From the NCBI GenBank assembly GCA_002787155.1, contig PCVY01000022.1, forward strand, positions 29,336-92,618: a stretch of 63,283 bases of DNA. Reading direction: 5' to 3'. The position numbers were made by a program, and so were the translations under genes. This stretch comes from Candidatus Abzuiibacterium crystallinum. GTDB lineage: Bacteria; Omnitrophota; Omnitrophia; Omnitrophales; Abzuiibacteriaceae. The first letter of the stretch is position 1; each line of letters starts with the position of its first letter. Of this stretch, positions 1 through 63,283 are shown piece after piece. The notes beneath the pieces are model-generated. The model worked only from the letters and a program-made list of their open reading frames with translations, was not told where the DNA came from and did not search any database.

Positions 1-1355
1 GCGGCTGTAATGGTGCCTCCGCCGCCGCTTCCGACATTCAGAATGTCCGAATGATGGCCTTTGATCATGTCATCAAAATCTTCCCACATAGGCAGTTCCC
101 AGCAGCGTTCGCCCGTCTGCTCTCCCGCTTTACGGATGCGATTAATCAAAACAGGATCGTTCCCTAATAAGCCGCTTGCTTTGTCGGCCAAAGCAACCAA
201 ACAAGCACCCGTCAGTGTCGCAAAATCAACGAGCGCTTGCGGCTTGTATGTTTCACAGGCATACAGAAGCGCATCGGCTAAAATTAGGCGGCCTTCGGCG
301 TCCGTATTAATGACTTCGGCTGACTTTCCGTTCCGGTAAGTAATGATGTCCCCGGGACGCTGAGCGCTCCCGCTTGGCATGTTCTCAACCAACGGGGCCA
401 CCGCCACAATATGGCGTTTGGGTTTGAGTTCGGCAATCGCGTGCATGATACCGGTCACGGCTGCCGCACCGCACATATCATATTTCATTTCTTCCATGGC
501 TTTTGACGGCTTAATCGAGATACCGCCCGTATCAAAACAAACGCCTTTGCCAACCAGTGCCAGCGTGCCTTTGCTTTTATACGGCGTGCCGTATTCCAGC
601 ACAACCATGTGCGGCCGTTCAACGGAACCTTGGCAAACGGCAAGGATACCCACCATCTTCATCCGTTTTAAATCCGGCTCTTTAAAGACGGTGATTTTTA
701 ATTTCTGTTTGGATGCCATCTTGCGAGCTTCTTCCGCAAATGCACGGGGCGTCATGACATTGGCCGGTTCATTCGCTAAATTGCGCGTAAACGTCACGGC
801 ACGGCTGATGATTTCGGTCCGCTCTAAAGCAAGCTCTGCTGTTTTGCGTTGATCTTTTTTACCGTAGATTAATTCAACGGTTTGAATTTCTTTTTTAGGC
901 TCATCTTTGGGTTTGGATTTATAGCGGTCAAAAACGTAATCGGCTAAACCAAGGGCATCGGAAACCGCCTCAAAAGCATCCTGCCACCTGACCGATCCGC
1001 CCACAAAAGAATCCATGAGGACGGCAACCTGTCCGGCTCTTTGGCATTTGGCTTGTGACAAGAAGCCTCCTGCCGTTCTTCTCAATTTTTCGGTGGAAAA
1101 TTGCTCCCGCTTCCCTAACCCAACAACCAAGAGGTCATCCGTACTTTTAAACTGAGAAGTGCCGTAGATAGGCAGTTTGGCGCCTGGTTTGCCGGTGAAC
1201 CTTTTTTTCTGAAGACTTTCCTGAAGGACATGATGCGCGGCAGAATCAAGCATGGATAATGACTTAGGGGCGCTTTTATCACCGTCGAAGAGACCGAGGA
1301 TGAAGAAGTTTGCGCGTGCCCTTTTTTGATCAATGAAACTGGCTTTAATTTCCAT
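1..1355 (-). CDS. pepA: Leucyl aminopeptidase (peptidase family M17), 3' end cut by the window edge
   Basis: The minus-strand frame is open from the left edge to ATG at 1353-1355. It is missing from the ORF track because its stop lies outside the window. My translation contains the M17 signatures VGKGVCFDTGGISIKP and NTDAEGRLILADAL. AAGGAG lies 5 nt upstream of the ATG. Confidence 0.9.
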   Translation of the reverse strand, partial: MEIKASFIDQKRARANFFILGLFDGDKSAPKSLSMLDSAAHHVLQESLQKKRFTGKPGAKLPIYGTSQFKSTDDLLVVGLGKREQFSTEKLRRTAGGFLSQAKCQRAGQVAVLMDSFVGGSVRWQDAFEAVSDALGLADYVFDRYKSKPKDEPKKEIQTVELIYGKKDQRKTAELALERTEIISRAVTFTRNLANEPANVMTPRAFAEEARKMASKQKLKITVFKEPDLKRMKMVGILAVCQGSVERPHMVVLEYGTPYKSKGTLALVGKGVCFDTGGISIKPSKAMEEMKYDMCGAAAVTGIMHAIAELKPKRHIVAVAPLVENMPSGSAQRPGDIITYRNGKSAEVINTDAEGRLILADALLYACETYKPQALVDFATLTGACLVALADKASGLLGNDPVLINRIRKAGEQTGERCWELPMWEDFDDMIKGHHSDILNVGSGGGGTITA

Positions 1356-1443
1356 CTTTGTCTCCTTGTCCCCTATGAGGTATGATGATGTACAGCTTTT
1401 AACGGAATGACCGAATTATAACATGAACTTGCTTCCAGAATAA

Positions 1444-3042
1444 ATGGCTACTTTAAATCAAATTGCCGATCAAGAGTGGGAAGTTTTGGTCATCGGGGGC
1501 GGCATCTTTGGCGCTGCTGTCGCACGCGATGCTGTCATGCGCGGATTCAAAACTGCCCTGGTTGAACGGAATGATTTTGCCGGTGAAACATCCGGCCGGT
1601 CGACCAAACTTGTTCACGGCGGCATCCGCTACCTGGAACATTTAGAGCTGGGCCTTGTCCGCGAATGTTTGGCCGAGAGAACCATTTTATTGACCATGGC
1701 ACGCCATTTGGTCAAACCGCTGCCGTTCTTGTTTCCCGTTTTCAAAGGCGACCGCTTTCCTTTGCCTCTCATTAAATTAGGAACAGCCCTTTATGGGACG
1801 CTGGCAGGCCGTAATACTTTAAAAACGCAGGAAAGTTTTTCGGCGCTTGCTGTCAAAGATTATTACCCTTTTTTGGCCAATGCTCCCATTCAAGGTGCCG
1901 TCAAATATTACGACGCTCAAATGGATGATATCCGCCTTTGTCTTGAAACCGTTCTGACGGCACAGATGGAAGGCGCGCAGGCTGCCAATCACACGGAGGT
2001 TATTAAAATTGGAATCCGCAGCGACGGCAAATATGATGTGGTTTTAAAAGACACACTTTCCGGCGCACGGGGCAAAACAAGGGCTCAAGTGCTGGTCAAT
2101 GCCGCCGGTCCTTGGGCAGATAAATTGCGCTCAAAACTTGAGCCGCAGCATAAGCCGATGCTTTTGTTGAGCAAAGGCATTCATTTGATCGTCAATAAAA
2201 AATTCAGCGGGGATGCGGTTGTTTTGTCTTCCAGTGACAAAAGGATCATTTTTATCATTCCGTGGCGGGAAGGTTCCATCATCGGGACCACGGACACACC
2301 TTTCGCCGGTGAATTAGAAGAAGTGCGAGCGAGCGAAAATGACATTGAATTTCTCCGAAATGAAGTGGAACGAATCACATGCGGAATACGTATTGAAAAC
2401 AAAGACATTATCACGACATTTGCGGGCCTAAGACCGCTTGCTGCGCTCAACAGCGGCAACACGGCCAAAGCCAGCCGCAAGCATCACATTTATGAATCCC
2501 CGCCACGCTTTTTTTCAATCGTAGGCGGTAAATACACCACTCACCGGCTGATTGCCGAGCAAGTTTGTAATAAAATTGAACATGCCCTGGGACGCGGGCA
2601 CGTGAGAAGCAGAACAGCCCAGACACCGCTTTTAGGAAGTTTTGATTTGCAGAGTGACCCGCCCCGTTTCTATATTCCTGCTCAGCGTTCCGAGATGCAA
2701 TTATCTTCACTGAAGAATTTGCTTTGCACTTACGGCGGCCAAATCAAAAAAGTCCTTCAAATTGCGAATCGCAGCAGTGTCCTCCAAAGACCTTTGAGCC
2801 CCCAACATCCTTTAATCGGGGCACAAGTCATTTACGCCATTGAACACGAAATGGCGCGAACGCTGATGGATGTCTGCGTGCGGCGGCTGCGGTTAGATCA
2901 AATGCCGGGATGCGGGCTTGACACCGTCGGCCAAGCAGCTGATTTAATGGCCGCCAGACTCAACTGGTCGTGGCTGCAAAAAGAAAAGGAAATTCTGGAA
3001 TACCAATCTTGGGTCAGGCAGCAAACCGAATTTTTGTTTTAG
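1444..3042 (+). CDS. glpD: FAD-dependent (aerobic-type) glycerol-3-phosphate dehydrogenase
   Basis: 532-aa track ORF. The N-terminal FAD fold VLVIGGGIFGAAVARDA and the block GRSTKLVHGGIRYLEH match the GlpD N-terminus. Divergent from pepA across an 88-bp spacer. Confidence 0.85.
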   Translation: MATLNQIADQEWEVLVIGGGIFGAAVARDAVMRGFKTALVERNDFAGETSGRSTKLVHGGIRYLEHLELGLVRECLAERTILLTMARHLVKPLPFLFPVFKGDRFPLPLIKLGTALYGTLAGRNTLKTQESFSALAVKDYYPFLANAPIQGAVKYYDAQMDDIRLCLETVLTAQMEGAQAANHTEVIKIGIRSDGKYDVVLKDTLSGARGKTRAQVLVNAAGPWADKLRSKLEPQHKPMLLLSKGIHLIVNKKFSGDAVVLSSSDKRIIFIIPWREGSIIGTTDTPFAGELEEVRASENDIEFLRNEVERITCGIRIENKDIITTFAGLRPLAALNSGNTAKASRKHHIYESPPRFFSIVGGKYTTHRLIAEQVCNKIEHALGRGHVRSRTAQTPLLGSFDLQSDPPRFYIPAQRSEMQLSSLKNLLCTYGGQIKKVLQIANRSSVLQRPLSPQHPLIGAQVIYAIEHEMARTLMDVCVRRLRLDQMPGCGLDTVGQAADLMAARLNWSWLQKEKEILEYQSWVRQQTEFLF

Positions 3043-3755
3043 CGGTTGGACGGCTGTTTCAAAGAAGGGTTGTCGATAAATTCAAGGATTGTCGATAAAT
3101 CTTCAAGTGTTTCAAGAACCAAATCCGGATTCAATACTTTTAACTCGTCCACGCCGAGCGATCCGGTTGCCACTGCTGCGGTTCTTAAGCCCAATGCCTT
3201 CCCGCATTCAATGTCCTGCCGTGCATCTCCAATCAAAACTACTTCCCCGGCACGAACACCCTGCGGGGCACAAGCAAGACCGCGCTCTAAAGCCAAGCGT
3301 GTTAAAGCCAGCCGTTCGTAAGCGTCGCTTCCGAATCCCCCAAAGCGGAAAAAATGAGACAGCCCTGCCCGCCTTAACTTTTGCTGCGCGGTCAACTCGA
3401 AATTACCCGTTGCCAAACCAAGTAAATCCTGCCGTCCGTGAAGCGTTTGCAATAATTGAAAAGCCCCCGGCATTAATCTAAAACGTTCCGCCCGGTCAAT
3501 ACCGGATGCAAAAAGCTCGGTATAGCGCTCACTCAAACGGCGCATTTCTTCGGGTGTGGTTTGGCGGCCAAGCGCACGCCGGCTGAGATCCTGAATGATT
3601 TCCTGATCTGTTTTGCCATGCGGGTCGTAATGATCCCACACTTCCGGGACATGAAACAATTCGTTAAACGCTTGATTGAATGCGTCAACACCAACACCGC
3701 CTGCCAGTAAAAGCGTGCCGTCTATGTCAAAAATAATCATCTTCATATCAAACAA
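3039..3755 (-). CDS. HAD-superfamily hydrolase (phosphoglycolate-phosphatase-like, subfamily IA)
   Basis: N-terminal DxDGT motif (IFDIDGTLL), mid-protein GLATGN, C-terminal LIGDARQDIECG. Its 3' end overlaps the glpD stop by 4 nt (convergent). Confidence 0.75.
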   Translation of the reverse strand: MFDMKMIIFDIDGTLLLAGGVGVDAFNQAFNELFHVPEVWDHYDPHGKTDQEIIQDLSRRALGRQTTPEEMRRLSERYTELFASGIDRAERFRLMPGAFQLLQTLHGRQDLLGLATGNFELTAQQKLRRAGLSHFFRFGGFGSDAYERLALTRLALERGLACAPQGVRAGEVVLIGDARQDIECGKALGLRTAAVATGSLGVDELKVLNPDLVLETLEDLSTILEFIDNPSLKQPSNR

Positions 3756-4929
3756 AACTCACGTGATTGTGAGGCATTGGCCCTGTTAAGGGCAATGCGT
3801 AACGTTTAAAAGCGTCTGTGACGTCATTGCCGGCACGGTTGATAAAATTGGCAGGAAGCGCTTTTTCATGACCGGCAACTTGCTCGAGGCTTACCATGTC
3901 ATATTGAATGCGGTAAGGTTTGTTTGAAAACCGCTTCATGGCTACCATGACACCGCTTTCGCTGCGGCGCATCAACCGAACGGCATGCACGCCGCATCCA
4001 AAGGCTTCTTTTTGATCTACTTTTGAAATGTAAGCCATTGCCATCCGTTGAATGGTGCCCGGCTTGTCAAAACGTGCACGTACCCCCATTTTACTTTCGA
4101 GAAAATGGCATAAATATTGGGCTGTCCCTTCGACATAGGCATGACCAAATTGATCTTTGGCCACGACCGATGCCGGTGAGCCGATGCGCTTGCCATGGTG
4201 ATCACGGATGGTTTCGGAAATGACAATCACCGCAAAACCAAAACGCTTATATACCCGTTTGACGTCTTGCAAGAATTTTGACAAATGAAAAGGCCTTTCG
4301 GGAAAATAGAGCAAATGGGGACCATCTTCATATTTTTTCCGTCCCAAAGCCGCTGATGCCGTAATCCAGCCGGAATCGCGCCCCATGGTTTCGATGATTT
4401 TGACCGGATCGGAATATCGAATGGCGCGCGTATCCAGTGCTGCTTCTTGAACGGTTTGTGCAAAAAAACGGGCAACACTGCCGTAACCCGGCGCATGATC
4501 CATGCCCGGCAAATCATTGTCAATGGTTTTGGGAATACCGATCACTTGAAGTTTTTCTCTTTTCACGCGGGCCTGACGGGCAAGTTTTAAACCGGTTTGG
4601 GCCGAATCATTACCGCCAATAATAAAAATAGTCTCAACCCCCCGGCGCTTTAATGTGCTGATCGCTTGGCTGCATTCACGTTGGTTTAATTGGTGCCGGC
4701 ACGATCCCAATGCCGATGAAGGCGTTTCCCCAAGCGCAGTTAATGTCCTGGGCGGGCATTCCAATAAATTTATCCAATTGGGTTTGAGAATACCCAAAAT
4801 ACCAAAACGCGAACCGTAGAGATGTGAAAGCGTTTTTGACCGCTTTGCTTCATAAATGACACCGGCCAAGCTTTGATTGATGACCGCTGTCGACCCGCCT
4901 GATTGAAGAATAATGGCTTTCTTTTTCAT
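3748..4929 (-). CDS. 6-phosphofructokinase family protein (ATP- or PPi-dependent; cannot tell which)
   Basis: PfkA-family blocks SGGSTAVINQ, FIIGGNDSAQT, IPKTIDNDL and ETMGRDSGW. The track start at 5118 would overlap the upstream gene by 185 nt. ATG at 4927-4929 (MKKKAIILQSGG) lies 4 nt after that gene's stop and is the likely start. Confidence 0.85.
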   Translation of the reverse strand: MKKKAIILQSGGSTAVINQSLAGVIYEAKRSKTLSHLYGSRFGILGILKPNWINLLECPPRTLTALGETPSSALGSCRHQLNQRECSQAISTLKRRGVETIFIIGGNDSAQTGLKLARQARVKREKLQVIGIPKTIDNDLPGMDHAPGYGSVARFFAQTVQEAALDTRAIRYSDPVKIIETMGRDSGWITASAALGRKKYEDGPHLLYFPERPFHLSKFLQDVKRVYKRFGFAVIVISETIRDHHGKRIGSPASVVAKDQFGHAYVEGTAQYLCHFLESKMGVRARFDKPGTIQRMAMAYISKVDQKEAFGCGVHAVRLMRRSESGVMVAMKRFSNKPYRIQYDMVSLEQVAGHEKALPANFINRAGNDVTDAFKRYALPLTGPMPHNHVSFV

Positions 4930-4933
4930 GGAT

Positions 4934-5719
4934 TTAAGACGAACTGCCGGCTGACTGCACCATAAAACGGATAGGTTTATCAAAGAAATCTGCCCCGAGT
5001 AACTCGTATAAATCGTTATGACGCCCTTCGGGTACGGACACCAACTCTTTTGGCTGCGGCGCTTCCCGAAACAAGGTTTCTCCCATGCGGTAAGGGCAAA
5101 TGCCGTCTTGGATGCCATGCAGGATGATCACCGGTGTGTGAATTTGTCTCAAACGCTCAAGATTATTGAACTGGAATTGTCGGAGCAAGAAACTGGGAAC
5201 AAACGGATAATGAATTTTTGCCACATCGGCGAGAGACGTAAAAGGCGACTCGAGGATTAAGGCTTTGAAATTTCTTTTGACAGCCAAGTAAAGAGCGGGC
5301 GCTGAACCGATTGACTCGCCATAAATAATCAAATCGGAAAGTGCGGTTTTCTTCTCATTTCTGAGCCACGCCAGTCCCGCTTCAGCATCCTGGTAAATAT
5401 CATTTTCACTGGTGATACTTCCCTTGCTTTGACCGTAACTGCGGTAATCCAGCAAAAAAACCGAATAACCGCGTTTGACCCAGCCTTCCGTTTTGTAAAG
5501 ACGATCGCTGATGTTACCGGCATTGCCGTGGAGAAAATAAATCGTTGCCCGGGACTCGGCAGCCGGCATAAACCAGCCGTATAATTGGGTACCATCGGCT
5601 GCTTGACACCTGACTTCTTCATAAGCAAGGCGATAAGCCGAAGGCAGCTGTGTATAGTCACGGGCTGGAAAGAAAATAAGCGATGCAATCATAACTTGAA
5701 TCAGTGTCAAAATCTTCAT
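4934..5719 (-). CDS. Alpha/beta-fold hydrolase with N-terminal signal/anchor
   Basis: Hydrophobic N-terminus (MKILTLIQVMIASLIFF), HGNAGN oxyanion region, nucleophile elbow GESIGS, C-terminal ILHGIQDGICP and GRHND (Asp/His of the triad). Confidence 0.75.
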   Translation of the reverse strand: MKILTLIQVMIASLIFFPARDYTQLPSAYRLAYEEVRCQAADGTQLYGWFMPAAESRATIYFLHGNAGNISDRLYKTEGWVKRGYSVFLLDYRSYGQSKGSITSENDIYQDAEAGLAWLRNEKKTALSDLIIYGESIGSAPALYLAVKRNFKALILESPFTSLADVAKIHYPFVPSFLLRQFQFNNLERLRQIHTPVIILHGIQDGICPYRMGETLFREAPQPKELVSVPEGRHNDLYELLGADFFDKPIRFMVQSAGSSS

Positions 5720-5804
5720 ATTGAAAGGAATTAAGCGTGAAGATTATCTCATAAAAGGCGGAGAATAGCAAAATGGCGGGTCATATCCGTTAAGGTGGAC
5801 CCTA

Positions 5805-5840
5805 TAAAAAGAAATCCCGCCCGTTTGATACGGGCGGGAT
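5805..5840 (-). terminator. Rho-independent terminator
   Basis: Perfect 11-bp GC-rich stem ATCCCGCCCGT (5814-5824) / ACGGGCGGGAT (5830-5840) with a 5-nt loop. On the minus strand it is followed by TTCTTTTT. Confidence 0.6.
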
Positions 5841-5865
5841 CTCGAATACTGTGCTTTCTGGTTTT

Positions 5866-6003
5866 TTATGTGATACGTCTTAGAACCAGAAAACCTGTAC
5901 CGATCACGAACAGAGGCATATATGTGATCAGCGAGGTACCGTAGTGTAATCCAACGATCACACCTACGAGCAACCCTAAAATCACCTTTTCGTCGATCTT
6001 CAT
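5866..6003 (-). CDS. Small (45 aa) two-helix membrane protein, hypothetical
   Basis: Hand-translated: MKIDEKVILGLLVGVIVGLHYGTSLITYMPLFVIGTGFLVLRRIT. The ATG is preceded by AAGGGGGTGA, and the stop is followed by the terminator at 5805-5840. It is below the size cutoff of the ORF track. Confidence 0.5.
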   Translation of the reverse strand: MKIDEKVILGLLVGVIVGLHYGTSLITYMPLFVIGTGFLVLRRIT

Positions 6004-6310
6004 TGCCTTCACCCCCTTTAGAACCGCGGCTTCGTAACGAGCACTCCCGACAGCTCACCCGAGCCCCAATCCTAAATAAAGCAGAACAAAAGACACACTT
6101 TGCCTTTCATCCTACTATAAATGATAATGACAATTTGACGGAAATCAAGGTATGGCAATTATTTACAGCTTATATTCGGACTTACTAATTATCCAAAATA
6201 AGGTGCTTCCCGGATTGCAATCCTGATAAAGAACAGATAAAATACCACCTTATCGAAAACAGCCTAAAATACCTTAAACAGCTTTACACGTTATATATTG
6301 ATCGGCCATC

Positions 6311-7141
6311 ATGGCTCAAAAGTTACAAACAAAAAATTTGCAGGGTATCTGGTTCTGGCTAAAGTGGATTACCATCGCTATAGCAGGTTTTACCGCTTCC
6401 ATTGCTTTTTGGAACTGGCTTCTCCTTAAACGATTAGGCGCAGATGTCACAGAGCCGCGAGTTACAATCTGTTGGTTTATTGCTGTTTTTGGCAGTTGGT
6501 TTTTGATTTTAACCGTCCTCATGAAAAAGAAAGAAAAAGTCATGGGGCACATGGATAAACAAGATGAGGCGACGGTTTCTTGGTGGCTGATTTGGATTGG
6601 CCTCACAATTGGCACCTTTTTTCTATCGGTTTGGTTTTGGACACCTTTTATTGCCGAGCATTTTGGCTCGATCAAAGAATCTCCTAATTCGATTATTTGG
6701 GTAATCGCCGTATTCGGGACTTGGCTGATTGCTTTAACACCTCTGATGATTTTTATGTATCAAAAGGTGGATTACGCTTATGAGCGTGCCCGTGCGATGC
6801 GTCAGCAAAAAGCAGACCTCCCGCGCCTTGATGATCCCGTGAAGATCCGCTCCATCTTGGTAGACGAGAAAAAAAGACGCATTCCGGAGGTTTTGACCGA
6901 GCAGCTTAAAAAAGTACCGCCGACGATTAAGGGCGGTCATTTGGTCACTGCTATTTTGAAAGACGGGCGTCGAATTGAAAATGTGTTTATTGCCAAACGA
7001 AAAGAGATTTTAGGATTGTATGATGCTCAGGAACTTTTATTTGACCCTCAAGACATTGTCAGCATGATCCCTGCCAATTTGGACCATCCGCCTGATTTTA
7101 CCGAGAAAGTTTGGCTTCGTTTGGACGGCAATTCTGCTTAA
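6311..7141 (+). CDS. Hypothetical membrane protein with an internally duplicated two-helix unit and a soluble C-terminal domain
   Basis: 276-aa track ORF with an ATG start. Residues ~12-75 and ~88-150 are clear repeats of each other (W[FW]WL.WI...FW...I.W.IAVFG[ST]W[FL]..LT.LM). No family recognised. Confidence 0.7.
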   Translation: MAQKLQTKNLQGIWFWLKWITIAIAGFTASIAFWNWLLLKRLGADVTEPRVTICWFIAVFGSWFLILTVLMKKKEKVMGHMDKQDEATVSWWLIWIGLTIGTFFLSVWFWTPFIAEHFGSIKESPNSIIWVIAVFGTWLIALTPLMIFMYQKVDYAYERARAMRQQKADLPRLDDPVKIRSILVDEKKRRIPEVLTEQLKKVPPTIKGGHLVTAILKDGRRIENVFIAKRKEILGLYDAQELLFDPQDIVSMIPANLDHPPDFTEKVWLRLDGNSA

Positions 7142-7164
7142 TTTGTAGTGAACTGTGGCAACTG

Positions 7165-7569
7165 TTAATGCGTGGGGTCAGACCCTCCCGGGTCTGACCC
7201 CTTTAATGTTGACAAGAGATCTTGTTCTGTTTTTTGATTACAAGCACTTCGAATGGTGAGTTCGGGCGCTCGTTTGATGCCTGCCGTGTAACTGTACATC
7301 GGAATCGTATCCCACGGACAGTGTTTTGCACACAACGCACAACCAATGCAGCGTTCAATATCCACTTCCACGACTTGCTGGAATTGGGCATGCTCGACAC
7401 CGGGAACAATTTCGATGCAATCAACCGGGCAAAAAACAATACACGCCTCACAACCCGTACAGCCATGCTGATCGATGACTGCCAGCTTAAGAGGTTCTTT
7501 TTTACGCTCAGGTTTCTTTGCAATTAATTCCGGGCGCGGGCCCTTACGAGCAGTGTTTTCGGTTGTCAT
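7165..7569 (-). CDS. 2x[4Fe-4S] ferredoxin-type protein
   Basis: Two CxxCxxCxxxCP motifs (CTGCEACIVFCP, CIGCALCAKHCP). The last ~12 codons (GSDPGGSDPTH) are simply the translation of the 28-nt palindrome, so the true C-terminus is uncertain. It lies 23 nt downstream of ccsA on the same strand. Confidence 0.8.
   Translation of the reverse strand: MTTENTARKGPRPELIAKKPERKKEPLKLAVIDQHGCTGCEACIVFCPVDCIEIVPGVEHAQFQQVVEVDIERCIGCALCAKHCPWDTIPMYSYTAGIKRAPELTIRSACNQKTEQDLLSTLKGSDPGGSDPTH
7174..7201. repeat. 28-nt GC-rich perfect palindrome (REP-like), copy 1 of 2
   Basis: GGGGTCAGACCC-TCCC-GGGTCTGACCCC, a 12-bp stem with a 4-nt loop. An identical 28-mer in the opposite orientation lies at 50426-50453. 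Copy 1 sits between convergent genes and is followed on the plus strand by TTTAATGTT. Confidence 0.85.
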
Positions 7570-7592
7570 AACAAAATAATTGTATCATAAGG

Positions 7593-9278
7593 TCAGGTAT
7601 TCTTAAAACGCCACGCAAAATAATTAATCACCAAGACATCAATGGCAATCACAATGGAAACATAAGGAAAACCGCCGCCGCCGAAACCATAACTATGCAA
7701 TCCGGCTGCTAAAACAAAGTTAACGCCATACCAGGCCATGATGACTGTTAAGAAACAAAGCGCCGAATAAAAAGCCACGCCAAACGTATCTAGCCAACCG
7801 GCTGAACGTGCATGTAAAACAGCCAAGTAAGCTAAAATGGCAATCAATGCCCAAGTTTCTTTGGGATCCCATCCCCAAAACCTACCCCACGACTCGGCTG
7901 CCCACACCCCGCCTAAAATGGTACCGGCCGAGAGAAAAATAATGCCGATCTGGAGCGTCCTAAAAAGAAATTCTGTCAATGGCTCGGCGGATTTCTTTTG
8001 CTTTTTACCAAAAGACATTTGATACATCAAAGCGTGCGCAATGCCCCAGTTTAATAAAAAAGCACCGTATCCCAGCGTAATCGTCAACACATGAATGGTG
8101 AGCCAATAATTGCTTCGCAAAACGGGGACCAAGGGTTTAATTGAAGGATCAAGTACGGCAGGCAAACTTTCACCGATCAGAAGCGTGAGCGCCGCCACCA
8201 TACTCGCAATGGCCGGTATCGCGGGTGATCGATAAACTAACCATAAGATACCTGCAAATAAAACAACGCCCCACGCCACCCAAATAACTGATTCATACAT
8301 GTTACTGACGGGCGGCCTCCCGGCGATCATCACACGCAAAGCAAAACCATAAGTATGCAGCAAGAAACCCGTGACAAAAAAAGTAAATGCAGCGGAAGCC
8401 CATTTTTTCTTTTCTCGCGGGCCGAAGAAAAAAGCCAATGCGCCTAAGAAATAGAACAGGGAAGCCAACCGAAAAGGTTTGAGTTGGAGATACTGAAGTT
8501 CCAAGTTAATCTTAGACTGATCAAGCACGATATCTCTGGAAGCCAGTAAAGATTTTAATTCCTTCGCAAATGCCTCGGTTGATGAAAGCGCCAAAGCCAT
8601 ATTCCCTTCACGAAGACGCCCCAGCATATAAAAGAAAGCGTTCTTCGCCGAATCGAAATAATCGACGGGATAAAGGTTTCCGATAAATGATTGAGCGTTG
8701 TCCATCCCAAAAATTTCAAGCGGCAGCCATCCCAACGTCGGATCGTCCGGATGCGGCATAAACCCCGGAAACTGGCCGTGACTGATCGCTTGGAAGAGGC
8801 GTGCGCGGTGATATAAACTTAATTTCTCTTGTTCAAGTTTCGTGAGCTTTTCTTCTCTATTATTTTTTTCCTGAATGGAACGGACTTCTTTGCCAAAATC
8901 AAGATCGGCTAACACCAAACCGGGCGCCAGGCGATGCTTGACTAAATCGGATGAAAACCGCTCTTGGAGCACCGGATATGAAATTTTCAGCAACGGTGTG
9001 TTGGACCACTCATCCGGATTGGCAATCCATAACCAAACCAACAAACTCGGCGGCAGGTGTTCATAAGATGACTTGCCTGTCACTTGCAAGACATTCTCGC
9101 GTGCAAAACTCTCGAAGGGTTTGATGCGTCCGCTGTCCTGAACCGGTATTTTGTCAAGAATTACGGAAACAGATCGAGCGTCATCGGCAGCCGCAAAAGG
9201 AATGTGGAGAGTAGCTGCAGCGAACCAACACCCCGCAAGTAAAATAAGGATTGACGGTTTCCAAAACATTTTCTTCAT
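7593..9278 (-). CDS. ccsA: Cytochrome c biogenesis protein CcsA/ResC (System II haem-handling subunit) with a long N-terminal periplasmic extension
   Basis: Tryptophan-rich WWD-type motif WGRFWGWDPKETWALI and many TM helices in the C-terminal half. The ATG overlaps the resB stop by 1 nt. Confidence 0.85.
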   Translation of the reverse strand: MKKMFWKPSILILLAGCWFAAATLHIPFAAADDARSVSVILDKIPVQDSGRIKPFESFARENVLQVTGKSSYEHLPPSLLVWLWIANPDEWSNTPLLKISYPVLQERFSSDLVKHRLAPGLVLADLDFGKEVRSIQEKNNREEKLTKLEQEKLSLYHRARLFQAISHGQFPGFMPHPDDPTLGWLPLEIFGMDNAQSFIGNLYPVDYFDSAKNAFFYMLGRLREGNMALALSSTEAFAKELKSLLASRDIVLDQSKINLELQYLQLKPFRLASLFYFLGALAFFFGPREKKKWASAAFTFFVTGFLLHTYGFALRVMIAGRPPVSNMYESVIWVAWGVVLFAGILWLVYRSPAIPAIASMVAALTLLIGESLPAVLDPSIKPLVPVLRSNYWLTIHVLTITLGYGAFLLNWGIAHALMYQMSFGKKQKKSAEPLTEFLFRTLQIGIIFLSAGTILGGVWAAESWGRFWGWDPKETWALIAILAYLAVLHARSAGWLDTFGVAFYSALCFLTVIMAWYGVNFVLAAGLHSYGFGGGGFPYVSIVIAIDVLVINYFAWRFKNT

Positions 9279-11038
9279 TATTTCCTCCTTAACTTCGGGT
9301 CACTCGCTTTTAAGCTGGACAAAGAACGCACATAAAAAAGTAAGGCAATGCCCAACACAATAATAATAGATCCCAGATATTTCAAGACAATACCGGGGTC
9401 TTTGGCGACCGTAAAAATGGAAATATCGGGCCCGTTATTGGGATGCAGCCGGTAAGCGGACTGATAGACTTTCCATCCGCGATACTTGAGAGGTTCATTC
9501 ATTTGAATCATTTGATCGCGTTTTACTCCCGCCGCGGGATCCTTCAGGGTGACTTCGCTTTTAAAAGCAGCAGGCCGATTGGTGCCCGGATCCGTATCCA
9601 TGATGAAATCTTTGAGTTCAACTTGAAATCCCAGCGGTACCGTCTGTAAACCAAAGAAAGCGTGGAGTGATCCGTGTCCGAAAGGAATCAATTGCGCGAT
9701 TCCCTGTTCAAGCCAAACTTGTTTGGTGATTTTGCCATCCGTAATTTCTACTTGCACAACAGGGACAGCTCCTTTTTGTTTTGAAATAGGCGGCAGAGGG
9801 ACGTAGTCAACTTCGATTTGGCCTGAGGGGAAAAACTGATCGACAACAAAATGAAAATCCATCCAACCGGTCGCTTGACTTTCCCCCAGATGTACTTGAT
9901 CTTTAATGATATCATCGCCGTGCTTAGACTCATAAACAAGCTTCCCGTCATGATCTAAGAGAAATCGAAGTTCATTTTTAGCCGCCTGGATACCCCCGCC
10001 GGATGGTCCTTCGTAAACCGCCTTAAAAGCAGATTGGTCAGGATTTCGGCCGTGAATGGTGGGAAAATCCGGAAAATTAGAGAAGACCGTGTGCCGCTCG
10101 AGGTTGCCGTCTTTTGTTAAGGTGAATTGGACAGCGGGATTGCGCCAGGCATCAGATTTATTTTTAAGTTCATTGCCTTCCACCACAGCATCCCGAAAAA
10201 TGTCATGAATGTTGATCGTGTAGCCTGTGTTGCCAAGCGGGATATCTTTGCTTATGTTCTCGTTGTGCAGCGGAAAATAAACGATTTTACCGTTTTCCCA
10301 CACAAACTTTAACCGGCCATTGTCTTTGACAACCGGCTGCTCTTCTTGAAAAGGCTCGCTTGTAAAACGAATAGCCGCAGGGCCTAAAAGAATTTGTCCG
10401 CGTTCTTCATGATCGCGGATGAGCCACTCGTCACTGTCTGCCATCATACCCGACAAATGAATATGCAAGGCCGGTAAGCCGTCTTTGGCTTCTACAACTT
10501 TTTCCTCACGTAAAGCCAAAGGATAATCACGCAATAAGGTCACTTGGAATCGCTCGCGTTCATCCGCTTTCAACATGATTCTCCCCTCCCATGTTAATGG
10601 ATGCGTCTGCAAGGAATACGTCCAACGCTCTTTGGTGGATGGCGAGAGAACTTCGATTAAAGGCCGATACGGATTTTGAAGCGTCATCCGGCTTTCGGTT
10701 GTCCCCTCCTGAATGGTCAGTTGTCCTTCGGTGCCGAATTGTTGACTGAGGAAAGAACCTACCAGAAGAAGGATGATGCCCAAATGAGTTGCTAAGAAAC
10801 CAACGTGCTTTTTCTGCCAAGGCCAACGATCGACAGCCGAAGCAAAGAGATTAAGCGCCAATAAGAGCAGCATGAGGCCAAACCAGGGAGTGCGGTAAAT
10901 AAAAACTTGAGCAGCCGTCGTACCATAGGCAGATTCGATGAGGGTGCCGCCTGCCACGGTGAGAGCAAGCATCACAATCAATATCACGGCACAGCGGAAA
11001 GAAGCAAAAAATTTAAATAACAAACCGATGAATTTCAT
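9278..11038 (-). CDS. resB: Cytochrome c biogenesis protein ResB/CcsB (System II)
   Basis: 586 aa. ResB-like N-terminus (FASFRCAVILIVMLALTVAGGTLIES), several N-terminal TM helices, a large soluble domain and a C-terminal TM. Translationally coupled to ccsA. Confidence 0.85.
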   Translation of the reverse strand: MKFIGLLFKFFASFRCAVILIVMLALTVAGGTLIESAYGTTAAQVFIYRTPWFGLMLLLLALNLFASAVDRWPWQKKHVGFLATHLGIILLLVGSFLSQQFGTEGQLTIQEGTTESRMTLQNPYRPLIEVLSPSTKERWTYSLQTHPLTWEGRIMLKADERERFQVTLLRDYPLALREEKVVEAKDGLPALHIHLSGMMADSDEWLIRDHEERGQILLGPAAIRFTSEPFQEEQPVVKDNGRLKFVWENGKIVYFPLHNENISKDIPLGNTGYTINIHDIFRDAVVEGNELKNKSDAWRNPAVQFTLTKDGNLERHTVFSNFPDFPTIHGRNPDQSAFKAVYEGPSGGGIQAAKNELRFLLDHDGKLVYESKHGDDIIKDQVHLGESQATGWMDFHFVVDQFFPSGQIEVDYVPLPPISKQKGAVPVVQVEITDGKITKQVWLEQGIAQLIPFGHGSLHAFFGLQTVPLGFQVELKDFIMDTDPGTNRPAAFKSEVTLKDPAAGVKRDQMIQMNEPLKYRGWKVYQSAYRLHPNNGPDISIFTVAKDPGIVLKYLGSIIIVLGIALLFYVRSLSSLKASDPKLRRK

Positions 11039-11103
11039 GAACCCGGACTATTTGACAGGTTAAAAATGCCTCTGAAAGTTAAAGGGGGATTATATAAGAA
11101 TAC

Positions 11104-11181
11104 CTGATCGGATACCAGTTCTAAAAGTGCCGGGTTTTGTTTCTGATCGGGTACCAGTTCTAAAAGTGCCGGGTTTTCTTT
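11104..11181. repeat. Tandem direct repeat, 2 x 39 nt
   Basis: CTGATCGG[A/G]TACCAGTTCTAAAAGTGCCGGGTTTT[G/C]TTT occurs at 11104-11142 and 11143-11181, with 2 mismatches. The second unit contains the left 22-bp inverted repeat flanking the IS. Confidence 0.85.
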
Positions 11182-11297
11182 CGCCTACCATTTGACCATC
11201 ACCCAAAACCTGATCATATGAAAAGCTTCCTCCCCTGCGTAGAATAGCAGGCGGAAAAGAAACTAGATCTTGCTGCTCACAGCAAAAGGAGGAAGCC

Positions 11298-12332
11298 ATG
11301 TACACCATTGGTTGCGATCAACATAAATATTTTTGTCAGCTTGCTGTCCTTGACGAAGAAGGAAAAATGATTCAGCAACAAAAACTTTACCACGATGACC
11401 GGGAAACTCTCAAGCGGTATTTCACCTCACTGCCCCCTGGGTCGCAGATGGCTGTTGAAGCTTCGGGATTTGAGTCTTGGTTAACCGATTTCGTTCAGGA
11501 TCTTGGCATTAAGGTTCATTTGAGTCATCCTCTAAAGACCCGAGCCATTGCTGAGGCTAAAATAAAAACAGATAAAGTCGACGCTAAGATCCTCGCCCAA
11601 CTGCTTTACGCCGATCTTCTCCCGAAAGCTTATTTGGCAACCCCCCAGACACGCCGGATCCGCTACTTTTTAAGATTTCGTCTATGTCTCAATCGTTACA
11701 GGAGCAGCTTAAAGAACCGGATCCACTCTTTACTCCATAGCTTAGGGATTCCTGCACCGGCGGTCACCGATCTTTTCGGAGTCAGTGGCCGGCGATTTCT
11801 TGACTCCCTTCAACTCGGCGAAGGATACCAAGAAGCTCTTTTGGGCTATCTCGATTTGCTTGATACTACCGAAGCACGGATTAATTGTCTGAAGAAAAAA
11901 TTAGCCGCCGGCGTCAAAGAAAATCCGGATGCCGAACGGCTAGAAACCATTCCAGGCGTGGGCGTCTTGCTCTCACAGCTCATTCTTGCCGAAATTGCTG
12001 ACATTCAGCGGTTCGCATCTCCCGAACGGCTGTCGTCTTACGCCGGCCTTGTCCCAAGCATTCATCAAAGCGGGAAACGGCTCTATCACGGTCCTTGTCC
12101 GGATCAGGGAAATAAATTCTTACGATGGGCGATGGTCGAAGCTGCTCAAACAGCGGTCCGTAAAGACCCGAGGCTCAAAGATTTCTACGAACGGATTAAA
12201 CGCAAAAAAGGACCACAAAAAGCTATTGTTGCCGCTGCCCGAAAGATGCTTGTGATTGTCTTTCACGTTTTAAAGAAAAAAGAAAACTTTAGATTCTATG
12301 TTTCTCCCAGACAAGTCCGGCAAAGTGCCTGA
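11298..12332 (+). CDS. IS110-family transposase (DEDD/RuvC-like N-domain plus C-terminal transposase_20-type domain)
   Basis: N-terminus YTIGCDQHKYFCQLAVLDEEG...AVEASG. C-terminal block LETIPGVGVLLSQLILAEIADIQRFASPERLSSYAGLVPSIHQSG, typical of IS110/IS116/IS902 transposases. AAAGGAGGAAGCC precedes the ATG. Confidence 0.9.
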   Translation: MYTIGCDQHKYFCQLAVLDEEGKMIQQQKLYHDDRETLKRYFTSLPPGSQMAVEASGFESWLTDFVQDLGIKVHLSHPLKTRAIAEAKIKTDKVDAKILAQLLYADLLPKAYLATPQTRRIRYFLRFRLCLNRYRSSLKNRIHSLLHSLGIPAPAVTDLFGVSGRRFLDSLQLGEGYQEALLGYLDLLDTTEARINCLKKKLAAGVKENPDAERLETIPGVGVLLSQLILAEIADIQRFASPERLSSYAGLVPSIHQSGKRLYHGPCPDQGNKFLRWAMVEAAQTAVRKDPRLKDFYERIKRKKGPQKAIVAAARKMLVIVFHVLKKKENFRFYVSPRQVRQSA

Positions 12333-12461
12333 GCCAAGCGCTCGTTAACCTGATTGGGAAGTCTGGATTCGAATGACGATCATGTGAATATTGACCACGA
12401 ATGGATGAATGAATCTCTTTTAAGTCATTAAATGCTTGACCCGGAGAAGCTTTTCATGGAT

Positions 12462-12483
12462 GGCACTTTTAGAACTGGTACCC
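12462..12483. repeat. Right copy of the 22-bp inverted repeat flanking the IS
   Basis: GGCACTTTTAGAACTGGTACCC is the exact reverse complement of 11149-11170. It is followed by a tandem 11-mer GTACCCGTACA x2 (12478-12499). Confidence 0.85.
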
Positions 12484-12502
12484 GTACAGTACCCGTACAT
12501 AA

Positions 12503-12841
12503 TCAGGACTTGCTTTTATCTACCTCTTCAATGGCTTCTACAATCAGTTCGAAATACCGATCAAGACCGCATTCTGATTCCGAACGAAGCTGGCAGCTGC
12601 CGTCCGGCTCTTGGTTTTTGCAATCATGACAAACTGTCTCGCGGAGCAACTTCACATATTCAGCTAACTCTTTGGCCTTCACGGATTGAACCACTTTAAC
12701 AATATTTTCCAAATACAATTCAACACCGCAATGTTTATCCCCCGTCAAGGTGCAATGGGCATTCTCATGATCGTAATCAATGCAGTGTTCACAAACTTTT
12801 TTACGAACAGCATCGCGATAGCGTTTATAGTCGTCCGGCAT
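12503..12841 (-). CDS. Cysteine-rich hypothetical protein with two tandem 4-Cys modules
   Basis: 112 aa with no signal peptide. There are two repeats: VCEHC-x9-C-x7-CGVELYLENIVKVV and VCHDC-x8-C-x7-CGLDRYFELIVEAI. No family recognised. Its stop codon abuts the right flank of the IS. Confidence 0.6.
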   Translation of the reverse strand: MPDDYKRYRDAVRKKVCEHCIDYDHENAHCTLTGDKHCGVELYLENIVKVVQSVKAKELAEYVKLLRETVCHDCKNQEPDGSCQLRSESECGLDRYFELIVEAIEEVDKSKS

Positions 12842-13075
12842 ATTTTTCCTTTAGGTTATCCTAATCATATAATTATAGCATACCCAATTCCTATTAATAG
12901 GGATTCTAGAAAAAGAAGGCTGGTTTTTGAAGAAGTAATTATTTTTAAACATGCTGCGACTCAGCATTTAAATTCGGGAGGGCGAATTAGTCGAAAAGCC
13001 GTGTCGCAGCCGGGAGCACATTTCCTTGTATTCAATCAAGAAAACATGCCTGTGAGAAGAACGGGTCTGTGAATC

Positions 13076-15181
13076 TTAACCCCAGGAAAACTTTGCTTCC
13101 AATGAAACTAACTGAGCGGTGTAGTCCCCTTGTTCTACATTTGAATTCGCCAAATAATAGTAAAGTGCATATTTGGGTTCAAGAACAATGGCATCCGTCA
13201 GATTCCATTTCACTTCAAATTCCAAATCAACTTTGTCAAATTCTGCTCCGAGCGGCAACCCGATCGCAGAGAAATCGTTGAAGTTCCTGGCCTTGGTGTA
13301 AGCAATCGTGTTAGTCAGTGATACTTTCTTGGCCGGCGCATAATTCGCCGTAAAAAGCCACGTGCTGACATCCGCATTGAATTCCGGAACTTGAGCAAGG
13401 GTGGAGAATTCCGCCAGCGGTGTGAAGGTTCTGGCCTGCGTCCGGTTATAAGATGCCATCAGTAAAAGATCCGGCAGCGGCTGAGAAGTCACGTCAAAGA
13501 TGAGCGACTGTGTGCTGTGTCCTGTATCCACAGATGCTTGCGATTGAACGGCGGTCGCAAAATCGGTATCCCGATAAACATACCGCACGGAAGGTTCAAA
13601 GTACTTGGTGAGCGGCAACGCCACCCTGCCCAAATATTCATTCACACGAATGCGCTGGCTATCAAAAAAGGCCGATAAAATGCTGGTTGTGGGTGATTTA
13701 TTAGAGTTATCATAATCGCTTAACTTATTGGTATAACGATAATGTGAAGTCAAGCGAAGCCGCCCAATGGGTGACGAATGGAAGCCGATTGTCCAAACTC
13801 CTTTTTGAATAGAGGTGATGGTTTCACGGTTAAAAATTTCACCGGTGCTTACGCCTCCATCTCCGCCAATGCTATCACGATTTTCTACCAAAGGAATTCT
13901 CTCCTGTGCCAATTCCAAATCAGAATAAACTGCCGTTCTAGGGATGGCAGTGAAGCGAGCAGTAAAGGTTTCGCCCCAGCGTGTGATGGTGCTTTTGGAA
14001 TCGGTAACTTCAAAGCGATTGGGCGTATTATCCGGCGGGTTATCTAATTCGGTATTTTTGGTCGATTCACCGCGGCGGCTTGCTACTTCACCCTTCAATT
14101 TGGCGCCAAAATTAAACCAGTCGGTCGGGAAAAACATCAGGTTTTGCACCCAAATATTAGAATCATATTGAGTTTCGGCTCGTTGATTGAACGAATTCTC
14201 CGAAAAAGAGCCGTTTCGAATGGGGTTCAAGTTTTCATCGTATTCACGTTCATCTTCCCATTCTTGATGTTTGATGGTAGCAAAACGATAACCTGTCGAA
14301 GAAAATATTTTGTCCTTTAAAAACCACTTAGCTACTTGAAAGAAATTGGTGTAGCTTTTTGATTCCGGCTTCTGATGCAATCGAAGGATGTATTTATCTG
14401 TATTGGTCGGATCGCTCTCTGTGGCATAGAAATTTTCTTGCCTGGTTTGATCAATGCGGACCTGTTCCCAATGCTGTTCGCTCTTCACTTCATACCCGTT
14501 CATCGTGTGTTCTGCTTTGAATTTGAACTTATCTGCCACTTCTTTAAGATCAGAAAAAGCGGGCGCAATTTTCCGGCCGGGGTTTGAAGTGCCATAGTCG
14601 GTGACGGTGCCCCAGGTTAAACGTGATTTTGATCCATTTTTAAATTCTCTTTCATAACCGAATGTCAATTCCGGGTAATCCTCCATGCGTAAACCTGCCT
14701 CCACTCCAAAATGCCCAATGTCTAAAGCTAGTTCCTTAGGAGTATCGGTAGCGCGAAGCGGGCTGCCTTCAGACCGGTAACCAACGTATGGATGATAAAC
14801 ACCGCCTGTTTTGTCATAATACTTACGAAATTCCTGGTAATCAAACTTCACATATCCCAGGTTTTTCTTTTTAATCAAGAGAAGACCTTCATACTCATTA
14901 TTGGCGGGAATTGCCTGCGCTTCTAACTCAACACTGACACCATTGGGCAATTTGTAATAAGCTGATAGATTTTTCAAACCACCCGCATAATTATGATTGA
15001 TCCAATGATGTGTGCGAAATTTATCGGCTTCTCCATCCACAAAAATATAGCGGCTGGGCAATAACGTATAGTCCATGTAATTTTCAGATTCATCCGAATC
15101 AGAGGCCATGACAGGGCGAGGTGCGCCTATGAGAATGAAACCCAACGTCACTACGCCTAAAATCCGAATTAGCCTATTCAT
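13076..15181 (-). CDS. Outer-membrane beta-barrel protein, probable porin partner of the adjacent multihaem cytochrome (MtrB/PioB-like by size and context)
   Basis: 701 aa with a signal peptide (…GAPRPVMA/SD). The sequence is rich in alternating aromatic/polar stretches and Y/N/D/T, and the C-terminus is aromatic (…AKFSWG). The gene lies 11 nt downstream of the octahaem cytochrome gene. Confidence 0.65.
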   Translation of the reverse strand: MNRLIRILGVVTLGFILIGAPRPVMASDSDESENYMDYTLLPSRYIFVDGEADKFRTHHWINHNYAGGLKNLSAYYKLPNGVSVELEAQAIPANNEYEGLLLIKKKNLGYVKFDYQEFRKYYDKTGGVYHPYVGYRSEGSPLRATDTPKELALDIGHFGVEAGLRMEDYPELTFGYEREFKNGSKSRLTWGTVTDYGTSNPGRKIAPAFSDLKEVADKFKFKAEHTMNGYEVKSEQHWEQVRIDQTRQENFYATESDPTNTDKYILRLHQKPESKSYTNFFQVAKWFLKDKIFSSTGYRFATIKHQEWEDEREYDENLNPIRNGSFSENSFNQRAETQYDSNIWVQNLMFFPTDWFNFGAKLKGEVASRRGESTKNTELDNPPDNTPNRFEVTDSKSTITRWGETFTARFTAIPRTAVYSDLELAQERIPLVENRDSIGGDGGVSTGEIFNRETITSIQKGVWTIGFHSSPIGRLRLTSHYRYTNKLSDYDNSNKSPTTSILSAFFDSQRIRVNEYLGRVALPLTKYFEPSVRYVYRDTDFATAVQSQASVDTGHSTQSLIFDVTSQPLPDLLLMASYNRTQARTFTPLAEFSTLAQVPEFNADVSTWLFTANYAPAKKVSLTNTIAYTKARNFNDFSAIGLPLGAEFDKVDLEFEVKWNLTDAIVLEPKYALYYYLANSNVEQGDYTAQLVSLEAKFSWG

Positions 15182-15192
15182 AACTTTACCCT

Positions 15193-15984
15193 CTAATATC
15201 TCAAGTGGTCGTCAAAATTTGAACCGTGTACTGCCGTATGACATCGGGCGCTAAAACAGGTGCCCTGACTGATGCGTGATCCGCTGCCGCCATGGCTGGT
15301 ATCAGCCATATTGGGGAAATTGTCCTGCGTATGGCAGCGTAAACATAGATTAGAATCACGCGCCACCAACATCTTGTCACTGATAGACCCGTGCACTTGA
15401 TGGCAACTGGTGCAGCCTTCACGCAGTGCCTCATGCTCGAAGACAAACGGACCTTCTTGATCTTTGTGACACTTAAAGCAAGCTTCGTTCACATCATCAA
15501 TTGTAGTCGCTGACCAGGGACGAACTTCCTGACCATGTGCGTCGTGACAATCCGAACAACTCATTTTGCCTTCCAAAACCGGGTGATGATAAGGCAGGTT
15601 AAATTCCGCACGCTTATCTGTGTGACAGGCAAAACAAATGGTTGGGTCTTTCGCCGGATTAATAATGTGTTTGTCCATTTTACCTTCACCGCCGCCTTGA
15701 TCCACATGCAGACTGCCTGGACCATGACACATTTCACAACCCTGCACTTCATAATTTTCTCCGGGTATGCTGATGCGGGCGTGCGTGCTCAATTTAAATT
15801 CTTTAACTTCTTTTTCATGGCAAGCCTCGCAAGTTTCCATGCCTACGTATTCCGCTCCTTGGAGAGCTACCGTGTGGGCGTTAAGTGCTTTGCGAAGCAT
15901 TTCGGAATCATACTTACATGAAACAAGGCCTAACGTGAAGAAAAGACTGATAATACTAAAGAAGAAGATTGCTTTTGCTTTCAT
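15193..15984 (-). CDS. Octahaem c-type cytochrome, secreted, possibly a lipoprotein
   Basis: Seven CXXCH motifs (CEACH, CEMCH, CFACH, CSDCH, CFKCH, CTSCH, CLRCH) plus one CX4CH (CFSARCH). The signal peptide MKAKAIFFFSIISLFFTLGLVSC ends in a lipobox-like LVSC. The track start at 16008 adds 8 residues before this Met, and neither start has a clear SD. Confidence 0.85.
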   Translation of the reverse strand: MKAKAIFFFSIISLFFTLGLVSCKYDSEMLRKALNAHTVALQGAEYVGMETCEACHEKEVKEFKLSTHARISIPGENYEVQGCEMCHGPGSLHVDQGGGEGKMDKHIINPAKDPTICFACHTDKRAEFNLPYHHPVLEGKMSCSDCHDAHGQEVRPWSATTIDDVNEACFKCHKDQEGPFVFEHEALREGCTSCHQVHGSISDKMLVARDSNLCLRCHTQDNFPNMADTSHGGSGSRISQGTCFSARCHTAVHGSNFDDHLRY

Positions 15985-16120
15985 AGTGTCTGAGTATATA
16001 CAAGACATATGCCAACTTAAAAGTTTTATGAGAAAATTTAGATTTTAAAGTGGTAATTAAAATGAGGAGGGTAAGCGTCAAGTGTCAATCATAGTTTAGA
16101 ATACTTCAAACTGGGTTAAT

Positions 16121-17572
16121 TCACGCAGATGCCTTTTCTGAGGGGGCTGTTTCACCCACTTTTGGATGGTCTTCTTGGCTGTCAATTCCGAACTTTTTCA
16201 GCTTATAACGCAGTGCATCCCGGCCGATTTGAAGCAACCTGGCCGCTTGTGATTGATTGCCGCCAACCGATTCCAGCGTTTGCTCTACTACTCTTTTTTC
16301 TATTTCTTCAAGCGGGATACCAACCAAGCAATTGGTAACCTTTGTTGAATTTGATTTTTGACCCGGGCGCGACTTAAACATGTCTTTAAGCTGACAGCTG
16401 CAATCCAGTTCAACCGGTAAGTGCTCTAATAAGATTTCATTCCCTTGAATCAAAATCATGGCGCGTTCCAAAATATTTTTAACCTCGCGTATGTTTCCCG
16501 GCCAATCATATAAACTCAGCACTTCTTTCACTTCGGGCGCAACACTGGTGATATTCTTTTTAAACTCGCGGTTAAAATGGGCAATAAAAAAACTGATCAG
16601 TTCCGGGATATCTTCACGGCGTTCCCGCAAAGGCGGAAGAAAAATGGGAATCACATTTAAACGATAATATAAATCTTCGCGAAACCGGCCTTCCGACACT
16701 TCTTTCTTAAGATCTTTGTTGGTTGCTGCCACAATTCTGATATCCGATTCCAGCTCTTTGACACCGCCCACGCGGCGAAACTTTTTCTGATCGATTAAAT
16801 GAAGCAACTTGGCCTGCAATTCTTTTTGCATGTCTCCGATTTCATCCAAAAACAAAGTGCCGCCGTTGGCTTCTTCAACCAAGCCGGCGCGCGCCTGCCG
16901 GGCATCTGTGAAAGCCCCTTTTTCATGTCCGAAAAGTTCACTTTCCAATAACGTCGCTGGAAGCGCCGCGCAATTGACGGCCATAAAATGCTGATTTGAC
17001 CGATCGCTGGCGTAATGGATGATCCGTGCAATGAGGTCTTTACCCGTACCGCTTTCTCCCTCCAGCAAAACGGTGCTTGCATTAGAAGCAGCCACTTGCT
17101 TAACCATTTCCAAAATGATTTTCATTTTTTTGCTGACTGCCACAATGTTATCAAAGTCATATTTACCGCGCTCGGTTTGCTCCCATGCCATGACACGTTT
17201 CTTTAAATGACGGGACTCCATAATTTTCTCTAAATTCAACCGAATTTGGTCAAACTCAAACGGTTTATTGATATAAGTGTAAGCCCCTAATTGCATGCAA
17301 GCGACTGCGATTTTTACATCGTCATTAGCGGTAATCATGATGACAGAGGTTTCCGGTTCTCTCCGTCTAATAACCCTGAGAACATCTTTTCCGTTTCCGT
17401 CCGGTAACCGGATATCCAACAATACAATGTCAAAGATATGTTCCTCAAGCAAATCAAATGTCTCCGCCGCGGATTCGGCGGTCAGCACTTCATATCCTTC
17501 TTGCGACAAATCTTTTTTAAGCGACCATCTGATCAATCGCTCATCATCCACAACTAGAATTTTACCTTTCAT
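16121..17572 (-). CDS. Sigma-54-dependent response regulator (NtrC family: REC + AAA+ + Fis-type HTH)
   Basis: Receiver domain (ILVVDDE…LLDIRLPDGNG), Walker A GESGTGKD, ESELFGHEKGAFTDA (a GAFTGA-type sigma-54 contact loop) and a C-terminal HTH (NQSQAARLLQIGRDALRYKLKKFG). Confidence 0.9.
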   Translation of the reverse strand: MKGKILVVDDERLIRWSLKKDLSQEGYEVLTAESAAETFDLLEEHIFDIVLLDIRLPDGNGKDVLRVIRRREPETSVIMITANDDVKIAVACMQLGAYTYINKPFEFDQIRLNLEKIMESRHLKKRVMAWEQTERGKYDFDNIVAVSKKMKIILEMVKQVAASNASTVLLEGESGTGKDLIARIIHYASDRSNQHFMAVNCAALPATLLESELFGHEKGAFTDARQARAGLVEEANGGTLFLDEIGDMQKELQAKLLHLIDQKKFRRVGGVKELESDIRIVAATNKDLKKEVSEGRFREDLYYRLNVIPIFLPPLRERREDIPELISFFIAHFNREFKKNITSVAPEVKEVLSLYDWPGNIREVKNILERAMILIQGNEILLEHLPVELDCSCQLKDMFKSRPGQKSNSTKVTNCLVGIPLEEIEKRVVEQTLESVGGNQSQAARLLQIGRDALRYKLKKFGIDSQEDHPKVGETAPSEKASA

Positions 17573-17614
17573 CGTCTTTCTCTCCTTAAATCAAATTTTC
17601 TTCCGCCAAACCGC

Positions 17615-19201
17615 TTAAACGGTTACCAAATTTTCTGCCTTCATAAATTTTTGAAACGATAGAATAATTTTGGTTCCTTTATCAGGCAAACTCTTTACCT
17701 CAATGGTGCCGTGATGCGCTTCGATGATCCCTTTCACGACAGAAAGCCCGAGTCCCGTTCCTTTTCTTTTCGTACTGTAAAATGCTTCAAAGATCTTTGC
17801 CAGATCGTCCTCCCGTATGCCTTCTCCGGTATCCTCTACTTCAACACGTACAATTTGTTTGGCGCGGTTGGGTTGATCAAAATATTCGCGCTGGTCAATC
17901 GAAATGGTTAACAAACCGCCATGCAGCATGGCATCCGCTGAATTTAAAAATAAATTTAAGAAAACCTGTTCCAACATACCTTGATCTGCTTCCACAATGG
18001 GAACAGATGCGCTTGACATCACTTGCACGCGGATACCTTGCCGTTTCAAACGATGACCCGCCAAATGAAGCGCCGAATGAATCACTTCCAATAAACGGCA
18101 TGATTCCCAATGCGGAGGCGATTGCCGCGCGTAGCGTAGTAGATTATTGACCGTCCGTTCAATTTTTTCAATCTGTGTTTTGACTTCTTCATAGACCGCT
18201 TCATTGCCCGTACTTTTCAACTCATTTCGGAGCGCATGAAAAGCTGAACTAATGGCTGCCAAAGGGTTTTTAATTTCGTGCGAAATATTGGATACAAACT
18301 GACCGATAGATGCCAATCGATTGGACTGCGCTAACTCATGCCTATGCTGCCGGCTGATTCGATTTTGTGCCATTTGGATCCCATGAATCATGGTGTTAAA
18401 ACTCTTGGCTAACCGCCTGAGTTGTGGATCTTCGCGGATGCTCGTGCGAACATCCAACTCTCCTTGCTCGGCTCTTTCCATGACTTGCATAAGTTTGTTA
18501 AGCGGCCTCTTCACAATCCGGTGAACCAACCATTGAATGAGCAGCGCGATAAAGAAGATTAAAATGACGCCCAGGCAAATAAATAAAATATTGTTGGAGA
18601 CGAACCGTTGGTAAATCGATGATAAAGGAATAAAAAGTTCTATGCCGTTGATGCGGTTTCCGGTTTCGTCCCGACACCAAGGGCAAGTGGCATTGATTTT
18701 GATTGGTTGAATAATATGCAATCTCTCTTTGATGCCTTGACCGACAAACTCCGTAAAAGCATTGTCTTGCGTCACACGGTTAGTTTGTCCGGACAGAACG
18801 GTGGCCTGCCTGCCCAACTGTTCCGGTGAAGAAGAAAAGGTAATGAGACCATCCTCATTGAATGCATTAATCTCCTGTACGTCGAAATTTTGCTTGTCAT
18901 AACCGGTTTTTAAAAACCGATCAATGTCTTCGGGCTGCGCTGTCTCATCTAAAAGAATCTCGATTAATTTAGATTTGATTAATTGTGCATGATAAAGCGC
19001 TGTCGTGATGGATGTCTCCGCAATCCGTTGTTGGGATATATTCATCAGTAAGAAAGTACCAAAGCCAACCGTCAAACAAACGATGATGCTGACTGCCCCA
19101 ACCAATTTAACGGTAAGAGATTGCTGGCTAAACCATTTCCAAAGTTTCAGCTGTCGGCGGGTTTTGAAGAAGAGGAAAAATTTTTTCTTTAGCATTGCCA
19201 T
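17615..19201 (-). CDS. Sensor histidine kinase (two TM helices, periplasmic sensor, HAMP, HisKA, HATPase_c)
   Basis: H-box SHEIKNPLAAI, N-box FLNLFLNSADAM, G1 VEDTGEGI, G2 GTGLGLSV, and a HAMP segment after TM2. The track start at 19264 is probably too early; ATG at 19201 (MAMLKKKFF) sits just before TM1. Confidence 0.85.
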   Translation of the reverse strand: MAMLKKKFFLFFKTRRQLKLWKWFSQQSLTVKLVGAVSIIVCLTVGFGTFLLMNISQQRIAETSITTALYHAQLIKSKLIEILLDETAQPEDIDRFLKTGYDKQNFDVQEINAFNEDGLITFSSSPEQLGRQATVLSGQTNRVTQDNAFTEFVGQGIKERLHIIQPIKINATCPWCRDETGNRINGIELFIPLSSIYQRFVSNNILFICLGVILIFFIALLIQWLVHRIVKRPLNKLMQVMERAEQGELDVRTSIREDPQLRRLAKSFNTMIHGIQMAQNRISRQHRHELAQSNRLASIGQFVSNISHEIKNPLAAISSAFHALRNELKSTGNEAVYEEVKTQIEKIERTVNNLLRYARQSPPHWESCRLLEVIHSALHLAGHRLKRQGIRVQVMSSASVPIVEADQGMLEQVFLNLFLNSADAMLHGGLLTISIDQREYFDQPNRAKQIVRVEVEDTGEGIREDDLAKIFEAFYSTKRKGTGLGLSVVKGIIEAHHGTIEVKSLPDKGTKIILSFQKFMKAENLVTV

Positions 19202-19375
19202 TTGACGAACGCCTCGGTTCTTAAGAGACTTGGGCAAGCTGAGGAAGCCTTGCCTTCGTCTCACCGAAGGCTACAAGCCTCTCCCGAAATGCCTGAAAGG
19301 CTGATTCTATCATGAGGAAATGCCTTGGGGAAAGGTCAAAAACACCTACTTTGGCGGCTCGGAAAAGAGGTATTC

Positions 19376-20809
19376 TTAAGAGGGATTTTGTTTGAGATCG
19401 TCATCCGTTCTTTCTTCTTCTTTGGTAATGAGGCCTGTTTTCATGCTCCAATTCATCGGATAGTGATCAGGGTCAAAAATCGTAAAATAAAAGTGCCAAA
19501 CAATAATCGCAAGCGTTGCTAAAACTGCTTCATAAAAATGAATGGTAAGCGCCACATCCAAAATCCACTTGGGGAAATAACGCATGGTAAAATCTTCGAA
19601 TGTCATCAAAATGCCCGTGGCAATCATGACAACGGAGCCCCATACCAATGCCCAGTATTCCATTTTTTCAATGTAATTATAGCGTTGAAATTTTGGTTTC
19701 TCTTTTATTTTTCCCAGATTATATTTCATCAACTGAGTAAAATCTTTTGCATCCTTTTTTCTGAAAAAGAATGCTTTCAGTTGTTTCCTGCCTCGTTCCG
19801 TGAATAATAAAAAGAAAATATGATAAAGAGCTAATAAAGTAAAGAGGGCTGCCGCAAACCGGTGTACCACACCGCGCCAATCAAAATTAAAATGACCCAG
19901 TGTAAACGGAAATGCCCACCAGGCATTCGGCCACTTCAGCGCAAAACCCGTATAAGCTAGTACGCAAAAAGTGAGGGTCAGGATAGAATGTTGCATCCTC
20001 TCCACTTTGGTAAAACGCAGTTCCGTTGCTTCTGTTTTTTTGCGGAGATAGTGAAGCCTTAATTTCCGCAGAAAATCCAAGCCGTTATGAAGAAGCATGC
20101 CGCCGATGGTGAGAAAAATAACGGTTAAATAAACGGCGGTAATGTAATAAATAATTCTATCCTGCGTGGGTGAAGGCGCTAAATGGACGGAGCCTTTTGC
20201 TAATTGATCACCCGCATTGGGATGACACTTCCCGCATGTTTTGGACAAATTGCGTTCATTGACTGACGAATTCGGATCACTGGAAGGTAAAATATTATGA
20301 GCGCCGTGGCAACTCGCGCAATTGGCAACGGTGGTCACGCCATATTGATTGGCCATGCCATGATAACTTTCCAAATAGGTCTTAACACTATCGGACGGCA
20401 ACCGGTATTTGGTCGTTATTTTTTCTGCTGCATGGCAATGTCCGCAAGTTTTAACGGATAAAGTGGTTGAATAAACGGACGATTCCGGATCTTTAGCGCC
20501 GCGGATGGTATGCTCTCCGTGGCAATCGGTGCAAACCGGCGTTTCTAATTTGCCGGCCCCGGCAGCTTTGCCGTGAATGCTCCGCTCGTAAGTTTTAAGT
20601 ACGTTTTCATGGCATTTCCCGCATGTTTTGGGAATATTATTGCGATAAATTTTAGACTCCAGATTGGTGGGTGCGTGCAGGTCGTGCGATCCGTGACAAT
20701 CGGTGCAAGTAGCGGCAGACACCAATCCTTTATCGGTAAATGCCCGGCCGTGAACGGTTTCCGAATAGGATTTCAAAGGTGCTTTCTCAAGCAAATCAAA
20801 AGGTGCCAT
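19376..20809 (-). CDS. C-terminal fragment of a CbcL-like cytochrome: 6 haem c motifs plus a membrane b-type cytochrome (HydC/FdnI-like) domain
   Basis: CTDCH, CGKCH, CTDCH, CGHCH, CASCH, CGKCH, followed by a 4-5 TM domain with ERMQHS…H…H spacing typical of Ni/Fe-hydrogenase/FdnI b-type subunits. It has no signal peptide of its own. Its ATG lies inside the A8 run that ends the upstream fragment. Confidence 0.8.
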   Translation of the reverse strand: MAPFDLLEKAPLKSYSETVHGRAFTDKGLVSAATCTDCHGSHDLHAPTNLESKIYRNNIPKTCGKCHENVLKTYERSIHGKAAGAGKLETPVCTDCHGEHTIRGAKDPESSVYSTTLSVKTCGHCHAAEKITTKYRLPSDSVKTYLESYHGMANQYGVTTVANCASCHGAHNILPSSDPNSSVNERNLSKTCGKCHPNAGDQLAKGSVHLAPSPTQDRIIYYITAVYLTVIFLTIGGMLLHNGLDFLRKLRLHYLRKKTEATELRFTKVERMQHSILTLTFCVLAYTGFALKWPNAWWAFPFTLGHFNFDWRGVVHRFAAALFTLLALYHIFFLLFTERGRKQLKAFFFRKKDAKDFTQLMKYNLGKIKEKPKFQRYNYIEKMEYWALVWGSVVMIATGILMTFEDFTMRYFPKWILDVALTIHFYEAVLATLAIIVWHFYFTIFDPDHYPMNWSMKTGLITKEEERTDDDLKQNPS

Positions 20810-21294
20810 TTTTTTTCGTCTTCATGACATTTGGCGCAAGTTTCCGCGATGTTGACACGATTGACCGGCGAGTCTTCGCGGCGAGAACCGAGAATTTGGT
20901 GGGGTTCCCCGTGACAATCAAGACATGCCGCTGCCGGCAGGCCGGATTTCAGAGCAATCCCGTGATCGGATGCGGTATAAATATCCGATTCCAATCGGTG
21001 ACATTCACCGCATTTGACCGGAACTAATTTATCCTCGTGCGGGATTTCATGAATGTCACTGTGACAAGAAGTGCATAAATGCCCGCCATGCGCAGAACGG
21101 GAAAATTTTTCCGCATGCATGGTATCGTGGCAGAGAAAGCAATCATCATTTTGAATTTTTGGCGAAGGCGCGGGATGGTTTGCTGTTGATGCCGCTGGAG
21201 CAGACGGCATGCCGGTATTATCAGCTTTCGTTTGGAAAGAGCATGCTAATGTCAGACAGATAGTTAAAAGGAATTTTCTTCGCAACAACATCAT
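20773..21294 (-). CDS. N-terminal fragment of the same CbcL-like cytochrome: signal peptide plus 5 haem c motifs
   Basis: Signal peptide MMLLRRKFLLTICLTLA…, then CFLCH, CTSCH, CGECH, CLDCH, CAKCH. After the A8 run (20809-20816) the frame runs 12 more codons to a stop and overlaps the downstream fragment by 37 nt. Confidence 0.8.
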   Translation of the reverse strand: MMLLRRKFLLTICLTLACSFQTKADNTGMPSAPAASTANHPAPSPKIQNDDCFLCHDTMHAEKFSRSAHGGHLCTSCHSDIHEIPHEDKLVPVKCGECHRLESDIYTASDHGIALKSGLPAAACLDCHGEPHQILGSRREDSPVNRVNIAETCAKCHEDEKKWHLLICLRKHL

Positions 21295-21318
21295 GGTTAA
21301 CCGTTCGGTTGATTAAAA

Positions 21319-22833
21319 TTAATCTGCACCGCCTGTATGACAATCGTAACAGGCCATTTCTTTCCACATTTCTTCAATATCTTCCGGATGTTTGAATTCA
21401 AGCCCATCAACAGAAGTTTCGGGCATATCAGGCGGACCTTGCGCAATAATACTATGACAACTTTTACAATCATGGGAAATCGCATTGCCGGTTTCGGTTT
21501 TGTGTTTGCCGTCATGACATCGAAAACATCCCGGAAAAATCATGTGCCCAATGTGATTGGGGTATTCTTTCCATGAAACGTTCATTTCTGGGAAAAAGTT
21601 GTGCTCGTAAATACGCGCTACTTCATCAATGGAAGATTTTAAACTGACTTGTTTCCCCGTCCAAACTTCCGGGTATTCTTTTTGGTAAAATTCCATTAAT
21701 TTGCTTCTGATTTTTGTCACGGCTTCTTCTTTGGTCTCATATTCTCCCGTCAGCGCTTTCACCGCTTCACGTTTGATATACGGCAGCGACCGGTCAATTG
21801 CTTCAAAAGCCATGGCTTCATTCACTGCCACCGAAGGCGATTTATAATTGTGACTGGGACGATTGTGACAATCCATGCAATCCATCCGGCGAAGCTCGCC
21901 TTTGGGGGGATTTTCAGACGAGTATTCTGATTCTTCATCCACAAATACTTGTTCCGTTCCGTCAGGACCAATCATCTTTATCCACGGAATCTTTTCTCTT
22001 TTTTCATCGGCCGCGATGTAATACATCTTGTTATTAATGTTCATATGCCAGTGAATGCCGCCCCGCTTGCCAAATTGCGGCGCTCCGCCGCCGACAAACA
22101 TCAGCATTCTTGTTTGCCAAGGTGTATTGTTTTCATCCGGAAGAAAATATTCATAATCTTGCTCAATGGCGCCGAAAAATTTTTGCGGCCAATGACATTG
22201 CTCACAAGTTTCCTGCGCCGGACGTAAATTTTTAACCGGGGTCTCAATCGGGCGTGAAAATTTATTGGCAATTACTGAATAAATCTGGTAACTCCCCGAT
22301 AGTTTTGACTTAATGAACCAGTCAGCTCCAGGTCCGATATGACATTCGGCACAAGTCACGCGGGCGTGGGGTGAATGATGATAAGCCACATACTCAGGCT
22401 CCATCACGACATGGCACATTTTGCCGCAAAAGGTAACCGACTCGGTAAATTCATAAGCGCGAAAAGCGCCAAACATAGAAAAAATTAAAAATGCGGTCAC
22501 GATGGCAATGCTGGTATAAGCCCACTTCTGGTGGAGCGGATTGTTAAAATCGATATGAGGAAATCTGCGGACGTAGCCCCTTTTTTGACGTTTGGATCTT
22601 TCACGAAACGCACCAATCGGAATCAGCAAAAGACCGATGGTAAGGAAAATGGGAAGGATGAGGTAAGTCACAGCTCCCAAATAGGGATTATGTTCTTTGC
22701 CGAGAAAATCGAGAGTGACAAAAACTAGGATCACGGCAAAAAAGACGCTGGACAGAATAGCACCGATCACACTTAACCAATTTTGGAAAAGACTTCTTGG
22801 TTGATTTTTCGGCTCAGGCTGATTGTTCACCAA
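21319..22833 (-). CDS. Heptahaem inner-membrane cytochrome, ImcH-like (NapC/NirT-related)
   Basis: N-terminal TM helices, then CGKMCH (CX3CH), CAECH, CEQCH, CMDCH, CFRCH, CKSCH, CYDCH. The start is not ATG (TTG at 22833 or GTG at 22830, with AAGGA upstream). Confidence 0.7.
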   Translation of the reverse strand: MVNNQPEPKNQPRSLFQNWLSVIGAILSSVFFAVILVFVTLDFLGKEHNPYLGAVTYLILPIFLTIGLLLIPIGAFRERSKRQKRGYVRRFPHIDFNNPLHQKWAYTSIAIVTAFLIFSMFGAFRAYEFTESVTFCGKMCHVVMEPEYVAYHHSPHARVTCAECHIGPGADWFIKSKLSGSYQIYSVIANKFSRPIETPVKNLRPAQETCEQCHWPQKFFGAIEQDYEYFLPDENNTPWQTRMLMFVGGGAPQFGKRGGIHWHMNINNKMYYIAADEKREKIPWIKMIGPDGTEQVFVDEESEYSSENPPKGELRRMDCMDCHNRPSHNYKSPSVAVNEAMAFEAIDRSLPYIKREAVKALTGEYETKEEAVTKIRSKLMEFYQKEYPEVWTGKQVSLKSSIDEVARIYEHNFFPEMNVSWKEYPNHIGHMIFPGCFRCHDGKHKTETGNAISHDCKSCHSIIAQGPPDMPETSVDGLEFKHPEDIEEMWKEMACYDCHTGGAD

Positions 22834-22919
22834 TATTCCTTAAAAAAGTAGAAAGAAAAACTCTGTCATTAATTTCTTAATGTTGTCATTACATATATCG
22901 AATCAAAAAAGATTTCTCT

Positions 22920-23474
22920 TCAACCTTTTGGCACTGGATGCTTAATCTTCTCCCAGCTTTCATGGAAATCGAAAGATTTGAAGGACGGAGATTCCGGGTT
23001 GTGGCACTTCTGGCAGGTGGCTTCATTGGGGATAACTAAGCCTGCGGCAATCGCGGCATCCTGATCTTCCATCACACTCTTTTTCATGTAATCTTTCCCC
23101 GGACCATGACAAGATTCACATGAAACCCCTTCTTCGACAGGGACAAAACTGGTGACCATTTCTTCGCTAAATCCGTAAGCCGTGGAATGACATTTCAAGC
23201 ATTTACCGCTTGTTTGAGGATCATCAACGCCTAGTTTAGCGCCCGCTTCTTTGGCTTCCGGCGTTCCCAAAGTTTCGATCGCTTTGGCATGTTTAGAATT
23301 TAACCAAATACCATACTGATCACCTTGTTCCGGTTTTTTGTGACAAATGGAACATTTTTTAGCCCCTATAAATTCATGGGCAAACGATTCCGCCATGGCT
23401 GGCGGTGCGAACCACAAAAAAACGGTGAGTACGATAAAGCCTTGCATCCATCCAAAATAAAGTTTTTCTTTCAT
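22920..23474 (-). CDS. Tetrahaem c-type cytochrome (cytochrome c554-like), secreted
   Basis: Signal peptide ending PPAMA/ES. CSICH, CLKCH, CESCH, CQKCH. 184 aa. Confidence 0.85.
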   Translation of the reverse strand: MKEKLYFGWMQGFIVLTVFLWFAPPAMAESFAHEFIGAKKCSICHKKPEQGDQYGIWLNSKHAKAIETLGTPEAKEAGAKLGVDDPQTSGKCLKCHSTAYGFSEEMVTSFVPVEEGVSCESCHGPGKDYMKKSVMEDQDAAIAAGLVIPNEATCQKCHNPESPSFKSFDFHESWEKIKHPVPKG

Positions 23475-23512
23475 GGCATTCTCCTTGTTAGAATTAATGA
23501 TGCTTCATTTGA

Positions 23513-24682
23513 TCATTTAACTTCTGCATCTGTCAACTTAGCCATATGCTCAGCCGCGGTTCCTGCATGCGGTAAACCGTAAACATCGAAGTAATAGGTT
23601 TTCCCAAAAAGTTGCCGTTCCGTTTCAGACAAATAACCTACGACCCCAAAAATAAATAATGACAATAACACCAGGATGCAAAACCCAACCGCAAAAGGAC
23701 GCTTGCGCGGATCCCGTTCTTTGTTTCTATCCAGAAAAGGCCACAAGAACAAAAAGATCGGCGCTAAGGTAACGACAAAAATACCGGCTAACTTTGGGAA
23801 ATATTTTAGAACTTGGTAGAAAGGCAGGAAGTACCATTCCGGCTTGATGGCGTGAGGTGTCGTGAGCGGATCTGCTTTTTCACCAAGATCAAATGGCGCC
23901 AAAATAGCCAACGTAATTAAAATACCAAGTAAAATATAGAAAACAATACCTTCCTTTAAAACATGGGTCGGAAAGAAAGGCGTGCCGTGTGCTTTATCCA
24001 CTTCTTTTTCCTCATCGACTCTCTCCATGGTTGCAACCCCTTGCAAACGAACCAAAAATAAGTGAATAAGGACAAGTAGAACAAGGAGCCACGGCAAAAT
24101 AATCACGTGAATCACAAAAAATCTAGAGAGAGTTTCACTGCCGACAGACGGTCCGCCGCGCATGAGTGTTCTAATCCATTCACCCACAATAGGCACTGAA
24201 CCGGCCACTTCGGTGCCCACGGTAGTTGCCCAGTAGGCCAATTGATTCCAAGGCAGCAAATAACCTGTAAAACCAAAAATCATGGTGAAAATAAACAAGA
24301 AGACGCCAAAAATCCAAGTGACTTCGCGCGGTTTTTTGTAAGAGCCTGTGATATACGTCCTTAGCATATGAAGAAAAACAACAATGACCATTAAATTAGC
24401 CCCCCAAGCATGCACCTGGCGGTATAACCAACCCATATAGGGTTTGGTCATGATAAATTTGACGCTCTCGAAAGCTTCGTTAACAGTGGGACGGTAATAC
24501 ACCAACAACAAGATGCCTGTTACAACTTGACTTAAAAATAAGAAAAGCGACATGCTGCCTAAAGTGTGGAACCAGCCAACATTATGCGGCAAGGGTTTCT
24601 TGAGTTGTTTTTCAACCGGCCCGCGCATTTTATCGACATCAAAACGCTGTCGTACCCAGGCATCTACCAAACGTTTAATCAT
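23513..24682 (-). CDS. Cytochrome b of a Rieske/cyt b complex (unsplit: b6-like plus subunit-IV-like parts in one chain)
   Basis: N-terminal GWFHTLGSMSLFLFLSQVVTGILL…YRQVHAWGANLMV (haem b His ligands) and C-terminal PEWYFLPFYQ motif. 389 aa. Confidence 0.9.
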   Translation of the reverse strand: MIKRLVDAWVRQRFDVDKMRGPVEKQLKKPLPHNVGWFHTLGSMSLFLFLSQVVTGILLLVYYRPTVNEAFESVKFIMTKPYMGWLYRQVHAWGANLMVIVVFLHMLRTYITGSYKKPREVTWIFGVFLFIFTMIFGFTGYLLPWNQLAYWATTVGTEVAGSVPIVGEWIRTLMRGGPSVGSETLSRFFVIHVIILPWLLVLLVLIHLFLVRLQGVATMERVDEEKEVDKAHGTPFFPTHVLKEGIVFYILLGILITLAILAPFDLGEKADPLTTPHAIKPEWYFLPFYQVLKYFPKLAGIFVVTLAPIFLFLWPFLDRNKERDPRKRPFAVGFCILVLLSLFIFGVVGYLSETERQLFGKTYYFDVYGLPHAGTAAEHMAKLTDAEVK

Positions 24683-24722
24683 GATTTAATTCCTTTGTAC
24701 CTCAAAAAAACCGGCGATCATT

Positions 24723-25184
24723 TCATAACTTCACAAAAATTTTTCCATCAACTACTCTGACTGTGTGACCAACCAAAGATTTAGGCGGCGGTCCCGAAAT
24801 CACCCTGCCTTCAACATCAAAAAACCCGGCATGACAGGGGCATTCAATGAGGCGTTTATCAGCACTCCATTCAACCAAACAACCCAAATGCGTACACACA
24901 GCCGAATAAGCCTTAAAACTCTGAGGTGTTCTTAAAAGAATCATCGGACTTTCCCCGATCGAAATCTTTTTTGCTCCCCAAACTGCAAGATCATCTTCAC
25001 GGCCCACTTCCACCATACCGCCGACAGGCCCCCTTCTTGTCACGGGCCATAAATAGGTAAGCGCCGGCAAAAACATACCCAAAAGCGTTGCCAAAAACCC
25101 GCCTTTAAGAATCCAATCTAAAAAATGACGTCTTGACGTTTCCGGCTGTTCTGCATGATTTGTTTTCATATCGGACACGGTCAC
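24723..25184 (-). CDS. Rieske [2Fe-2S] protein
   Basis: Twin-arginine-like N-terminus (TSRRHFLDW). Cluster boxes CTHLGC and CPCHAG. GTG start. Confidence 0.9.
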   Translation of the reverse strand: MTVSDMKTNHAEQPETSRRHFLDWILKGGFLATLLGMFLPALTYLWPVTRRGPVGGMVEVGREDDLAVWGAKKISIGESPMILLRTPQSFKAYSAVCTHLGCLVEWSADKRLIECPCHAGFFDVEGRVISGPPPKSLVGHTVRVVDGKIFVKL

Positions 25185-25195
25185 CTACTCCGTTC

Positions 25196-26473
25196 TTAAT
25201 CTTTTTGATTTTTTAACTGCTTATATTTTCGGTAAAGCACCAAAACCATGATCACGATAAATACCCAAATCGGAACCAGCATCCACTGTCTTTGCTTATG
25301 GCTCAGCCGCTTATGGCGTATCGAGCGTTCAATCTCATCCGTGCTTTTTACAATAGCATCATGCCGCTCCGTCAGAAAATGATTGTTCAAGGTATGCTGG
25401 ACCGACTTAATTTCGATGAGGTGCGTTTTCACTTCTTCCAAGTTAGCCGCTTCTTCCTCCACAAAAAATCCTTCGATGGCTGCCTGTTTGACCGTTCCTT
25501 TTGTTTTTTCAAACGCTTGCTCGGCGTTATTTAATTCGCGTTCGATGGCTTGGCCAAGTTGATATTCGGTTGTGCCCGTTGCGTGACAATTTAAACACGC
25601 CTTCTCGTACAACGCGGCGGTGGGATGTTGAACATCATGAAATCCGTGACAAGACGTACACTCCGAGAATTTTCCTTCCACCATGGCCGCCGCATGCGGA
25701 CTTTCCAGAAAATATTTTTTCTCATTCACATGACATTTACCGCAGGTCGCTCCCAGGTCTTTTACGCCGGGCGGCACGGCCCCATGACTGCCGTGGCAAG
25801 CCGCACAATTGGCAACCGCAAGATTTCCTTTTTCAAAAAGGGCTTTGCCGTGAACGCTTTCACGGTACTGATCAAACACATCTGTCGGATGATGATAAGG
25901 TTCCATTAAACGTTCATTGCCGTGGCAATGGTTGCAGGTTTTTGGAACGTTTGATGGGTAAACCGGGCTGTTGGGATCACTCACCGCGATCACATCGTGA
26001 TAACCGTGACAATCCATACAGGCTGCGGCTTTCATATCATGATCGACCATCACGCGTTTGCCGTGTGTGCTGGTGAGGTAGCGCGCCAATTGATCGGTTC
26101 GAATGCCATAGGGATTCATAAATTCGACATTGGCATGACAGTTACCGCAACGCTGGACAGCTTGGTCTTTTTCAGGAACACCGATGTAACCGGTTTCCGG
26201 CCCTTTCGCAAGCGCTTGATCTGCTTGCGCCGGATCTCCCCCATGACAATCTTGGCAGGCAACACCATTTCGGCTATGGATGCTTGCCTGCATTTCTTCC
26301 CAGTAATCCGAATGGCAAGCAATGCATTGATTTTCATTGTCAGTATTGGCAAATAAAGGGTGGGTGGAAAGAAAGAGAAGAATGATCAGGATGCCAAAAT
26401 AGACAAAAAAACTCCCTCTCTCATTGGTAATGAAATGAGCAGCCTGATGATTCAAATTGCGATGATGACTCAC
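25196..26473 (-). CDS. Nonahaem c-type cytochrome with N-terminal signal/anchor and C-terminal TM helix
   Basis: CIACH, CQDCH, CGNCH, CMDCH, CNHCH, CAACH, CGKCH, CTSCH, CLNCH. C-terminal WMLVPIWVFIVIMVLVLY. GTG start with GGAG 4-5 nt upstream. First gene of the co-directional cluster. Confidence 0.85.
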   Translation of the reverse strand: MSHHRNLNHQAAHFITNERGSFFVYFGILIILLFLSTHPLFANTDNENQCIACHSDYWEEMQASIHSRNGVACQDCHGGDPAQADQALAKGPETGYIGVPEKDQAVQRCGNCHANVEFMNPYGIRTDQLARYLTSTHGKRVMVDHDMKAAACMDCHGYHDVIAVSDPNSPVYPSNVPKTCNHCHGNERLMEPYHHPTDVFDQYRESVHGKALFEKGNLAVANCAACHGSHGAVPPGVKDLGATCGKCHVNEKKYFLESPHAAAMVEGKFSECTSCHGFHDVQHPTAALYEKACLNCHATGTTEYQLGQAIERELNNAEQAFEKTKGTVKQAAIEGFFVEEEAANLEEVKTHLIEIKSVQHTLNNHFLTERHDAIVKSTDEIERSIRHKRLSHKQRQWMLVPIWVFIVIMVLVLYRKYKQLKNQKD

Positions 26474-26788
26474 TTAGCTCCGTGATCTTTGTTACTTATG
26501 TTCATGTCTTATGCCAAGTTTCTGTATTTCATAAGAAAAAACAATTATTTTTTCAATCACCTAATTTGTCCGGGGTAAAATGATCTGTTTTCCATTTTCC
26601 CCTTTCAAAAATAGACTTGTGGGATTTGTGGTCTATCAAAACTGGGTGAAATAGCGCAATGGATCTAACCAACTGCTCCAACTCACCTAACCCGTTTTCT
26701 CATCATTTTTTTAAGAAACCGCTTTGACCGTCATAAAAACAGCCAAAGTTTTGTGCGCTGTTGAATCAGTGCGCAAAAGATAAGCCTG

Positions 26789-26953
26789 TCAATGTTTCTT
26801 TGATATCAGAACACCGATATAAAACACAGTGATGGAACCAATAAAAATAGACAAACTGGCTGGTTCATTGTGATCAAATTGAGCATACCAAATGGCTGAC
26901 GGCAGCACCAAGAGACCGATGAGTTGAAGTGTGCGCCCAACCAAATAAAGCAT
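26789..26953 (-). CDS. Small (54 aa) two-helix membrane protein, hypothetical
   Basis: Hand-translated: MLYLVGRTLQLIGLLVLPSAIWYAQFDHNEPASLSIFIGSITVFYIGVLISKKH. Its ATG (26951-26953) directly abuts the TAG of the upstream ORF. It is below the track cutoff. Confidence 0.4.
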   Translation of the reverse strand: MLYLVGRTLQLIGLLVLPSAIWYAQFDHNEPASLSIFIGSITVFYIGVLISKKH

Positions 26954-27235
26954 CTATGACGAACGCCGCGATTTCTTGTGGTGGAGGTAGAGAATCAGGA
27001 TAAAACTCCCCACTAGAATAGCCGGAATGAACTGCATGAAAAAAATGCTGTAATTAAAGCCCAAGGAAACCCAGATCTCCCCCGCTTTTTCAACAGCCTC
27101 GGCGCATAGCGGACAAGCATCTGCCGAAGGAGAGAGCGGCAAGGAGAGAGCAGAGAAAAGGAGAAATGAAACGAAACAATGTCGAAATTTTTCCGGAAAT
27201 TTAAAATTTGAGTTCAAAAAATATTTCAAAGACAT
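26954..27235 (-). CDS. Small secreted/membrane protein with a CPLC motif, hypothetical
   Basis: From ATG at 27235: MSLKYFLNS…FSALSLPLSPSADACPLCAEAVEKAGE…, then one TM helix and a basic tail. The track start at 27310 would overlap the DUF420 gene. Confidence 0.5.
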   Translation of the reverse strand: MSLKYFLNSNFKFPEKFRHCFVSFLLFSALSLPLSPSADACPLCAEAVEKAGEIWVSLGFNYSIFFMQFIPAILVGSFILILYLHHKKSRRSS

Positions 27236-27249
27236 CGTCTCTCTACTCT

Positions 27250-27666
27250 CTACTGCCATTGATATAACATCCAGTAAATCACAACACCGGTAACTGATAC
27301 GTACAGCCAAACCGGAAAAGTAATCTTGGCGATGGCAATGTGGCGTGCAAAATCACTTTTGAGAGCCCGATAAAATGTGATAATCGCTAAAGGCGGGACC
27401 AAGGCCGCTAAAAAAGTATGCGAAATTAAAATCGTAAAATAGACGGGACGAACCCACCCTTGCCGTAAGAAATGCGTTGAGCCGTGATGAAAATGATAAG
27501 TGAGATAAGAAATCAAAAAAAGCGTTGAAAAAAGCATGGCTAAGCACATGCAAAGCGCATGGCCCGTCCACGCACCCTGACGGATCATGACGAAGCCCAA
27601 GATAATTAATAAAGCACTCGATAAATTCAAACCCGCATTGAGCGCGGGCAGCATATCATAATTCAC
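27250..27666 (-). CDS. DUF420-family membrane protein (CtaM-like haem-copper oxidase accessory factor)
   Basis: 138 aa, four TM helices. The N-terminus LPALNAGLNLSSALLIILGF and the HFHHG region are typical of DUF420, and the gene sits in a cox/SCO context. Confidence 0.75.
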   Translation of the reverse strand: MNYDMLPALNAGLNLSSALLIILGFVMIRQGAWTGHALCMCLAMLFSTLFLISYLTYHFHHGSTHFLRQGWVRPVYFTILISHTFLAALVPPLAIITFYRALKSDFARHIAIAKITFPVWLYVSVTGVVIYWMLYQWQ

Positions 27667-27677
27667 GATCAGATTTC

Positions 27678-28271
27678 CTATGATGAAGCTGCATCCAGCT
27701 GTTTAGCCAACTTGGCTAAGTGATCTATTGTATCAGGATTAGTGCCTTCAAAATAGCCTCTGATTTGACCCGTTTGATCAACCAAGACAAAACGATTGCT
27801 ATGCAGTACGGGTTGTGCGCCTTGTTTCATTTCTTCCGGCGTTGCTTGCCCGACTCCCAAATGAAAATTGCTGCTCGCGATCTCCCAAATGGTTTGACGT
27901 TCACCCGTTAAAAACACCCAATGATCCCCCGCTTCATATTTGGCGGCATAATCTTGCAAAATAGCCGGTGTATCATGGTCAGGATCAACGCTGAAAGAAA
28001 CCAATTTGACCGGCTCACTTTCTAAATGTCTTTGAAGACGTGCCATTTGAGCGCTCATGATGGGACAAACGCCTAAACACCTCGTAAAAATGAAATCTGC
28101 GATCCACACATGCCCTTTCAACGTATGGGATGAAAAAGAATTTCCGTTTTGATCCGTTAATTGAAAGTCGGGCGCCGGGCCTAATGCCGGCAAGGATTCG
28201 TTTTGAGCCCTGAGTGTTTGCGTACTCAATAAAAAAAGGAAGAAGCATAATCCAACGAAACGAGTTAACAT
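27678..28271 (-). CDS. SCO1/SenC-family copper chaperone
   Basis: Signal/anchor, thioredoxin-like fold with CLGVCP (CxxxCP), SVDPDHDTP, and a downstream conserved His (VLHSNRFVLVD). Confidence 0.9.
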   Translation of the reverse strand: MLTRFVGLCFFLFLLSTQTLRAQNESLPALGPAPDFQLTDQNGNSFSSHTLKGHVWIADFIFTRCLGVCPIMSAQMARLQRHLESEPVKLVSFSVDPDHDTPAILQDYAAKYEAGDHWVFLTGERQTIWEIASSNFHLGVGQATPEEMKQGAQPVLHSNRFVLVDQTGQIRGYFEGTNPDTIDHLAKLAKQLDAASS

Positions 28272-28280
28272 AAAAGAGGC

Positions 28281-29186
28281 CTAATGGATGATGGATTCTA
28301 ACGCTTGGCGGATATCGGGATAGCGGAAAGAAAAACCGATTTCTTTAGCGCGCTGCGGTACAATCCGTTGACTGCCGAGCAATAAGTTTTCTGCCATTTC
28401 TCCCAATAAGAATTTTAATAAAACCGCCGGAACAGGCAGTAAGCAAGGGCGTTTGAGAACCTGCGCTAACACGAGTGAGAAAGCTTTGTTAGTGACCGGC
28501 TGCGGCGCAACAGCGTTGATAACGCCCGAAGCTTCATGGTGTTCTAAACAAAATAAAATCAATCTCACCACATCTTCAATGTGAATCCAACTCATCCATT
28601 GATTACCGTCTCCCAGCCAGCCTCCGATCATCAATCGAAAAGGCAGCGCCATCCGTTGAAAAGCGCCTCCGTCTTTGCCTAAAATGACACCAAGGCGCAA
28701 ACGAACCACCCGCACACCAAAACCTTCGGCACGCATCGCATGCCCTTCCCAGGACCGGCACACTTCCGATAAGAAACCTTCTCCGCCGCGCGACGCTTCC
28801 GTGATTTCTTCGCTGCCCCGAAAACCATAAAAACCGACCGCAGAAGCATTAATTAAAACCTTGGGACGAATGGGTGCTTTTTCAACGGCTGAAACGATTG
28901 CTTGCGTGACTTTGATGCGGCTATTTTGTATTAAATCTTTTTGACTGGCTGACCAACGTTTGTTGGCAATGGACTCTCCCGCCAAATTAATAACAGCATC
29001 ACAGCCATTAAGAACGTCGAGCTCGGCAGAAGATTCAAAAGGATTCCATTTGACATAACGAAGATTGTTTGCCCGGGATGAACGACCCTGACGTGTTAGA
29101 ACGATCAGTTGATGGTTTTGATTGAGCAGAGATTGAACCACTTTTTTCCCGACGAAACCCGTACCGCCTGCAATCAAAATTTTCAC
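28281..29186 (-). CDS. NAD-binding epimerase-family SDR (TIGR01777/DUF1731-type)
   Basis: (GTG)KILIAGGTGFVGKKV Rossmann motif. Length and C-terminal region fit the SDR39U1-like family. Confidence 0.75.
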   Translation of the reverse strand: MKILIAGGTGFVGKKVVQSLLNQNHQLIVLTRQGRSSRANNLRYVKWNPFESSAELDVLNGCDAVINLAGESIANKRWSASQKDLIQNSRIKVTQAIVSAVEKAPIRPKVLINASAVGFYGFRGSEEITEASRGGEGFLSEVCRSWEGHAMRAEGFGVRVVRLRLGVILGKDGGAFQRMALPFRLMIGGWLGDGNQWMSWIHIEDVVRLILFCLEHHEASGVINAVAPQPVTNKAFSLVLAQVLKRPCLLPVPAVLLKFLLGEMAENLLLGSQRIVPQRAKEIGFSFRYPDIRQALESIIH

Positions 29187-29189
29187 GGT

Positions 29190-29483
29190 TCACCCCATGG
29201 GGGTTGGCGCTTGATCAAGAAGGGTCATGACCGTTAAGATAACGGCCAACACCAGCGGAAAAATAACGATCAAGTAGATCAGGAATTTCTCAAACTTAAG
29301 ATGCATGTAAAATAAGGCGACCAAAGAGGCTTTGATAACCGCCAACACGATCAATAAGACCACCACGATGACTTTTGCGAACGGCATATTGGCAGCCGCA
29401 ATTTCAAGAATCGTGAGGATGAACAAACTCCAGAAAACACCGGCATAATTAGGCTGTGGATGTGCAGTTTCTGCCTCGTTCAT
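29190..29483 (-). CDS. ctaF: Cytochrome c oxidase subunit IV (prokaryotic COX4 family)
   Basis: From ATG at 29483: three TM helices with the characteristic ALFYMHLKFE segment. The track start at 29564 overlaps CoxIII. Confidence 0.75.
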   Translation of the reverse strand: MNEAETAHPQPNYAGVFWSLFILTILEIAAANMPFAKVIVVVLLIVLAVIKASLVALFYMHLKFEKFLIYLIVIFPLVLAVILTVMTLLDQAPTPMG

Positions 29484-29491
29484 ATGTCCCC

Positions 29492-30073
29492 TTAAATTAA
29501 ATAAACAATCGTAAAAAGTATAATCCAAACTAAATCGACAAAATGCCAGTACAAACCAACGCACTCAACGCCCATCGAGTCTTCCGGTGTATATTTACCT
29601 TGCATACTGCGGATAAAAACAACGATGAGCCAAATGACGCCGACCAAAACGTGAGCCCCGTGAAAACCAGTGAGTGTAAAAAAACATGACCCGTACATGC
29701 TGGATGAAATCGTTAATCCTTCATGGATGAGAATGCTGTACTCTTTCATCTGAATCAACAAAAACAAAGATCCTAACAAGATAGTCAGAAATAAGCCCAC
29801 TTGCAAGCCTTCCCGATAACCCCTCTGTCCTGCCGCTAACCCCAACACCAGCGTGGCGCTGCTGCAAATGAGAAGAAACGTATTAAATCCGGTTAACGGA
29901 ATGTTGAGAACAGCGCCCGGATGAGGCCATTCCTGAAGATGAGCAAATCTGAGCACGATATAGGCGCCGATTAAACCCGTGAAAAACATAATTTCAGACG
30001 CCAAAAAAAGCCAAACGCCTAATTTGCGGCTATCAACACCCATTTGTCCGATATGCGACTCAACCTGTTCCAT
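29492..30073 (-). CDS. ctaE: Cytochrome c oxidase subunit III
   Basis: LFLASEIMFFTGLIGAYIVLR…, FTLTGFHGAHVLVG, GLYWHFVDLVWI. ATG at 30073 with AAGGTG upstream is preferred over the TTG at 30094. Confidence 0.9.
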   Translation of the reverse strand: MEQVESHIGQMGVDSRKLGVWLFLASEIMFFTGLIGAYIVLRFAHLQEWPHPGAVLNIPLTGFNTFLLICSSATLVLGLAAGQRGYREGLQVGLFLTILLGSLFLLIQMKEYSILIHEGLTISSSMYGSCFFTLTGFHGAHVLVGVIWLIVVFIRSMQGKYTPEDSMGVECVGLYWHFVDLVWIILFTIVYLI

Positions 30074-30080
30074 ATTCACC

Positions 30081-30977
30081 TTACCATTTATCAATAACCA
30101 TTAACATCAAAAGCAACGTCAAGTAAACAACCGAACCCCTTAAAACAAACCGTGCCCGCTGATTTAGATCGCGCACGGCTTTCATAATCACCCATGAGAA
30201 AGTAATTCCCAACAAGAAACTGCCTACAAAATAAAGCTCTTTTGCCATGCCAAAAATAGTCGGCAGTAAGCTGACGCAAAAAAGAGCGCTCATATTGACA
30301 ATCATCTGCCTGGCGACCATTTGGCCGTTTGAGTCGATGACGGATAACGTTTTGAAATCCACGCGCTTATAATCATCCCGGTACATCCAATCGATGGCTA
30401 AAAAATGAGGCACTTGCCAGAAAAAAAGGATGGCAAATAAAATAGCTGCTTGAACCGGGTTTGTCCCCTGAGCCGCCGCCCATCCAATCAAAGGCGGCAG
30501 GGCGCCGGAAACGGCTCCGGGGAAAGTGGCAAGCGACGTTACTTTTTTGAGGGGCGTATAACATCCTAAATAAATAAACCAAGTGGCAAAAGCAAATAAA
30601 GCACTTAACGCATTTACCCAAATACTTAAAATGCTGAATCCCAAAATCGAAATCGCCGCGCCAAATGCCAGTGCTTGAGCAGGCGTTATTTGACCGGCAG
30701 GAATGGGACGGTTCTGGGTCCGTATCATTTTCGCGTCCGAACGCCACTCCATCCATTCATTAAGCGCCATCGCACCGGCACCGACACAGGTTGTTCCTGT
30801 CATCAAAAACGCAAAAATGCCAAAAGCATTGACGGGAGAAGCAAAAACACAAAACCCAACCGCGGCACTGATTAACACCATCGAAAGCAGCCTGGGCTTG
30901 GTTAACTGCCAATAAAATTCCCAATGAGGGGTGAGGGTTTCACTTTTTACTGTTGCTGCTACAGCTTCTAACTTCAT
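30081..30977 (-). CDS. ctaB: Protohaem IX farnesyltransferase (haem O synthase)
   Basis: UbiA-type prenyltransferase with NEWMEWRSDAKMIRTQNRP. The ATGA overlap with the ctaA stop indicates translational coupling. Confidence 0.9.
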   Translation of the reverse strand: MKLEAVAATVKSETLTPHWEFYWQLTKPRLLSMVLISAAVGFCVFASPVNAFGIFAFLMTGTTCVGAGAMALNEWMEWRSDAKMIRTQNRPIPAGQITPAQALAFGAAISILGFSILSIWVNALSALFAFATWFIYLGCYTPLKKVTSLATFPGAVSGALPPLIGWAAAQGTNPVQAAILFAILFFWQVPHFLAIDWMYRDDYKRVDFKTLSVIDSNGQMVARQMIVNMSALFCVSLLPTIFGMAKELYFVGSFLLGITFSWVIMKAVRDLNQRARFVLRGSVVYLTLLLMLMVIDKW

Positions 30978-31885
30978 GGTGCACCTGAGGGGCGCAGCAG
31001 GCCCGTTGCTATTTTTTCATGACCCGCGTGAGGATCCAATCGAAAAACCCTGGCAGTTAAGAAAACGCAGGCCGCTAGAATTAAGGCGCCGAGCGATTGA
31101 TGTCCGGTGACAAAGAAAACCTGGCTGAGGCTTGCTGGTAAATCTGATTTCGGAAAAACAACGGTATAAACAAACGATCCCATTCCCAATAATAATTGGG
31201 CAATCACTAAAGCAAATAAGAAAATGGCCGGTTTGGTCAACCGACTTTCAGCGGAATGGTGCCGCAATACATGAACCAGAATCGCAATCGCTAAGACCAA
31301 TACGATCAATGCCCCGATGAGATGCGGAATAAGCAGCAAATGATTATGGGTATGGCGAATGGCGGCCCCCAAAACCAATTGGGCATATACAAAACCAAAG
31401 GCGATCAAAAGAAATTGCTTCAACGCCGTCACACCTGTGCGAATCATCTCTTTAGACTGCCATTCTTTCGATTGCCCATAAGCTAAAACCACCAACCAAG
31501 CAAAAAATGTTTGTGCCAAGCAGCCATGAAAAATTGAGAGGGGCGCCGGTAACAAAAAAAGGACCGTCATACCGCCTAAAATGCCCTGAAATACCACCAT
31601 GCCAAGCGCACCGATACTCATCCAGCGCATCCAGCGCCGCTTCTCCCGCCAACCAATCCAAAATGTCAACAAGAGCGTCATAAATCCGATCAAAGAAGCA
31701 ATCAACCGGTGCGAATGCTCGAAACGGATACCGCCTACCATCGGCGGCATCAGCTGACCGTACGAAAGCGGCCAATCAGGCACCGCTAAACCGGAACCGG
31801 TACTGGTAACCAAACCGCCTGCAATGACCAAACCAAAAGTGAGTCCCGTTAAAATTTTAGTATATCTTCTCAGCCAAATATTCAT
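30974..31885 (-). CDS. ctaA: Haem A synthase (COX15/CtaA)
   Basis: Eight-TM protein with paired His motifs (FEHSHRLIAS, IRHTHNHLLLIPHLIG). Located between ctaD and ctaB. Confidence 0.85.
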   Translation of the reverse strand: MNIWLRRYTKILTGLTFGLVIAGGLVTSTGSGLAVPDWPLSYGQLMPPMVGGIRFEHSHRLIASLIGFMTLLLTFWIGWREKRRWMRWMSIGALGMVVFQGILGGMTVLFLLPAPLSIFHGCLAQTFFAWLVVLAYGQSKEWQSKEMIRTGVTALKQFLLIAFGFVYAQLVLGAAIRHTHNHLLLIPHLIGALIVLVLAIAILVHVLRHHSAESRLTKPAIFLFALVIAQLLLGMGSFVYTVVFPKSDLPASLSQVFFVTGHQSLGALILAACVFLTARVFRLDPHAGHEKIATGLLRPSGAP

Positions 31886-31888
31886 GAC

Positions 31889-33571
31889 TTATGCCGCTTC
31901 GCTTTGGGGATGAAAATCGCTTGAGCGTCCCGGTTCGCTGTATTCATAAGGCCCGCGATAAACCGTTGGGGTCGTTTCAAAGTTCCCATGCCCGGGCGGT
32001 GAAGGTGCCTGCCATTCCAGGGTGTTTGATTCCCAAGGATTTTTGCCCACTTTTTCACCCCATTTTAAGCTTTTGACAAAATTAACCAATAAAATTAATT
32101 GTGACACACCCAGCACAAAAGCGCTTAAGGTAATGAAAACATTGATGGGCTGCAAGTGCTGCAAATGCGTGTATTGCATGGGATCATAAATACGGCGCAT
32201 GTGCCCGCCGATTCCTAAAATGTGCATCGGGAAGAAGGTGCAATTAAAAGCGATGAAGGTGAGCGCAAAATGAATTTTACCCAACGGTTCATTTAATTTT
32301 CGGCCAAACATTTTAGGAAACCAATAATAAACGCCGGCAAAAGCAGCAAACATACTGCCGCCAAATAAAACATAGTGAATATGTCCCACGATAAAATAAG
32401 TATCGTGAAAATACATATCCACCGCGGTGGAAGCCATAAAAATACCGCTCAAACCTCCGATTACAAACATGGAAACAAATGCAATCGCATTCAACATAGC
32501 TGAAGTAAATCGTAAAGTACCCCGCCACATGGTACCGAGCCAATTAAATGTTTTGATAGCCGACGGTACGGCGATTAACATGGTGGATAACATGAAAGTG
32601 GTCCCTACGGTAGGATTCATCCCGCTTTGAAACATGTGATGACCCCAGACAATGAAACCTAAAAAGGCAATGCCCATGATGGCATAGACCATGGCATGAT
32701 AACCAAAAATAGGTTTGCGGGAAAATGTGGAAATGACGTCTGAGACAATCCCCATCCCTGGTAAAATCATAATGTAAACAGCCGGATGTGAATAAAACCA
32801 AAACAAGTGCTGCCACAAAAGTACGTGTCCGCCCCCTTCTGATAGAAAGAAATGCGTCCCCATGGTTCGATCAAACAAAAGCATAATCATGGCTGACGTC
32901 AAAACAGGTGTGGCAAGAAGCGTGATGACAGACGTAATAAAAATAGCCCAAACCGTCATGGGCATTCTAAATAAACCCATGCCGGGTGCGCGCATATTGA
33001 GAATGGTGGTTAAATAGTTGATTGCACCCATGAGAGATGATGCCCCAACCATAATCACAGCCACCACCCAAAGCGTTTGCCCCGTTCCTTCTATAGCACT
33101 TAAGGGCGGATAAGCCGTCCAGCCGGTTGCGGCTGCGCCGCTCTGAACAAAGAATCCTGAGAGCGCCACAATGGCAGATGGCCAGAAAAACCAATAAGAA
33201 AGCATGTTGAGCCTCGGAAAAGCCATGTCAGGCGCACCGATTTGAAGCGGTACCACAAAGTTGCCAAACGCTCCCACCAACAAAGGAATGATGGCAAAGA
33301 AAATCATCACAGAAGCATGCATGGTAAAAAGCGCATTGTAAAACTCGGGTAACATGATGCCGCCGACCATCATGCTTTCAGGAAATACTTGTCCCAGTAC
33401 CGGCATGGGTTTCCCCGGATAGGCTAATTGCCATCTGAGAAGCAGTGCTAAGGCGCCGCCGACCAAAAAGAAAAATAAAGTCGTAAACAAAAATTGAATC
33501 CCGATGGTTTTGTGATCGACAGAGAAAATATATTTCCTCAAAAAACTTTGTTTTTGATGTGATTCACTCAT
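31889..33571 (-). CDS. ctaD: Cytochrome c oxidase subunit I, A2-type (YS motif)
   Basis: Canonical HCO subunit I blocks (WFYSHPAVYIMILPGMG, HHMF, GGLSGIFMAS…HDTYFIVGHIHYV). YSHPAVY replaces the GHPEVY glutamate. ATG at 33571 overlaps the CoxII stop (ATGA). Confidence 0.95.
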   Translation of the reverse strand: MSESHQKQSFLRKYIFSVDHKTIGIQFLFTTLFFFLVGGALALLLRWQLAYPGKPMPVLGQVFPESMMVGGIMLPEFYNALFTMHASVMIFFAIIPLLVGAFGNFVVPLQIGAPDMAFPRLNMLSYWFFWPSAIVALSGFFVQSGAAATGWTAYPPLSAIEGTGQTLWVVAVIMVGASSLMGAINYLTTILNMRAPGMGLFRMPMTVWAIFITSVITLLATPVLTSAMIMLLFDRTMGTHFFLSEGGGHVLLWQHLFWFYSHPAVYIMILPGMGIVSDVISTFSRKPIFGYHAMVYAIMGIAFLGFIVWGHHMFQSGMNPTVGTTFMLSTMLIAVPSAIKTFNWLGTMWRGTLRFTSAMLNAIAFVSMFVIGGLSGIFMASTAVDMYFHDTYFIVGHIHYVLFGGSMFAAFAGVYYWFPKMFGRKLNEPLGKIHFALTFIAFNCTFFPMHILGIGGHMRRIYDPMQYTHLQHLQPINVFITLSAFVLGVSQLILLVNFVKSLKWGEKVGKNPWESNTLEWQAPSPPGHGNFETTPTVYRGPYEYSEPGRSSDFHPQSEAA

Positions 33572-35052
33572 CCGATTCCTCCCTGCGCCGCTTCGCGGAG
33601 CCATGCGTCAAATCCTTCTTGCGAATGAATGGAAAGAAAACCACGCATTCGGTAATGTCCTAATCCGCAAAATTCGGCACAAGCAATTTCATATTGGCCT
33701 GTCCGTGTCGCTTCAAACCAAACGTCAATGGCCATTCCGGGTACCACATCTTGTTTTAATCTTACTTCCGGCAAAAAGAAACTGTGGATGACAGGATGTT
33801 TATTATCTTTTGCGATAGAGGTGAGACGAACACGAACCGGCTTACCGACCGGGATGTGTAATTGATTAATGGTTTTGATGTCATCAGAAGTTCCAAATTT
33901 TCCGTCTTTTCCGGTATAACGTACGTTCCACGCAAATTGTTCTGCTTGAATTTCAATCGGAATAGCGCCTGCCGGCGGTTGACCTTTGATTTCAGACCAT
34001 AACTTTTGACTCGCTATGGTGAGAAAAACTAAAATCAGCGCCGGGATAACGGTCCATATAATTTCAAGCCGATTATTGCCGTGCGTGTAAGCTGCCTTAG
34101 CACCGGGACGATCTCGATATTTAAATAAAAAAATCAAGAGCGCTACTTGGACAGCTATAAAAACGATGCTGGTAATCCACAGAATCACGTAAAATAAGCG
34201 GTCTAGTTTACCGCCGTAAGTTGAAATGTTTTCTGGTAACCACCAGCCTGTTTTAGCGCGGGGTTTATTTAAAGCGGCGGAATCATCAAAACGGTTAATG
34301 GGTTTAGGCGCTTCCGCGGTAATCTTAAGACCGCTTGCTTCATCCACAATTTCACTAGAACTAAACTGAAAGTCCGCGTTTACAGAACCGCCGGGGACGG
34401 CGATCTTTTGCGTTTGAGTGCCATACACTTCATGCCAAGCCTCAATCGTATATTCGCCGGGCGGTAAATCTTTGATTTCAAAAGAACCGTCATCACCCGT
34501 CACAGCATAAAATGGATGAGAAACCACGCCAATATAACCATTCATCCAAGGATGCACGTCACATTTCATTTTGATCATGATTTCCGGATTGGAGAATGTT
34601 TTTTCAAGTTTCATTCCCTGAAGCGGCATGCCTAAATTAAATTCGGCATTATTTTTTGCCACCGCATGGACATTGTGAAGGGTGGCATCGCTATTAAGGA
34701 TTTGCAGTTTTTGTCCCGCTTGCATGCCCTGCACATGCGGATAGTACCAACAACCCTCTTGATCTAAAACAGCAGGCGTTTGAGGAGCGGGAAAAGCTTG
34801 ACCGCCCAATCCCTCTTTCACATACACAAAAACATTTTTTAATGTTTGGTTTGAATTGACCACGACACGTTCGTTCAGGAAATCCGTCTTATGCATCCCG
34901 CTGCAAACCGGATCAGCCGCCATATCAATTTTCTGATTCGGAGGCGCTTCGCCGCTAAACAAAGCTTTGCCCGTTACCGTTCCTGCTTGAACGAAAGCAG
35001 GAAACAGATACAGACAAACCAAACCTGCGGTAATGACTTTTCTTAAATTCAT
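33568..35052 (-). CDS. ctaC: Cytochrome c oxidase subunit II with an N-terminal cupredoxin (type-1 Cu) module fused in front
   Basis: The C-terminal half has two TM helices plus the CuA site CAEFCGLGHYRM. The N-terminal ~235 residues are a paralogue of the neighbouring free cupredoxin, with LHNVH…CDVHPWM. Confidence 0.9.
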   Translation of the reverse strand: MNLRKVITAGLVCLYLFPAFVQAGTVTGKALFSGEAPPNQKIDMAADPVCSGMHKTDFLNERVVVNSNQTLKNVFVYVKEGLGGQAFPAPQTPAVLDQEGCWYYPHVQGMQAGQKLQILNSDATLHNVHAVAKNNAEFNLGMPLQGMKLEKTFSNPEIMIKMKCDVHPWMNGYIGVVSHPFYAVTGDDGSFEIKDLPPGEYTIEAWHEVYGTQTQKIAVPGGSVNADFQFSSSEIVDEASGLKITAEAPKPINRFDDSAALNKPRAKTGWWLPENISTYGGKLDRLFYVILWITSIVFIAVQVALLIFLFKYRDRPGAKAAYTHGNNRLEIIWTVIPALILVFLTIASQKLWSEIKGQPPAGAIPIEIQAEQFAWNVRYTGKDGKFGTSDDIKTINQLHIPVGKPVRVRLTSIAKDNKHPVIHSFFLPEVRLKQDVVPGMAIDVWFEATRTGQYEIACAEFCGLGHYRMRGFLSIHSQEGFDAWLREAAQGGIG

Positions 35053-35058
35053 ATATTC

Positions 35059-35748
35059 TCAGACTCCAAACTCAAAACTGACTTTGATCTGCTCTCCCTC
35101 GGCAACACTCACGGATTGTGTTTGAGTGCCATAAGTTTCGTGCCAGGCCTCAATCACGTAATCACCGGCCGGTATACTTTCAATTGAAAAATTCCCCTGA
35201 TTGTCCGTCACCGAAAAATAAGGATGCGGCAATACACCGATATAAGCGCTCATCCAAGGATGTACGTCGCATTTCATTTTGACCATAATTTCAGGCGAAT
35301 CAAACTGCTTGAATAATTTCATACCCTGGATCGGCATGCCGAGGTTGAATTGTTTGCTTTTTTCCGCCAGTGAATGAACGTTGTGAAGCGTGTTATCACT
35401 ATTCATGATCTGTATTTTTTGGCCCACTTGCGCACCGACGACATGCGGTGTGTACATGCAGCCTTTTTGATCAAACTCGATTGATTCTTTCGGTGTTTCA
35501 AACGTTTTGCCTTCCAAGCCTTCTTTCACATACACAAACACGTTCCGGAGCGTGCCGTTATCATTCACGATAACCGACTGTGAATAAACGGGCTCTGAAT
35601 GGGCTGCCGCACAAGTAGGATCGGCAGACATGGATAATGGTTCTGGAGCCGGAGCGGTTCCTTTAAATTGAACGGTGCCGCTGATACCGTTTGCATAAGC
35701 ACTCGAAGTAACGAGTAAAGCGATGAGAGATAAAATTAACTTTTTCAT
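35059..35748 (-). CDS. Secreted cupredoxin (amicyanin/plastocyanin-like type-1 Cu site) combined with a carboxypeptidase-regulatory-like beta-sandwich
   Basis: Signal peptide ending SSAYA/NG. Candidate ligands are H in LHNVH and C-x2-H-x2-M in CDVHPWM. The C-terminus GNFSIESIPAGDYVIEAWHE is beta-sandwich-like. Confidence 0.75.
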   Translation of the reverse strand: MKKLILSLIALLVTSSAYANGISGTVQFKGTAPAPEPLSMSADPTCAAAHSEPVYSQSVIVNDNGTLRNVFVYVKEGLEGKTFETPKESIEFDQKGCMYTPHVVGAQVGQKIQIMNSDNTLHNVHSLAEKSKQFNLGMPIQGMKLFKQFDSPEIMVKMKCDVHPWMSAYIGVLPHPYFSVTDNQGNFSIESIPAGDYVIEAWHETYGTQTQSVSVAEGEQIKVSFEFGV

Positions 35749-35784
35749 GTTCGTTCCTTTTTTGTTAAAGATTGATCGTTCCTA

Positions 35785-38640
35785 TTAATTCGTCTTGGCC
35801 GCCAAATTGGCGCTTTTGATGGCTTCTGCTTGTTCTTCCGTGAGCTGCCACATATAATCCCTTAAAGCATGAATTTGTTTAATCCAGTCACCGTCCAAAA
35901 CATCAGCGATTGGAGTCGTGCCATCCGCAAAAAATGTCGGCATCATGGTGCCTTCTTGCAATCTTTGGGGTTCTTTTAACCACTCAACTACCCACTGGGG
36001 TTTAAGACGATCTTTGGAAATGACAAGATCCGGCGCTAAGAAAGAAGCGGTCAACCCAGGGGATTCCGCGGATTGATGGCATTGAATACATTTGAATTGC
36101 ATAAACAATTGCCGTCCCGCTGTTAAGATGTCCTGATCGGTTGAAATATCGCTAGGCGCAAACGAAACTTTCTGGTGTTCCAGAAGCGCAAAATATTGTA
36201 TCAATGCATTCAATTCATCTTCGCTTAAACCAAAACCCGGCATATGATATTTTAACCAAGGACGAATCGTGCTTGGCGCATGCAGAAACTCAAAGAGCCA
36301 GTCCTCCTGGACCTTCGCACCTTCCCCGTCCAGGACAGGCGGCGCATTGCCAAGGTCTTCAAATAAAGACCGGACACGCCCTTCAACACCGTCTAAAGTA
36401 TGACATCCCTGACAATTATATTTGTTTACCAGAAAACGTCCTGCTTCAATGGCCTGCTCATCAAGATTCAATTGTCTCTGCATTTCAAGCGGAATATCCT
36501 CCGTTCGCAAACTCAACAGAAACGTGGTCAATGCTTCTGCTTGTTCATCCGTCAAACCAAAATCCGGCATTCTTAATTTGTCCTGGTAAGGCTTCACGCG
36601 GCCTTTGTCGTAACTTCTGGGATGTTTGAGTTTCTGAAAGAACCAGGCTTGGCGCGAATGCGGGATTTCAACAAAACCAAAATCTAATTTGGTAATTTCT
36701 TTTTGCCCTTCTTTGGTCAGCTCGGTGCCGATTCGTTTCGCGTTCTCAAACCCCTGAATATCGTGACACCCAAAACATCCCTGCCGATTAATCATCTCCT
36801 TGCCGACAAATTGCAGCTTGGCATCCGCATCCATTGCGGATAGCGTTTCTTCCGCTTCCGACTCACGCATCCTGCCGATTAAAAATGACATAGCCAATTG
36901 ATCAACATCCGCTTCTTTTACTTCGGGAATGCCGGTACTTTCAAACGCTTCATTACGATCTTGGAGTAAGTAAGCCGTGATATCGGCTGCTTGCTGATTA
37001 CTTAATCTGAGATTAGGCATGGGCGTCTCAGGCGAATAATGCTTGGGATCCTTCAGCCAAGTGTAAAGCCAATCCGCGCTGACTTTACTGCCCAAGCCCG
37101 TCAATTCAGGACCGCGGTCATTGACGTGAACACCTTCGGCAGAGTGACAACCTAAGCAGCCGATTTCCTTAATGAGCGCTTGACCGGTTTCCGGATTGCC
37201 TTTCGGCGGCGGCGACTGGAGCGGAACTTCTCCCGAATGAATCATTAAATACCTGGAAATGCCTTTGATCCCGGCGTTTGAGAGAGTTTTGCTTTCCTGA
37301 TCACTTGTGTTTTCAAGATGAAAGACAGAAGGCATGCGGGTAGAAGCGCGGAATTTCTTGGGCGCTTGAAGCCAGCGTATCATCCAATCAGAATCTACTT
37401 TACTCTTCACATTTAATAAACTTGGACCTACTTTCCATGCACCTTCTCCGCCAGAGGCAGAGCCGCCTTCGGCGGAAAATCCCTTGACGGTGTGACAGGC
37501 AAAACAGCCAAATTCTCTGGCCAATTGACGGCCGTGATTAATCTTGGGCGCTTCCGGAATATCAACAACCCCTTGATGACATTTGGTGCATGAAGCTTCC
37601 GTAAATTGAAGCGGCAGCATTTTAGCTTCCCATTTTTCAAGTTCATGCCAATGATATTCTTTCTTCCATTCCTCCGCTTGCACTTCATCGCGCGGGGTGT
37701 GGGCCGCCCAAGTAAATGACAAGGATTGCCCGCTCCCGCTGTGGCAAACCGTGCAACCGATTTTTTCAAGCGGGTGCGGCGAATTCGATGCCAAAAAAAG
37801 ATCAAGGCTGGGATGTGTCCGAAAAGGCTGTGGGGCATCTTCAAATCCTTCTTGATCGATGGCCAAATGGCAAGTTGTGCAGCGATCAATTTTATTTGAT
37901 TTGGCAAAAAAGAAATCGTCGTTCAAATCTTCCAGAACAATTTGTTGGATTTGGAGTGTGGGCACCATAAAATCCAGCATCGGGGCATTTAATAATTCCT
38001 TCACGACGGAAGGTTTAAGTTTTTCAAGTTTCTTTTGGTAACGCTCCTGGTCGCGCAATTTTGCACTGATTTTATCAGTTAATGTTTTCTGCTCTGCCTC
38101 CAGATCACGAATCGCCTGATCAATGTCTTCTTGTTTCTTCTCCAAGCGCTCCATCTCTTCCTTCGCGGTTTCAAGCGACACGGCTGTTTTCTCTAGTTTC
38201 TCTTGATATGCTTTCGCTTCTTTTTGCTCGCCTGCTTCATTGTCTTCTTCAAAGAAAAATTTGTACGAATCATAATATTGTTTTAAATCTTGATAGCGGT
38301 TTTTGGCACTAATAAGCGGTAATTGAATGGATTCTTTTTCTTTTACCAATTGATTGTATTGATCTTGCTTTTGTTTGAAATCAAAATTAGCTTCCTTGAG
38401 TTCCTCTTTTAGGCGCTGCAGCTGCTCCATGTTGACGTTTTTGATTATTTCGTCCAGTTTTTCCTGAGTTTTCTCACGCTCCAATTTAACAAATTCACGC
38501 TGATAATATTTCCATTCCCGATCATGATCCTGAAACAGCATGAGTAATAAAGTAACCAAGAGTCCGACGCTTGCGATCGCAAACCAAAACGTCGTTTTCT
38601 CGACACTATAAAGTTTGTTGTCGTTTTTTGAAGGAGGCAT
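35785..38640 (-). CDS. Membrane-anchored 951-aa multi-domain c-type cytochrome (8 CXXCH) with an N-terminal coiled coil
   Basis: One N-terminal TM, ~200 residues of K/E-rich heptad-like sequence, then CTTCH, CTVCH, CTKCH, CFACH, CLGCH, CFGCH, CQGCH, CIQCH. Translationally coupled to the subunit-IV-like gene. Confidence 0.8.
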   Translation of the reverse strand: MPPSKNDNKLYSVEKTTFWFAIASVGLLVTLLLMLFQDHDREWKYYQREFVKLEREKTQEKLDEIIKNVNMEQLQRLKEELKEANFDFKQKQDQYNQLVKEKESIQLPLISAKNRYQDLKQYYDSYKFFFEEDNEAGEQKEAKAYQEKLEKTAVSLETAKEEMERLEKKQEDIDQAIRDLEAEQKTLTDKISAKLRDQERYQKKLEKLKPSVVKELLNAPMLDFMVPTLQIQQIVLEDLNDDFFFAKSNKIDRCTTCHLAIDQEGFEDAPQPFRTHPSLDLFLASNSPHPLEKIGCTVCHSGSGQSLSFTWAAHTPRDEVQAEEWKKEYHWHELEKWEAKMLPLQFTEASCTKCHQGVVDIPEAPKINHGRQLAREFGCFACHTVKGFSAEGGSASGGEGAWKVGPSLLNVKSKVDSDWMIRWLQAPKKFRASTRMPSVFHLENTSDQESKTLSNAGIKGISRYLMIHSGEVPLQSPPPKGNPETGQALIKEIGCLGCHSAEGVHVNDRGPELTGLGSKVSADWLYTWLKDPKHYSPETPMPNLRLSNQQAADITAYLLQDRNEAFESTGIPEVKEADVDQLAMSFLIGRMRESEAEETLSAMDADAKLQFVGKEMINRQGCFGCHDIQGFENAKRIGTELTKEGQKEITKLDFGFVEIPHSRQAWFFQKLKHPRSYDKGRVKPYQDKLRMPDFGLTDEQAEALTTFLLSLRTEDIPLEMQRQLNLDEQAIEAGRFLVNKYNCQGCHTLDGVEGRVRSLFEDLGNAPPVLDGEGAKVQEDWLFEFLHAPSTIRPWLKYHMPGFGLSEDELNALIQYFALLEHQKVSFAPSDISTDQDILTAGRQLFMQFKCIQCHQSAESPGLTASFLAPDLVISKDRLKPQWVVEWLKEPQRLQEGTMMPTFFADGTTPIADVLDGDWIKQIHALRDYMWQLTEEQAEAIKSANLAAKTN

Positions 38641-38641
38641 G

Positions 38642-39724
38642 TTAGATATTGAAGAAAAATTCGGGTATGGCGACCAAATACTTTAAGTTAAACGCCCAAC
38701 GCAAATACATTTTAATAGGAACGGCAATCACCATTAACAAAAGAAAGGCGGCGACCGCATAACGCACGGCACCCATTTCTTGGAATGCTTTTTTACAAAA
38801 AGTTTTCGCAGCCATAGCTGGCGGTATTAACAAATAAGCCAAAACCAGCAGAATACCGGGCAGTTCCCTTAGGTACCATTGACTCGGCAGTCCCCATCCC
38901 AGCCATTTGATAAAAACAAACTCGGATAAGTTGACGTTGAGAAGCGGAACCACTTTATGCACATTCCATACTTCAAACGGTCCAAAAAAGTTCCAGTTAG
39001 GCCCTCTTAAGAATGTCCCCAAAACAATCAAGACAATCCAAAGCATCCAAAAACAAAACAAGAATCCGCTGATCCAAACCCGCCTTTGTTGATACGAGTA
39101 ATAACCTGATCCTTTGGGACTCCGGTCCAGGTAAGGAATCGCGCACAAACCAATGATAATTAAAGTAGGCAGTAAGACGCCGGCAATCCAAGGATCAAAA
39201 TAAACCAAGAGTTCCTGCAGGCCTAAAAAATACCAGGGGGCCTTCGAAGGGTTAGGCGAAATAGACGGGTTAGCCGGATCTTCCAAAGGCGCTTTAAGCG
39301 CCAGCGACCAAACCACGAGCATAATCGAATAAAAAAGCGCAACGACAAACTCAATAAAAATGAGATAAGGAAACACGAGAACTTTTTGTTCGGATTCTTC
39401 TTTCTCAAGAGGGCCCTTGCCTTCCGCCATGCGCATATCGTTGACCGTCGCCTTACGCATGGCATACCACGTAAAATAAAGCATAATAAAAAGCATCATG
39501 ACGATCGGAACATTGTCAGGTGTGGTAATGATCATTTTAAAATGCTCATCCGTTAAACCGAAAATAAAAAATGCGACCACCAGAATGCCAAGAGGCCCCG
39601 CTACTTTCGGAGCAGTCAGTTGCCCGGGAAATGAGAGGAAAAGAAAAAGGAGTCCCGTTCCCAACGTAAACATCATGACCGGAGATGAAATTTGATTAAA
39701 GAAATGTTTGATCAATTCAGCCAT
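38642..39724 (-). CDS. Subunit-IV-like (C-terminal half of cytochrome b) membrane protein, extended
   Basis: KAPWYFLGLQELL (PEWY-type Qo motif) and about 8 TM segments. ATG at 39724 lies 5 nt after the cyt b6 stop; the track TTG is at 39733. Confidence 0.8.
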   Translation of the reverse strand: MAELIKHFFNQISSPVMMFTLGTGLLFLFLSFPGQLTAPKVAGPLGILVVAFFIFGLTDEHFKMIITTPDNVPIVMMLFIMLYFTWYAMRKATVNDMRMAEGKGPLEKEESEQKVLVFPYLIFIEFVVALFYSIMLVVWSLALKAPLEDPANPSISPNPSKAPWYFLGLQELLVYFDPWIAGVLLPTLIIIGLCAIPYLDRSPKGSGYYSYQQRRVWISGFLFCFWMLWIVLIVLGTFLRGPNWNFFGPFEVWNVHKVVPLLNVNLSEFVFIKWLGWGLPSQWYLRELPGILLVLAYLLIPPAMAAKTFCKKAFQEMGAVRYAVAAFLLLMVIAVPIKMYLRWAFNLKYLVAIPEFFFNI

Positions 39725-39729
39725 AGAGA

Positions 39730-40536
39730 TCAAAGCGGCCCGCTAATGCCGCCATCCTTTCTGATACGCCAAAAGTGAACCGCCATTAAGATCACCACAA
39801 CAACGGGAATGGCCACGCAGTGCAAAATATAAAAACGAAGCAGCGTAGCTGCCCCGACAAACCGGCCGCCTAAAAGCGCAAAACGCGCATCATCCCCAGC
39901 ATGAATGAGTTGAATATCGCCAATCGAAAGTAAAGAGGCGCCCGGGCCTTCATAGCCTAGGAAAGGTGTGGCACGCGCCATGTTGGAACCAACGGTAATG
40001 GCCCAAATCGCCAATTGATCCCACGGAAGCAGGTACCCCGTGAAACTGAGCAACATCGTTAAAACCAAAAGAAGCACGCCGATCACCCAGTTGAATTCGC
40101 GAGGCGGTTTGTAAGAGCCTGTCATAAAAACACGCAGCATGTGCAGCCAAACCGTGATCACCATCGCGTGAGCGCCCCACCGGTGGAGTTCGCGCATAAT
40201 CCCAAAAGGCACGTGTTCGCGGAGTGCCACAATATCGGTATACGCATATTCAACCGTCGGCCGGTAGTAGAACATCAATAGAATGCCGCTCACCACTAAC
40301 GTAAGAAAAACAAAGAAAGAAAGCCCGCCGGCGCACCAAGTAAATCCAAAACGAGCACCTGATTTTCTGACCTTAACGGGATGCAGGTGAAAGAAAACGT
40401 TGGTTAAAACAGTGAGCGCACGGTCCCTGTCGTCGGTTTTATAACCGTGACGAAAAATTGATTTCCAAATTTGACCTTGTGTGACTGATTTTTTGATCTC
40501 TTCAAAATTAATTTTCGGGAGTTCAAATTTTTTCAT
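39730..40536 (-). CDS. Cytochrome b6-type subunit (N-terminal half of cytochrome b)
   Basis: FFHLHPVKV…, [28 protein letters not shown] at 40536 with GAGGAA upstream is preferred over the TTG at 40548. Confidence 0.9.
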
Positions 40537-40554
40537 GGGGTTCCTCAAATCAAA

Positions 40555-41169
40555 TTAAAGTTTCAAAAATGCTTCGGAATTACTCAACTCGCCTTTTTCC
40601 TGATGAAAAGATTTGCTTTTATCAATCACAATTTGTCCGTCATCAGCTAAACCGATTTTCAAACGTTCCAAAGGTCTCGGCGCCGGTCCTTCAAAGTTAA
40701 TGCCGGATTTATAAAAACCGCTCCCGTGACACGGGCATTTAAATTTTTGCTCGCTTTCAAGCCAATTGGGCGTACAGCCTAAATGGGTACAAACCGCCAA
40801 AAGCGCATAAATGCCTTCAACCGTTCTAACGACCCACACGCCATACTTTCCTTTCCAACGCAAATCCACCACACCCACTTCATAATCATCGGGATAACCG
40901 ACTTTAAAAGTACTTTTGGGTTCAAAAAGCACATTGGGGAACATAAAACGCAGCACAAAAGAAAGGGCCCCCGCGGTAGCGGCAACAAAAGTGAGCCACG
41001 CAATGGTAAACCACGAAAGAAATTGCCGGCGGCCAGGGACAGAGATTTCCGGCGCAGGTCTTTTCAGTGCTGGTTCGGCTGTTGCGGCGGGTGCAGCGGG
41101 TTTCGGCGCGTCAGCAGATGGTTTGGGTGTCGGTGACGGATCAGGCTTCGGCGCTATCGGTTCATTCAT
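40555..41169 (-). CDS. Rieske [2Fe-2S] protein with a Pro/Ala-rich N-terminal extension
   Basis: PGRRQFLSW (Tat-like), one TM, cluster boxes CTHLGC and CPCHGS. Confidence 0.9.
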   Translation of the reverse strand: MNEPIAPKPDPSPTPKPSADAPKPAAPAATAEPALKRPAPEISVPGRRQFLSWFTIAWLTFVAATAGALSFVLRFMFPNVLFEPKSTFKVGYPDDYEVGVVDLRWKGKYGVWVVRTVEGIYALLAVCTHLGCTPNWLESEQKFKCPCHGSGFYKSGINFEGPAPRPLERLKIGLADDGQIVIDKSKSFHQEKGELSNSEAFLKL

Positions 41170-41172
41170 GTT

Positions 41173-42042
41173 TTATTTCGACTGTTGTTGATGCTGAAGT
41201 GCGGTTAAAGCTTCTTGTCTCACTTTTAAACTGGGGTCTTCCCTTGATATTTTTTCTAATATTGGTACAGATTCTTTTCGACGTATGTGCGTAAAACCTT
41301 TTGCGGCATTTGCCATCACGGTTTCGATTTGTTTTGGATCCATTTCAAAAGCATTGATCAAATAATTTCGATCAAGTATTTTCACCAAAACTTCCCACCC
41401 GTCGTCATGGCCCAAACGCGCCAAACTTAAAGCGGCATTCCAACGAACATCATTGGCCGGATCATCCAAATGACGTTTTAAATCCTTCACCGCCTTTTGA
41501 TTGTTTAAAACACCCAGCACATATGCTGCTGTTTTCCGGTTGTCGCTTTGATCGCTACCCAAAAAACGGAGCACCTCCGATGCGCTGTCAGGATTGCCAT
41601 ATTGACCGATGGCCCACATTAAAAAGATAGGCAATTCGCTCACATCGTTTAAATCAACTTTTGCTAAAGCCGATCTCAAAGCTCCTTCTGCTTCCGGGCT
41701 CTCGAAACGGCTGAGCGCCATGGCCATGTAAGCACGGGTTTTGGCATCATAATGCGTATCGTCATTCAACATGTGAATAACGTCCGCCATGACACCCGAA
41801 CTGCGCAGAAGCCCTTCTTGATGATTAAGTTCGTTCGCTAACTCATAGGCTTTCTGCCACTTTTTGCTGGGCGCGCCCGTTTTGATAGACGAAATCAGCG
41901 ACTGAGGCGTTTCATCTTCTTTGGTTAAGAAGACAATCACCGAAAGCATCAGCACCATGGCTGCTGCAATCAATAACGGAAAAACAAATAAGCCAAAGAA
42001 CAGTTTTTTCTGGGCATTTGGCTCTTGTGTTTGTTTATTCAT
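41173..42042 (-). CDS. Membrane-anchored HEAT/PBS-lyase-like repeat protein
   Basis: N-terminal TM (LFFGLFVFPLLIAAAMVLMLSVIVFL), followed by repeated helical units with D..VR..AA.AL patterns. First gene of the respiratory supercluster. Confidence 0.65.
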   Translation of the reverse strand: MNKQTQEPNAQKKLFFGLFVFPLLIAAAMVLMLSVIVFLTKEDETPQSLISSIKTGAPSKKWQKAYELANELNHQEGLLRSSGVMADVIHMLNDDTHYDAKTRAYMAMALSRFESPEAEGALRSALAKVDLNDVSELPIFLMWAIGQYGNPDSASEVLRFLGSDQSDNRKTAAYVLGVLNNQKAVKDLKRHLDDPANDVRWNAALSLARLGHDDGWEVLVKILDRNYLINAFEMDPKQIETVMANAAKGFTHIRRKESVPILEKISREDPSLKVRQEALTALQHQQQSK

Positions 42043-42243
42043 GACTTAACAATTATCTAAAACAAAAACGTCCTGCCTAATGCCAGAGTAAGCCTTCATG
42101 ATTTCTGCGTTAAATCGGTTATTTTAGGAAGGCAATAGCCAATTCTTATTCAAACAACTGCTTATTATTAAGATGCATAGATTATCAAATTGTGGGCTTA
42201 ACGTCAATAAAGTTCACCGAAACAGTATAGGCGGAAGCAAAGG

Positions 42244-45200
42244 CTAAGCCCGAACGGCCAGTTCGCGGGCATTTTGGAATTGTTGGATGAGATTGGCAGC
42301 AACAACACCCAGGAAATCACGCACAAAACTTAAGACATTATCGATATAGACGATCTCATCCGCCACACGTTTCAAAAGAAAATCCATGGGTCGATCCCGT
42401 TCGCTTGCAAAAAGACGAATCGTCCCGACGCCAAGGCTTCTGAGTTCTGAGCGCGCTTCCTCATAACTCTTGGCAGTCATGATTTTGTGATCCGGAAAAT
42501 GGCCGGCAACCGCTTCGACCATCATTCGATCCGCTTGAATGGGAGTAATAATGACCAAATAGCCGGGAATGATCTTTGCCAAAGGTTCCAGTGCCAAACC
42601 AAGCGATTCACCAAACACAAGCTGGGGTGTGAAAATATTGCCTATGTTACTTTCATCGGCCGATGGGTTTAATTGAAAAACATGTGTCACGAGATCGGTT
42701 CGTGTTTCGGTTTGTGCCGTTTGCGCTTGTTGATGTAAAACATTCATGAGATCCGTCACGGCTTGCTCAGCCGGCAAAGCTGTTACCTGGCTCAGCGATA
42801 AAAAAGCTGCCGGTAATAAATTTTGAAAGTGACGTAACTCCGAACGCTTTTTCTTTTTACGCGGTTTGGGCGGCTTGCGTATTTCGGGAAAACCGATGCC
42901 GCGCGCACGTCCTATGCCGTCATTTCCAGCTGAACCAACTTGACCTGCAGCTTTTTTTTCATTCAATTTTTTTTCAATCCAGGGATCGATGCCGCTCGAC
43001 CCGGAAGACACAGCGCCTGAAGACCTGGCTGATGATGACCAAGTTCCGTAAGCCGCTTCCTTCCCCCGCGATGTGCCGCGATGTCGTTGGGTGCCCGGCT
43101 CCCACATGGTGAACTCCACAAATTCACGATCGAGGTCTATCCGTTTCACATAAACTGTTAGTTCGTAACCTGCCATCCCCTCCAACTCTCGCTCCGAACT
43201 GACAGACTTATCATCAACTAATACATTTGCGATATAAATGAATCCGCGCAGTCCCTCTGCGGTTACAACGTTTAATCCATTTCCCTTGCTGGTCACGCTT
43301 TGAACGGTTACGTTCAACGGCTGATCTTTTTGGTCTTGTAAAGCTTGAATAGCGGCCCGGCGGTCAATACTTCTGTTTTCTGCGAGCGCTTTTTGTGCCT
43401 GACTGGGATCATCTAGAAACGACAAAACCAAACTCATCTCACCGCGATAATGTTTGACGTCGATAATGGCTGCCTCAAATGTTTGGCCGATCACTTGAGA
43501 ATAGTTCTCACGGAGCGCCTTGATTATTTCCGGCCGTAAATGACTAAAAGGCACAAAACCTCGAACGCCTGCAACATCAACTTCTAATCCAGACATGGTT
43601 TCCGAGCGCTGCCTTCGCAAAAACCCAAAATCACCTCCAAAGGAGTAAGCTTCGCGTGTCACTCTGACCTGTACTTTTTGACCTTTTTTCAGACGGGCGC
43701 GTTCGCCTTCACGAATTGAAAATTTGGCTTCCTGCCCGCGGCCTCTACGTGATTCTTCTAACTCCGTAACGGTCGCCGGAAATTCCTTACCAAGCATATG
43801 TTCTTCCAAAAGCGCTAAACGTTCCCGAAGCGCTAAATTGCGCGAGTCTTCTGCTATGCCAGGCCCAAAGCGAACAGGTACAAATCCGCGAACGCCTTTG
43901 TAATCTACTTCAAAACCAACCACATTCCCTTCATTTGCCGTTTGTAATTTAATGATGACGCGTGTCACAGTGACGGGAAAAACAGGTTCTGGTTCTACAT
44001 CACCGCCGCCTATGCTTTCTCTTTCATAACGATCATCTCTCAAAGGTTCATGGCCATAACCCAAGCCCATTGAATCTTCAAAACCCAGCGGATCATCGTA
44101 GTCCCTTCTTGGTTCAAATCGGCTGAGATACCTCTCAGTCTCTCTCATAGCCAGCATGGCTTGTCGACTACGAAAAGTCTGTCCGATAGACAAAGCTTCC
44201 TCCAATTCCTGAATGGCAGCAGCGGTCACTTCCGGTGCTGGTTTTTTAACTTCAAACGGGGTCGATTGAACTCTGTCTGGTTCTTCAGCATCTAAAATTG
44301 AAAAGGTTGGCTCCAGGCCTTCGCGCCGTCTGTCCAGCGCATGAAGCGTCGCTCGAAAAGTTTTTCCCACCATTAAGTTGTTAATGAGAACAGGCCTATC
44401 GCCTTCTCCAACGACTTCGCGCAAAGCAAGTCTTAACGGCACAAAACCGCGTAAACCCTTGTAATAAACTTCCAAACCAATCGCTTTTTCTTGAGCGGGG
44501 CGATCGTAGTAGCGATACTGAGAAGGGCGTTCTGTCCTTTCATTTTTTTTGGTCATCACACGCAAAACTAAGATCTCAAAAGTTTTATTTGGGTTTTCTC
44601 GGCCCTCTTTTAATTCTTCAAGCGCCTCTTTTGATATCAGTCTTTCAGCGTCTGAGACTGAGAAAATAGGTTCCCGTACGTTCTGATTACTTGAGCCCCT
44701 ACGAAATTTCAGCTCAACCAGTTTCGCCGGGAAAAATTGATCGACCACCACCTGTTCAAGCCGTTCCGATGTCCAATCTGCCGCTCTGCCATAGAGTTTC
44801 GGCCGCTTTCCGTACGGCAAAAAACCTCTGAGACCGTTGTAAGAAACCTCAAAACCAGCGACGCGGTTGCCATCGATTCTTTTATGAACGACCATTTTGT
44901 TAATCCGGATATTGAAAATGCGCTTTGGATCTCTTTCCGCTTCTTCAAGTTCACGATAAGCTTTGGGGTGAACCGCTGTCAAAAATGGCGGGCCTTCTTC
45001 AGGCACAGCCGTCACAAAAACGTCGAGTTCGTTTTCCTCGCCAAAAATTTCTTCGGGCGCAGCCGGAAGTCCTGACCGCATGATGACACTTTCAATGCCT
45101 TTATACGAAACCGCAAGACCGTCAGCCGCACGATGCTCAGGGCTGCTGTAATATAAATCTTTTATTTTTGCCCTCAGCACAACCGGTGCGCCTGTCGCTT

Positions 45201-48200
45201 GCTCTGAAGCAAGTGCTTCTTTTAATTCTTGCATCGGATCCTTAGCAGGAACCGGCGCCTCTTCTAATTCTGTTTCGTCTTCTTCTATTCCTAATAGATT
45301 GCTTAATAAATCAATCGAACCGTATTCCATCTCGCTCAACGAACCAATATCACTGATAGTCAATAAAACCGGTCCGAGGCCATCATCCAAAACCCGCGCG
45401 CTGAGTGTTGCGAGCGGAAACAAGTAGCGGGATTCAAGCGAGTAAGAAGGGAGCGCGGCACCATATACATACCTGCCATAACTTTGGAGTTTTTTTGAAT
45501 CCATTCCGGGAAACACAAATAATGAGAGAGTTTGAGCCACCCTGTCAGGATCAAACACAGCCAATCCGATTACCTTTGCCTCTTCACCTTTGTTTTGCGA
45601 GACAATCACGTTCATTCGGTAATGACGCAGACCTTTGGGTATTCCGCCTGAAAACAATCGAGAAAGATAGGCCAACGCTCTTAAGGCATGAGGATCAGTC
45701 ATGTCCAGTGCGTATTCGTCCCACTCTCCAGAATAAGTTGTGCTTTGTGCGGTCTTTGATGCTGCTCTCAACTTAAATTCTTTCTGATCAAAAGTAGACG
45801 CTGAAGATTGTGTTGGGGTTGCCTCTTGCACTATCGGCTTGAACGCCACAAAGGTCGCTGCATTATTCTTCCGAACCTTTGTTTCTACCTGTGCAAAATG
45901 AACACGCTCTTTCAGAAGTTTTTCAGCCAATAGCTTGCCGGAACCGCGAAAGTGACGGTTGACCCAAGTCTTATAAATTTCCGGCTGACCGCTAAAATCA
46001 ATGATTTGAAATCTTTGCAACTTTTCACCGATAAACTCCTCACTCGGTAAGAAAGCCAATCCTATTACTTCAGGCGTTTTTTCAGAACCTTTTCTCTCAC
46101 CCATGATCAGAAAAAAGCTGCCGCCTGATGTATGGATCATGTCAAGCTGACTTTGCGGCGAATGGGTTTCTAACTTTTCGAGAAATCCGGAAATCGCATG
46201 TACATTTGATGAAACAGCGTCAGGAATCAATACTTCGAAAATAGATTGAAAAGGATCCGGAGGACGGCTGAGTGAATCAACATGGCGCTGATTAGTAAAA
46301 AATACCTGAAATCCGGCTTCTTTTGGTAATGTGATGGAAAGTTGATGATCACCAAAAGATTCCCCTTTGGAGACAGCATGCATTTCTGCCGATTCAATTT
46401 CAATATCAGGTTCGTTTTGAACGTTTACAAGAGGCGCCTCTTCTAGAAAAAAAGTATCGGCCCAGGCGCGTAACTGAAATTCGTTTACGAATGCTTGCAA
46501 TGGTTCAACCGGCATGTTGAGACGAAATAGGCGATACTTTTCCTGATTGGAACTTTTGATCACCAAAGCGTAGCTGGGTTCTTCGGCAGCTAGTTCTAAA
46601 ACAAATATGCCATACCCCGCGCTCCAATGGTTTCGTCCCCTTGCATCTAAGCCTGCTTTCCACAAAAGATCCGTCACGGCTTGCTCAGTAAAATGATCGC
46701 CCCATTGAATCTCATACCAATTCCATGTTTGGCCCGCTTTGTCGACTTTGGTTTTGGTTTCATCTTTCGTTAATCGGACATGCAACATACCCTGCGCAGT
46801 TTCTTCGCGGAGTTCGGAACGACGTGCCCTTTCTCCTTTTCCTCGTACTTCACCGATGGTCAGTAATATTTGCTCCTCTAAAGGACTCGCGGGATCAGGA
46901 CGGATATGCACCGTTACCAAAACGGGCCCCAGGCCTTCAACTATGATATAACCAATCGACGGCGCTCTTTCTGAGAATGACGTGTCGCTGATTTGAGCAA
47001 CTGTTTTGATATTTTGAAAAGCAGTTCTAGCTTCCGCAACGGGCGCGTGGAGATGCTGGGTCGTGGGTATTTGATCATGCAGATCTTTAGTTTGTAATTC
47101 AATGAAACCGTCCCGGTAATTAAGCTGAACTCTTACAATTTGACGCGAGTCATCCAAAATCATCGGCTTGATGACTTTCTCGAAAAATTCATGAGGCCCT
47201 TCGATTGCTGTTTCCGGCAGAGGTAACGACTCATTTCTGAGTTCGGCGCGGGTACCCGATAATGCAACATCCTCAAACTCCAATACCACAAAACGCTTGA
47301 TAAAAGCTTCTGTCAATAAGTCGATCATCAGCGTCCGGTCTTCAGGAGATAATGTGCCGGCATAATCAACCAAAGCCCATAAAACATTTTCGTCTTGAAC
47401 AGAAAGGAAACCTTTTAATTGATCGATGGTTTCACCTGTGCCGTCGTTTTGCATTGTCATTTTGATAACGGCGACCTGCCTAAGAGCATCTTCTTCCAAA
47501 CTCTCAAGCCTGGCCCGGTAAAGCGCCGCTTGCCGCATCACCCACTCAGCATCTTGATCTTCAAGTTCTTTGTGCAGCCATTCCGTGATGTTTTTTTTCC
47601 TATTTGTCTCTTGAATCATTGAATCATTTTCTGAAACATGTTTGCCGGAGCGCGGGTCGAAATAAAAAACGATAAAGCCGGCCGTTCGATAGGCATAAAC
47701 TTCTGCTAAAAGATCAATCGCCACTATGCGATCCACGGTGCTCAATCTGCCAAGGCGCGAGAAAATGATAAACTTGCGGTAATCAAACTCTGAAATATAC
47801 GAATTATTATTCAGATCATTCAAGACAGAGTTGATTTCGCCCAACAACGCATCGTTGTCCATGCGCTTTAATTCTGCAATATAGTCATTAATAGACTGAA
47901 GGGTAGACGGTAACTTTCCTGCAGGTATTCTTTCTGCGATGCGGCGTAAAACAATATCACGCGTCCGCTCGAGATGAATATCAAGAACACCTGAGTCATG
48001 AGGTGATACAACTTGAGATACTGCTAAGGAAGTCCTAAGTTCTGATTTCATCTCTCCAGATGCAGACAATTCATTTAACCGGAGAATTTGATCGGGCGCC
48101 AAAAGGTTGCCGGTTTTCTTGATTTCTAAGAAAGACATGGGTTCCTTTTCCAAAGCATCGAGAACAGAGGGAACATCCGAATAGGTGAAAGCGGTCGAAA

Positions 48201-48303
48201 CAGAAAATGAAAACAACACGGAAAAAGCGGCTGTTTTCAGCGCTAAACAATGGAGTGGTTTTCGGTGGTGAAGTGGCTGCACGGTCTTATTTAACTTTGC
48301 CAA
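42244..48303 (-). CDS. Giant (2019 aa) hypothetical protein: unknown N-terminal ~1000 aa, six S1-like OB-fold repeats, a basic/Ser-rich linker, and a C-terminal module shared with the other giant ORF
   Basis: Uninterrupted 6.06-kb ORF. The repeated block [VI]xGxEVxYxGxRGFxP…G[KQ]xFxAxxxxxx resembles ribosomal protein S1 domains. The start is uncertain: TTG at 48303, or GTG 6 codons later; there is no nearby ATG. A hydrophobic segment lies near the N-terminus. Confidence 0.85.
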   Translation of the reverse strand: MAKLNKTVQPLHHRKPLHCLALKTAAFSVLFSFSVSTAFTYSDVPSVLDALEKEPMSFLEIKKTGNLLAPDQILRLNELSASGEMKSELRTSLAVSQVVSPHDSGVLDIHLERTRDIVLRRIAERIPAGKLPSTLQSINDYIAELKRMDNDALLGEINSVLNDLNNNSYISEFDYRKFIIFSRLGRLSTVDRIVAIDLLAEVYAYRTAGFIVFYFDPRSGKHVSENDSMIQETNRKKNITEWLHKELEDQDAEWVMRQAALYRARLESLEEDALRQVAVIKMTMQNDGTGETIDQLKGFLSVQDENVLWALVDYAGTLSPEDRTLMIDLLTEAFIKRFVVLEFEDVALSGTRAELRNESLPLPETAIEGPHEFFEKVIKPMILDDSRQIVRVQLNYRDGFIELQTKDLHDQIPTTQHLHAPVAEARTAFQNIKTVAQISDTSFSERAPSIGYIIVEGLGPVLVTVHIRPDPASPLEEQILLTIGEVRGKGERARRSELREETAQGMLHVRLTKDETKTKVDKAGQTWNWYEIQWGDHFTEQAVTDLLWKAGLDARGRNHWSAGYGIFVLELAAEEPSYALVIKSSNQEKYRLFRLNMPVEPLQAFVNEFQLRAWADTFFLEEAPLVNVQNEPDIEIESAEMHAVSKGESFGDHQLSITLPKEAGFQVFFTNQRHVDSLSRPPDPFQSIFEVLIPDAVSSNVHAISGFLEKLETHSPQSQLDMIHTSGGSFFLIMGERKGSEKTPEVIGLAFLPSEEFIGEKLQRFQIIDFSGQPEIYKTWVNRHFRGSGKLLAEKLLKERVHFAQVETKVRKNNAATFVAFKPIVQEATPTQSSASTFDQKEFKLRAASKTAQSTTYSGEWDEYALDMTDPHALRALAYLSRLFSGGIPKGLRHYRMNVIVSQNKGEEAKVIGLAVFDPDRVAQTLSLFVFPGMDSKKLQSYGRYVYGAALPSYSLESRYLFPLATLSARVLDDGLGPVLLTISDIGSLSEMEYGSIDLLSNLLGIEEDETELEEAPVPAKDPMQELKEALASEQATGAPVVLRAKIKDLYYSSPEHRAADGLAVSYKGIESVIMRSGLPAAPEEIFGEENELDVFVTAVPEEGPPFLTAVHPKAYRELEEAERDPKRIFNIRINKMVVHKRIDGNRVAGFEVSYNGLRGFLPYGKRPKLYGRAADWTSERLEQVVVDQFFPAKLVELKFRRGSSNQNVREPIFSVSDAERLISKEALEELKEGRENPNKTFEILVLRVMTKKNERTERPSQYRYYDRPAQEKAIGLEVYYKGLRGFVPLRLALREVVGEGDRPVLINNLMVGKTFRATLHALDRRREGLEPTFSILDAEEPDRVQSTPFEVKKPAPEVTAAAIQELEEALSIGQTFRSRQAMLAMRETERYLSRFEPRRDYDDPLGFEDSMGLGYGHEPLRDDRYERESIGGGDVEPEPVFPVTVTRVIIKLQTANEGNVVGFEVDYKGVRGFVPVRFGPGIAEDSRNLALRERLALLEEHMLGKEFPATVTELEESRRGRGQEAKFSIREGERARLKKGQKVQVRVTREAYSFGGDFGFLRRQRSETMSGLEVDVAGVRGFVPFSHLRPEIIKALRENYSQVIGQTFEAAIIDVKHYRGEMSLVLSFLDDPSQAQKALAENRSIDRRAAIQALQDQKDQPLNVTVQSVTSKGNGLNVVTAEGLRGFIYIANVLVDDKSVSSERELEGMAGYELTVYVKRIDLDREFVEFTMWEPGTQRHRGTSRGKEAAYGTWSSSARSSGAVSSGSSGIDPWIEKKLNEKKAAGQVGSAGNDGIGRARGIGFPEIRKPPKPRKKKKRSELRHFQNLLPAAFLSLSQVTALPAEQAVTDLMNVLHQQAQTAQTETRTDLVTHVFQLNPSADESNIGNIFTPQLVFGESLGLALEPLAKIIPGYLVIITPIQADRMMVEAVAGHFPDHKIMTAKSYEEARSELRSLGVGTIRLFASERDRPMDFLLKRVADEIVYIDNVLSFVRDFLGVVAANLIQQFQNARELAVRA

Positions 48304-48514
48304 AGATTGAATCTTTAAAACAAAAACCTCCCTTAAAAAAATAAGCGCTTAGCGAAATTGTAGAACGATCACACTTCAATATATACGGGAAAGGCGTAAT
48401 GGTGATTGTACCTTATAAGATGAATTTGATCAACATTTTAGGGTATTAATATTTAATAATAGGAATACAATAGTACTAAATAGTACTATGCATGATTGTA
48501 TAGAAGGTTTTTGA

Positions 48515-49630
48515 TTAAAAGAACTTTTTAACCAACCCCACAATAAACTGCTGTTGAGACACACTCAGATAGGGATGGATGGGAAGGTGTAAAATACGCT
48601 CACAAACTTTTTCCACTTCGGGGAGATCCCCTTCGTGATACCCCAAGTGTTTAAGACAAGGCTGTAAATGAAGCGGCGTGGGATAATAAACATTGGCCGG
48701 CACGTGGTGCTTGCGAAGGTACCTCAATAACGCATCACGGCGGTCAGTTAAGATAGGATACTGATGAAAAACATGATCTGTTTTACAATACCGTGCGGGC
48801 ACTTCAATGCTGCCGTTGACACCGGATTGCTCAAGCAAGTGATTATATTGTTTTGCCACCGCACGCCGCTTGCTGTTCCAATGTGACAAGCGCTTGATTT
48901 TGACATTTAAAATGGCAGCCTGCAATTCATCTAATCTAGAGTTGAGCCCGATTTTTTCGTGATGATAAGGCGTATTCCCGGTTCCCTGATTGCGCAAACT
49001 CCGAAGCAAAGTATTTAATTTGGCTTGGTCAGTCGTAATCATGCCGCCGTCTCCAAAAGCGCCCAGCGTTTTGGTCGGATAAAAACTAAATGCACCCAAC
49101 TGGCCAAAACTCCCCGTCATCCTGCCTTTCCATTTGGCACCAGTGCTTTGGGCACAGTCTTCAATCACAGTAAGTCCGTGCTTTTGCGCCAATTTGCCAA
49201 TCACGGTCATGTCTGCCGGCGATCCATACAAGTGAACGGGCAAAATAGCTTTCGTTTTCTGCGTGATGGCACCTTCGATTTTGGCGGGATCAATTTGAAA
49301 AGTACGGGGATCAATATCAACAAAAACAGGACGAGCACCCACCCGCACAATGGCTGCCGGTGTTGCAATGAACGAGAGGGGTGTGGTAATTACTTCGTCC
49401 CCTTTGCCAATACCAAGGGCCATGAGACTTAAGAGTAAAGCGTCCGAACCGGATGCCACGGCAACGGCGAATTGTGTGCCAATGAGTCGGGCAAAACTTG
49501 ATTCCAGACTCATGACTTCACGGTCTAGAATAAAACGACCGCTTTTAAGGACGCGGGCAAGCCTTGTTTGAATGCCGCTTTTGATTTCTTTATACTCAGC
49601 CGCCAAATCAACGGGAACAATCTTTTTCAT
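48515..49630 (-). CDS. DegT/DnrJ/EryC1/StrS-family PLP-dependent aminotransferase (sugar aminotransferase type)
   Basis: Family blocks GDEVITTPLSFIAT, FSFYPTKTLGAFGDGG (PLP Lys) and NSRLDELQAAIL. ATG at 49630 overlaps the stop of the upstream gene (ATGA). Confidence 0.9.
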   Translation of the reverse strand: MKKIVPVDLAAEYKEIKSGIQTRLARVLKSGRFILDREVMSLESSFARLIGTQFAVAVASGSDALLLSLMALGIGKGDEVITTPLSFIATPAAIVRVGARPVFVDIDPRTFQIDPAKIEGAITQKTKAILPVHLYGSPADMTVIGKLAQKHGLTVIEDCAQSTGAKWKGRMTGSFGQLGAFSFYPTKTLGAFGDGGMITTDQAKLNTLLRSLRNQGTGNTPYHHEKIGLNSRLDELQAAILNVKIKRLSHWNSKRRAVAKQYNHLLEQSGVNGSIEVPARYCKTDHVFHQYPILTDRRDALLRYLRKHHVPANVYYPTPLHLQPCLKHLGYHEGDLPEVEKVCERILHLPIHPYLSVSQQQFIVGLVKKFF

Positions 49631-49989
49631 AACCACATTCTAATGGCGACAATCACCAGAAAAACAGCAAATATTTTTTTAAGTAAAACGGTATCCATTC
49701 CAACAGACATCTGAGCGCCGATAAAGCCGCCAATCACGGCAAACAGCACCGCACTTAAAAGCACGCGCCAATCGATAAACCCGTAGAGCTCATGCTTCCA
49801 TGCGCCGACAAATGCGGTGGGTATGATAATGGCCAAACTGGTGCCGACAGCGTGATGCATATCGAGTTTTAACACATAGTGAAAAAGCGGTACAAAAATA
49901 AGCCCGCCCCCGACGCCCAAAAGTGCACTCACAATCCCGCCGAACAAACTAATGACAATGGTTAATGCAATAATAACCGGGCCTGTCAT
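49627..49989 (-). CDS. Half-size TauE/SafE (TSUP) family membrane protein
   Basis: 120 aa, four TM helices, GGIVSALLGVGGGLIFVP motif. There is no room for a second half on either side. Confidence 0.7.
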   Translation of the reverse strand: MTGPVIIALTIVISLFGGIVSALLGVGGGLIFVPLFHYVLKLDMHHAVGTSLAIIIPTAFVGAWKHELYGFIDWRVLLSAVLFAVIGGFIGAQMSVGMDTVLLKKIFAVFLVIVAIRMWL

Positions 49990-49990
49990 A

Positions 49991-50401
49991 TCAATGCCCT
50001 CCTTGATTTAAAGCTTGATTCACCAATCGATCGGCTTGTTTGATCATCACGTGTTCGCGCGGAAGATGGTGATAAGTTACCGAATCAAGTTGTTTTGCCG
50101 CTCGACGAGCGCGCTCTGAGAGCGTGCGGATATGATCTGTTTTGATTTTAAAACTTCCATTCATTTGATTCATGAGAAGTTGCGAGTCGGTATAACACTG
50201 TAAGGATTTAGCTTTAAGGCGATACGCTATTTCCAAACCTGCGATTAAAGCACAATATTCGGCAATGTTGTTGGTGGCTTCACCAATGGTATCTTGATGT
50301 TCAAAAACAACTTCATCTTTTTCATTACACACCACCACACCAATAGCGGCAGGGCCTGGATTACCGCGCGCCCCGCCATCTGTATAAATTTTAAGTTTCA
50401 T
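49991..50401 (-). CDS. rnhA: Ribonuclease HI
   Basis: MKLKIYTDGGARGNPGPAAIG…NNIAEYCALIAGL…TDSQL (DEDD catalytic residues). The track start at 50455 (MGSDPPGSDPW…) is the translation of the 28-nt palindrome and is rejected. Confidence 0.85.
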   Translation of the reverse strand: MKLKIYTDGGARGNPGPAAIGVVVCNEKDEVVFEHQDTIGEATNNIAEYCALIAGLEIAYRLKAKSLQCYTDSQLLMNQMNGSFKIKTDHIRTLSERARRAAKQLDSVTYHHLPREHVMIKQADRLVNQALNQGGH

Positions 50402-50425
50402 AGCAATGACCCGGAGTTTTATCCA

Positions 50426-50453
50426 GGGGTCAGACCCGGGAGGGTCTGACCCC
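50426..50453. repeat. 28-nt GC-rich perfect palindrome (REP-like), copy 2 of 2
   Basis: GGGGTCAGACCC-GGGA-GGGTCTGACCCC is the exact reverse complement of 7174-7201. It lies in the 68-bp cysE-rnhA spacer. Confidence 0.85.
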
Positions 50454-50469
50454 AAGTTTAAAACTTTTC

Positions 50470-51141
50470 TTAGTCTTTTTTCTTTCCGTGATCAATTTCT
50501 TTTTCTAAGTGGTCGATTTCGCGCTGGAGAAAATGAATGCGTTTCTTAAGCTGCAAAACGGGATCCGGTAAATCACCGTGATCCAGCATAGCAGCCTCAT
50601 CTTTTGAAACACGTTTCCCCTCACGCCTCACAATTTCAGCAGGCACACCGACCACGGTGCAGTTGTCAGGGACGGAACGTACCACGACCGAACCTGCTCC
50701 GATGCGCACATGATTGCCAATCGTGATATTGCCCAAAACTTTTGCGCCCGCACCCACCACCACGTAATCACCAAGCGTCGGATGCCGCTTGCCTCGTTCG
50801 GCACCGGTGCCGCCCAAGGTCACACCCTGATAAATGAGAACGTCTTTTCCAATTTCCGTTGTTTCGCCAATCACAACACCCATGCCGTGATCGATAAAAA
50901 AACCGGGACCAATTTGAGCACCGGGATGAATTTCAATACCGGTAAACCATCTCACCAGTTGCGCGATCAAGCGCGGAATAAAAGGTAAATGAAGTTTTTT
51001 ATGAAGAAAATGCGACAAGCGGTGCCAGAAAATGGCGTGAAAACCCGAATAAATAAAGATCACTTCCAGCAAACCAAAAGGCGTGCGTGCGGCCGGGTCG
51101 CGTTTAAAAACAGCTTTGAGGTCTTCGATAACGGTTAGCAT
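50470..51141 (-). CDS. cysE: Serine O-acetyltransferase
   Basis: The N-terminal helical SATase region and left-handed beta-helix hexapeptide repeats ([28 protein letters not shown]…GGTG…[24 protein letters not shown]). Confidence 0.9.
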
Positions 51142-51147
51142 AAAAAG

Positions 51148-51243
51148 AGTACCGGATCTCCCTCGCGGGGACTGCTTCGCCGTGCTGCGGGACAGGTTTT
51201 GGTTTAGATTCGATCAAAACCTGTCCCGGCCAGAACCGGTACT
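51148..51243 (-). promoter_or_regulatory. Nested-hairpin element in the cysE 5' leader / cysE-nth divergent spacer (function unknown)
   Basis: Outer 8-bp stem AGTACCGG (51148-51155) / CCGGTACT (51236-51243). It encloses a 13-bp perfect stem CGGGACAGGTTTT (51188-51200) / AAAACCTGTCCCG (51216-51228). On the minus strand the outer stem is followed by CTTTTT and then the cysE ATG. Confidence 0.35.
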
Positions 51244-51356
51244 GTGTTATTTTATCAAAACCAGCCTAAAAAACTACCAAAAGGTTCTTGCCAATTAAAT
51301 CAACAGTTTATCTGATTCATCCTATTCAGGCTCATTTGCGATATACTATATTTTCC

Positions 51357-52013
51357 ATGAAACAGATACCGATTAATCGTGTCTTGGCGCACCTGAAAAA
51401 AGCAGCTCAACAATGGGTCACGCCAAGCGTCACATTTATTTCCGTTCAAACAAAAGATCCTTTTAAGATCTTAATGTCAACATTGCTGAGTCTTCGTACC
51501 AAAGATGCAACTACCATTCAAGCCTCTGAACGCTTATTTCGGCTAGCGGAAACACCGAAAGCCATGCTCAAACTTTCACGGAAGCAAATTGAGCAGACTA
51601 TTTTTCCGGTTGGTTTTTACCGGACCAAAGCCAAGCGAATTCTGGAAATTTGTCAAACACTTCTCAATGAATATAAGGGGCAAGTGCCTGATCAGTTGGA
51701 TGAACTATTAAAATTGAAAGGCGTTGGCCGAAAAACTGCTAACTTGGTTCTTACCCTTGGATTTCAAAAACACGGGATTTGTGTTGATACGCATGTCCAC
51801 CGCATTTCAAACCGCTGGGGACTGGTCAAAACCAAAACACCCGAGCAAACCGAATTTGCGCTGATGAAGGCCTTACCCAAAAGACATTGGATTGCTTACA
51901 ATGATCTTTTGGTTAGTTTTGGTCAAAATATATGTCAACCAATCTCACCCTGGTGTTCGCGCTGCCCGATTGAAAAAAATTGCCCTCGAATTGGCATCAA
52001 ACGAAACCGTTAA
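51357..52013 (+). CDS. nth: Endonuclease III (HhH-GPD DNA glycosylase with a [4Fe-4S] cluster)
   Basis: LLSLRTKD, helix-hairpin-helix LKGVGRKTANLVL, catalytic D in VDTHVHR, and C-terminal C-x6-C-x2-C-x5-C (CQPISPWCSRCPIEKNC). ATG at 51357 is preferred over the TTG at 51288. Confidence 0.9.
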   Translation: MKQIPINRVLAHLKKAAQQWVTPSVTFISVQTKDPFKILMSTLLSLRTKDATTIQASERLFRLAETPKAMLKLSRKQIEQTIFPVGFYRTKAKRILEICQTLLNEYKGQVPDQLDELLKLKGVGRKTANLVLTLGFQKHGICVDTHVHRISNRWGLVKTKTPEQTEFALMKALPKRHWIAYNDLLVSFGQNICQPISPWCSRCPIEKNCPRIGIKRNR

Positions 52014-52159
52014 TTTGCCGGCAGATTCCAGCCTACTCGTTCAAAACATTCATGGCACTGATAAATAGAGCAGCTTGATAATAGAAGAACAACGCCTAAT
52101 AAAAAGCAGATTTTCTTTAAAGTATGCTGAAACTTTTGACGTTTTTTTAGCGGATCCAT
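52010..52159 (-). CDS. Candidate 49-aa lipoprotein precursor (hypothetical)
   Basis: Hand-translated: MDPLKKRQKFQHTLKKICFLLGVVLLLSSCSIYQCHECFERVGWNLPAN. It has a basic n-region, a hydrophobic core, an LSSC lipobox and a 20-residue Cys-rich mature part. No clear SD. It overlaps the nth stop by 4 nt (convergent). Confidence 0.3.
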   Translation of the reverse strand: MDPLKKRQKFQHTLKKICFLLGVVLLLSSCSIYQCHECFERVGWNLPAN

Positions 52160-52286
52160 TTTTTAAGCTGAATTTACAAGGTTTTTAAGTGTTACTCTTT
52201 TTTAAAAAAAATATTAAGTGGGATTTTTCACCTTAAATCTGGACAGCAACCTTGAACATATCCCATCAACCCTCTAAGCTTTTATA

Positions 52287-52502
52287 ATGGAGCAACCAGC
52301 TATGGAAAACCAAGAAAATCAAGAACCAGAACAAAAAGAACCTGAAAACCAGCCTCACGGCGGTGACCAATATTGGGTCAAAAAGCAAGATACCGGCCTG
52401 GGTCAGGGCCTGAAAAACTTCATGACAGTGGTTGGTATCCTGTTTTTTATCGGTATATTTGCCGCTATCTATTTTATCCGCGGTTATATTGCCGGTCATT
52501 AA
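52287..52502 (+). CDS. Small (71 aa) protein with an acidic Q/E/N-rich N-terminus and one TM helix, hypothetical
   Basis: Track ORF. The composition is protein-like (MEQPAMENQENQEPEQKEPENQ… then FMTVVGILFFIGIFAAIYFI). The competing antisense ORF 52266..52508 looks like a mirror artefact. Confidence 0.45.
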   Translation: MEQPAMENQENQEPEQKEPENQPHGGDQYWVKKQDTGLGQGLKNFMTVVGILFFIGIFAAIYFIRGYIAGH

Positions 52503-52522
52503 TCCCACCGCAACACGGCTGT

Positions 52523-53620
52523 TTACACATTAAACCGAAAATAAATCACGTCCCCATCTTGAACGATATATTCCTTGCCTTCTGAGCGGTAAAGCCCTTT
52601 ATCTTTAACCGCCTGTTGATTACCTAGAGTCACCAAATCTTCATAACGCATGACCTCGGCACGGATAAAACCTTTCTCAAAATCAGAGTGAATCACGCCG
52701 GCTGCTTGCGGCGCCGTTGCGCCTTTTGATACGGTCCAAGCTCTCACTTCCGTTTCACCGGCCGTTAAGAATGTAATTAAACCTAACAATTTGTAACCCA
52801 CTCGAATAATTTGGTTAAGCCCCGATTCTTTTAAGCCCAGTGATGAAAGAAACTCTTGGCGCTCGGATTCAGATTCAAGTTCCGCGAGTTCGGCTTCTAC
52901 CTGCCCGCAAATGACAGCTACTTCAGCGCCTTCTTTGGCAGCAAACGCACGAACGGCTTGCACTTGAGAGCCGCCGTTGGGTAAATCACCTTCTTTGACA
53001 TTCACACAGTAGAGAGCAGGTTTGGTTGTTAATAATTGCAGCATTTTAAGTGCTTTCTGCTCATCTTCGTTGAGCGTCAGATGGCGAAGCGGTTTACCCT
53101 GTTCTAATTGAGGCTTCAATCTTTCGCAAAGTGATAATTCAAGAATGGCTTCCTTATTACCCGTCTTCGTTAACTTGCTGACTTTATCAATCCGTTTTTG
53201 AACCACATCCAAATCAGCCAGACAAAGTTCGGTCTGGATAATCTCGATGTCGCGGATGGGATCCACCGAGCCGGAAACGTGGGTAATATTGTCGTCTTCA
53301 AAAGCGCGCACTACATGCATCACAGCGTCCACCTCTTTAATGTGCGAAAGAAATTTATTGCCGAGCCCCTCGCCCTCCGCCGCCCCTTTGACAAGTCCGG
53401 CAATGTCAACAAAGCTGAGGGTAGTGGGCGTCACTTTAGGCGGATGATAAATCGCGGCTAATTTGGTCAACCGTTCATCCGGCACTGAGACAATGCCCAC
53501 GTTTGGTTCGATCGTACAAAACGGATAATTAGCCGCTTGCGCACCCGCTTTGGTCAGCGCGTTAAAAACGGTCGATTTACCGACGTTAGGAAGTCCGACA
53601 ATCCCGCATTTGAAACCCAT
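52523..53620 (-). CDS. ychF: Ribosome-binding / redox-regulated ATPase YchF
   Basis: [23 protein letters not shown] (P-loop), DIAGLVKGA, and a C-terminal TGS-like domain ending RFNV. ATG at 53620 with AAAGGAGAA upstream; the track start at 53671 is rejected. Confidence 0.95.
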
Positions 53621-53702
53621 GCATTTCTCCTTTCTTGATAAATGAAGGTGAAATTTTACCACAGGATGCACGTCGATCTCTTGTAGATTTCACAAAAACC
53701 GC

Positions 53703-53731
53703 TTGACAAGTATTAATAATTATGCATAATA
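53703..53731 (+). promoter_or_regulatory. Sigma-70-type promoter candidate for the BNR-repeat gene
   Basis: TTGACA (53703-53708), a 16-17-nt spacer, then CATAAT/ATAATA (53725-53731). AGGAGGA RBS at 53754-53760 and ATG at 53765. Confidence 0.5.
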
Positions 53732-53764
53732 ATTATTTATATTTGTTATATTTAGGAGGATGAA

Positions 53765-55417
53765 ATGCGGGTTTTTAGGTGGATTTGGACATTAATCACT
53801 GGGCTTTTTTTGTTTTGTACGACAGCTTTCTCCCAAGGTAGTTGGACACCCATGGAAACTCCCCGGTTTTCAGGCATCCCGCAAAGTATCAATTCGTATG
53901 ACTCATCACCGGACAACATTTTTGTTGCCGCTGCCGGTGACTTGTTTCTAAAATCCGGGGATCAAAAAGAGTGGGAGCGTATTTTTAGAATCAGAGGTGA
54001 AAATTCAAAAGTGAATCGTTTTCTCATCTCACCGTTCGACCCTCGTGCCTGGTATATATTAACCACAAATGGTTTGTGGCAATCCGTGGACGCGGGTTCT
54101 CATTGGATGCTGTCTTTTCAAAAGATAGGAAATGAAGCGAACAACATTCTGTCACTTACTTTTGATTCCCAAAATAAGTCCAGACTTTATTTAGGGACCA
54201 ACCGTGGTATTTGGATTAGTCATGATCAAGGCAATGTGTGGCACCGGATATTTTCCGAACTATCTCATACACCCATGGTTGATATGGCAATAGCGCAGCA
54301 AGACCATGAACTTTTTTTAGCGACCTCCCGTGCACTTTATCGTTATCATACCGGTCTTGACCAATTAGAACGGGTTTTCCAAAATACTTTATCTCTCAAT
54401 GAGGAACCTGAGGCATTTGAATTTGAAGATGAGGCACACACGTCGTCAGGCATTAAACGCATCATCCTCGGTCAGGATACTTTCTTTGAAATAGCTCTCG
54501 GCACAAGCCACGGCGTTTTGGTAAGTCAGGATGAGGGTGAAACTTGGGAACAATTATCATTGGCGGGTTTGCGCTCAATTGAAATCACTGACCTGGCGTA
54601 TGCTAAAAAAACAAAACAATTATTCGCCGCAACTGCTAAAGGTGTTTATGTTTATCATCTAAACGAGAAACGCTGGATAGAGCTTTATGAAGGTTTGACC
54701 GAAAACCGCATTTACGCCATTTGTGTTCAGCCCACTGCTCCCGAAAAATTAATCGCAGCCGGCGAAAATAGTTTTTACCAAATGGATTTGCATATGCCTT
54801 CCTTTCAAAATGAAGTCATGCTGCCAACCAAACAAACATTCGATCAACTGCATCAATTAATTCAACTAGAACCAACCGTACGTGATGTCCAGCGCGCCGC
54901 TATTCGCTATGCCCATGTGGGTAACGGTAAAATCAAAAGATGGCATTTGGCTGCGCGTGCGCGTGCTTTAGTGCCGGATGTTTCTTTTTCGAAAGATTTG
55001 GATATTTCTAATAACATTCATGTGGATACAGGCGGTACCAACAATCCCGATTCTTTTACACAAGGGCCGGATGACCGCGATAAGTCTACCGGGATTGATT
55101 TTTCATGGGATTTGGGAGACCTTTTGTTCAGTTCTTCACAAACTTCTATTGATTCACGTGAAAAATTAATGGTAGAACTGCGGGATGAGATTTTGGGTGA
55201 AGTGACACGCCTTTATTTCGAACGCAGAAGATTGCAGCTAGAACTTCTTCACCAGCCGCCGGCAGATGAACTTTCTCAAATGAAGGCTTGGCTGCGGATT
55301 GAAGAACTCACAGCCAATCTGGATGCCTTAACGGATGGATACTTTTCACGCGAACTTGAAAAACGTTACAGTCACTCACCCTATTGGCTGTATTTATTTA
55401 AGAATGCGGATGTCTAG
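53765..55417 (+). CDS. Secreted BNR/Asp-box repeat (beta-propeller-like) protein with a helical C-terminal region
   Basis: Signal peptide. Asp-box motifs SxDxGxxW occur three times (SVDAGSHW, SHDQGNVW, SQDEGETW). Strong RBS. Confidence 0.75.
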   Translation: MRVFRWIWTLITGLFLFCTTAFSQGSWTPMETPRFSGIPQSINSYDSSPDNIFVAAAGDLFLKSGDQKEWERIFRIRGENSKVNRFLISPFDPRAWYILTTNGLWQSVDAGSHWMLSFQKIGNEANNILSLTFDSQNKSRLYLGTNRGIWISHDQGNVWHRIFSELSHTPMVDMAIAQQDHELFLATSRALYRYHTGLDQLERVFQNTLSLNEEPEAFEFEDEAHTSSGIKRIILGQDTFFEIALGTSHGVLVSQDEGETWEQLSLAGLRSIEITDLAYAKKTKQLFAATAKGVYVYHLNEKRWIELYEGLTENRIYAICVQPTAPEKLIAAGENSFYQMDLHMPSFQNEVMLPTKQTFDQLHQLIQLEPTVRDVQRAAIRYAHVGNGKIKRWHLAARARALVPDVSFSKDLDISNNIHVDTGGTNNPDSFTQGPDDRDKSTGIDFSWDLGDLLFSSSQTSIDSREKLMVELRDEILGEVTRLYFERRRLQLELLHQPPADELSQMKAWLRIEELTANLDALTDGYFSRELEKRYSHSPYWLYLFKNADV

Positions 55418-55450
55418 TCGCAACCGAACGGTAAAGAAGCTAAAAAGGAA

Positions 55451-55482
55451 TTTGTCATTCCGGCACAAGCCGGAATGACAAA
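55451..55482. terminator. Hairpin between convergent genes (probable bidirectional terminator)
   Basis: Perfect 14-bp stem TTTGTCATTCCGGC / GCCGGAATGACAAA with loop ACAA. On the minus strand it is followed by TTCCTTTTT. It lies 34 nt after the BNR gene stop and 73 nt after the stop of the giant ORF. Confidence 0.6.
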
Positions 55483-55555
55483 CTAGGCGCACTGTCAATT
55501 TTGCGTAGTTAACCTTTGGCGATACATGGATTAAAAAGTGGAAATCGCGCAAGCG

Positions 55556-58500
55556 TTAAGCGGCGATTGCAACCTGAACTCTATTCTTCAGATCGTTTAC
55601 CAATTCACGCGCTAATCCAATCACGCTCAAGAAACGCTCAACACCATCCACCACGCGCAAGGTTGCATCCATCGTCAATTTCTCCAACACATACCGGCCA
55701 TAAAGGCGGTCGGCCGGAAGCGCGATTACCTGGGCACTCGAAGCACGTAATTCGCTTCGGAGGATATGATTTAAATCAGCAATAGAACGCGCCACGCGAA
55801 CACGCTTTGCTGGCGGCATATCTGCCATCAGTGCTTGTACCTGAATGGCTTCTGCTTCGTTACCTACTAATGCAACTAAGGGATGTTCGTCAGCGATTGC
55901 TTGAGCCACCGGGAGCAAGGTAGCGCCTAATTCGCGGTTAAATTCGGGTAAAAACACCAAAGCTTCACGGCTGGTCACATTTTCAGTCAGTGCCGATTCC
56001 GCCGCAGAAGACCCGTTGACATTTTGACCGGAAATGACATTTGCAGCATCCGGTGATTGGCTGCCGGCAGCGACGCTAAGCGCAGCCAAGATGATTTGTG
56101 TTTTACTTTTCAAATCAAGCGCCGCAACTGCGTGTTTAACTGCTTCTGCGCTTTGTAAAATATTTCTTAATGTACGCGGCGCATAAGCGCTTTTTACGTC
56201 CAATGTTTCAAAATCAAGACGCAGCTCTGAACGTTCCCGAGGTGCCGACTTCTCAGTTTGCGCATTTTGCTGCAGCAGCGGCTCATAAAGTGTCTCGGGT
56301 TGTTTTGGTTTTAAAACCAATTGACTGGCTAGAGCTTCTAGACGAGAAGCTATGTGATCTAAATCCTGTAACCCGGGTTCTATCACTCGAATACCATGTG
56401 CAATTTTGGTGTGTAAAATAATTTGACCTATTTCGCCAAAAAGCTTGTTGAACCGTTCTAACCGGTCATCCCCCGCATTGATAAAATTGACGAGGATTTG
56501 TGCCGCATCAAAATGCGACCTAAGTTCACGCAATGAACGGCCTTTCGGCATTTCAAATTGCCGTTCAATCGAGTCAAGTGCTGCCAAGCCTTGGCTTAAA
56601 ATAAGATCAACTTGATCAACAGTTTCGGTCTTCACTTCAAGCGATTGCACAAATTGAATAATTTGTTCGACTGACTTGGATGCCCTTTGAATTGGCGTGC
56701 GAACACTTTCAATGCCGGTCAAATGCGGTAACTGTAAACGAATCTCTTGTAAGACTCTCGACAGCGTATGCAAATCTTTAACTGTAATCAATTCGTCGGA
56801 ATCTTTGCCGACCGCACGGATAATGAGATGAATAGCCTGATCCAAATGGCGAATCACTGGTTTTAAGGACCGATTGGCCGGCAACGCTTGTTTTGTTTGG
56901 GCCTCTTCCAGCAATACTTTAATCAAAGCCAGCTTGGCTTTCACAAAATTAAGCGTGGCAATCGATGGACGTGCCTTGGGTCTCGTAACCGATGTTTCCG
57001 GTTGTGTTTCTATTTGAGTACGTAATTCCGCTTTCGGACTTTCTTGCGCCAAAATAGCTTCCCCTTCTAGCACGATTTCCCCAGAATCTGGTTGATCTCC
57101 ATCTTCTTCCAGCACCACTTTAAAAATACCGGATGCTGCGTTGACGGGTGCCGCTACCAAATGAAAATCTCCAAAGAACGACCCTTGTAAAAAACGGAAA
57201 TTAGATTCGCCTGAACGCTTAATCCGAGGCAGAACATCTTGCAAATGAGAAATCAATTGATCAGAAACCGCTTGGTCTGATGCGCCGCGAAAAGCGCCGC
57301 GGTTAATAAAATTGATCCGGAGTTTCACCGCACCGTTCGGAATGCTGAGACGGTCTAATTCGGCAAATACCGATTCCACGGTCGGAAAATGCAAAAGAAT
57401 ATTTCTTTTAAGCCGCTCACTTTGCCATTTGTCGACGGACTCTTGACGGTCTTCCCACGGCAGCCACATCTCATACAAAGACTTTGTCTCAAGCGGATTA
57501 ATTTGAGGTTCGTCAGGCACCAAAGTGCGCCGCACGTGGATAAGAAGCGCGGCTGTCAAACCTGCTAACAAGCGATTGGTTTTCTCATCCTGGCTCTGTG
57601 TACCGAATGCTACTTTCGGAGACGTGTTCGATTGCCCCCAAAAGATTTCTCCCACCGGGGTGATTAAATGATAAACACCCTCTTCGTTCACCAGCGTATA
57701 GGTCGTTGGTATTGCCTGACCAAGACCGGCATTGTAATTTTCCCAATTTTCAAAGTAAGTAAAATCTCCGCGGCCGGTAAAATAATTAATCATGCGATCA
57801 CGCATGGTGTCCATTACAAGTGTTTTGGCATCATCCGACATCGGCATGCGCTGCTCTTTCAATTGAAAGTAAGGAATGATCCCTTCATCGGTCTTCAGAT
57901 GTGTAAGATATTCTGCGTAAGACCAGTTTTGCAAATGTTTCTTCTTGATAGCCGCAAAAACCTGCAGCCAATAAAATGCAAAGTCTAAGGCATCGTCAAA
58001 AGAATTAATGAAAAGATGAAGCGAATATTCAAATTGAACCAAATTAAAACCCGGATATTTTGCCTGGAAATCTTGGACGCTCTTCACACCTTCTTTTTCG
58101 GCTAAACCCCGCATGATTAAATCCATGGTTGCCTTTACTTTAGAATGGCCTTTGGGATGAACGCCTGAGAGGCCCCCGAAATGGGCAATGGCTTGCCCCA
58201 TCCCGGCATTCATGCGCGCATCACGATAGAAAATCTTACTGAAGTCGCCATACGGATCGAGTGTTAATTTATATTCGATAATCGGATAAGACATATCATC
58301 GCCTAAATAGAGTTCACCTGCCTGCAAGAGACTGACGCGGTCCACATCTAAATCGAAATTAAGAATCAAAAGGTCAGGATGATTGCGGGAATAGTCAACA
58401 ATGTTCGCATCCGGATGCGAAAGTGCTTTGGCATCCTTGCGGGACGGGTCCGCAAGTCCCTGACGCGCCCAAGGATCTCCCTGACTTTTTAGGAGTGTGA

Positions 58501-61500
58501 TATCTGGACCAAAAAGTTCTCTGAAAAATTCAACGTATTCGGCGGCAGAACCGGCATTTAAATTAAAGGCAACTTTCATATGGGAAACTTTGAGCGTTTG
58601 TGCCAGATTGCCATATTTTGCTCTCAAAGAATCAAGGTACATTTGGCGGGCACGATCTCTCGTCGTTTGCGAATCATCTAACGATCCTTCTTGATCGGCT
58701 TTTTCATACTCGGCGGATAAAATCTGAGCTTTCACTGCTTGCAGCATTTCCCCGTAAAGCGTGATACCACCGATATTTGGTTTCGCACCATTGGTACCGA
58801 CTTCCACATGGCTCCGGGTCACATAAAGACCGCCCTGCGCCCCTAGATTGCCGATACTCTTGTAAAGTTCGCCGGACACCGCCACACCAAGATCAATCAC
58901 ATTCACACCCGTGTCACGTAAACCTGCAATCAAAGCCGCTTTAAACGATTGGGTTGAAGGACCGTTGTCACCGGCAATTACAAAGGTATCGCCTGTTTTT
59001 AACCCAACTTTTTGATCGTGACGGCGTGAATAGAATTCAACGGTTCCAAGCGCGCGGCCTATCCAACGCAGAAGGGTTTCATCCACTTCTTGCGGGAAAT
59101 TTTGATCATCGGCACCGTCAAAACCTCTGAAATCGTATTCTTTGACAAATTTATTTAAGATTTGCTCCAAACTTTTACCGTGCTTGGACTGCCACGTCAA
59201 AATGCTTTCGTCTTTGACCACGGCGCGCAATTCTGATCGTGAGGTTGGAGAGTTCACTGAAAGATCTAACAAATCATGGATGACGATAAACTGATCCAAC
59301 TCTGTCACAGCTCGATCCAACAATTCAAGCTGCACAAGTTCTGCCGCTGTATGAGGAACGCGGCTATGATTTTCACGAATGCTTTTCAATGTTCCTTGAA
59401 CAGCATTAATGGTCCCCACTAATTCTTCAAAGTTTTGCCGCTCCACGATGGATATTCGATCGCGTCTTTTGGCAGCACCGTCACGCGATTGCCTGATGAG
59501 TTGATTGGTATCCACGGTTGAAGTCGTGCGAATGCTCAGCCACTTTTGTATCCATTCCTTAAAATCAGAAGAAGGCTGACTAGCAGGACTTGAAAATAAC
59601 CGGATAATCTCTAAAGAGAGTAAGCGAAGTCGGTTATGTTTAGCCATTAAGCCAAGAAAGATACGGTCAATCACAATGGTTTCAGAATCTGCTTGTGAAA
59701 TTGGTGAGGTTGCTCCTGCGGCAACTTCGGTCGTTTTAATATTCTGAAGTTCCGAGGGGATATTTTCTAAATGACCATTGCTAACTGATCGGCGGCTGGC
59801 AATTCTTAATGCCTGCTGATAGAAGCTCGGCAATGCTGCGACAGCTTCTTCAATTAATTTGTCTTTGGCATTTGGGATTTGTTCTACGTCCAGATTTGAT
59901 TTGGCTAGTCTCAAACCCTTGCCATAAATTTGTATCGTTTTCTCAATGCCGTTTAAGAATGCTTGGTATGATTTCTTCTTGGGGTGATTCTTTGGTAAGG
60001 TACTGACAAATTGTTTCCACCGAACTAATAATTGAAGCCGGCGTTGAATCTCCTGCTGGGCTGGTCGAACGCCCACTTCTTCAACTAAACTTTGGACATC
60101 TTCCGGTGTCATCGAAAGACCCTTTGCCTTCAAGAGAGCTGCTTCTGCTTTAGCGAAAGGCGTGTCTCCACTCACATATTTTTCGTGCCATTCTCGAATA
60201 CGCTGATTGGTCACGCGATCCGCCGCCGCTGAGGTGGGAATATTTTCCTTAACGGACATCTCCAGAATTTCATGAACGGTATCACCGATTTGTGCGATCT
60301 TTTCATCAAGTGTCAGTCCTTTTGTGTCATCTTTTAACAGATCCCATCCGGCCGCAATCAGTCCGCCTGCATTTAAAATGTAATCCGGAACATATAAAAT
60401 ATTTTCTTGGTGAAGCCGGTCGCCGTCCGCTTCTCTAGCCAGCTGATTATTAGCAGCACCGGCAATCAACTGAAATCCGGCTGCTTTTAAACGGGGAATC
60501 GTTTTTTCATTCAAAATAGCGCCGACAGCATTAGGACTAAAAACTTCGGCTTCTTTCACATCGTAAACATCATCCGGATGATTCAAAATGACAAGTCTGC
60601 CTGCTGCAATCTCTGGAGCATATTTTTTTCTGAGCTGTTCAAGCAAAGCTTGATTCACGTCCGCGAGATAAACTTTCTTCGCGCGCTCACCTAAGTCATC
60701 ACTACGCATCCATTTTTCAAGCAATTCACCCCCTACGCTGCCCGCACCCTGACTGGCAATGGTGATATTTTGCAAACCGCCGGTTCCAAACTTTTGGCGC
60801 ACACCGCCGCGAATACCGGCCATCACACCTCTAGCCGTATAAGCTGCGGGGATTCTGCCGCCATGATCAATTAATTCATCCCCGGTTCCGACCATCGTCC
60901 AAGGGGCTACAGCAGCCATGGCTGCTACATCTTGATCCGAAGTATTCATGTCAACAGCAGTCAAAATAATTTGCAATTGATTAAGCGCGCGCGCCACATA
61001 CTGTTGGATACGCTGCTTTCGTTCTTTGTTAGCGGGATCTTTCGGGTCAAAGCCTGCTTGGATCACGACTTTACCGCCCGCCCATTCCACGCCTGAGCCG
61101 GCTGACTTATGTCCCATACCTTCGCCTAAGCGCTCATTATCGATTAAAGCATCTACTGGGGTTGGGTAATTTTTAATCCGTGTACCGCCCAAAGCCCAGC
61201 TGCCGTGAAAAGCCTTTCGAAACGCATCAATGAACGCCCATTCTTCTGTCATACCTTCGGCTTCTACTACTTCCTGACGTGCTTGCCAAACGCCATACGC
61301 CAATTTAAATTGCGCGATCGACGGATGAGCGATCGAGGGATAAAGACTCACATATGCTTTCGTATCCGTTTCAAACGGAACGGGGATTTCGTAGAGCGCC
61401 ACATGATCATGCCAATATTCACGTGCCGGCGGCGGCAAAAGTTCTTTAATAGTATATTTTAAAACTTCCGCATCCGGCATCCCGGCAATGTGAACTTCAT

Positions 61501-63232
61501 ATAAACCCGGTGTGTCGGTTTCAATTTCATCAACACCTGATTTAGAAGCGCGAAGTTCCGATTGAACGCCTGCGCGTACTGATGTGTCTAATGCTGACAA
61601 TTCTGTAATTGGCAGGCCATTTTGCCCCTCAAACTCATTCAGCGCTCCTAAAGCTTGTTGGGCCTCTAGACGGCGCGCTTCAATGTCATCACCATTATGA
61701 AAATCTCCGTCCCGCCGTTCAAAACGAATCGCGTTAAGTGCCCGCTGTGCGTTTTGGGCAGCTTGGAGCAAAGGCAGCCGTTTGGTTTCAAGGGATGCTT
61801 TCATGCTTAATGCAACTTGTTTTAAGAAAAGCGCAGCCCGCTTTAACTCAATTTGATCAGGCCGTTCGAGGGAAATCGTGAATCCCGCCCGACGCAAGGC
61901 GTCTTGAAACATGAGTTCGCGCTGGTGACCGTCAAAAAACTTTTCCCGAGTGATTTCGCCGCGTTTAAATTCCGGAATCCGTGACTCAATTTGGTGAGGG
62001 ATAAAACCAAGCCTTAAATATTCGTTGGCCGCTTCGGCAACTTTTGAATCAGAAATGCCCGTATAGCCAATGAGCAAAATCGTTCTTCCGATAAATAATT
62101 CCTCTTTTGGAAACTCCTCGCGCGCCGCTTGAAGACCTTCGAGTGCAAGCGTATTTAAGAAACGGAGCGTGACGAGCATGCGGTTTCCAATACGCTCTCC
62201 GACAGAGCGCTTTAAGTACGCCGCATTGGTTTGTTGAGGTGTAAAACCGCTCAGCCATTCGGTGAATTGCTCAAGCGTGAATTTATCTCTCAGAGATTCC
62301 GGCGTCAGGCCGTAGAGTGTATGCCAATTCATGTGCTTGTCTGCCAAATTCAGGCGCAAAAAATCAGCGATTTGTCTTAATTCTTCGGTCGTGAGAATGT
62401 TCGCTAATTGAGTAGGGTTCAACTCGGCAGGGGTCAGGGATCGGGGATCAGCCCTTCGACTATGCTCAGGACTGATGCTGAGCGAAGTCGAAGCATCAGA
62501 AATTAATTGTTTTTCCTGTTCCCTGTCCCCCGACACCTGTTCCCTTTTTTGCCGCAGCTCAGAGTGGGACTTGAGATCGAAAATCTGCGTTAGCGCTTGA
62601 CGTGTCACTGCAAACATCCTTTGATAAGGTTGTTCGCGCGTTTGTTTTGCACTTTGGGCGAGTGCTTTATTTAAAACGTGTTTTTGATCGACGGCCAGTG
62701 AACCGCTCCTGCGCAAAATTCGGATTTGTTCCAAGGCAGCCATACTGGCATTTGCGTTCAAATCTTTGACAGCAGGCGGCGCATTGAGTTCAAGAATAGC
62801 CTCGCTGCCAAATCTGGCTATCAGCTTATCTTGTTGAATAAGTCCCGTTAATTGACGAACCGCTTCTTCCCGCACTACTCTCATGTGAACCGCTTGAAGA
62901 AAAACGCTTAAACCTCTATCAGAAATAGTGGTCAAATTCATTTTTTTCGGTAAATCGGGTACCGTTTTTGTTTGATTGTCTACAACCTGAGAACGTCTAA
63001 AAGAAGTGCCTTCGATAACGTGGTAAGGATTCGGATGCCGCCACAACTCTTGGACTAATAATAAGGCTTCACGCCTGACCAGCTTAGATTGATCAGTGCC
63101 GCTTAGCTGCCAGATAGATTGATTCGGGTCTGCAAGCCATTTAGCGGTTTCAATGATCGGTTTGATCCGAGGGTCATTTTCAATATCCTTTGTTCCTGCT
63201 ATCCAATCCCGTAAACGTGTTGTTGCAATCAA
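55556..63232 (-). CDS. Giant (at least 2558 aa) hypothetical multidomain protein: Leu/Phe/Val-dehydrogenase-like domain, phosphohexomutase-like domain, long helical regions, and a C-terminal module shared with the 2019-aa ORF; 5' end probably outside the window
   Basis: Uninterrupted 7.7-kb ORF. The track start is a TTG without an SD, and my reading finds no in-frame stop between it and the right window edge. The first ATG is ~98 codons in. Domain motifs are given in the findings. Confidence 0.85.
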   Translation of the reverse strand: MIATTRLRDWIAGTKDIENDPRIKPIIETAKWLADPNQSIWQLSGTDQSKLVRREALLLVQELWRHPNPYHVIEGTSFRRSQVVDNQTKTVPDLPKKMNLTTISDRGLSVFLQAVHMRVVREEAVRQLTGLIQQDKLIARFGSEAILELNAPPAVKDLNANASMAALEQIRILRRSGSLAVDQKHVLNKALAQSAKQTREQPYQRMFAVTRQALTQIFDLKSHSELRQKREQVSGDREQEKQLISDASTSLSISPEHSRRADPRSLTPAELNPTQLANILTTEELRQIADFLRLNLADKHMNWHTLYGLTPESLRDKFTLEQFTEWLSGFTPQQTNAAYLKRSVGERIGNRMLVTLRFLNTLALEGLQAAREEFPKEELFIGRTILLIGYTGISDSKVAEAANEYLRLGFIPHQIESRIPEFKRGEITREKFFDGHQRELMFQDALRRAGFTISLERPDQIELKRAALFLKQVALSMKASLETKRLPLLQAAQNAQRALNAIRFERRDGDFHNGDDIEARRLEAQQALGALNEFEGQNGLPITELSALDTSVRAGVQSELRASKSGVDEIETDTPGLYEVHIAGMPDAEVLKYTIKELLPPPAREYWHDHVALYEIPVPFETDTKAYVSLYPSIAHPSIAQFKLAYGVWQARQEVVEAEGMTEEWAFIDAFRKAFHGSWALGGTRIKNYPTPVDALIDNERLGEGMGHKSAGSGVEWAGGKVVIQAGFDPKDPANKERKQRIQQYVARALNQLQIILTAVDMNTSDQDVAAMAAVAPWTMVGTGDELIDHGGRIPAAYTARGVMAGIRGGVRQKFGTGGLQNITIASQGAGSVGGELLEKWMRSDDLGERAKKVYLADVNQALLEQLRKKYAPEIAAGRLVILNHPDDVYDVKEAEVFSPNAVGAILNEKTIPRLKAAGFQLIAGAANNQLAREADGDRLHQENILYVPDYILNAGGLIAAGWDLLKDDTKGLTLDEKIAQIGDTVHEILEMSVKENIPTSAAADRVTNQRIREWHEKYVSGDTPFAKAEAALLKAKGLSMTPEDVQSLVEEVGVRPAQQEIQRRLQLLVRWKQFVSTLPKNHPKKKSYQAFLNGIEKTIQIYGKGLRLAKSNLDVEQIPNAKDKLIEEAVAALPSFYQQALRIASRRSVSNGHLENIPSELQNIKTTEVAAGATSPISQADSETIVIDRIFLGLMAKHNRLRLLSLEIIRLFSSPASQPSSDFKEWIQKWLSIRTTSTVDTNQLIRQSRDGAAKRRDRISIVERQNFEELVGTINAVQGTLKSIRENHSRVPHTAAELVQLELLDRAVTELDQFIVIHDLLDLSVNSPTSRSELRAVVKDESILTWQSKHGKSLEQILNKFVKEYDFRGFDGADDQNFPQEVDETLLRWIGRALGTVEFYSRRHDQKVGLKTGDTFVIAGDNGPSTQSFKAALIAGLRDTGVNVIDLGVAVSGELYKSIGNLGAQGGLYVTRSHVEVGTNGAKPNIGGITLYGEMLQAVKAQILSAEYEKADQEGSLDDSQTTRDRARQMYLDSLRAKYGNLAQTLKVSHMKVAFNLNAGSAAEYVEFFRELFGPDITLLKSQGDPWARQGLADPSRKDAKALSHPDANIVDYSRNHPDLLILNFDLDVDRVSLLQAGELYLGDDMSYPIIEYKLTLDPYGDFSKIFYRDARMNAGMGQAIAHFGGLSGVHPKGHSKVKATMDLIMRGLAEKEGVKSVQDFQAKYPGFNLVQFEYSLHLFINSFDDALDFAFYWLQVFAAIKKKHLQNWSYAEYLTHLKTDEGIIPYFQLKEQRMPMSDDAKTLVMDTMRDRMINYFTGRGDFTYFENWENYNAGLGQAIPTTYTLVNEEGVYHLITPVGEIFWGQSNTSPKVAFGTQSQDEKTNRLLAGLTAALLIHVRRTLVPDEPQINPLETKSLYEMWLPWEDRQESVDKWQSERLKRNILLHFPTVESVFAELDRLSIPNGAVKLRINFINRGAFRGASDQAVSDQLISHLQDVLPRIKRSGESNFRFLQGSFFGDFHLVAAPVNAASGIFKVVLEEDGDQPDSGEIVLEGEAILAQESPKAELRTQIETQPETSVTRPKARPSIATLNFVKAKLALIKVLLEEAQTKQALPANRSLKPVIRHLDQAIHLIIRAVGKDSDELITVKDLHTLSRVLQEIRLQLPHLTGIESVRTPIQRASKSVEQIIQFVQSLEVKTETVDQVDLILSQGLAALDSIERQFEMPKGRSLRELRSHFDAAQILVNFINAGDDRLERFNKLFGEIGQIILHTKIAHGIRVIEPGLQDLDHIASRLEALASQLVLKPKQPETLYEPLLQQNAQTEKSAPRERSELRLDFETLDVKSAYAPRTLRNILQSAEAVKHAVAALDLKSKTQIILAALSVAAGSQSPDAANVISGQNVNGSSAAESALTENVTSREALVFLPEFNRELGATLLPVAQAIADEHPLVALVGNEAEAIQVQALMADMPPAKRVRVARSIADLNHILRSELRASSAQVIALPADRLYGRYVLEKLTMDATLRVVDGVERFLSVIGLARELVNDLKNRVQVAIAA

Positions 63233-63283
63233 TGATTGTAAAATGTGAATAACGGTTTCGCTTTCTGTCCAGGCTCCGCCTTC

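Follow-up and report, generated by a model that had tools for sequence, protein, structure and literature searches.

A run of multihaem cytochrome genes in the DNA analysed here (the window, 63,283 nucleotides in full) raises the question whether one gene block could encode a complete route for electrons between the quinone pool and the outside of the cell, and in which direction the electrons would flow. The source organism is an uncultivated groundwater bacterium of the phylum Omnitrophota. ORF scanning and translation revealed 11 minus-strand ORFs, making up 10 co-directional genes at 13076-26473 with gaps of 11-112 nt, as a preliminary description of this DNA had proposed (ten genes, spaced ~10-110 bp). 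Its count by eye of 39 haem motifs was matched exactly upon recounting in the translations: 37 CXXCH, one CX3CH and one CX4CH. The domain calls of the block genes were all confirmed by Pfam and NCBIfam, and the base composition of the block did not differ from that of its flanks. The ten genes stood, but not the proposed end of the block at 13076, since a gene for a 112-aa protein (12503-12841) and resB/ccsA (7593-11038) also belong to it. In transcription order, the features are:

26501..26517, minus strand: sigma-54-like -24/-12 motif TTGGCAT-N5-ATGAA, 27 nt ahead of the nonahaem gene (pattern scan)
25196..26473, minus strand: nonahaem c-type cytochrome, 425 aa (9 CXXCH; multihaem Pfam families)
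24723..25184, minus strand: Rieske 2Fe-2S protein with Tat signal (PF00355, 46.5 bits)
23513..24682, minus strand: cytochrome b, fused b6 plus subunit IV type (PF00033, 196.9 bits; PF00032, 72.2 bits)
22920..23474, minus strand: secreted tetrahaem cytochrome c554-like protein (4 CXXCH; PF13435, 65.7 bits)
21319..22833, minus strand: ImcH-family inner-membrane heptahaem cytochrome, 504 aa (3 TM; CX3CH, here CGKMCH, plus 6 CXXCH)
19376..21294, minus strand: CbcL/MtoC/MtrH-family gene, 11-haem c domain plus dihaem b-type membrane domain (split; PF01292)
20809..20816, minus strand: A8 homopolymer, site of the frame break, A_AAA_AAA phase (sequence)
17615..19264, minus strand: sensor histidine kinase, 2 TM, periplasmic domain, HAMP-HisKA-HATPase (TM and domain search)
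16121..17572, minus strand: NtrC-type response regulator, receiver plus sigma-54 activation AAA+ plus HTH_8 (Pfam; identical gene in L081/L082)
15999..16015, minus strand: sigma-54-like motif TTGGCAT-N5-TTGTA, TGGCA core 30 nt before the octahaem ATG at 15984 (conserved in genomes with the kinase/regulator)
15193..15984, minus strand: octahaem MtrA/DmsE-like cytochrome, predicted lipoprotein (phmmer; lipobox LVSC)
13076..15181, minus strand: 701-aa outer-membrane 26-strand beta-barrel, MtrB-like fold, no plug domain (AlphaFold2 and Foldseek)
12503..12841, minus strand: 112-aa Cys-rich cytoplasmic protein after the barrel gene, two CxxC...C...CG repeats (orthologue at the same position in L085)
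11143..12489, plus strand: IS110-family insertion element with 28-nt inverted ends (transposase domains, inverted repeats)
7593..11038, minus strand: ResB and CcsA, System II cytochrome c maturation (PF05140, PF01578)

The nonahaem cytochrome has TM segments at residues 22-40 (N-terminal signal/anchor) and 396-414 (C-terminal helix), and is presumed to be the cytochrome c subunit of a Rieske/cytochrome b module. Among the 80 best-matching species loci, which cover many phyla, it occurs together with Rieske and cytochrome b genes in 32. The Rieske protein contains the CTHLGC...CPCH box and an RRHFL motif, and the PEWY Qo motif of the cytochrome b lies at residue 281. The tetrahaem protein, which adjoins ImcH in 25 of the 80 loci, is a candidate periplasmic relay. 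The Geobacter cluster extHIJKLMNOPQS likewise unites a porin, multihaem cytochromes, a Rieske protein and a cytochrome b (PMC5877670), and our cytochrome b scored 224.5 bits on the NCBIfam model for ExtP of this cluster (Cbc6, GSU2940-2930), below the cut-off of 290. However, the block has neither a rhodanese nor a selenoprotein cytochrome, whereas the ext cluster lacks ImcH and CbcL and its porin ExtI is small (45 kDa) and not MtrB-like.

The proposed likeness of the 504-aa protein to ImcH was borne out. It has the exact layout of G. sulfurreducens ImcH (GSU3259), with three N-terminal TM helices, a CX3CH directly after TM3, six CXXCH and a length of ~505 aa, and it contains a NapC/NirT-like region (PF03264). 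Its haem-motif spacing (25, 49, 109, 117, 20 and 39) follows that of GSU3259 (24, 49, 106, 117, 20 and 38) nearly residue for residue; the likeness is one of layout and spacing. To our knowledge, imcH of Geobacter clusters neither with cbcL nor with an outer-membrane conduit, unlike the gene described here, which lies beside a CbcL-type gene and an outer-membrane pair. A 2018 survey found no imcH with mtrAB next to it and ImcH homologues confined to Fe(III) reducers; ImcH and CbcL of Geobacter are quinol oxidases that serve extracellular acceptors (PMC6295460).

Judged from its reading frames, the CbcL-type gene is broken by a 1-nt deletion in the A8 run, leaving two overlapping ORFs, 20773-21294 (173 aa, five CXXCH) and 19376-20809 (477 aa, six CXXCH). 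Restoring one A gave a 640-aa ORF colinear with intact orthologues of 635, 622, 638 and 651 aa. This repair and the layout of eleven haem motifs followed by an FdnI/HydC-type b domain (PF01292, 72 bits) confirmed the gene as CbcL-like and frameshifted. An N-terminal multihaem c domain joined to a HydC/FdnI-type b-cytochrome membrane domain is common to the CbcL/MtoC/MtrH family (GSU0274; mtoABCD of Gallionella and Dechloromonas). The gene here has eleven haem motifs instead of nine, and so has a 649-aa Omnitrophica member (PMC6295460). Genes of this family, mtoC and mtrH, cluster with mtoAB and mtrAB (PMC6295460), but unlike in the known clusters the gene in the window is frameshifted and accompanied by ImcH and a Rieske/cytochrome b complex.

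For the octahaem gene, the preliminary description was right about an octahaem cytochrome; the start of the long ORF (15193-16008) was not retained. The true start is most likely the second Met, at 15984, which is where the orthologues begin; the longer ORF would also run into a conserved promoter-like motif. The ORF contains seven CXXCH motifs and CFSARCH, a CX4CH, as the last haem motif. The protein matched chain A of PDB 6R2Q (phmmer, E = 8.5e-37) and a bona fide decahaem cytochrome (BLASTP, 3e-32), the latter with a 49-aa gap that takes out two haems. It fell below both NCBIfam cut-offs, reaching 171.8 bits on TIGR03508 (cut-off 192.2). By these comparisons it is a shortened homologue of MtrA and a predicted lipoprotein, and both the lipobox and the CX4CH are conserved. 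As in MtrAB/MtoAB/PioAB (PDB 6R2Q), an MtrA-homologous multihaem cytochrome of the kind that reaches from periplasm to surface is encoded beside a 26-strand plug-less barrel; it differs from MtrA in having eight haems instead of ten (two central haems are gone), a CX4CH as its last motif and a lipoprotein signal.

The barrel fold proposed for the 701-aa protein stood as well. Its AlphaFold2 model (pLDDT 86.6) has 26 strands, and the best Foldseek match was 6r2q_B (TM 0.63/0.67), followed by TonB-dependent receptors at ~0.4. The expected sequence similarity to MtrB/PioB was not detected: the protein matched no Pfam or NCBIfam model, those for MtrB/PioB included, and a profile comparison with bona fide MtrB gave a probability of 1.7%. 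It belongs to a separate family of ~880 clusters. Some distant members occur as natural fusions with PSCyt1 monohaem cytochrome domains, an independent sign that the family is associated with cytochromes. Neither the block nor the window encodes an MtrC/OmcA-type surface cytochrome. The Pcc complex OmaB-OmbB-OmcB of Geobacter also combines a periplasmic octahaem cytochrome and a porin-like protein with an adjoining transcription factor (PMC4282303); the block differs by lacking an outer-surface dodecahaem lipoprotein. The octahaem protein is related to the MtrA/DmsE and GSU2203 models.

Upstream of the octahaem/barrel pair lie the kinase and regulator, earlier taken for a dedicated two-component system. 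The motif before the first gene also precedes the first cluster gene in two related loci, L086 (position 3042) and L001 (position 9261), with about 0.9 matches expected by chance per whole window on both strands. For the MtrA-like gene, a motif TTGGCAY-N5-TTGNA is present at -30/-31 in all four genomes that have the kinase/regulator upstream of it, and absent from all five that do not. This restriction to relatives that keep the pair supports a dedicated regulator of the block. In three of the four genomes the -12 element lacks the canonical GC, and the predicted leader is only ~4 nt; the motifs are putative promoters. The periplasmic domain of the kinase has CPWCR where two orthologues (L086 and L001) have CXXCH.

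The ten-gene order is identical in another Omnitrophota locus (L085), and variants or rearrangements of it were found in L001, L086 and L088. In 55 of the 80 loci ImcH has CbcL as a neighbour, and 26 of the 80 also have the Rieske/cytochrome b/multihaem module. The gene-by-gene functional reading of the preliminary description was upheld, but not the uniqueness that it implied: the components are all of known kinds, these combinations recur across many phyla, many uncultivated bacteria have blocks like this one, and the mtoC/mtrH and ext clusters are published precedents for parts of it. In relatives, ResB and CcsA come right after the barrel gene; L085, L088 and L086 retain them either within the block or at its end. 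In the window the IS110 element, missing at the corresponding site in L085 and L088, interrupts the block between resB/ccsA and the gene for the 112-aa protein, which matched no family.

Together, the quinone-linked modules and the outer-membrane port could form a path for respiratory electrons that joins the cell membrane to the exterior. We give about an even chance to a self-contained, envelope-spanning electron-transfer island with outward flow. Three inner-membrane modules (the ImcH-type cytochrome, the CbcL-type multihaem c/dihaem b fusion, frameshifted in this strain, and the Rieske/cytochrome b complex with the membrane-anchored nonahaem protein as its cytochrome c subunit) would move electrons between the quinone pool and haems in the periplasm. 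The secreted tetrahaem cytochrome may relay them across the periplasm to the lipid-anchored octahaem MtrA homologue, which, threaded through the 26-strand MtrB-like barrel, would pass them across the outer membrane; the parts may form a physical complex. The kinase and NtrC-type regulator would turn the block on through the putative sigma-54-type promoters before the first and the MtrA-like gene, and the downstream ResB/CcsA would mature the 39 haem sites. Outward flow would mean that quinol is oxidised and that an extracellular or a soluble high-molecular-weight acceptor is reduced. Electron-transfer hardware of this type is known to be reversible. We agree with the earlier view that sequence alone does not decide the direction, and outward flow seems only slightly more likely than inward.

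Inward flow, which we hold to be possible though somewhat unlikely, would use the same MtrA-like/barrel hardware to take electrons from a donor outside the cell, for example dissolved Fe(II), another cell (partner or host) or a reduced shuttle. They would run downhill to a cupredoxin in the periplasm and to the neighbouring aa3 oxidase (in relatives, NirK), and also uphill through the CbcL, ImcH and Rieske/cytochrome b modules into the quinone pool, giving reducing power. The MtoAB/PioAB systems, which oxidise Fe(II), are likewise two-component conduits with no surface cytochrome (PMC6295460), and MtoC of Fe(II) oxidisers belongs to the CbcL family. Moreover, three other Omnitrophota contigs (L089-L091) carry the octahaem/barrel pair with no quinol oxidoreductase nearby. 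The genes immediately before it in L089 and L090 encode NirK (TIGR02376, 324.8 bits in L090, above cut-off), a small membrane protein and a cupredoxin-like protein; of this set, L091 keeps only the small membrane protein. The window itself encodes a cupredoxin-like protein (35059-35748) 36% identical to the one in L089/L090 and, upstream of the block, a CoxII fused to such a module. The pair beside NirK and cupredoxin thus keeps electron uptake a live alternative. Yet these NirK-linked copies form a more distant clade (36-40% identity) without the lipobox. The adjoining aa3 oxidase cluster, invoked earlier, is present in the window, but its adjacency is not conserved in L085, L086, L088 or L001. 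The only role tied to ImcH so far is in the oxidation of quinol by metal reducers, and three parallel quinone-linked modules are the Geobacter pattern of potential-tuned outward respiration.

Whichever the direction, with the frameshift and the insertion that cuts off ResB/CcsA the block may have lost part of its activity in this strain. A decaying island, with the CbcL pseudogene and uncoupled maturation genes leaving a complete pathway only in relatives, we consider unlikely. The A8 frameshift occurs identically in two assemblies (NCBI PFGO01000007.1 and ENA k141_903548), while the CbcL orthologues are intact, the IS110 element sits exactly in a spacer uninterrupted in L085 and L088, and the kinase sensor domain lost the His of the CXXCH motif kept in L086 and L001. 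Against decay, the two assemblies may come from overlapping read sets, the other nine genes are intact and the motifs conserved, ImcH and the Rieske/cytochrome b module could carry flux alone, and a -1 ribosomal slip or transcriptional A insertion at A_AAA_AAA would yield a product colinear with the orthologues. Less probable still are two unrelated functions in one neighbourhood, the operon from nonahaem c to CbcL serving periplasmic or soluble acceptors (perhaps in chemistry of the selenite/tellurite or nitrogen-oxide type, a role that has been suggested for the ext genes of Geobacter) and the kinase-regulator-MtrA-like-barrel unit being independent. The two promoter-like motifs imply two transcription units, the cytochrome b scored best on b6 and ExtP models, L089-L091 carry the pair without ImcH, CbcL or Rieske/cytochrome b, and most loci with ImcH, CbcL and Rieske/cytochrome b have no MtrA-like gene within 10 kb (only 9 of the 80 do). 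However, no catalytic reductase is among the block genes, and the same rare motif stands on both units in three genomes. The ten-gene order is kept in L085, and the genes stay together, though rearranged, in L086, L001 and L088. MtrAB-type pairs are also joined to ImcH/CbcL in independent lineages (L037, L038, L044, L052 and L073), including, in other phyla, bona fide MtrA/MtrB (L037) and a GSU2203/2204 pair (L038).

An ORF scan with translation of positions 13076-26473 gave eleven minus-strand ORFs, which represent ten genes. In order of transcription (all on the minus strand; coordinates where the text needs them) these are:

Gene 1: 425-aa protein with nine CXXCH motifs
Gene 2: Rieske protein
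Gene 3: cytochrome b, 389 aa
Gene 4: tetrahaem protein, 184 aa
Gene 5 (21319-22833): ImcH-like protein, 504 aa, CGKMCH and six CXXCH
Gene 6 (19376-21294): CbcL-type gene, two overlapping ORFs of 173 aa (five CXXCH) and 477 aa (six CXXCH and a membrane domain)
Gene 7: histidine kinase
Gene 8: sigma-54 activator
Gene 9 (15193-15984; the full 271-aa ORF reaches 16008): octahaem MtrA-like cytochrome, seven CXXCH and CFSARCH
Gene 10 (13076-15181): outer-membrane barrel protein, 701 aa, without Cys motifs

The gene content and the 39 haem motifs (37 + 1 + 1) of the preliminary description were thereby reproduced exactly. Gaps between the genes were 11-112 nt, all domain calls were upheld by Pfam and NCBIfam, and the base composition of the block was uniform with that of its flanks. 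Rfam and tRNA scans found no RNA genes in the window. The window is 100% identical to contig k141_903548 (92.8 kb) of the ENA groundwater-type assembly ERZ27293413, and equals contig PFGO01000007.1 of NCBI assembly GCA_002781965.1 save for one 30-nt indel. All named close homologues came from Candidatus Omnitrophica/Omnitrophota.

The proposed likeness of the 504-aa protein and the split 640-aa protein to ImcH and CbcL was found in their architecture, motif spacing and domain matches. Three N-terminal TM helices were predicted by hydropathy in the 504-aa protein (22-40, 58-76 and 106-124), those of G. sulfurreducens ImcH (GSU3259) being published as 13-35, 45-67 and 100-122. The CGKMCH motif is located at residue 136 and the CXXCH motifs at 161, 210, 319, 436, 456 and 495. 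The resulting spacing of 25, 49, 109, 117, 20 and 39 compares with 24, 49, 106, 117, 20 and 38 in the 507-aa GSU3259, as listed in the published motif table. The NapC/NirT-like region (PF03264, 42 bits, cut-off 24.1) covers residues 106-194, which are TM3 and the first haems. The ImcH family has been defined by a CX3CH adjoining TM3, followed by six CXXCH, in proteins of ~495-519 aa (Zhong and Shi 2018, PMC6295460); judged by its translated sequence, the 504-aa protein falls within this definition. Three ImcH and three CbcL homologues of Omnitrophica were already listed in the same paper. A PDB sequence search with the ImcH-like protein returned only a marginal NrfH match.

In the CbcL-type gene, 5 + 6 CXXCH motifs precede a b-type domain (PF01292, 72.1 bits; TIGR01583, 66 bits). 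The fusion of a multihaem c domain, here with 11 haems, to a C-terminal HydC/FdnI-type b domain is shared with CbcL, MtoC and MtrH. A crude hydropathy scan gave four segments, where about six TM helices would be expected of the family, and histidines that may serve as haem-b ligands occur in the membrane domain. The reading frame breaks in an A8 run at 20809-20816 (minus strand), leaving the ORFs of 173 and 477 aa, and restoring one A yields a 640-aa protein with which the intact orthologues (635, 622, 638 and 651 aa) are colinear. Because A8 is present in both public assemblies (NCBI and ENA), the frameshift is probably a genuine lesion. The break could signify a pseudogene, phase variation at the tract, or recoding. 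The run lies in A_AAA_AAA phase, and slippage of the ribosome by -1, or the insertion of one A during transcription, would yield …HEDEKKMAPF…, colinear with the orthologues.

Upstream of these two genes, the Rieske protein has the 2Fe-2S boxes CTHLGC...CPCH and a Tat motif, RRHFL (PF00355). The cytochrome b is of the fused b6/subunit-IV type, with a PEWY Qo motif at 281 (PF00033 and PF00032), and the nonahaem protein is anchored by a TM segment at its C-terminus, like a cytochrome c1/f subunit. As predicted from these features, the three proteins form a third inner-membrane module. The tetrahaem protein is c554-like with a cleavable signal and is an obvious candidate for a periplasmic relay. 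A second Rieske/cytochrome b complex is encoded at 35785-42042 (minus strand), with a split cytochrome b in which no PEWY or PDWY motif was present. The same region encodes a HEAT-repeat protein and a membrane-anchored protein of 951 aa that carries eight CXXCH and includes SoxX-like and cbb3-type domains; all these genes are upstream of the oxidase genes.

The octahaem protein matched MtrA (6r2q_A) with a phmmer E-value of 8.5e-37 in two stretches (residues 18-265). Its match to a bona fide DmsE-family decahaem cytochrome from a Nitrospirota MAG (3e-32) contains a 49-aa gap that removes two central haems. Neither the curated DmsE-family model TIGR03508 (171.8 bits, cut-off 192.2) nor the GSU2203-family model (184.8 bits, cut-off 325) was passed. 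The protein has eight haem motifs (seven CXXCH and one CX4CH), not ten as in the MtrA/DmsE/MtoA/PioA decahaem family; seven of nine relatives examined also have eight, and the other two have seven. The orthologues place the translation start at the second Met (15984), and they conserve both the terminal CX4CH motif and a lipobox (LVSC, LTSC, LSSC or ISSC).

The barrel gene starts 11 nt past the octahaem gene. The 701-aa protein had no Pfam or NCBIfam match, including PF11854 and TIGR03509, and no PDB match came from sequence searches with the protein itself or with a profile of 34 sequences. An AlphaFold2 model built on the 34-sequence alignment (pLDDT 86.6) has 26 strands and no plug. Its best Foldseek match in the PDB was MtrB (6r2q_B; TM 0.63/0.67), followed by TonB-dependent receptors at about 0.4. 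The link to MtrB was made by this fold search only; in hhalign no sequence relationship with bona fide MtrB/PioB was found (probability 1.7%), and PF11854 touched one of the 34 family members (3.5e-7). The earlier proposal of a cytochrome-associated barrel stands as far as the modelled fold is concerned, but not as regards recognition of the sequence as MtrB/PioB.

A full-library profile search yielded 877 representatives of the barrel family at E <= 1e-3 (about 880 clusters at 50% identity). In four distant homologues (P0265, P0254, P0282 and P0305) one or two PSCyt1 monohaem cytochrome domains are fused N-terminally to the barrel. These natural fusions point independently to a family that functions together with cytochromes; their layout recalls the fused cytochrome-porin Cyc2, and their barrel is similar in length to the modelled 26-strand one. 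The family may be an unrecognised one, distinct in sequence from MtrB/PioB, and form, with the octahaem MtrA derivative ending in CX4CH, a portable 'electron port' that Omnitrophota would plug either into the quinone-pool gateways (ImcH/CbcL/Rieske-cytochrome b), the case in this window, or straight into cupredoxin and NirK or aa3; we consider this proposal unlikely. Omnitrophota are largely regarded as host-dependent nanobacteria, and if the proposal were true they would harvest electrons from partner cells or from donors outside the cell. Current MtrB/PioB models, and the iron-gene annotation tools built on them, would miss the barrel family, and metagenomic surveys may therefore undercount the potential for extracellular electron transfer.

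The block extends beyond its ten genes. In the Omnitrophota locus L085 a 113-aa Cys-rich protein and then ResB are encoded next after the barrel gene, in L088 ResB and CcsA come directly after the barrel gene, and in L086 ResB/CcsA lie within the block. In the window the orthologous 112-aa gene (12503-12841) and ResB/CcsA (7593-11038) are parted by an IS110 element. Since ResB/CcsA and the small gene are kept in relatives, the conserved unit numbers about 13 genes, among them those of a cytochrome-maturation system of its own. The 112-aa protein (minus strand) has no signal peptide and no family match, contains two CxxC-x(10)-C-x(6)-CG repeats and, in the closest relatives, always comes right after the barrel gene; it may serve as a metal- or redox-binding accessory factor. 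No interruption is present at the insertion site in L085 or L088. The features of the element are:

11104-12489: IS110-family element
11298-12332: IS110 transposase
11143-11170 and 12462-12489: 28-nt inverted ends, the left end tandemly duplicated as a 39-nt repeat

The 30-nt difference between the NCBI and ENA assemblies is near 12451-12512.

To determine the distribution of the locus, the 80 best ImcH loci, each from a different species, were surveyed with 10-kb flanks. A CbcL homologue was present in 55 of the 80 loci and the Rieske, cytochrome b and nonahaem-like genes in 32; both occurred together in 26, and an MtrA-like cytochrome was found in nine. The loci span Ignavibacteriota, Bacteroidota, KSB1, Verrucomicrobiota, Zixibacteriota, Latescibacteria, Nitrospirota, Acidobacteriota and Omnitrophota. 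The locus is therefore a recurrent mosaic and not a one-off. Its uniqueness had been overstated, and the functional reading was largely right. In locus L037 a bona fide DmsE-family decahaem cytochrome and a bona fide MtrB/PioB are directly upstream of CbcL and ImcH, and in L038 a GSU2203/GSU2204-type pair takes that role. Because of these two loci, the statement from 2018 that no mtrAB adjoins imcH (PMC6295460) no longer holds.

Partial precedents are the mtoC/mtrH cluster with mtoAB/mtrAB (PMC6295460) and Geobacter extHIJKLMNOPQS, which encodes a porin, multihaem cytochromes, a Rieske protein and a cytochrome b (PMC5877670). In literature searches we found no paper on the full combination of ImcH, CbcL, Rieske and porin or on its presence in Omnitrophota, and none that dealt directly with Omnitrophota conduits. 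A preprint on peat describes other, non-ImcH clusters, PCC3/PCC4 of iron oxidisers are different systems, and in one study Omnitrophica MAGs were flagged by iron-gene screens. The locus combines known extracellular-electron-transfer systems in a new way, and its outer-membrane pair is divergent. For Omnitrophota, a groundwater phylum that is widespread, uncultivated and little understood in its energy metabolism, it offers a concrete, testable scheme of how electrons could be exchanged with the exterior. In the Omnitrophica genome RIFCSPLOWO2_12_FULL_44_17 (L086/L087, 7232-9965) the tetrahaem gene and imcH of the block are separated by a fourth module linked to quinones, made up of a cytochrome c, a 4Fe-4S protein and an NrfD-like membrane protein, and a 930-aa CbcL paralogue is encoded upstream on the other strand. 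Giant ORFs were observed at 42244-48303 (minus strand; 2019 aa, no Pfam match) and 55556-63232 (minus strand; 2558 aa, with internal glutamate-dehydrogenase-like and phosphoglucomutase-like domains), and a 2436-aa ORF flanks the cluster in the Omnitrophota locus L001 too.

The Geobacter roles of ImcH and CbcL, together with the three parallel quinone modules, favour outward flow of electrons, to which we give about an even chance. Inward flow is slightly less probable, and three observations favour it: the absence of an encoded surface cytochrome, the relationship of CbcL to MtoC, and a second genomic context of the octahaem/barrel pair. In the Omnitrophota loci L089 and L090 the pair comes after genes for NirK (scoring above the equivalog cut-off), a cupredoxin-like protein and a small membrane protein, and no quinol oxidoreductase gene is close by; of these neighbours L091 has kept only the small membrane protein. 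The window holds a copy of the cupredoxin-like protein, 36% identical to the L089/L090 type, with an amicyanin-type CxxHxxM loop. Adjacency to the aa3 oxidase cluster was down-weighted as evidence for inward flow, as it is not conserved in L085, L086, L088 or L001. A functional separation of two units takes the small share of probability left by the outward and inward readings. Partial inactivation of the block in this strain, which overlaps with the other readings and does not exclude them, seems improbable.

The cupredoxin-like protein of the window, encoded with CoxII in the region 33568-35748 (minus strand), is a 229-aa secreted protein with a cupredoxin-like domain (HNVH…CDVHPWM) and a CarboxypepD_reg domain. 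The same module is fused to the N-terminus of CoxII, about 8 kb upstream of the block, which suggests that entry to the aa3 oxidase is by blue copper and not by cytochrome c. In L089 and L090 an orthologue of the 229-aa protein is encoded with NirK on one side and the octahaem/barrel pair on the other.

Alignment of upstream regions revealed a motif, TTGGCAY-N5-TTGNA, before the octahaem gene, with its TGGCA core starting at -30/-31 from the ATG. It was present in all four genomes in which the kinase and activator genes precede the octahaem gene (the window, L085, L086 and L001) and in none of the five in which they do not (L088-L091 and the comparison locus L073). It recurs ahead of the block's first gene in the window (26501-26517), in L086 and in L001; about 0.9 matches per whole window are expected by chance. 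The -24 element TTGGCAY is conserved, and the -12 element has T or A in place of the canonical C after TTG in three of the four genomes. The activator carries a sigma-54 interaction domain, and we read the motifs as putative sigma-54-type promoters driven by the encoded regulator; the predicted leader would be very short. The motif surfaced only from the alignment, and a scan for the strict sigma-54 consensus (TGGCAC-N5-TTGCA, <=2 mismatches, GG and GC mandatory) gave nothing relevant in the block. Scans for sigma-70 promoters and intrinsic terminators remained at shuffle level, and only one hairpin, at 26722-26748 in the stretch that separates the block from the oxidase cluster, is sensibly placed. 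Together with the paired kinase, the sigma-54-like motifs provide a handle on the signal that switches such conduits on. In the periplasmic domain of the kinase, at residues about 193-197 (18674-18688, minus strand), the window encodes CPWCR, where L086 and L001 have the c-type haem motifs CMMCH and CMRCH and a deletion is found in L085. Ancestrally the kinase may have sensed redox state through a c-type haem, an ability since lost in this genome.

Follow-up and report, generated by a model that had tools for sequence, protein, structure and literature searches.

Two giant open reading frames (ORFs), here termed p1 and p2, share an N-terminal leader, a C-terminal tail and a recurring junction pentapeptide, R-[S/A]-E-x-R, and are best explained as members of an undescribed family limited to one lineage of bacteria labelled 'Candidatus Omnitrophica'. 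Both are encoded on the reverse strand of the window, which is the whole stretch of DNA analysed (63,283 nucleotides), and all p1 and p2 coordinates below refer to that strand. Family members start with a signal-like leader, have their first R[SA]ExR near residue 85, continue with a variable set of unrelated modules and close with a conserved tail, predicted to be Rossmann-like, that ends in alanine. The modules are the size of whole proteins and comprise enzymes, RNA-binding repeats and small membrane segments; in the clade of the window the fourth residue of the pentapeptide (x) is leucine. The reading we prefer, to which we give appreciable weight but somewhat less than an even chance, is that the giants are membrane-targeted polyprotein precursors that would be cut at R[SA]ExR.

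p1 (42244..48303; 2019 aa) consists of a leader, modules separated by (R/K)(S/A)ELR and the tail, and its sequence is also recorded as P0001, P0005 and P0006. No Pfam family is matched by p1. The leader (48169..48303) resembles a signal peptide, with a basic stretch, a hydrophobic stretch and the sequence ...AFT-YSDVP. The first motif past the leader is KSELR at residues 86-90 (48034..48048), followed by RAELR at residues 352-356 (47236..47250) and RSELR at residues 495-499 (46807..46821). A 1325-residue segment without the motif contains S1-like OB-fold repeats (43108..43599) with weak similarity to rpsA: residues 1569-1732 match NCBIfam rpsA models at E values of 1e-9 to 1e-6, far under the family cut-offs, and G(L/V)RGF(V/L)P strings recur in this region. 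The tail of p1 (tail 1; type A, 200 aa; 42247..42846), recognised by BLASTP against the tails of two further proteins, P0004 and P0003, carries an opening RSELR (42832-42846) and an internal RSELR (42439-42453). Neither p1 nor p2 contains internal repeats. Directly downstream of p1, on the same strand, lies a gene for a HEAT-repeat membrane protein identified by Pfam (41173..42042), which opens a HEAT-Rieske-cytochrome b cluster.

The visible part of p2 (55556..63283) encodes 2575 aa, the first 1052 aa lying beyond the window/contig end. The length and motif tally first reported for p2 were accordingly incomplete: the full-length protein, P0010, has 3627 aa and 13 motifs, while P0002 is identical to the visible portion. 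Visible residues 240-244 are HSELR (62552..62566), and QSELR at residues 574-578 (61550..61564) opens the segment that holds a leucine/tryptophan-dehydrogenase-like module (60191..61240; Pfam ELFV_dehydrog_N and ELFV_dehydrog). This module matches NCBIfam ScyB (E = 4.7e-50) and leucine dehydrogenase chains in the PDB (E = 3.6e-43, covering residues 39-345 of 364), and retains the LGGTR and GGK strings. RSELR at residues 1349-1353 (59225..59239) lies between the dehydrogenase segment and that of a phosphoglucomutase/phosphomannomutase (PGM/PMM)-like module (58046..59161), which is supported by Pfam PGM_PMM_I, PDB PMM/PGM matches and NCBIfam PgmG (E = 6.7e-15), and which has both an SH active-site string and a DxDxDR loop. 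KAELR follows at residues 2084-2088 (57020..57034). Tail 2 (55559..56233; 225 aa), which is of type A but divergent and ends in ...AIAA, has its opening RSELR at 56219-56233 and its internal RSELR at 55745-55759. Both giant ORFs are thus as the first-pass annotation described them, and the interval that it singled out, 42247-42846, is exactly tail 1 from the opening RSELR to the final codon.

That annotation had lined up the two tails by eye, and pairwise and profile alignments establish that they are homologous, with that of p2 divergent. BLASTP aligns tail 1 with tail 2 over 216 residues at 25% identity (29.3 bits, E = 3e-5). Their Smith-Waterman score is 89, against 33.6 +/- 5.4 for shuffled sequences, and with the motifs masked it is 65 against 31.6 +/- 4.8; in each case the score was reached by none of 2000 shuffles. 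A tail profile built without p2 aligns collinearly with the p2 tail to its last residue (12.6 bits, P = 5e-6 for this single comparison). The p2 tail falls below threshold when the same profile is used to search 10,000 sequences, and so represents a divergent member. The p1 tail is closer to those of P0004 (BLASTP E = 1.9e-23) and P0003 (E = 1.9e-13). In all four proteins the tail reaches the C-terminus and ends in alanine, the end of tail 1 being ...AVRA. As a protein module, the shared tail is genuine and very rare.

A structure prediction based on the four tail sequences is usable for residues 65-200 only, one based on two sequences being too poor (pLDDT 45). Tail 1 is predicted to consist of the opening RSELR, a weakly hydrophobic helix, a five-stranded Rossmann-like alpha/beta domain, the internal RSELR and a long C-terminal helix. 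The internal RSELR is modelled inside a helix of the folded tail with a pLDDT of about 90. Since this copy would lie in a helix rather than a linker, not every copy is a plausible processing site, and in the model at least the tail-internal RSELR looks structural. Foldseek searches of the tail against the PDB and BFVD yielded nothing beyond generic Rossmann/HUP-like matches (E >= 0.002, TM <= 0.4), and PDB sequence-profile searches with both tail types (A and B, see below) gave none. No match to the tail or the motif was found in Pfam, NCBIfam, PADLOC, the PDB or the literature, and these searches, with Foldseek, uphold the initial statement that no described family with this arrangement was known to its author. 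The possibility that the tail is a cysteine or serine protease was rejected, as the four-tail alignment has no conserved His/Cys/Ser pattern.

An exhaustive profile search of 1.84 billion representative proteins recovered only four tail-bearing clusters. Beyond p1 and p2, the only tail-bearers are P0003 (600 aa) and P0004 (at least 3200 aa), both of which carry the motif at the tail-opening and tail-internal positions. A search for other proteins ending in the module, suggested at the outset, thereby yields two more, and the two tail sites of the motif are retained in these relatives. Neither tail 1 nor the four-tail alignment returned anything in word-indexed homologue searches; these are weak negatives because the searches also missed the query's own protein, and the exhaustive profile search is the reliable one. 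A homologue search with full-length p1 returned p1 alone, and a scan of genome contigs with p1 found no relative.

One further tail-bearer occupies the genomic position of p1, directly upstream of genes for a HEAT-repeat protein, a Rieske protein and cytochrome b, and has only the tail in common with p1. Such syntenic giants share only their tails even though the adjoining cytochromes b are 87-94% identical. The order giant ORF, HEAT, Rieske, cytochrome b is also found in L082 and nine further metagenome loci, and the HEAT gene serves as a synteny anchor for the p1 locus. In GWA2_52_8, the closest labelled genome, the gene upstream of the HEAT gene is CcsA and not a giant ORF. Giants of sister lineages at the same locus also carry the pentapeptide, each lineage with its own fourth residue: L090 has 13 copies of RAEVR, and other sister-lineage variants are RAETR (11 times), RSEVR (6 times) and RSEAR (5 times). 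Their tails are of types B and C, and hhalign of type A against type B gives a probability of 4% (E = 0.0096). The type-A family and the sister giants have the locus, the C-terminal alanine and the motif in common. Across the family it is the cores that change; leader, motif and tail persist.

The two giants, with unrelated cores, were originally noted to share the tail and the motif. The shared tail stands, but it is not the only shared end, as the p1 leader also aligns with the N-terminus of full-length p2 (24.3 bits, E = 2e-4). The first motif begins at residue 86 in p1, and a QSELR is found at residue 84 in full-length p2; in P0003 a classical signal peptide is followed by a first motif at residue 53. 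p1 has no membrane helix besides the leader. A cleavable signal peptide would therefore place p1 outside the cytoplasm, which is odd for S1-like modules; such a location is likewise odd for the NAD- or sugar-phosphate-dependent modules of its relatives. For full-length p2 the positive-inside rule gives contradictory topologies. Several of its membrane-helix-like segments start 6-18 residues past a motif, a spacing that would suit N-terminal signal anchors of released units.

p1 contains SELR four times (plus RAELR) and the visible portion of p2 five times (plus KAELR, RELR and EELR), against composition-based expectations of 0.10 and 0.09 per protein. SELR is the most over-represented tetrapeptide in each of the two proteins, and its observed count was reached in none of 20,000 shuffles of either (joint Poisson P ~5e-13). 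Six-frame translation of the 63 kb window contains nine copies where about 0.18 are expected; all nine are in frame in the giants, and no SELR is found outside p1 and p2. The counts, the expected rarity and the absence from the rest of the window that were first recorded by inspection are thereby confirmed. The median distance between motifs is 211 aa, and around them hydrophobic residues are locally depleted and proline is over-represented at positions -3 and -2. At protein level the motif is a genuine signature under selection. That it reflects chance, composition or a known catalytic motif is extremely unlikely. Three papers cite RSELR as conserved in PL7 alginate lyases, where the region reads R(S/T)E(L/V)R; against such an origin stand the enrichment itself and the recurrence of the motif in unrelated contexts and in other family members. 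The PL7 signature further needs QIH and YFKAG(V/I)YNQ in a jelly-roll domain, and the giants do not have it: QIH/QVH and YFKAG are absent from p1, p2, P0003 and P0004, and no lyase Pfam model matches.

At the level of DNA, the motif copies of the window use serine codons TCN or AGC, leucine codons CTN or TTR and arginine codons CGN or AGR. Codon usage varies freely and is indistinguishable from background while the peptide is exact, so in the window clade selection acts on the peptide. No DNA repeat linking the motifs or the tails was found in the window, and together with the codon variety this bears out the earlier claim of conservation at protein level. The sister lineages present a different picture. 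In six sister loci the 15 nt are nearly invariant (CGC-KCY-GAR-NNG-CGG), the first arginine being CGC in 48 of 60 copies and the last CGG in 39 of 60, against a background of 10-21% per locus. The flanks of these 15-mers are unrelated, and giant ORFs contain 43 in-frame copies of the pattern, compared with 5 copies in 2 Mb elsewhere. This near-fixed DNA hints at an additional or different constraint. One candidate is a 15-nt element (a recombination site, a cassette-joining site or a gene-conversion tract) that would join genes into one ORF, leaving the motif as its in-frame footprint and the peptide merely tolerated. The wholly different module content of close relatives would agree with such an element. 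We nevertheless regard it as very unlikely, given the background-like codons, exact peptide and lack of DNA repeats in the window clade, the direct orientation of all motif copies in one frame, and the absence of a recombinase adjoining the giants, the sole transposase being an IS110-type gene 30 kb away.

The motif marks module boundaries. The 21 recognised domains contain none of the 83 motifs, against an expected 9.9 (P < 5e-5), and the motif never splits multi-domain proteins such as the two-domain dehydrogenase, the multi-domain PGM or the S1 repeats. In L104, two RSEAR motifs enclose a segment that aligns over its whole length with residues 3-545 of a 549-residue glucose-6-phosphate isomerase (Pgi) chain in the PDB (697 bits), which places the motif within 4-10 residues of the native protein termini. 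An initial impression that the motif lies near segment junctions is therefore well founded, both in its exclusion from domains and in this Pgi enclosed by two motifs. A point against cleavage is that some inter-motif segments are far longer than the enzyme they enclose, such as the 775-aa segment that holds the leucine dehydrogenase module.

The pentapeptide might instead be an uncleaved linker or docking signal, the giants remaining intact as membrane-tethered multi-enzyme scaffolds. It would then be a short linear motif with a common putative partner, for example the tail domain itself or the HEAT-repeat protein encoded beside p1, or the motif might act in membrane insertion or topogenesis. 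The motif copy within a folded tail helix is consistent with this, as are several motifs of full-length p2 that lie 6-20 residues from membrane-helix-like segments and have Arg-rich flanks. At least 11 loci have a HEAT-repeat gene after the giant ORF, but p2 and P0003 are not adjacent to one, and the HEAT-Rieske-cytochrome b cluster also occurs without a giant ORF. Docking agrees with the finding of no protease in the giants or their annotated neighbours; it would not need motifs that delimit complete proteins, Pgi for one, with hardly any spacer, an arrangement that has the look of processing sites. On balance we judge docking without cleavage to be fairly unlikely, though still to be reckoned with.

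In the polyprotein reading that we prefer, the gene would be translated as a membrane-targeted polyprotein precursor and the pentapeptide would be the recognition site of a dedicated, putative endoprotease. Cuts at the pentapeptide would release the modules as separate proteins, and the leader and tail may serve biogenesis through targeting, docking or control of processing. From the lineage-specific fourth residue (L, V, T or A) one would expect a recognition factor that co-evolves with it. Searches of p1 and p2 with Pfam, NCBIfam and the PDB detected no protease domain, nor was one found among annotated neighbour genes; among the relatives, scattered M23 or TraB-like matches occur in two only. 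A trans-acting protease may be encoded elsewhere in the genome. With linkers as short as these, it is not evident how a protease would gain access.

Several known systems resemble the giants in part. In viral polyproteins, complete proteins are joined in one ORF with a short conserved sequence at each boundary. In the giants, too, a short conserved sequence marks the limits of complete proteins; unlike viral polyproteins, however, the giants lie in a cellular, chromosomal locus among respiratory-chain genes, their module set differs completely between close relatives, and no embedded protease is recognised in p1 or p2. The P97/P102 adhesins of Mycoplasma hyopneumoniae, large surface proteins, are processed at S/T-X-F|X-D/E. 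There too a short recurring motif, in that case a known cleavage site, punctuates large proteins, but the motif of the giants is different, they have a shared tail and leader, and they contain complete enzymes in place of adhesin fragments. In chlamydial Pmp proteins the repeated tetrapeptides GGA(I/L/V) and FxxN are structural elements of a repetitive beta-helix. Pmp proteins and the giants are both large and strongly enriched in a tetrapeptide, whereas the giants have unrelated motif flanks, no internal repeats, and motifs that avoid folded domains.

Gingipains and HagA of Porphyromonas combine a signal peptide with a conserved C-terminal domain for the type IX secretion system (T9SS CTD), a small beta-sandwich, and are processed between modules at Arg/Lys sites. 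An N-terminal signal-like leader and a conserved C-terminal domain are common to both systems, but the tail of the giants is predicted to be Rossmann-like and their modules are unrelated enzymes rather than adhesin repeats. No Pfam or NCBIfam T9SS CTD model matches the tail, whose predicted fold is alpha/beta with generic Rossmann-like Foldseek matches (E >= 0.006), and no C25 protease domain is present in the giants.

MARTX toxins are huge polypeptides with variable, strain-specific enzyme modules between conserved regions and short linkers as processing sites. They have an internal cysteine protease domain, glycine-rich repeats and type I secretion genes, and their sites are loose Leu-containing linkers. 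Like MARTX toxins, the giants are very large single polypeptides with variable, unrelated modules and short separators between them; they differ in their fixed pentapeptide and housekeeping-type enzyme modules. No Peptidase C80 match (Pfam, NCBIfam), internal repeat or type I secretion gene among annotated neighbours was found. By the same logic the giants might be secreted multi-effectors, exported by means of leader and tail, with modules freed in prey or host by a host-activated or co-delivered protease. The signal-peptide-like leaders of p1, p2 and P0003 agree with this, and the very fast turnover of cores beside a conserved tail recalls effector repertoires. The modules include Nudix, M23 peptidase, PIG-L deacetylase and methyltransferase domains, and Omnitrophota have been proposed to be predators or episymbionts (bioRxiv 10.1101/2023.11.21.568195; 10.64898/2026.06.07.730766). 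We consider such a role decidedly unlikely, since the modules include bona fide enzymes of central metabolism (the complete Pgi at 697 bits to the best-matching PDB Pgi chain, a transaldolase-like domain, PGM) and S1 repeats, no cysteine protease domain (CPD) or RTX repeats were detected in p1 and p2, no secretion-system genes occur among annotated neighbours, and the Rossmann-like tail is unlike any known secretion signal. The organism also encodes a full aerobic respiratory chain, unlike in the host-dependent Omnitrophota of bioRxiv 10.64898/2026.06.07.730766.

Published Omnitrophota giants range from 10,000 to 147,000 aa and contain C39 or subtilisin-like protease, dockerin and SecA-related domains (bioRxiv 10.1101/2023.11.21.568195; 10.64898/2026.06.07.730766). 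The present proteins share with them the nominal phylum label, N-terminal signal/transmembrane anchoring and multi-domain content. They are smaller, however, at 2019 and 3627 aa, and none of the C39/subtilisin, dockerin or SecA-related domains was found in them with Pfam or NCBIfam. The genomes of Nielsen and Lui (bioRxiv 10.64898/2026.06.07.730766) have no aa3 oxidase, whereas the organism of the window has one. West-Roberts et al. (bioRxiv 10.1101/2023.11.21.568195) suspected cleavage of Omnitrophota giant proteins, the cleavage points being unknown. The main text of neither paper describes a junction motif, a polyprotein or a shared tail.

Other origins were also considered and rejected. 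An anti-phage defence system was discarded as no PADLOC model is matched by p1, p2, P0003 or P0004, an RNA element as there is no Rfam match and no tRNA, and a phage origin as the neighbours are respiratory and housekeeping genes.

The fixed locus, with wholly different modules in close relatives, raises the question of how whole genes enter and leave one ORF in frame. One answer, which we think unlikely but worth stating, is that whole genes (Pgi, PGM, amino-acid dehydrogenases, S1-like) are captured and exchanged as in-frame cassettes in one or more 'polyprotein loci' of this lineage. The 15-nt/5-residue R[SA]ExR would form the joins, the product would be one membrane-targeted precursor, and the cutting protease would co-evolve with the fourth residue. 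If true, such loci would unite a cellular, chromosomal counterpart of viral polyprotein expression with cassette turnover like that of integrons.

Should the pentapeptide prove to be a processing site, the giants would constitute, to our knowledge, the first bacterial cellular polyprotein system with a defined consensus site, one in which ordinary enzymes are freed from a giant precursor. It would also provide concrete, mutable candidate cleavage points for giants of the Omnitrophota type. Even without cleavage, the strictly kept grammar of leader, motif and tail would represent a new system of protein biogenesis or scaffolding.

The two giant ORFs described by the first-pass annotation are both present on reading the sequence. 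The first, p1, occupies 42244-48303 on the minus strand (2019 aa); the second, p2, runs on the minus strand from 55556 and is cut off by the contig end at 63283. A cluster look-up identified full-length p2 as P0010, a 3627-aa protein from a 108 kb JGI contig. The cores of p1 and p2 are unrelated to each other, and the proposal that they nevertheless share a C-terminal module is upheld by alignment of the tails, with 25% identity over 216 residues (E = 3e-5) and a shuffle-test z of about 10, or about 7 with the motif masked. An exhaustive search of 1.84 billion representative proteins with a profile made from both tails matched only the two queries themselves, P0003 (600 aa) and P0004 (3200 aa or more), and in the latter two the match extends to the C-terminus or nearly so. 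The p1 tail aligns with that of P0004 at E = 1.9e-23 and with that of P0003 at E = 1.9e-13. The outlier among the four is the p2 tail, which is too divergent for a database search to find with a profile lacking it; such a profile aligns to it collinearly through the last residue (P = 5e-6, as a single comparison). A word-indexed homologue search with the 200-aa tail missed the query's own full-length protein, which exhaustive search recovered, and indexed-search negatives on short queries are not trustworthy.

No known family accommodates the tail. Searches of Pfam, NCBIfam, PADLOC and PDB sequences gave no match, and Foldseek comparison of a tail model with the PDB and BFVD gave generic matches only. 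The model, predicted from the four-sequence alignment with a pLDDT of 70-90 for residues 65-200, shows a Rossmann-like alpha/beta domain of five strands, with a long helix after it at the C-terminus. The tail is a real module and an extremely rare one.

Both giants are punctuated by a pentapeptide, R-[S/A]-E-x-R, whose core in the window is SELR. Six-frame translation of the window contains SELR nine times, and all nine copies are in frame within p1 or p2. The composition of the proteins predicts about 0.1 copies each, none of 20,000 shuffles reached the observed counts, and SELR is the most over-represented tetrapeptide in p1 and also in p2. [SA]ELR is absent from the 14,354 residues of the window's other ORFs (at least 150 aa). 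The motif is thus far above chance and confined to the two giants, as the earlier count had suggested.

The motif travels with the tail. P0003 begins with a classical signal peptide, has its first RSELR at residue 53, carries RAEFR at residue 208 ahead of a Nudix module, and has RSELR again at residue 438, where its tail opens, and at residue 532 within the tail. P0004 contains seven [SA]ELR-type motifs, among them KSELR where the tail opens and RAELK at the internal site. The first-pass annotation had named loss of the motif positions in relatives as refuting its proposal; where the proteins can be aligned, namely in the tails, the positions are kept in both P0003 and P0004.

Annotation of the genes around both giant ORFs places the 63 kb window on a cellular bacterial chromosome. 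Among the neighbours are genes for two complexes of the cytochrome bc type, an operon for an aa3-type cytochrome oxidase and its assembly, and genes for many multihaem cytochromes and for cytochrome c maturation. Others encode a two-component system that includes a sigma-54 activator, YchF, a glycosylase resembling endonuclease III, and enzymes of sugar modification; the window contains no tRNAs and no Rfam matches. Its COX1 shares 75% identity with the COX1 of 'Omnitrophica bacterium GWA2_52_8', and fragments of p2 appear in NCBI as hypothetical proteins of 'Candidatus Omnitrophica bacterium' MAGs. The region 13076-42042 is unusually dense in respiratory genes: besides the aa3 oxidase genes it encodes two Rieske/cytochrome b complexes (at 23513-25184 and at 38642-41169), a multihaem/cytochrome c fusion of 951 aa, several multihaem cytochromes of NrfB/c554/c7 type and a COX2 bearing a carboxypeptidase-regulatory-like domain. 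The main text of Nielsen and Lui reports aa3 oxidase as absent in 176 complete Omnitrophota genomes (bioRxiv 10.64898/2026.06.07.730766). The sole mobile-element gene seen in the window, an IS110-family transposase (11298-12332, plus strand; DEDD_Tnp_IS110 and Transposase_20), lies 30 kb from p1. A stand-alone RNase H/RVT_3 domain protein (49991-50455, minus strand) is encoded between p1 and p2, beside DegT aminotransferase and hexapeptide transferase genes. Three ORFs lack a Pfam match, at 13076-15181 (minus strand, 701 aa), 6311-7141 (plus strand, 276 aa) and 379-852 (plus strand, 157 aa).

The P0004 gene lies directly upstream of HEAT, Rieske and cytochrome b genes, the same arrangement as p1. 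Between the two loci, identity is 94% for cytochrome b and 65% for the HEAT protein; despite this shared locus, p1 and P0004 have the tail alone in common. A metagenome scan with the HEAT protein gave 70 loci; nine of those from the closest relatives (HEAT identity 54-60%) have a giant ORF immediately before the HEAT gene, on its upstream side. Most of these sister ORFs run past the 10 kb flank, so that their lengths of 2,670-3,260 aa are lower bounds. Beyond a conserved tail (E from 1e-7 to 1e-40) they have almost nothing in common with one another, and the last residue is Ala in all. More distant loci have a third tail type, and hhalign comparison of the window tail type with the other types did not demonstrate homology (probability 4%). 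A family of such proteins exists, and across it the cores are exchanged but both ends persist.

Those modules that can be recognised are proteins of ordinary cytoplasmic type. The two in p2, a phosphohexomutase and an enzyme resembling leucine/tryptophan dehydrogenase (PDB LeuDH, E = 3.6e-43), have kept their catalytic strings; p1 has S1-like repeats, P0003 a Nudix/IDI-like module, and P0004 a crotonase and PIG-L. Relatives contribute an amino-acid dehydrogenase, CheR and MTS methyltransferases, receiver, HTH, FHA, M23 and GNAT domains, a metallo-beta-lactamase and beta-CASP pair, a transaldolase-like domain and a complete Pgi. The motif is placed at junctions, as first suspected: none of 83 motifs falls inside a recognised domain (21 domains; 9.9 expected, P < 5e-5), multi-domain proteins are left unsplit, and the median motif-to-motif distance is 211 residues. 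At one sister locus (L104:30-1697, plus strand), the complete glucose-6-phosphate isomerase is in frame between two RSEAR copies within a giant ORF of at least 2670 aa, whose later segments include the transaldolase-like and FHA domains. Residues 5-546 of the 556 between the motifs align with residues 3-545 of a 549-residue PDB Pgi chain (697 bits), and this end-to-end alignment therefore puts the pentapeptide within a few residues of the native protein ends. Hydrophobic residues are depleted over only about 10-15 residues around the motif, and Pro is enriched at -3 and -2.

The N-termini of P0010 and p1 are also similar (E = 2e-4). Both leaders run from a basic into a hydrophobic stretch and on to ...A(F/I)(T/A)-YSDVP, with the first motif at residue 84 in P0010 and 86 in p1. 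Public gene calls for p1, whose start region lies at window position 48303, give 2019 aa (TTG start), 2012 aa or 1964 aa (ATG at MSFLEIKK); the resemblance of its leader to that of full-length p2 favours one of the two long versions. The 1052 residues of P0010 beyond the window comprise the leader, a further seven xSELR motifs, and five strong membrane-helix-like segments. In P0010, P0004 and the L090 giant, several membrane-helix-like segments start 6-18 residues past a motif. A rival reading is that the motif acts as an uncleaved docking or topogenic signal in a membrane-tethered multi-enzyme scaffold.

The motif might instead be a DNA-level cassette junction. In six sister loci (L086, L089, L090, L091, L094 and L104), its 15 nt hardly depart from CGC-KCY-GAR-NNG-CGG, to an extent well past what codon bias would give: CGC encodes the first Arg in 48 of 60 copies and CGG the last in 39 of 60, against a background of 10-21% per locus. 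The 15-mer forms a CGC...GCG mini-palindrome between unrelated flanks, and giant ORFs contain the pattern in frame 43 times, versus 5 times in 2 Mb elsewhere. In the window clade, however, the near-fixed pattern is not seen. Motif codons there drift freely, both codon families of Ser, Leu and Arg being used at background frequencies, while the peptide is exact, and no DNA repeat joining motifs or tails was found in the window. The constraint in the window therefore lies on the peptide, as the differing codons had first indicated, and selection acts at that level.

Two further DNA features were observed. A single 15-mer copy, CGCTCCGAAGCGCGG, lies on the opposite strand inside a HEAT-protein gene of another relative (L100:1258, minus strand) and is the one copy seen out of context in a related genome. 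Within p1, an exact 22-nt direct repeat (42749-42770 and 46667-46688; plus strand AGATCCGTCACGGCTTGCTCAG) encodes EQAVTDL about 45 residues past the RSELR at residue 495 and about 25 past the RSELR that opens the tail; a segment following the motif could have been duplicated or converted within the gene.

Several known systems follow a similar logic. MARTX toxins are defined by a CPD, repeat regions and type I secretion, and a rival reading of the giants as MARTX-like secreted multi-effectors shares that logic but finds none of these features in the giants or the locus. Gingipain polyproteins have a T9SS C-terminal domain and a C25 protease, and viral polyproteins an embedded protease, all absent here. 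Literal RSELR also occurs as a conserved region of PL7 alginate lyases, whose companion motifs and domain are absent. Cleavage of Omnitrophota giant proteins has been suspected, with the cleavage points stated to be unknown, in the main text of West-Roberts et al. (bioRxiv 10.1101/2023.11.21.568195). Term searches of that text and of the main text of Nielsen and Lui (bioRxiv 10.64898/2026.06.07.730766) found no mention of a junction motif or shared tail, and literature searches on the pentapeptides, bacterial polyproteins and Omnitrophota with polyprotein returned nothing relevant. We therefore rate the arrangement of leader, motif, modules and tail as belonging to no described kind.

This arrangement reads as a leader, a motif, protein-sized unrelated modules each closed by a motif, and the tail. 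It has the look of a polyprotein, which is tentatively the best explanation. Against it, neither p1, p2 nor the neighbouring genes yielded a protease domain, the inter-module spacers are very short, and the tail-internal RSELR is predicted to lie within a helix (residues 128-137 of the tail). Under the polyprotein reading the giants would be cleaved, a protease would exist to do so, and leader and tail would have roles in the process. Each sister locus has its own dominant pentapeptide: RAEVR at L090 (13 copies), RAETR at L094 (11), RSEVR at L086 (6), RSEAR at L104 (5) and a mixed RAE[VATMI]R at L089. That the fourth residue is specific to each lineage points to a recognition factor co-evolving with it.

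Follow-up and report, generated by a model that had tools for sequence, protein, structure and literature searches.

The Omnitrophota are abundant, uncultured nanobacteria. Their giant proteins, which for the most part resist annotation, are thought to let the cells attach to other cells or attack them, and the field asks how these proteins are exported, processed and organised. Large cysteine-free exoproteins that are exported unfolded are known as well, for example the substrates of type I secretion, which are compared with the present protein by description and not by homology. S1 domains are, in the classical view, RNA binders of the cytoplasm. Among the catalogued Omnitrophota long proteins, 94% have TM helices or a signal peptide and 80% are sequence singletons (10.64898/2026.06.07.730766); to enter a catalogue, a protein must have 10,000 aa or more (Nielsen & Lui 2026) or come from an ORF longer than 20 kb (PMC10066038, Seymour et al. 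2023). The positions at which Omnitrophota giants are cut or recognised are stated to be missing information by West-Roberts et al. (10.1101/2023.11.21.568195).

The locus described here lies in a window of 63,283 nt, by which we mean the whole stretch of DNA that was analysed. Its source genome, 'Abzuiibacterium crystallinum' (Omnitrophota, Omnitrophales), is named in the supplement of Seymour et al. 2023 (PMC10066038), and the neighbours of its cytochrome b sequence are Omnitrophota MAGs; the bacterium is uncultured and its source habitat is Crystal Geyser groundwater. At 2019 aa and 6.06 kb, the protein under study (Table 1) is under the size threshold of the catalogued Omnitrophota giants. 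It fits their traits in that it is encoded in an Omnitrophota genome and is a mosaic, mostly unique in sequence, with only its termini common to a partner protein, the second giant of the window.

Table 1. Features of the 2019-aa gene, its upstream region and its partner gene (positions are those of the window)
Feature	Residues	Coordinates	Strand	Remarks
ORF		42244-48303	(-)	2019 codons from TTG 48303; stop codon 42244-42246
Alternative ORF lengths			(-)	2012 codons from GTG 48282; 1964 from ATG 48138
Two TAGTACTA palindromic octamers, 10 bp apart		48471-48488		~170 nt upstream of start; candidate operator common to second giant
Sigma-70-like promoter candidate TTGATC-17-TACAAT		48405-48433	(-)	consensus scan; total count not above shuffles
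Signal-peptide-like leader (LHCLALKTAAFSVLFSFSVSTAFT), then YSDVP	17-40, then 41-45	48169-48255	(-)	hydropathy; alignment with second giant
Orphan region, mixed helical and alpha/beta	56-1030	45214-48138	(-)	no family assignable
SELR motif 1 (KSELR)	87-90	48034-48045	(-)	second giant's first SELR at residue 85
Internal duplication, two helical segments	~140-216, ~261-345	47269-47886	(-)	..LS.xDRxxxIDLLxExxxxR..F.V..F
AELR motif	353-356	47236-47247	(-)
SELR motif (RRSELR)	496-499	46807-46818	(-)
S1-like OB repeat 1	1041-1117	44953-45183	(-)	most degenerate of six
S1-like OB repeat 2	1127-1221	44641-44925	(-)
S1-like OB repeat 3	1239-1341	44281-44589	(-)
S1-like OB repeat 4	1440-1536	43696-43986	(-)	preceded by 98-residue acidic/Arg-rich spacer
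S1-like OB repeat 5	1543-1635	43399-43677	(-)	PF00575 and rpsA model matches
S1-like OB repeat 6	1662-1733	43105-43320	(-)
Low-complexity Ser/Gly-rich linker	1745-1820	42844-43071	(-)	ends in polybasic PPKPRKKKKR
C-terminal module, opens with RSELR	1821-2019	42247-42843	(-)	common to second giant
Second RSELR of C-terminal module		42439-42450	(-)	67 residues before protein end
Second giant, paralogue partner		55556-63283	(-)	open to window end, runs past scaffold gap, at least 3.6 kaa

The reading frame is real and free of interruptions, as the earlier note had claimed. A run of 2019 stop-free codons has a computed chance probability of ~1e-51, the five alternative frames hold 81-130 stops each across the same interval, and GC content by codon position is 0.57/0.39/0.42, compared with 0.52/0.39/0.46 in the 23 other genes. 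Codon usage falls inside the range of these 23 genes, and the coding signature is normal in both halves. Resequencing that breaks the frame, which had been named as a refuting case, was not seen; the DNA is base-identical across three independent assemblies (JGI, Logan and NCBI), the NCBI contig being PFGO01000007.1 (assembly GCA_002781965.1). Tandem repeats at the DNA level were absent from the ORF, and no orthologue of it was found. An architecture that no orthologue backs, at a locus that differs between genomes, would be expected if there were no functional single gene here and the ORF were a chimera of the assembly, several genes joined into one, or a pseudogene in decay whose frame is still open. 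We regard this as highly improbable, given the identity of the three assemblies, the small chance of the frame staying open, the native codon usage and coding signature of both halves, and the motifs whose peptide sequence is kept while their codons change synonymously. The ORF is a true gene, confined to the species 'Abzuiibacterium crystallinum'.

The gene was also correctly placed directly upstream of a respiratory cluster. The HEAT, Rieske, cytochrome b, multihaem and COX genes of this cluster are co-directional with it, and 201 nt separate it from the start of the HEAT gene (42042). A functional tie to the cluster is not supported, as the slot in related genomes holds either a non-homologous, cysteine-free giant (L002) or ResB/CcsA genes (L003 and L006). 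The locus turns over rapidly between genomes, which was counted in favour of assigning the protein to the Omnitrophota long-protein kind. Secretion genes are absent from the window, and ABC/MFP genes are absent both from the window and from L086 beside the giants.

At the N terminus, a hydrophobic stretch proposed earlier as a possible signal peptide or anchor is present at residues 17-39, within a leader of borderline Kyte-Doolittle hydropathy (1.56). By eye, the features of this leader are an n-region HHRK, an h-region AAFSVLFSFSV and a c-region S-T-A↓F, and other exported proteins in the window carry similar signal peptides (e.g. ...FCTTAFS↓QG). The second giant opens with an alignable leader (MHSKLFSKQLRFIALFTALAFTSTSTIAYSDVP) that also ends in YSDVP; the alignment is short, with a z of 5.0 that is the top value among all tile pairs, and in six frames of ~72 kb YSDVP occurs solely at the N termini of the two giants. 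Hydropathy gave no transmembrane segment beyond residue 40. Of the start codons offered in the earlier note, TTG 48303 and a GTG, the latter is placed at 48282 (codon 8), and the paralogue leader backs a start at one of the two. The accompanying remark that no ATG lies near the start stood as regards these two options and missed an in-frame ATG at codon 56 (48138). This ATG has a weak purine-rich AAGGAA box upstream and is the start used in the NCBI annotation (product 1964 aa, P0002). The alignable leader of the paralogue, with its terminal YSDVP, speaks against a start at ATG56, and the NCBI start probably cuts off the leader.

The N-terminal half had been described as lacking any assignable domain, and every sequence method used gave nothing. 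A phmmer search of residues 1-1030 against 1.84 billion cluster representatives returned the sequence itself only, and the same residues had no match in Pfam, NCBIfam, PADLOC, PHROGs or the PDB, so that the well-known family that would have overturned the description was not found. Single-sequence AlphaFold2 modelling of the orphan region gave a pLDDT of 34.6, below usable confidence. A GNAT acetyltransferase was tried for residues ~700-800 and ~870-960 and rejected: no Pfam match was obtained even at an E of 10, the two segments align with a z of 1.9, and their joint profile retrieved only insignificant Rab GTPase matches from the PDB. The internal duplications quoted in the earlier note proved to be brief motif matches without extension or significance (GLGPVL, z 3.6, reached by 4 of 500 shuffles; VIGLA, z 1.9). 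The duplication of two helical segments listed in Table 1 has a Smith-Waterman score of 57 and a z of 5.2, equalled in 1 of 1000 shuffles. The orphan half, of ~1000 residues, is a clean case of sequence without a relative among billions of proteins.

In the C-terminal half, the S1-domain array that had been proposed consists of six diverged S1-like OB repeats. The whole 2019-aa protein had no match to Pfam S1 (PF00575), and the best single repeat, repeat 5, scored 21.1 bits (E 4e-4), narrowly missing the formal gathering threshold of 22 bits. A six-repeat profile matched bS1 chains in the PDB at 7e-7 to 4e-4, best on the domain-2 region GIRAFLPGS, and over the repeat 5 region the NCBIfam rpsA models PRK06676 and TIGR00717 gave 5.8e-12 and 1.9e-9. 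From these profile matches, the membership of the six repeats in the S1 fold is well supported. The protein was rejected as the housekeeping bS1 (rpsA), as it reached 36.6 and 45.3 bits compared with curated cut-offs of 577 (TIGR00717) and 368 (PRK06676). It was rejected by size also, being 2019 aa long with the array confined to residues 1041-1733, whereas bS1 has ~350-600 aa of essentially 4-6 S1 domains.

Downstream of the array, the Ser/Gly/Lys/Arg linker ending in PKPRKKKKR is present as described, and the C-terminal module is indeed common to the neighbouring giant ORF. Aligned with positions 55559-56251 of the second giant, the module shows ~30% identity with a Smith-Waterman z of 10 (z 7 with SELR masked), and these ~200 aa are the sole shared block in all-against-all tiles of the giants. 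It had no PDB or Pfam match; AlphaFold2 gave a pLDDT of 43, below usable confidence, and the module looks alpha/beta. Besides this module, the second giant carries amino-acid-dehydrogenase-like and phosphoglucomutase-like domains. Upstream of the 2019-aa gene, the two TAGTACTA octamers account for every copy in the 63-kb window, against 0.05 expected, and another copy lies 117 nt upstream of the second giant's start (L086:6711-6718). A 20-nt block, ATAG(T/A)ACTATTTAGTACTAT, is conserved between the upstream regions of both giants, as is a -10-like box, GTACAAT, upstream of the second. Judged by their sequences, the two genes form a pair with a common upstream element, leader, SELR motif, lack of cysteine and C-terminal module. 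An awkward point against a shared function of the C-terminal modules is that TM counting, which is unsafe in the second giant owing to the scaffold gap, puts that of the second giant in the cytoplasm and that of the 2019-aa protein outside.

The [SA]ELR motif was found to be specific to the giants. All 11 occurrences in the six-frame translation of the window fall in the two ORFs, with differing codons, and the enrichment has Poisson P values of 3e-6 and 1e-7. The upstream portion of the second giant adds ten ELR and the scaffold-gap edge one more, and two further Omnitrophota genomes have SELR in large ORFs as well. Of 25 sites, 17 have R at -2 and 16 have S at -1. In enzyme-bearing ORFs the motif stands just outside domain borders, 16-19 residues before the phosphoglucomutase-like domain of the second giant and, in L002, 3 residues after a NagB-like domain. 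Such positions would suit a polyprotein in which [R]SELR sites are cleaved to free an N-terminal fragment, orphan modules, the S1 array and the C-terminal module. The strong, giant-specific enrichment of a motif conserved at the peptide level points the same way, as does its place directly after the low-complexity linker of the 2019-aa protein (residue 1821), and West-Roberts et al. discuss that Omnitrophota giants may be cleaved, at points that they describe as not known (10.1101/2023.11.21.568195). However, one conserved site (residue 1952, aligned with that of the partner) lies inside the shared C-terminal module, between predicted strands, the motif flanks do not differ significantly from background in hydrophilicity or linker character (P 0.09), and a protease was not identified in the ORF or the window. 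We consider a polyprotein distinctly unlikely.

The 2019-aa protein has one Cys in 2019 aa, C19 in the leader. The other SELR ORFs (2558, 1039, 2272 and 551 aa) have zero Cys, compared with a background of 1.1% and with 1-2.5% in cytoplasmic enzymes of the same genome. Such a sequence, entirely cysteine-free beyond the leader, is in keeping with work outside the cytoplasm. The pI of 5.7 is like that of the window's signal-peptide proteins, most cytoplasmic enzymes here having a pI of 9-10.

Tentatively, we read the 2019-aa protein as an exported, fast-evolving mosaic of the Omnitrophota long-protein kind, a reading that we place just short of probable. Its architecture is one of conserved ends around a variable middle. 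At the ends, which the second giant shares, stand the upstream palindromes with the -10 box, a putative Sec-type signal peptide or anchor that closes with YSDVP, the first SELR ~45-55 residues beyond YSDVP, and the ~200-residue C-terminal module opening with RSELR; the middle, unique to this gene, consists of ~950 orphan residues and then the six diverged S1-type OB folds. Translation would start at TTG 48303 or GTG 48282, and the leader would carry the protein across the cytoplasmic membrane or anchor it there. Outside the cytoplasm, the OB-fold array may bind a polymer, by default for S1 folds a single-stranded nucleic acid, or act as a spacer for one, and we infer that [R]SELR and the common C-terminal module could be recognition elements for a shared processing, sorting or assembly step.

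Against export speak the long n-region of the leader, the Lys within its hydrophobic core and its borderline hydropathy, the shortness of the leader alignment, the NCBI start at ATG56, the lack of secretion genes in the window, the classically cytoplasmic place of S1 domains, and a charged-residue content of 27%, which is cytoplasm-like. The high charge would suit a cytoplasmic RNA- or ribosome-binding scaffold that starts at ATG56, with S1 folds that bind mRNA or the ribosome like bS1, an orphan half with some other activity, and a leader similarity that is fortuitous or a relic. This alternative gains from the best matches of the array being to bS1, from there being nothing transmembrane past residue 40, from the purine-rich box and NCBI start call at ATG56, and from the cytoplasm-type enzyme domains of the partner giant. 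It leaves unexplained the cysteine lack over ~8.4 kaa of SELR proteins, and it sits poorly with a leader and YSDVP that are conserved at the paralogue's N terminus, with the first SELR at a matching distance, and with repeats that lie far below the rpsA cut-offs and have long insertions. We consider such a scaffold rather unlikely.

A broader extension of the exported-mosaic reading, which we rate as unlikely, is that the large proteins of the Omnitrophales use a common chassis whose conserved ends enclose arbitrary cargo. The chassis would consist of a co-regulated promoter bearing a TAGTACTA operator, a YSDVP-ending Sec leader, the lack of cysteine and the C-terminal module, with [R]SELR as a dedicated processing or sorting signal. 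If true, this would give a first sequence handle on where Omnitrophota giants are cut or recognised. The Seymour, West-Roberts, and Nielsen & Lui papers make no mention of the RSELR motif, of cysteine avoidance or of conserved ends. At 2 kaa and at least 3.6 kaa, the gene and its partner are of a tractable size, and they combine conserved ends, a specific motif and cysteine avoidance. Should these features prove general, the class could be recognised by rule, proteomics would gain candidate processing sites, and the giants could be divided into units for structure prediction.

In comparison with known systems, the 2019-aa protein resembles the Omnitrophota giants (PMC10066038; 10.1101/2023.11.21.568195; 10.64898/2026.06.07.730766) in phylum, mosaic build, long domain-free stretches and variable loci. 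Signal peptides or TM helices are usual there, and here there is a candidate leader of borderline hydropathy that the paralogue shares; the phosphoglucomutase-type content of the partner corresponds to the described 'multi-enzyme metabolic' class. It differs from them in having only 2 kaa and no TM helix beyond the leader, in lacking SecA, C39, dockerin and CAZyme content and flanking secretion or pilus genes, and in its S1 array, which is absent from the reported domain modules. With type I secretion substrates it shares a large, acidic, cysteine-free character and a C-terminal region conserved among otherwise different proteins. In contrast to those substrates, it has no GGxGxD RTX repeats and no ABC/MFP genes nearby, it has a Sec-type-like N-terminal leader, which they lack, and its shared C-terminal module of ~200 residues looks folded.

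For the S1 array, the likeness to bS1 (rpsA; TIGR00717, PRK06676) lies in six tandem S1-type OB folds and in best profile matches chiefly to the domain-2 motif G-[IV]-R-[AG]-F-[LV]-P. The 2019-aa protein differs from bS1 in its 1030-residue N-terminal extension and extra tail module, in the long insertions and 98-residue spacer within the array, and in its leader peptide and lack of cysteine. Rrp5 is likewise a large protein with a tandem S1 array fused to a non-S1 region, and a weak match to PF23459 (S1_RRP5) was obtained, far under threshold (13-15 bits vs 27). Rrp5, however, is a eukaryotic nucleolar protein with 12 S1 domains and HAT repeats in another order of parts, and homology is limited to the S1 fold.

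The long uninterrupted open reading frame reported in the earlier note is a real finding, and most of its description holds. The ORF runs on the minus strand from a TTG at 48303 to a stop at 42244 (2019 codons), and the probability of so many consecutive open codons arising by chance, calculated from base composition, is ~1e-51; read in the five other frames, this stretch has 81-130 stops per frame. By codon position, GC content was 0.57/0.39/0.42, compared with 0.52/0.39/0.46 in 23 further genes of the window. This coding signature was present in both halves of the ORF, and synonymous codon usage was native, falling within the range of the same 23 genes. For the resequencing check, the target DNA was compared in a JGI metagenome contig, a Logan run assembly and an NCBI MAG contig (PFGO01000007.1 of GCA_002781965.1). 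All three agreed base for base with no break in the ORF, so that an assembly artefact is excluded and, as a consequence of the identity, there is no population variation to analyse. That the ORF is non-functional is highly improbable. Three gene callers placed its start at TTG1 (2019 aa), GTG8 (2012 aa) and ATG56 (1964 aa, the NCBI and UniRef version), numbered by codon of the full frame. A strong AGGGAGG box lies at 48321-48332 (minus strand), 23 nt upstream of the TTG, a distance too great for a normal Shine-Dalgarno sequence, and an out-of-frame mini-ORF (TTG-TTT-TAA) begins 3 nt after this box. The closest relatives of the cytochrome b encoded downstream of the target come from Candidatus Omnitrophota MAGs. 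Seymour et al. 2023 (PMC10066038) list 'Abzuiibacterium crystallinum' in their supplement as CG12_big_fil_rev_8_21_14_0_65_45_16, a member of the class Omnitrophia and order Omnitrophales with a 2.5-Mb genome from Crystal Geyser groundwater.

Features of the target protein and of the second giant
Feature	Location	Strand	Remarks
Hydrophobic leader	residues 17-40		target protein
YSDVP	residues 41-45		target protein
Orphan region	residues 56-1030		target protein
Six S1-like OB repeats	residues 1041-1733		target protein
S1-like repeats 1-6	residues 1041-1117, 1127-1221, 1239-1341, 1440-1536, 1543-1635, 1662-1733		HMM of six repeats
Ser/Gly-rich linker with terminal PPKPRKKKKR	residues 1745-1820		target protein
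C-terminal module	residues 1821-2019		target protein
Second giant	window 55556-63283; L086:6835-17719 (locus with the scaffold gap)	-	signal-peptide-like leader, two enzyme-like domains

The N-terminal half, to which no domain could be assigned from the sequence alone, is still unassigned after exhaustive sequence search. Whole-protein and 300-430-residue queries gave no match for the orphan region in Pfam, NCBIfam, PADLOC, PHROGs or PDB sequences, and when residues 1-1030 were searched exhaustively with phmmer against 1.84 billion cluster representatives, the sole hit was the query itself, as it was in a homology search with the whole target protein. Scanning of GTDB genomes and JGI metagenomes with the protein and the module alignment gave no match, the source species being apparently masked or absent there. 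Defence-system and phage libraries likewise contained no match to the target, and the window gave no Rfam or tRNA hits. A single-sequence AlphaFold2 model of residues 1-1030 (pLDDT 34.6) was too low in confidence for fold comparison, and a model of the C-terminal module from a two-sequence alignment (pLDDT 43.4) was unusable. The two internal duplications proposed earlier did not hold up: the matching stops at 6 and 5 identical residues, and neither is significant (z 3.6 and 1.9). One internal duplication was supported, between helical segments at residues ~140-216 and ~261-345 (z 5.2). A GNAT-like reading of residues 700-960, prompted by the motif WVNRHFRGSGKLLAEKLL, was unsupported on testing.

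Behind the orphan half, the expected S1-domain array was confirmed as six S1-like OB repeats, detected by BLAST of the window against itself and aligning on G-[FL]-E-V-x-Y-x-G-[LV]-R-G-F-[VL]-P. In the PDB, a profile of the six repeats matched chains of bS1 at 7e-7 to 4e-4, with the strongest similarity across the domain-2 motif GIRAFLPGS. NCBIfam rpsA models matched down to 5.8e-12, but with 37-45 bits against cut-offs of 368-577, and the Pfam S1 model gave 21.1 bits for one repeat alone (cut-off 22). The array is of the S1-type OB class and is not the housekeeping S1 protein. Tandem repeats at the DNA level were absent from the target ORF, and the duplication of the S1 repeats is therefore old. 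Single-stranded nucleic acid is the default ligand of S1 folds, but the bS1 domain type that the array matches best is the protein-binding one.

What the analysis adds is the pairing of the target with a second giant and the class features that the pairing reveals. The C-terminal module had been described as shared, and it is, with ORF 55556-63232: the last ~200 residues of both giants are ~30% identical (Smith-Waterman z 10, or 7 with SELR motifs masked) and form the sole block common to the two in an all-versus-all tile comparison. Domains of the second giant resemble an amino-acid dehydrogenase (ScyB-type model, 4.6e-50) and a phosphoglucomutase; the protein also has five hydrophobic TM-like segments, at least 17 ELR motifs and no cysteine. 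Its frame stays open as far as the window's edge, which coincides with a scaffold gap. In the NCBI contig this gap is of 49 N, between L086:9951 and 10001, and is followed by a 1039-residue open frame without a stop before the gap, and a Logan contig extends the near side by SELRGLMSGEGG, also stop-free. Because both sides of the gap are open, the second giant is very probably a single ORF of at least 3.6 kaa. The N-termini of the two proteins, MHSKLFSKQLRFIALFTALAFTSTSTIA-YSDVP in the second giant and ...HHRKPLHCLALKTAAFSVLFSFSVSTAFT-YSDVP in the target, align with z 5.0, the highest among all tile pairs between the giants; YSDVP is limited to these two N-termini in six frames of ~72 kb, and the first SELR is at residue 87 of the target and residue 85 of the second giant. 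Upstream, the palindromic octamer TAGTACTA occurs twice in the window, in tandem at 48471-48488, ~170 nt before the target start, and a third copy, at L086:6711-6718, precedes the second giant's start by 117 nt. The chance expectation is 0.05 per 63 kb, and in the sequence examined the octamer is found upstream of the two giants only. Conservation between the two upstream regions extends to a 20-nt block that contains the octamer and to a GTACAAT -10-like box, and the octamer is a candidate binding site for a common regulator.

In a six-frame translation of the 63-kb window, [SA]ELR occurs 11 times, every time within one of the two giants (5 and 6, with 0.2 expected in each; Poisson P 3e-6 and 1e-7). 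SELR codons vary between sites, so that selection acts on the peptide, and a DNA-level repeat is ruled out by codons that differ at every site. The 1039-residue upstream part of the second giant contains ten further ELR sites. Two other Omnitrophota genomes, represented by loci L002 and L006, also have the motif in large ORFs, L006 with KSELRAQRSELRK. Across 25 sites, Arg at -2 (17/25) and Ser at -1 (16/25) give the consensus R-S-E-L-R with a small or polar residue after it. A number of sites are placed immediately beyond the edges of recognisable domains or immediately ahead of hydrophobic segments, and one conserved site lies inside the common tail module. For a reading of the sites as hydrophilic linkers there is only a trend: their flanks do not exceed the average significantly in hydrophilicity (P 0.09). 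It is conceivable, if unlikely, that RSELR is a processing or sorting code of Omnitrophota giants, and a polyprotein cut at RSELR, which would be compatible with export, is improbable. The SELR-bearing ORFs also avoid cysteine: the target has one (C19, within the leader) and the others, of 2558, 1039, 2272 and 551 residues, have none, relative to an average of 1.1% in 26 other ORFs of the window and 1-2.5% in its cytoplasmic enzymes. Neither the RSELR motif nor cysteine avoidance is mentioned in the Omnitrophota giant-protein papers PMC10066038, 10.1101/2023.11.21.568195 and 10.64898/2026.06.07.730766, and a literature search for SELR/RSELR returned nothing relevant.

The conserved neighbours of the target are 65-77% DNA-identical to the nearest other Omnitrophota genomes, and the target protein itself was untraced by tblastn in 80 related loci. 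In L002, the slot directly upstream of the HEAT/Rieske/cytochrome b genes holds a different, non-homologous giant ORF of >2300 aa with NagB-like and GlpX-like domains, RSELR/TELR sites and 0 Cys. This ORF (MAG nzgw330; L002:1-7681) also has a TraB-like domain, is interrupted by an N-run between duplicated flanks, a scaffolding artefact, and is open to the locus start, so that it is longer than the listed 2306 aa. In L006 (MAG HK-STAS-OMNI-5), a partial large ORF at 1-1656, also with 0 Cys, carries tandem KSELRAQRSELRK ~290 residues from its C-terminus and lies directly upstream of a hexapeptide-transferase gene. The C-terminal regions of these two ORFs had no homology to the common module detectable by Smith-Waterman or hhalign. 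In L003 and L006 the slot is occupied by ResB/CcsA cytochrome c assembly genes adjoining the HEAT/Rieske cluster. The target's position beside the respiratory cluster is thus not a conserved one and offers no functional clue, and a functional tie of the target to that cluster was rejected on synteny. The ResB/CcsA genes of the window (7593-12332) lie ~30 kb away beside an IS110-family transposase (11298-12332), which suggests a rearrangement in the A. crystallinum lineage. Elsewhere in the window, a 120-residue ORF at 49627-49989 (minus strand) matches only the first 107 of 237 positions of the TauE/SafE profile and is probably a truncated remnant or split gene, and a 701-residue ORF at 13076-15181 (minus strand), with a clear signal peptide and neither a Pfam match nor cysteine, is another exported orphan. 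The region 15193-26473 (minus strand) is dense in multihaem cytochromes (Paired_CXXCH, NapC/NirT-type and c554-type) and also encodes a sigma-54 two-component pair and a second cytochrome b; besides the haem-copper oxidase, the respiratory supercluster thus has electron-transfer modules of the metal or nitrogen-oxide type.

For the target protein, an extracytoplasmic destination appears most likely, and initiation at TTG1 or GTG8 would be favoured over NCBI's ATG56, because the leader is conserved with the paralogue, cysteine is absent and the acidic pI resembles that of this genome's signal-peptide proteins. Counting against export, S1 domains and the enzyme domains of the second giant are classically cytoplasmic, and a naive TM count puts the tail modules of the two giants on opposite sides of the membrane, a count that is unsafe given the scaffold gap. 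A cytoplasmic RNA-binding scaffold starting at ATG56 is a possible but rather doubtful alternative. Our preferred reading, held tentatively, is that the target is a small member of the Omnitrophota long proteins with conserved ends and a private middle. Its leader would direct the protein to an extracytoplasmic destination, outside the cell the S1/OB array may serve for binding or as a spacer, and the RSELR motif and tail module could be recognition elements for a common handling step. The Omnitrophota long proteins catalogued by Nielsen & Lui, 916 in number, are likewise mosaic, 80% of them being sequence singletons and 94% having a signal peptide or TM helices (10.64898/2026.06.07.730766), and attachment to or attack on other cells is suspected for Omnitrophota giant proteins (PMC10066038; 10.1101/2023.11.21.568195).
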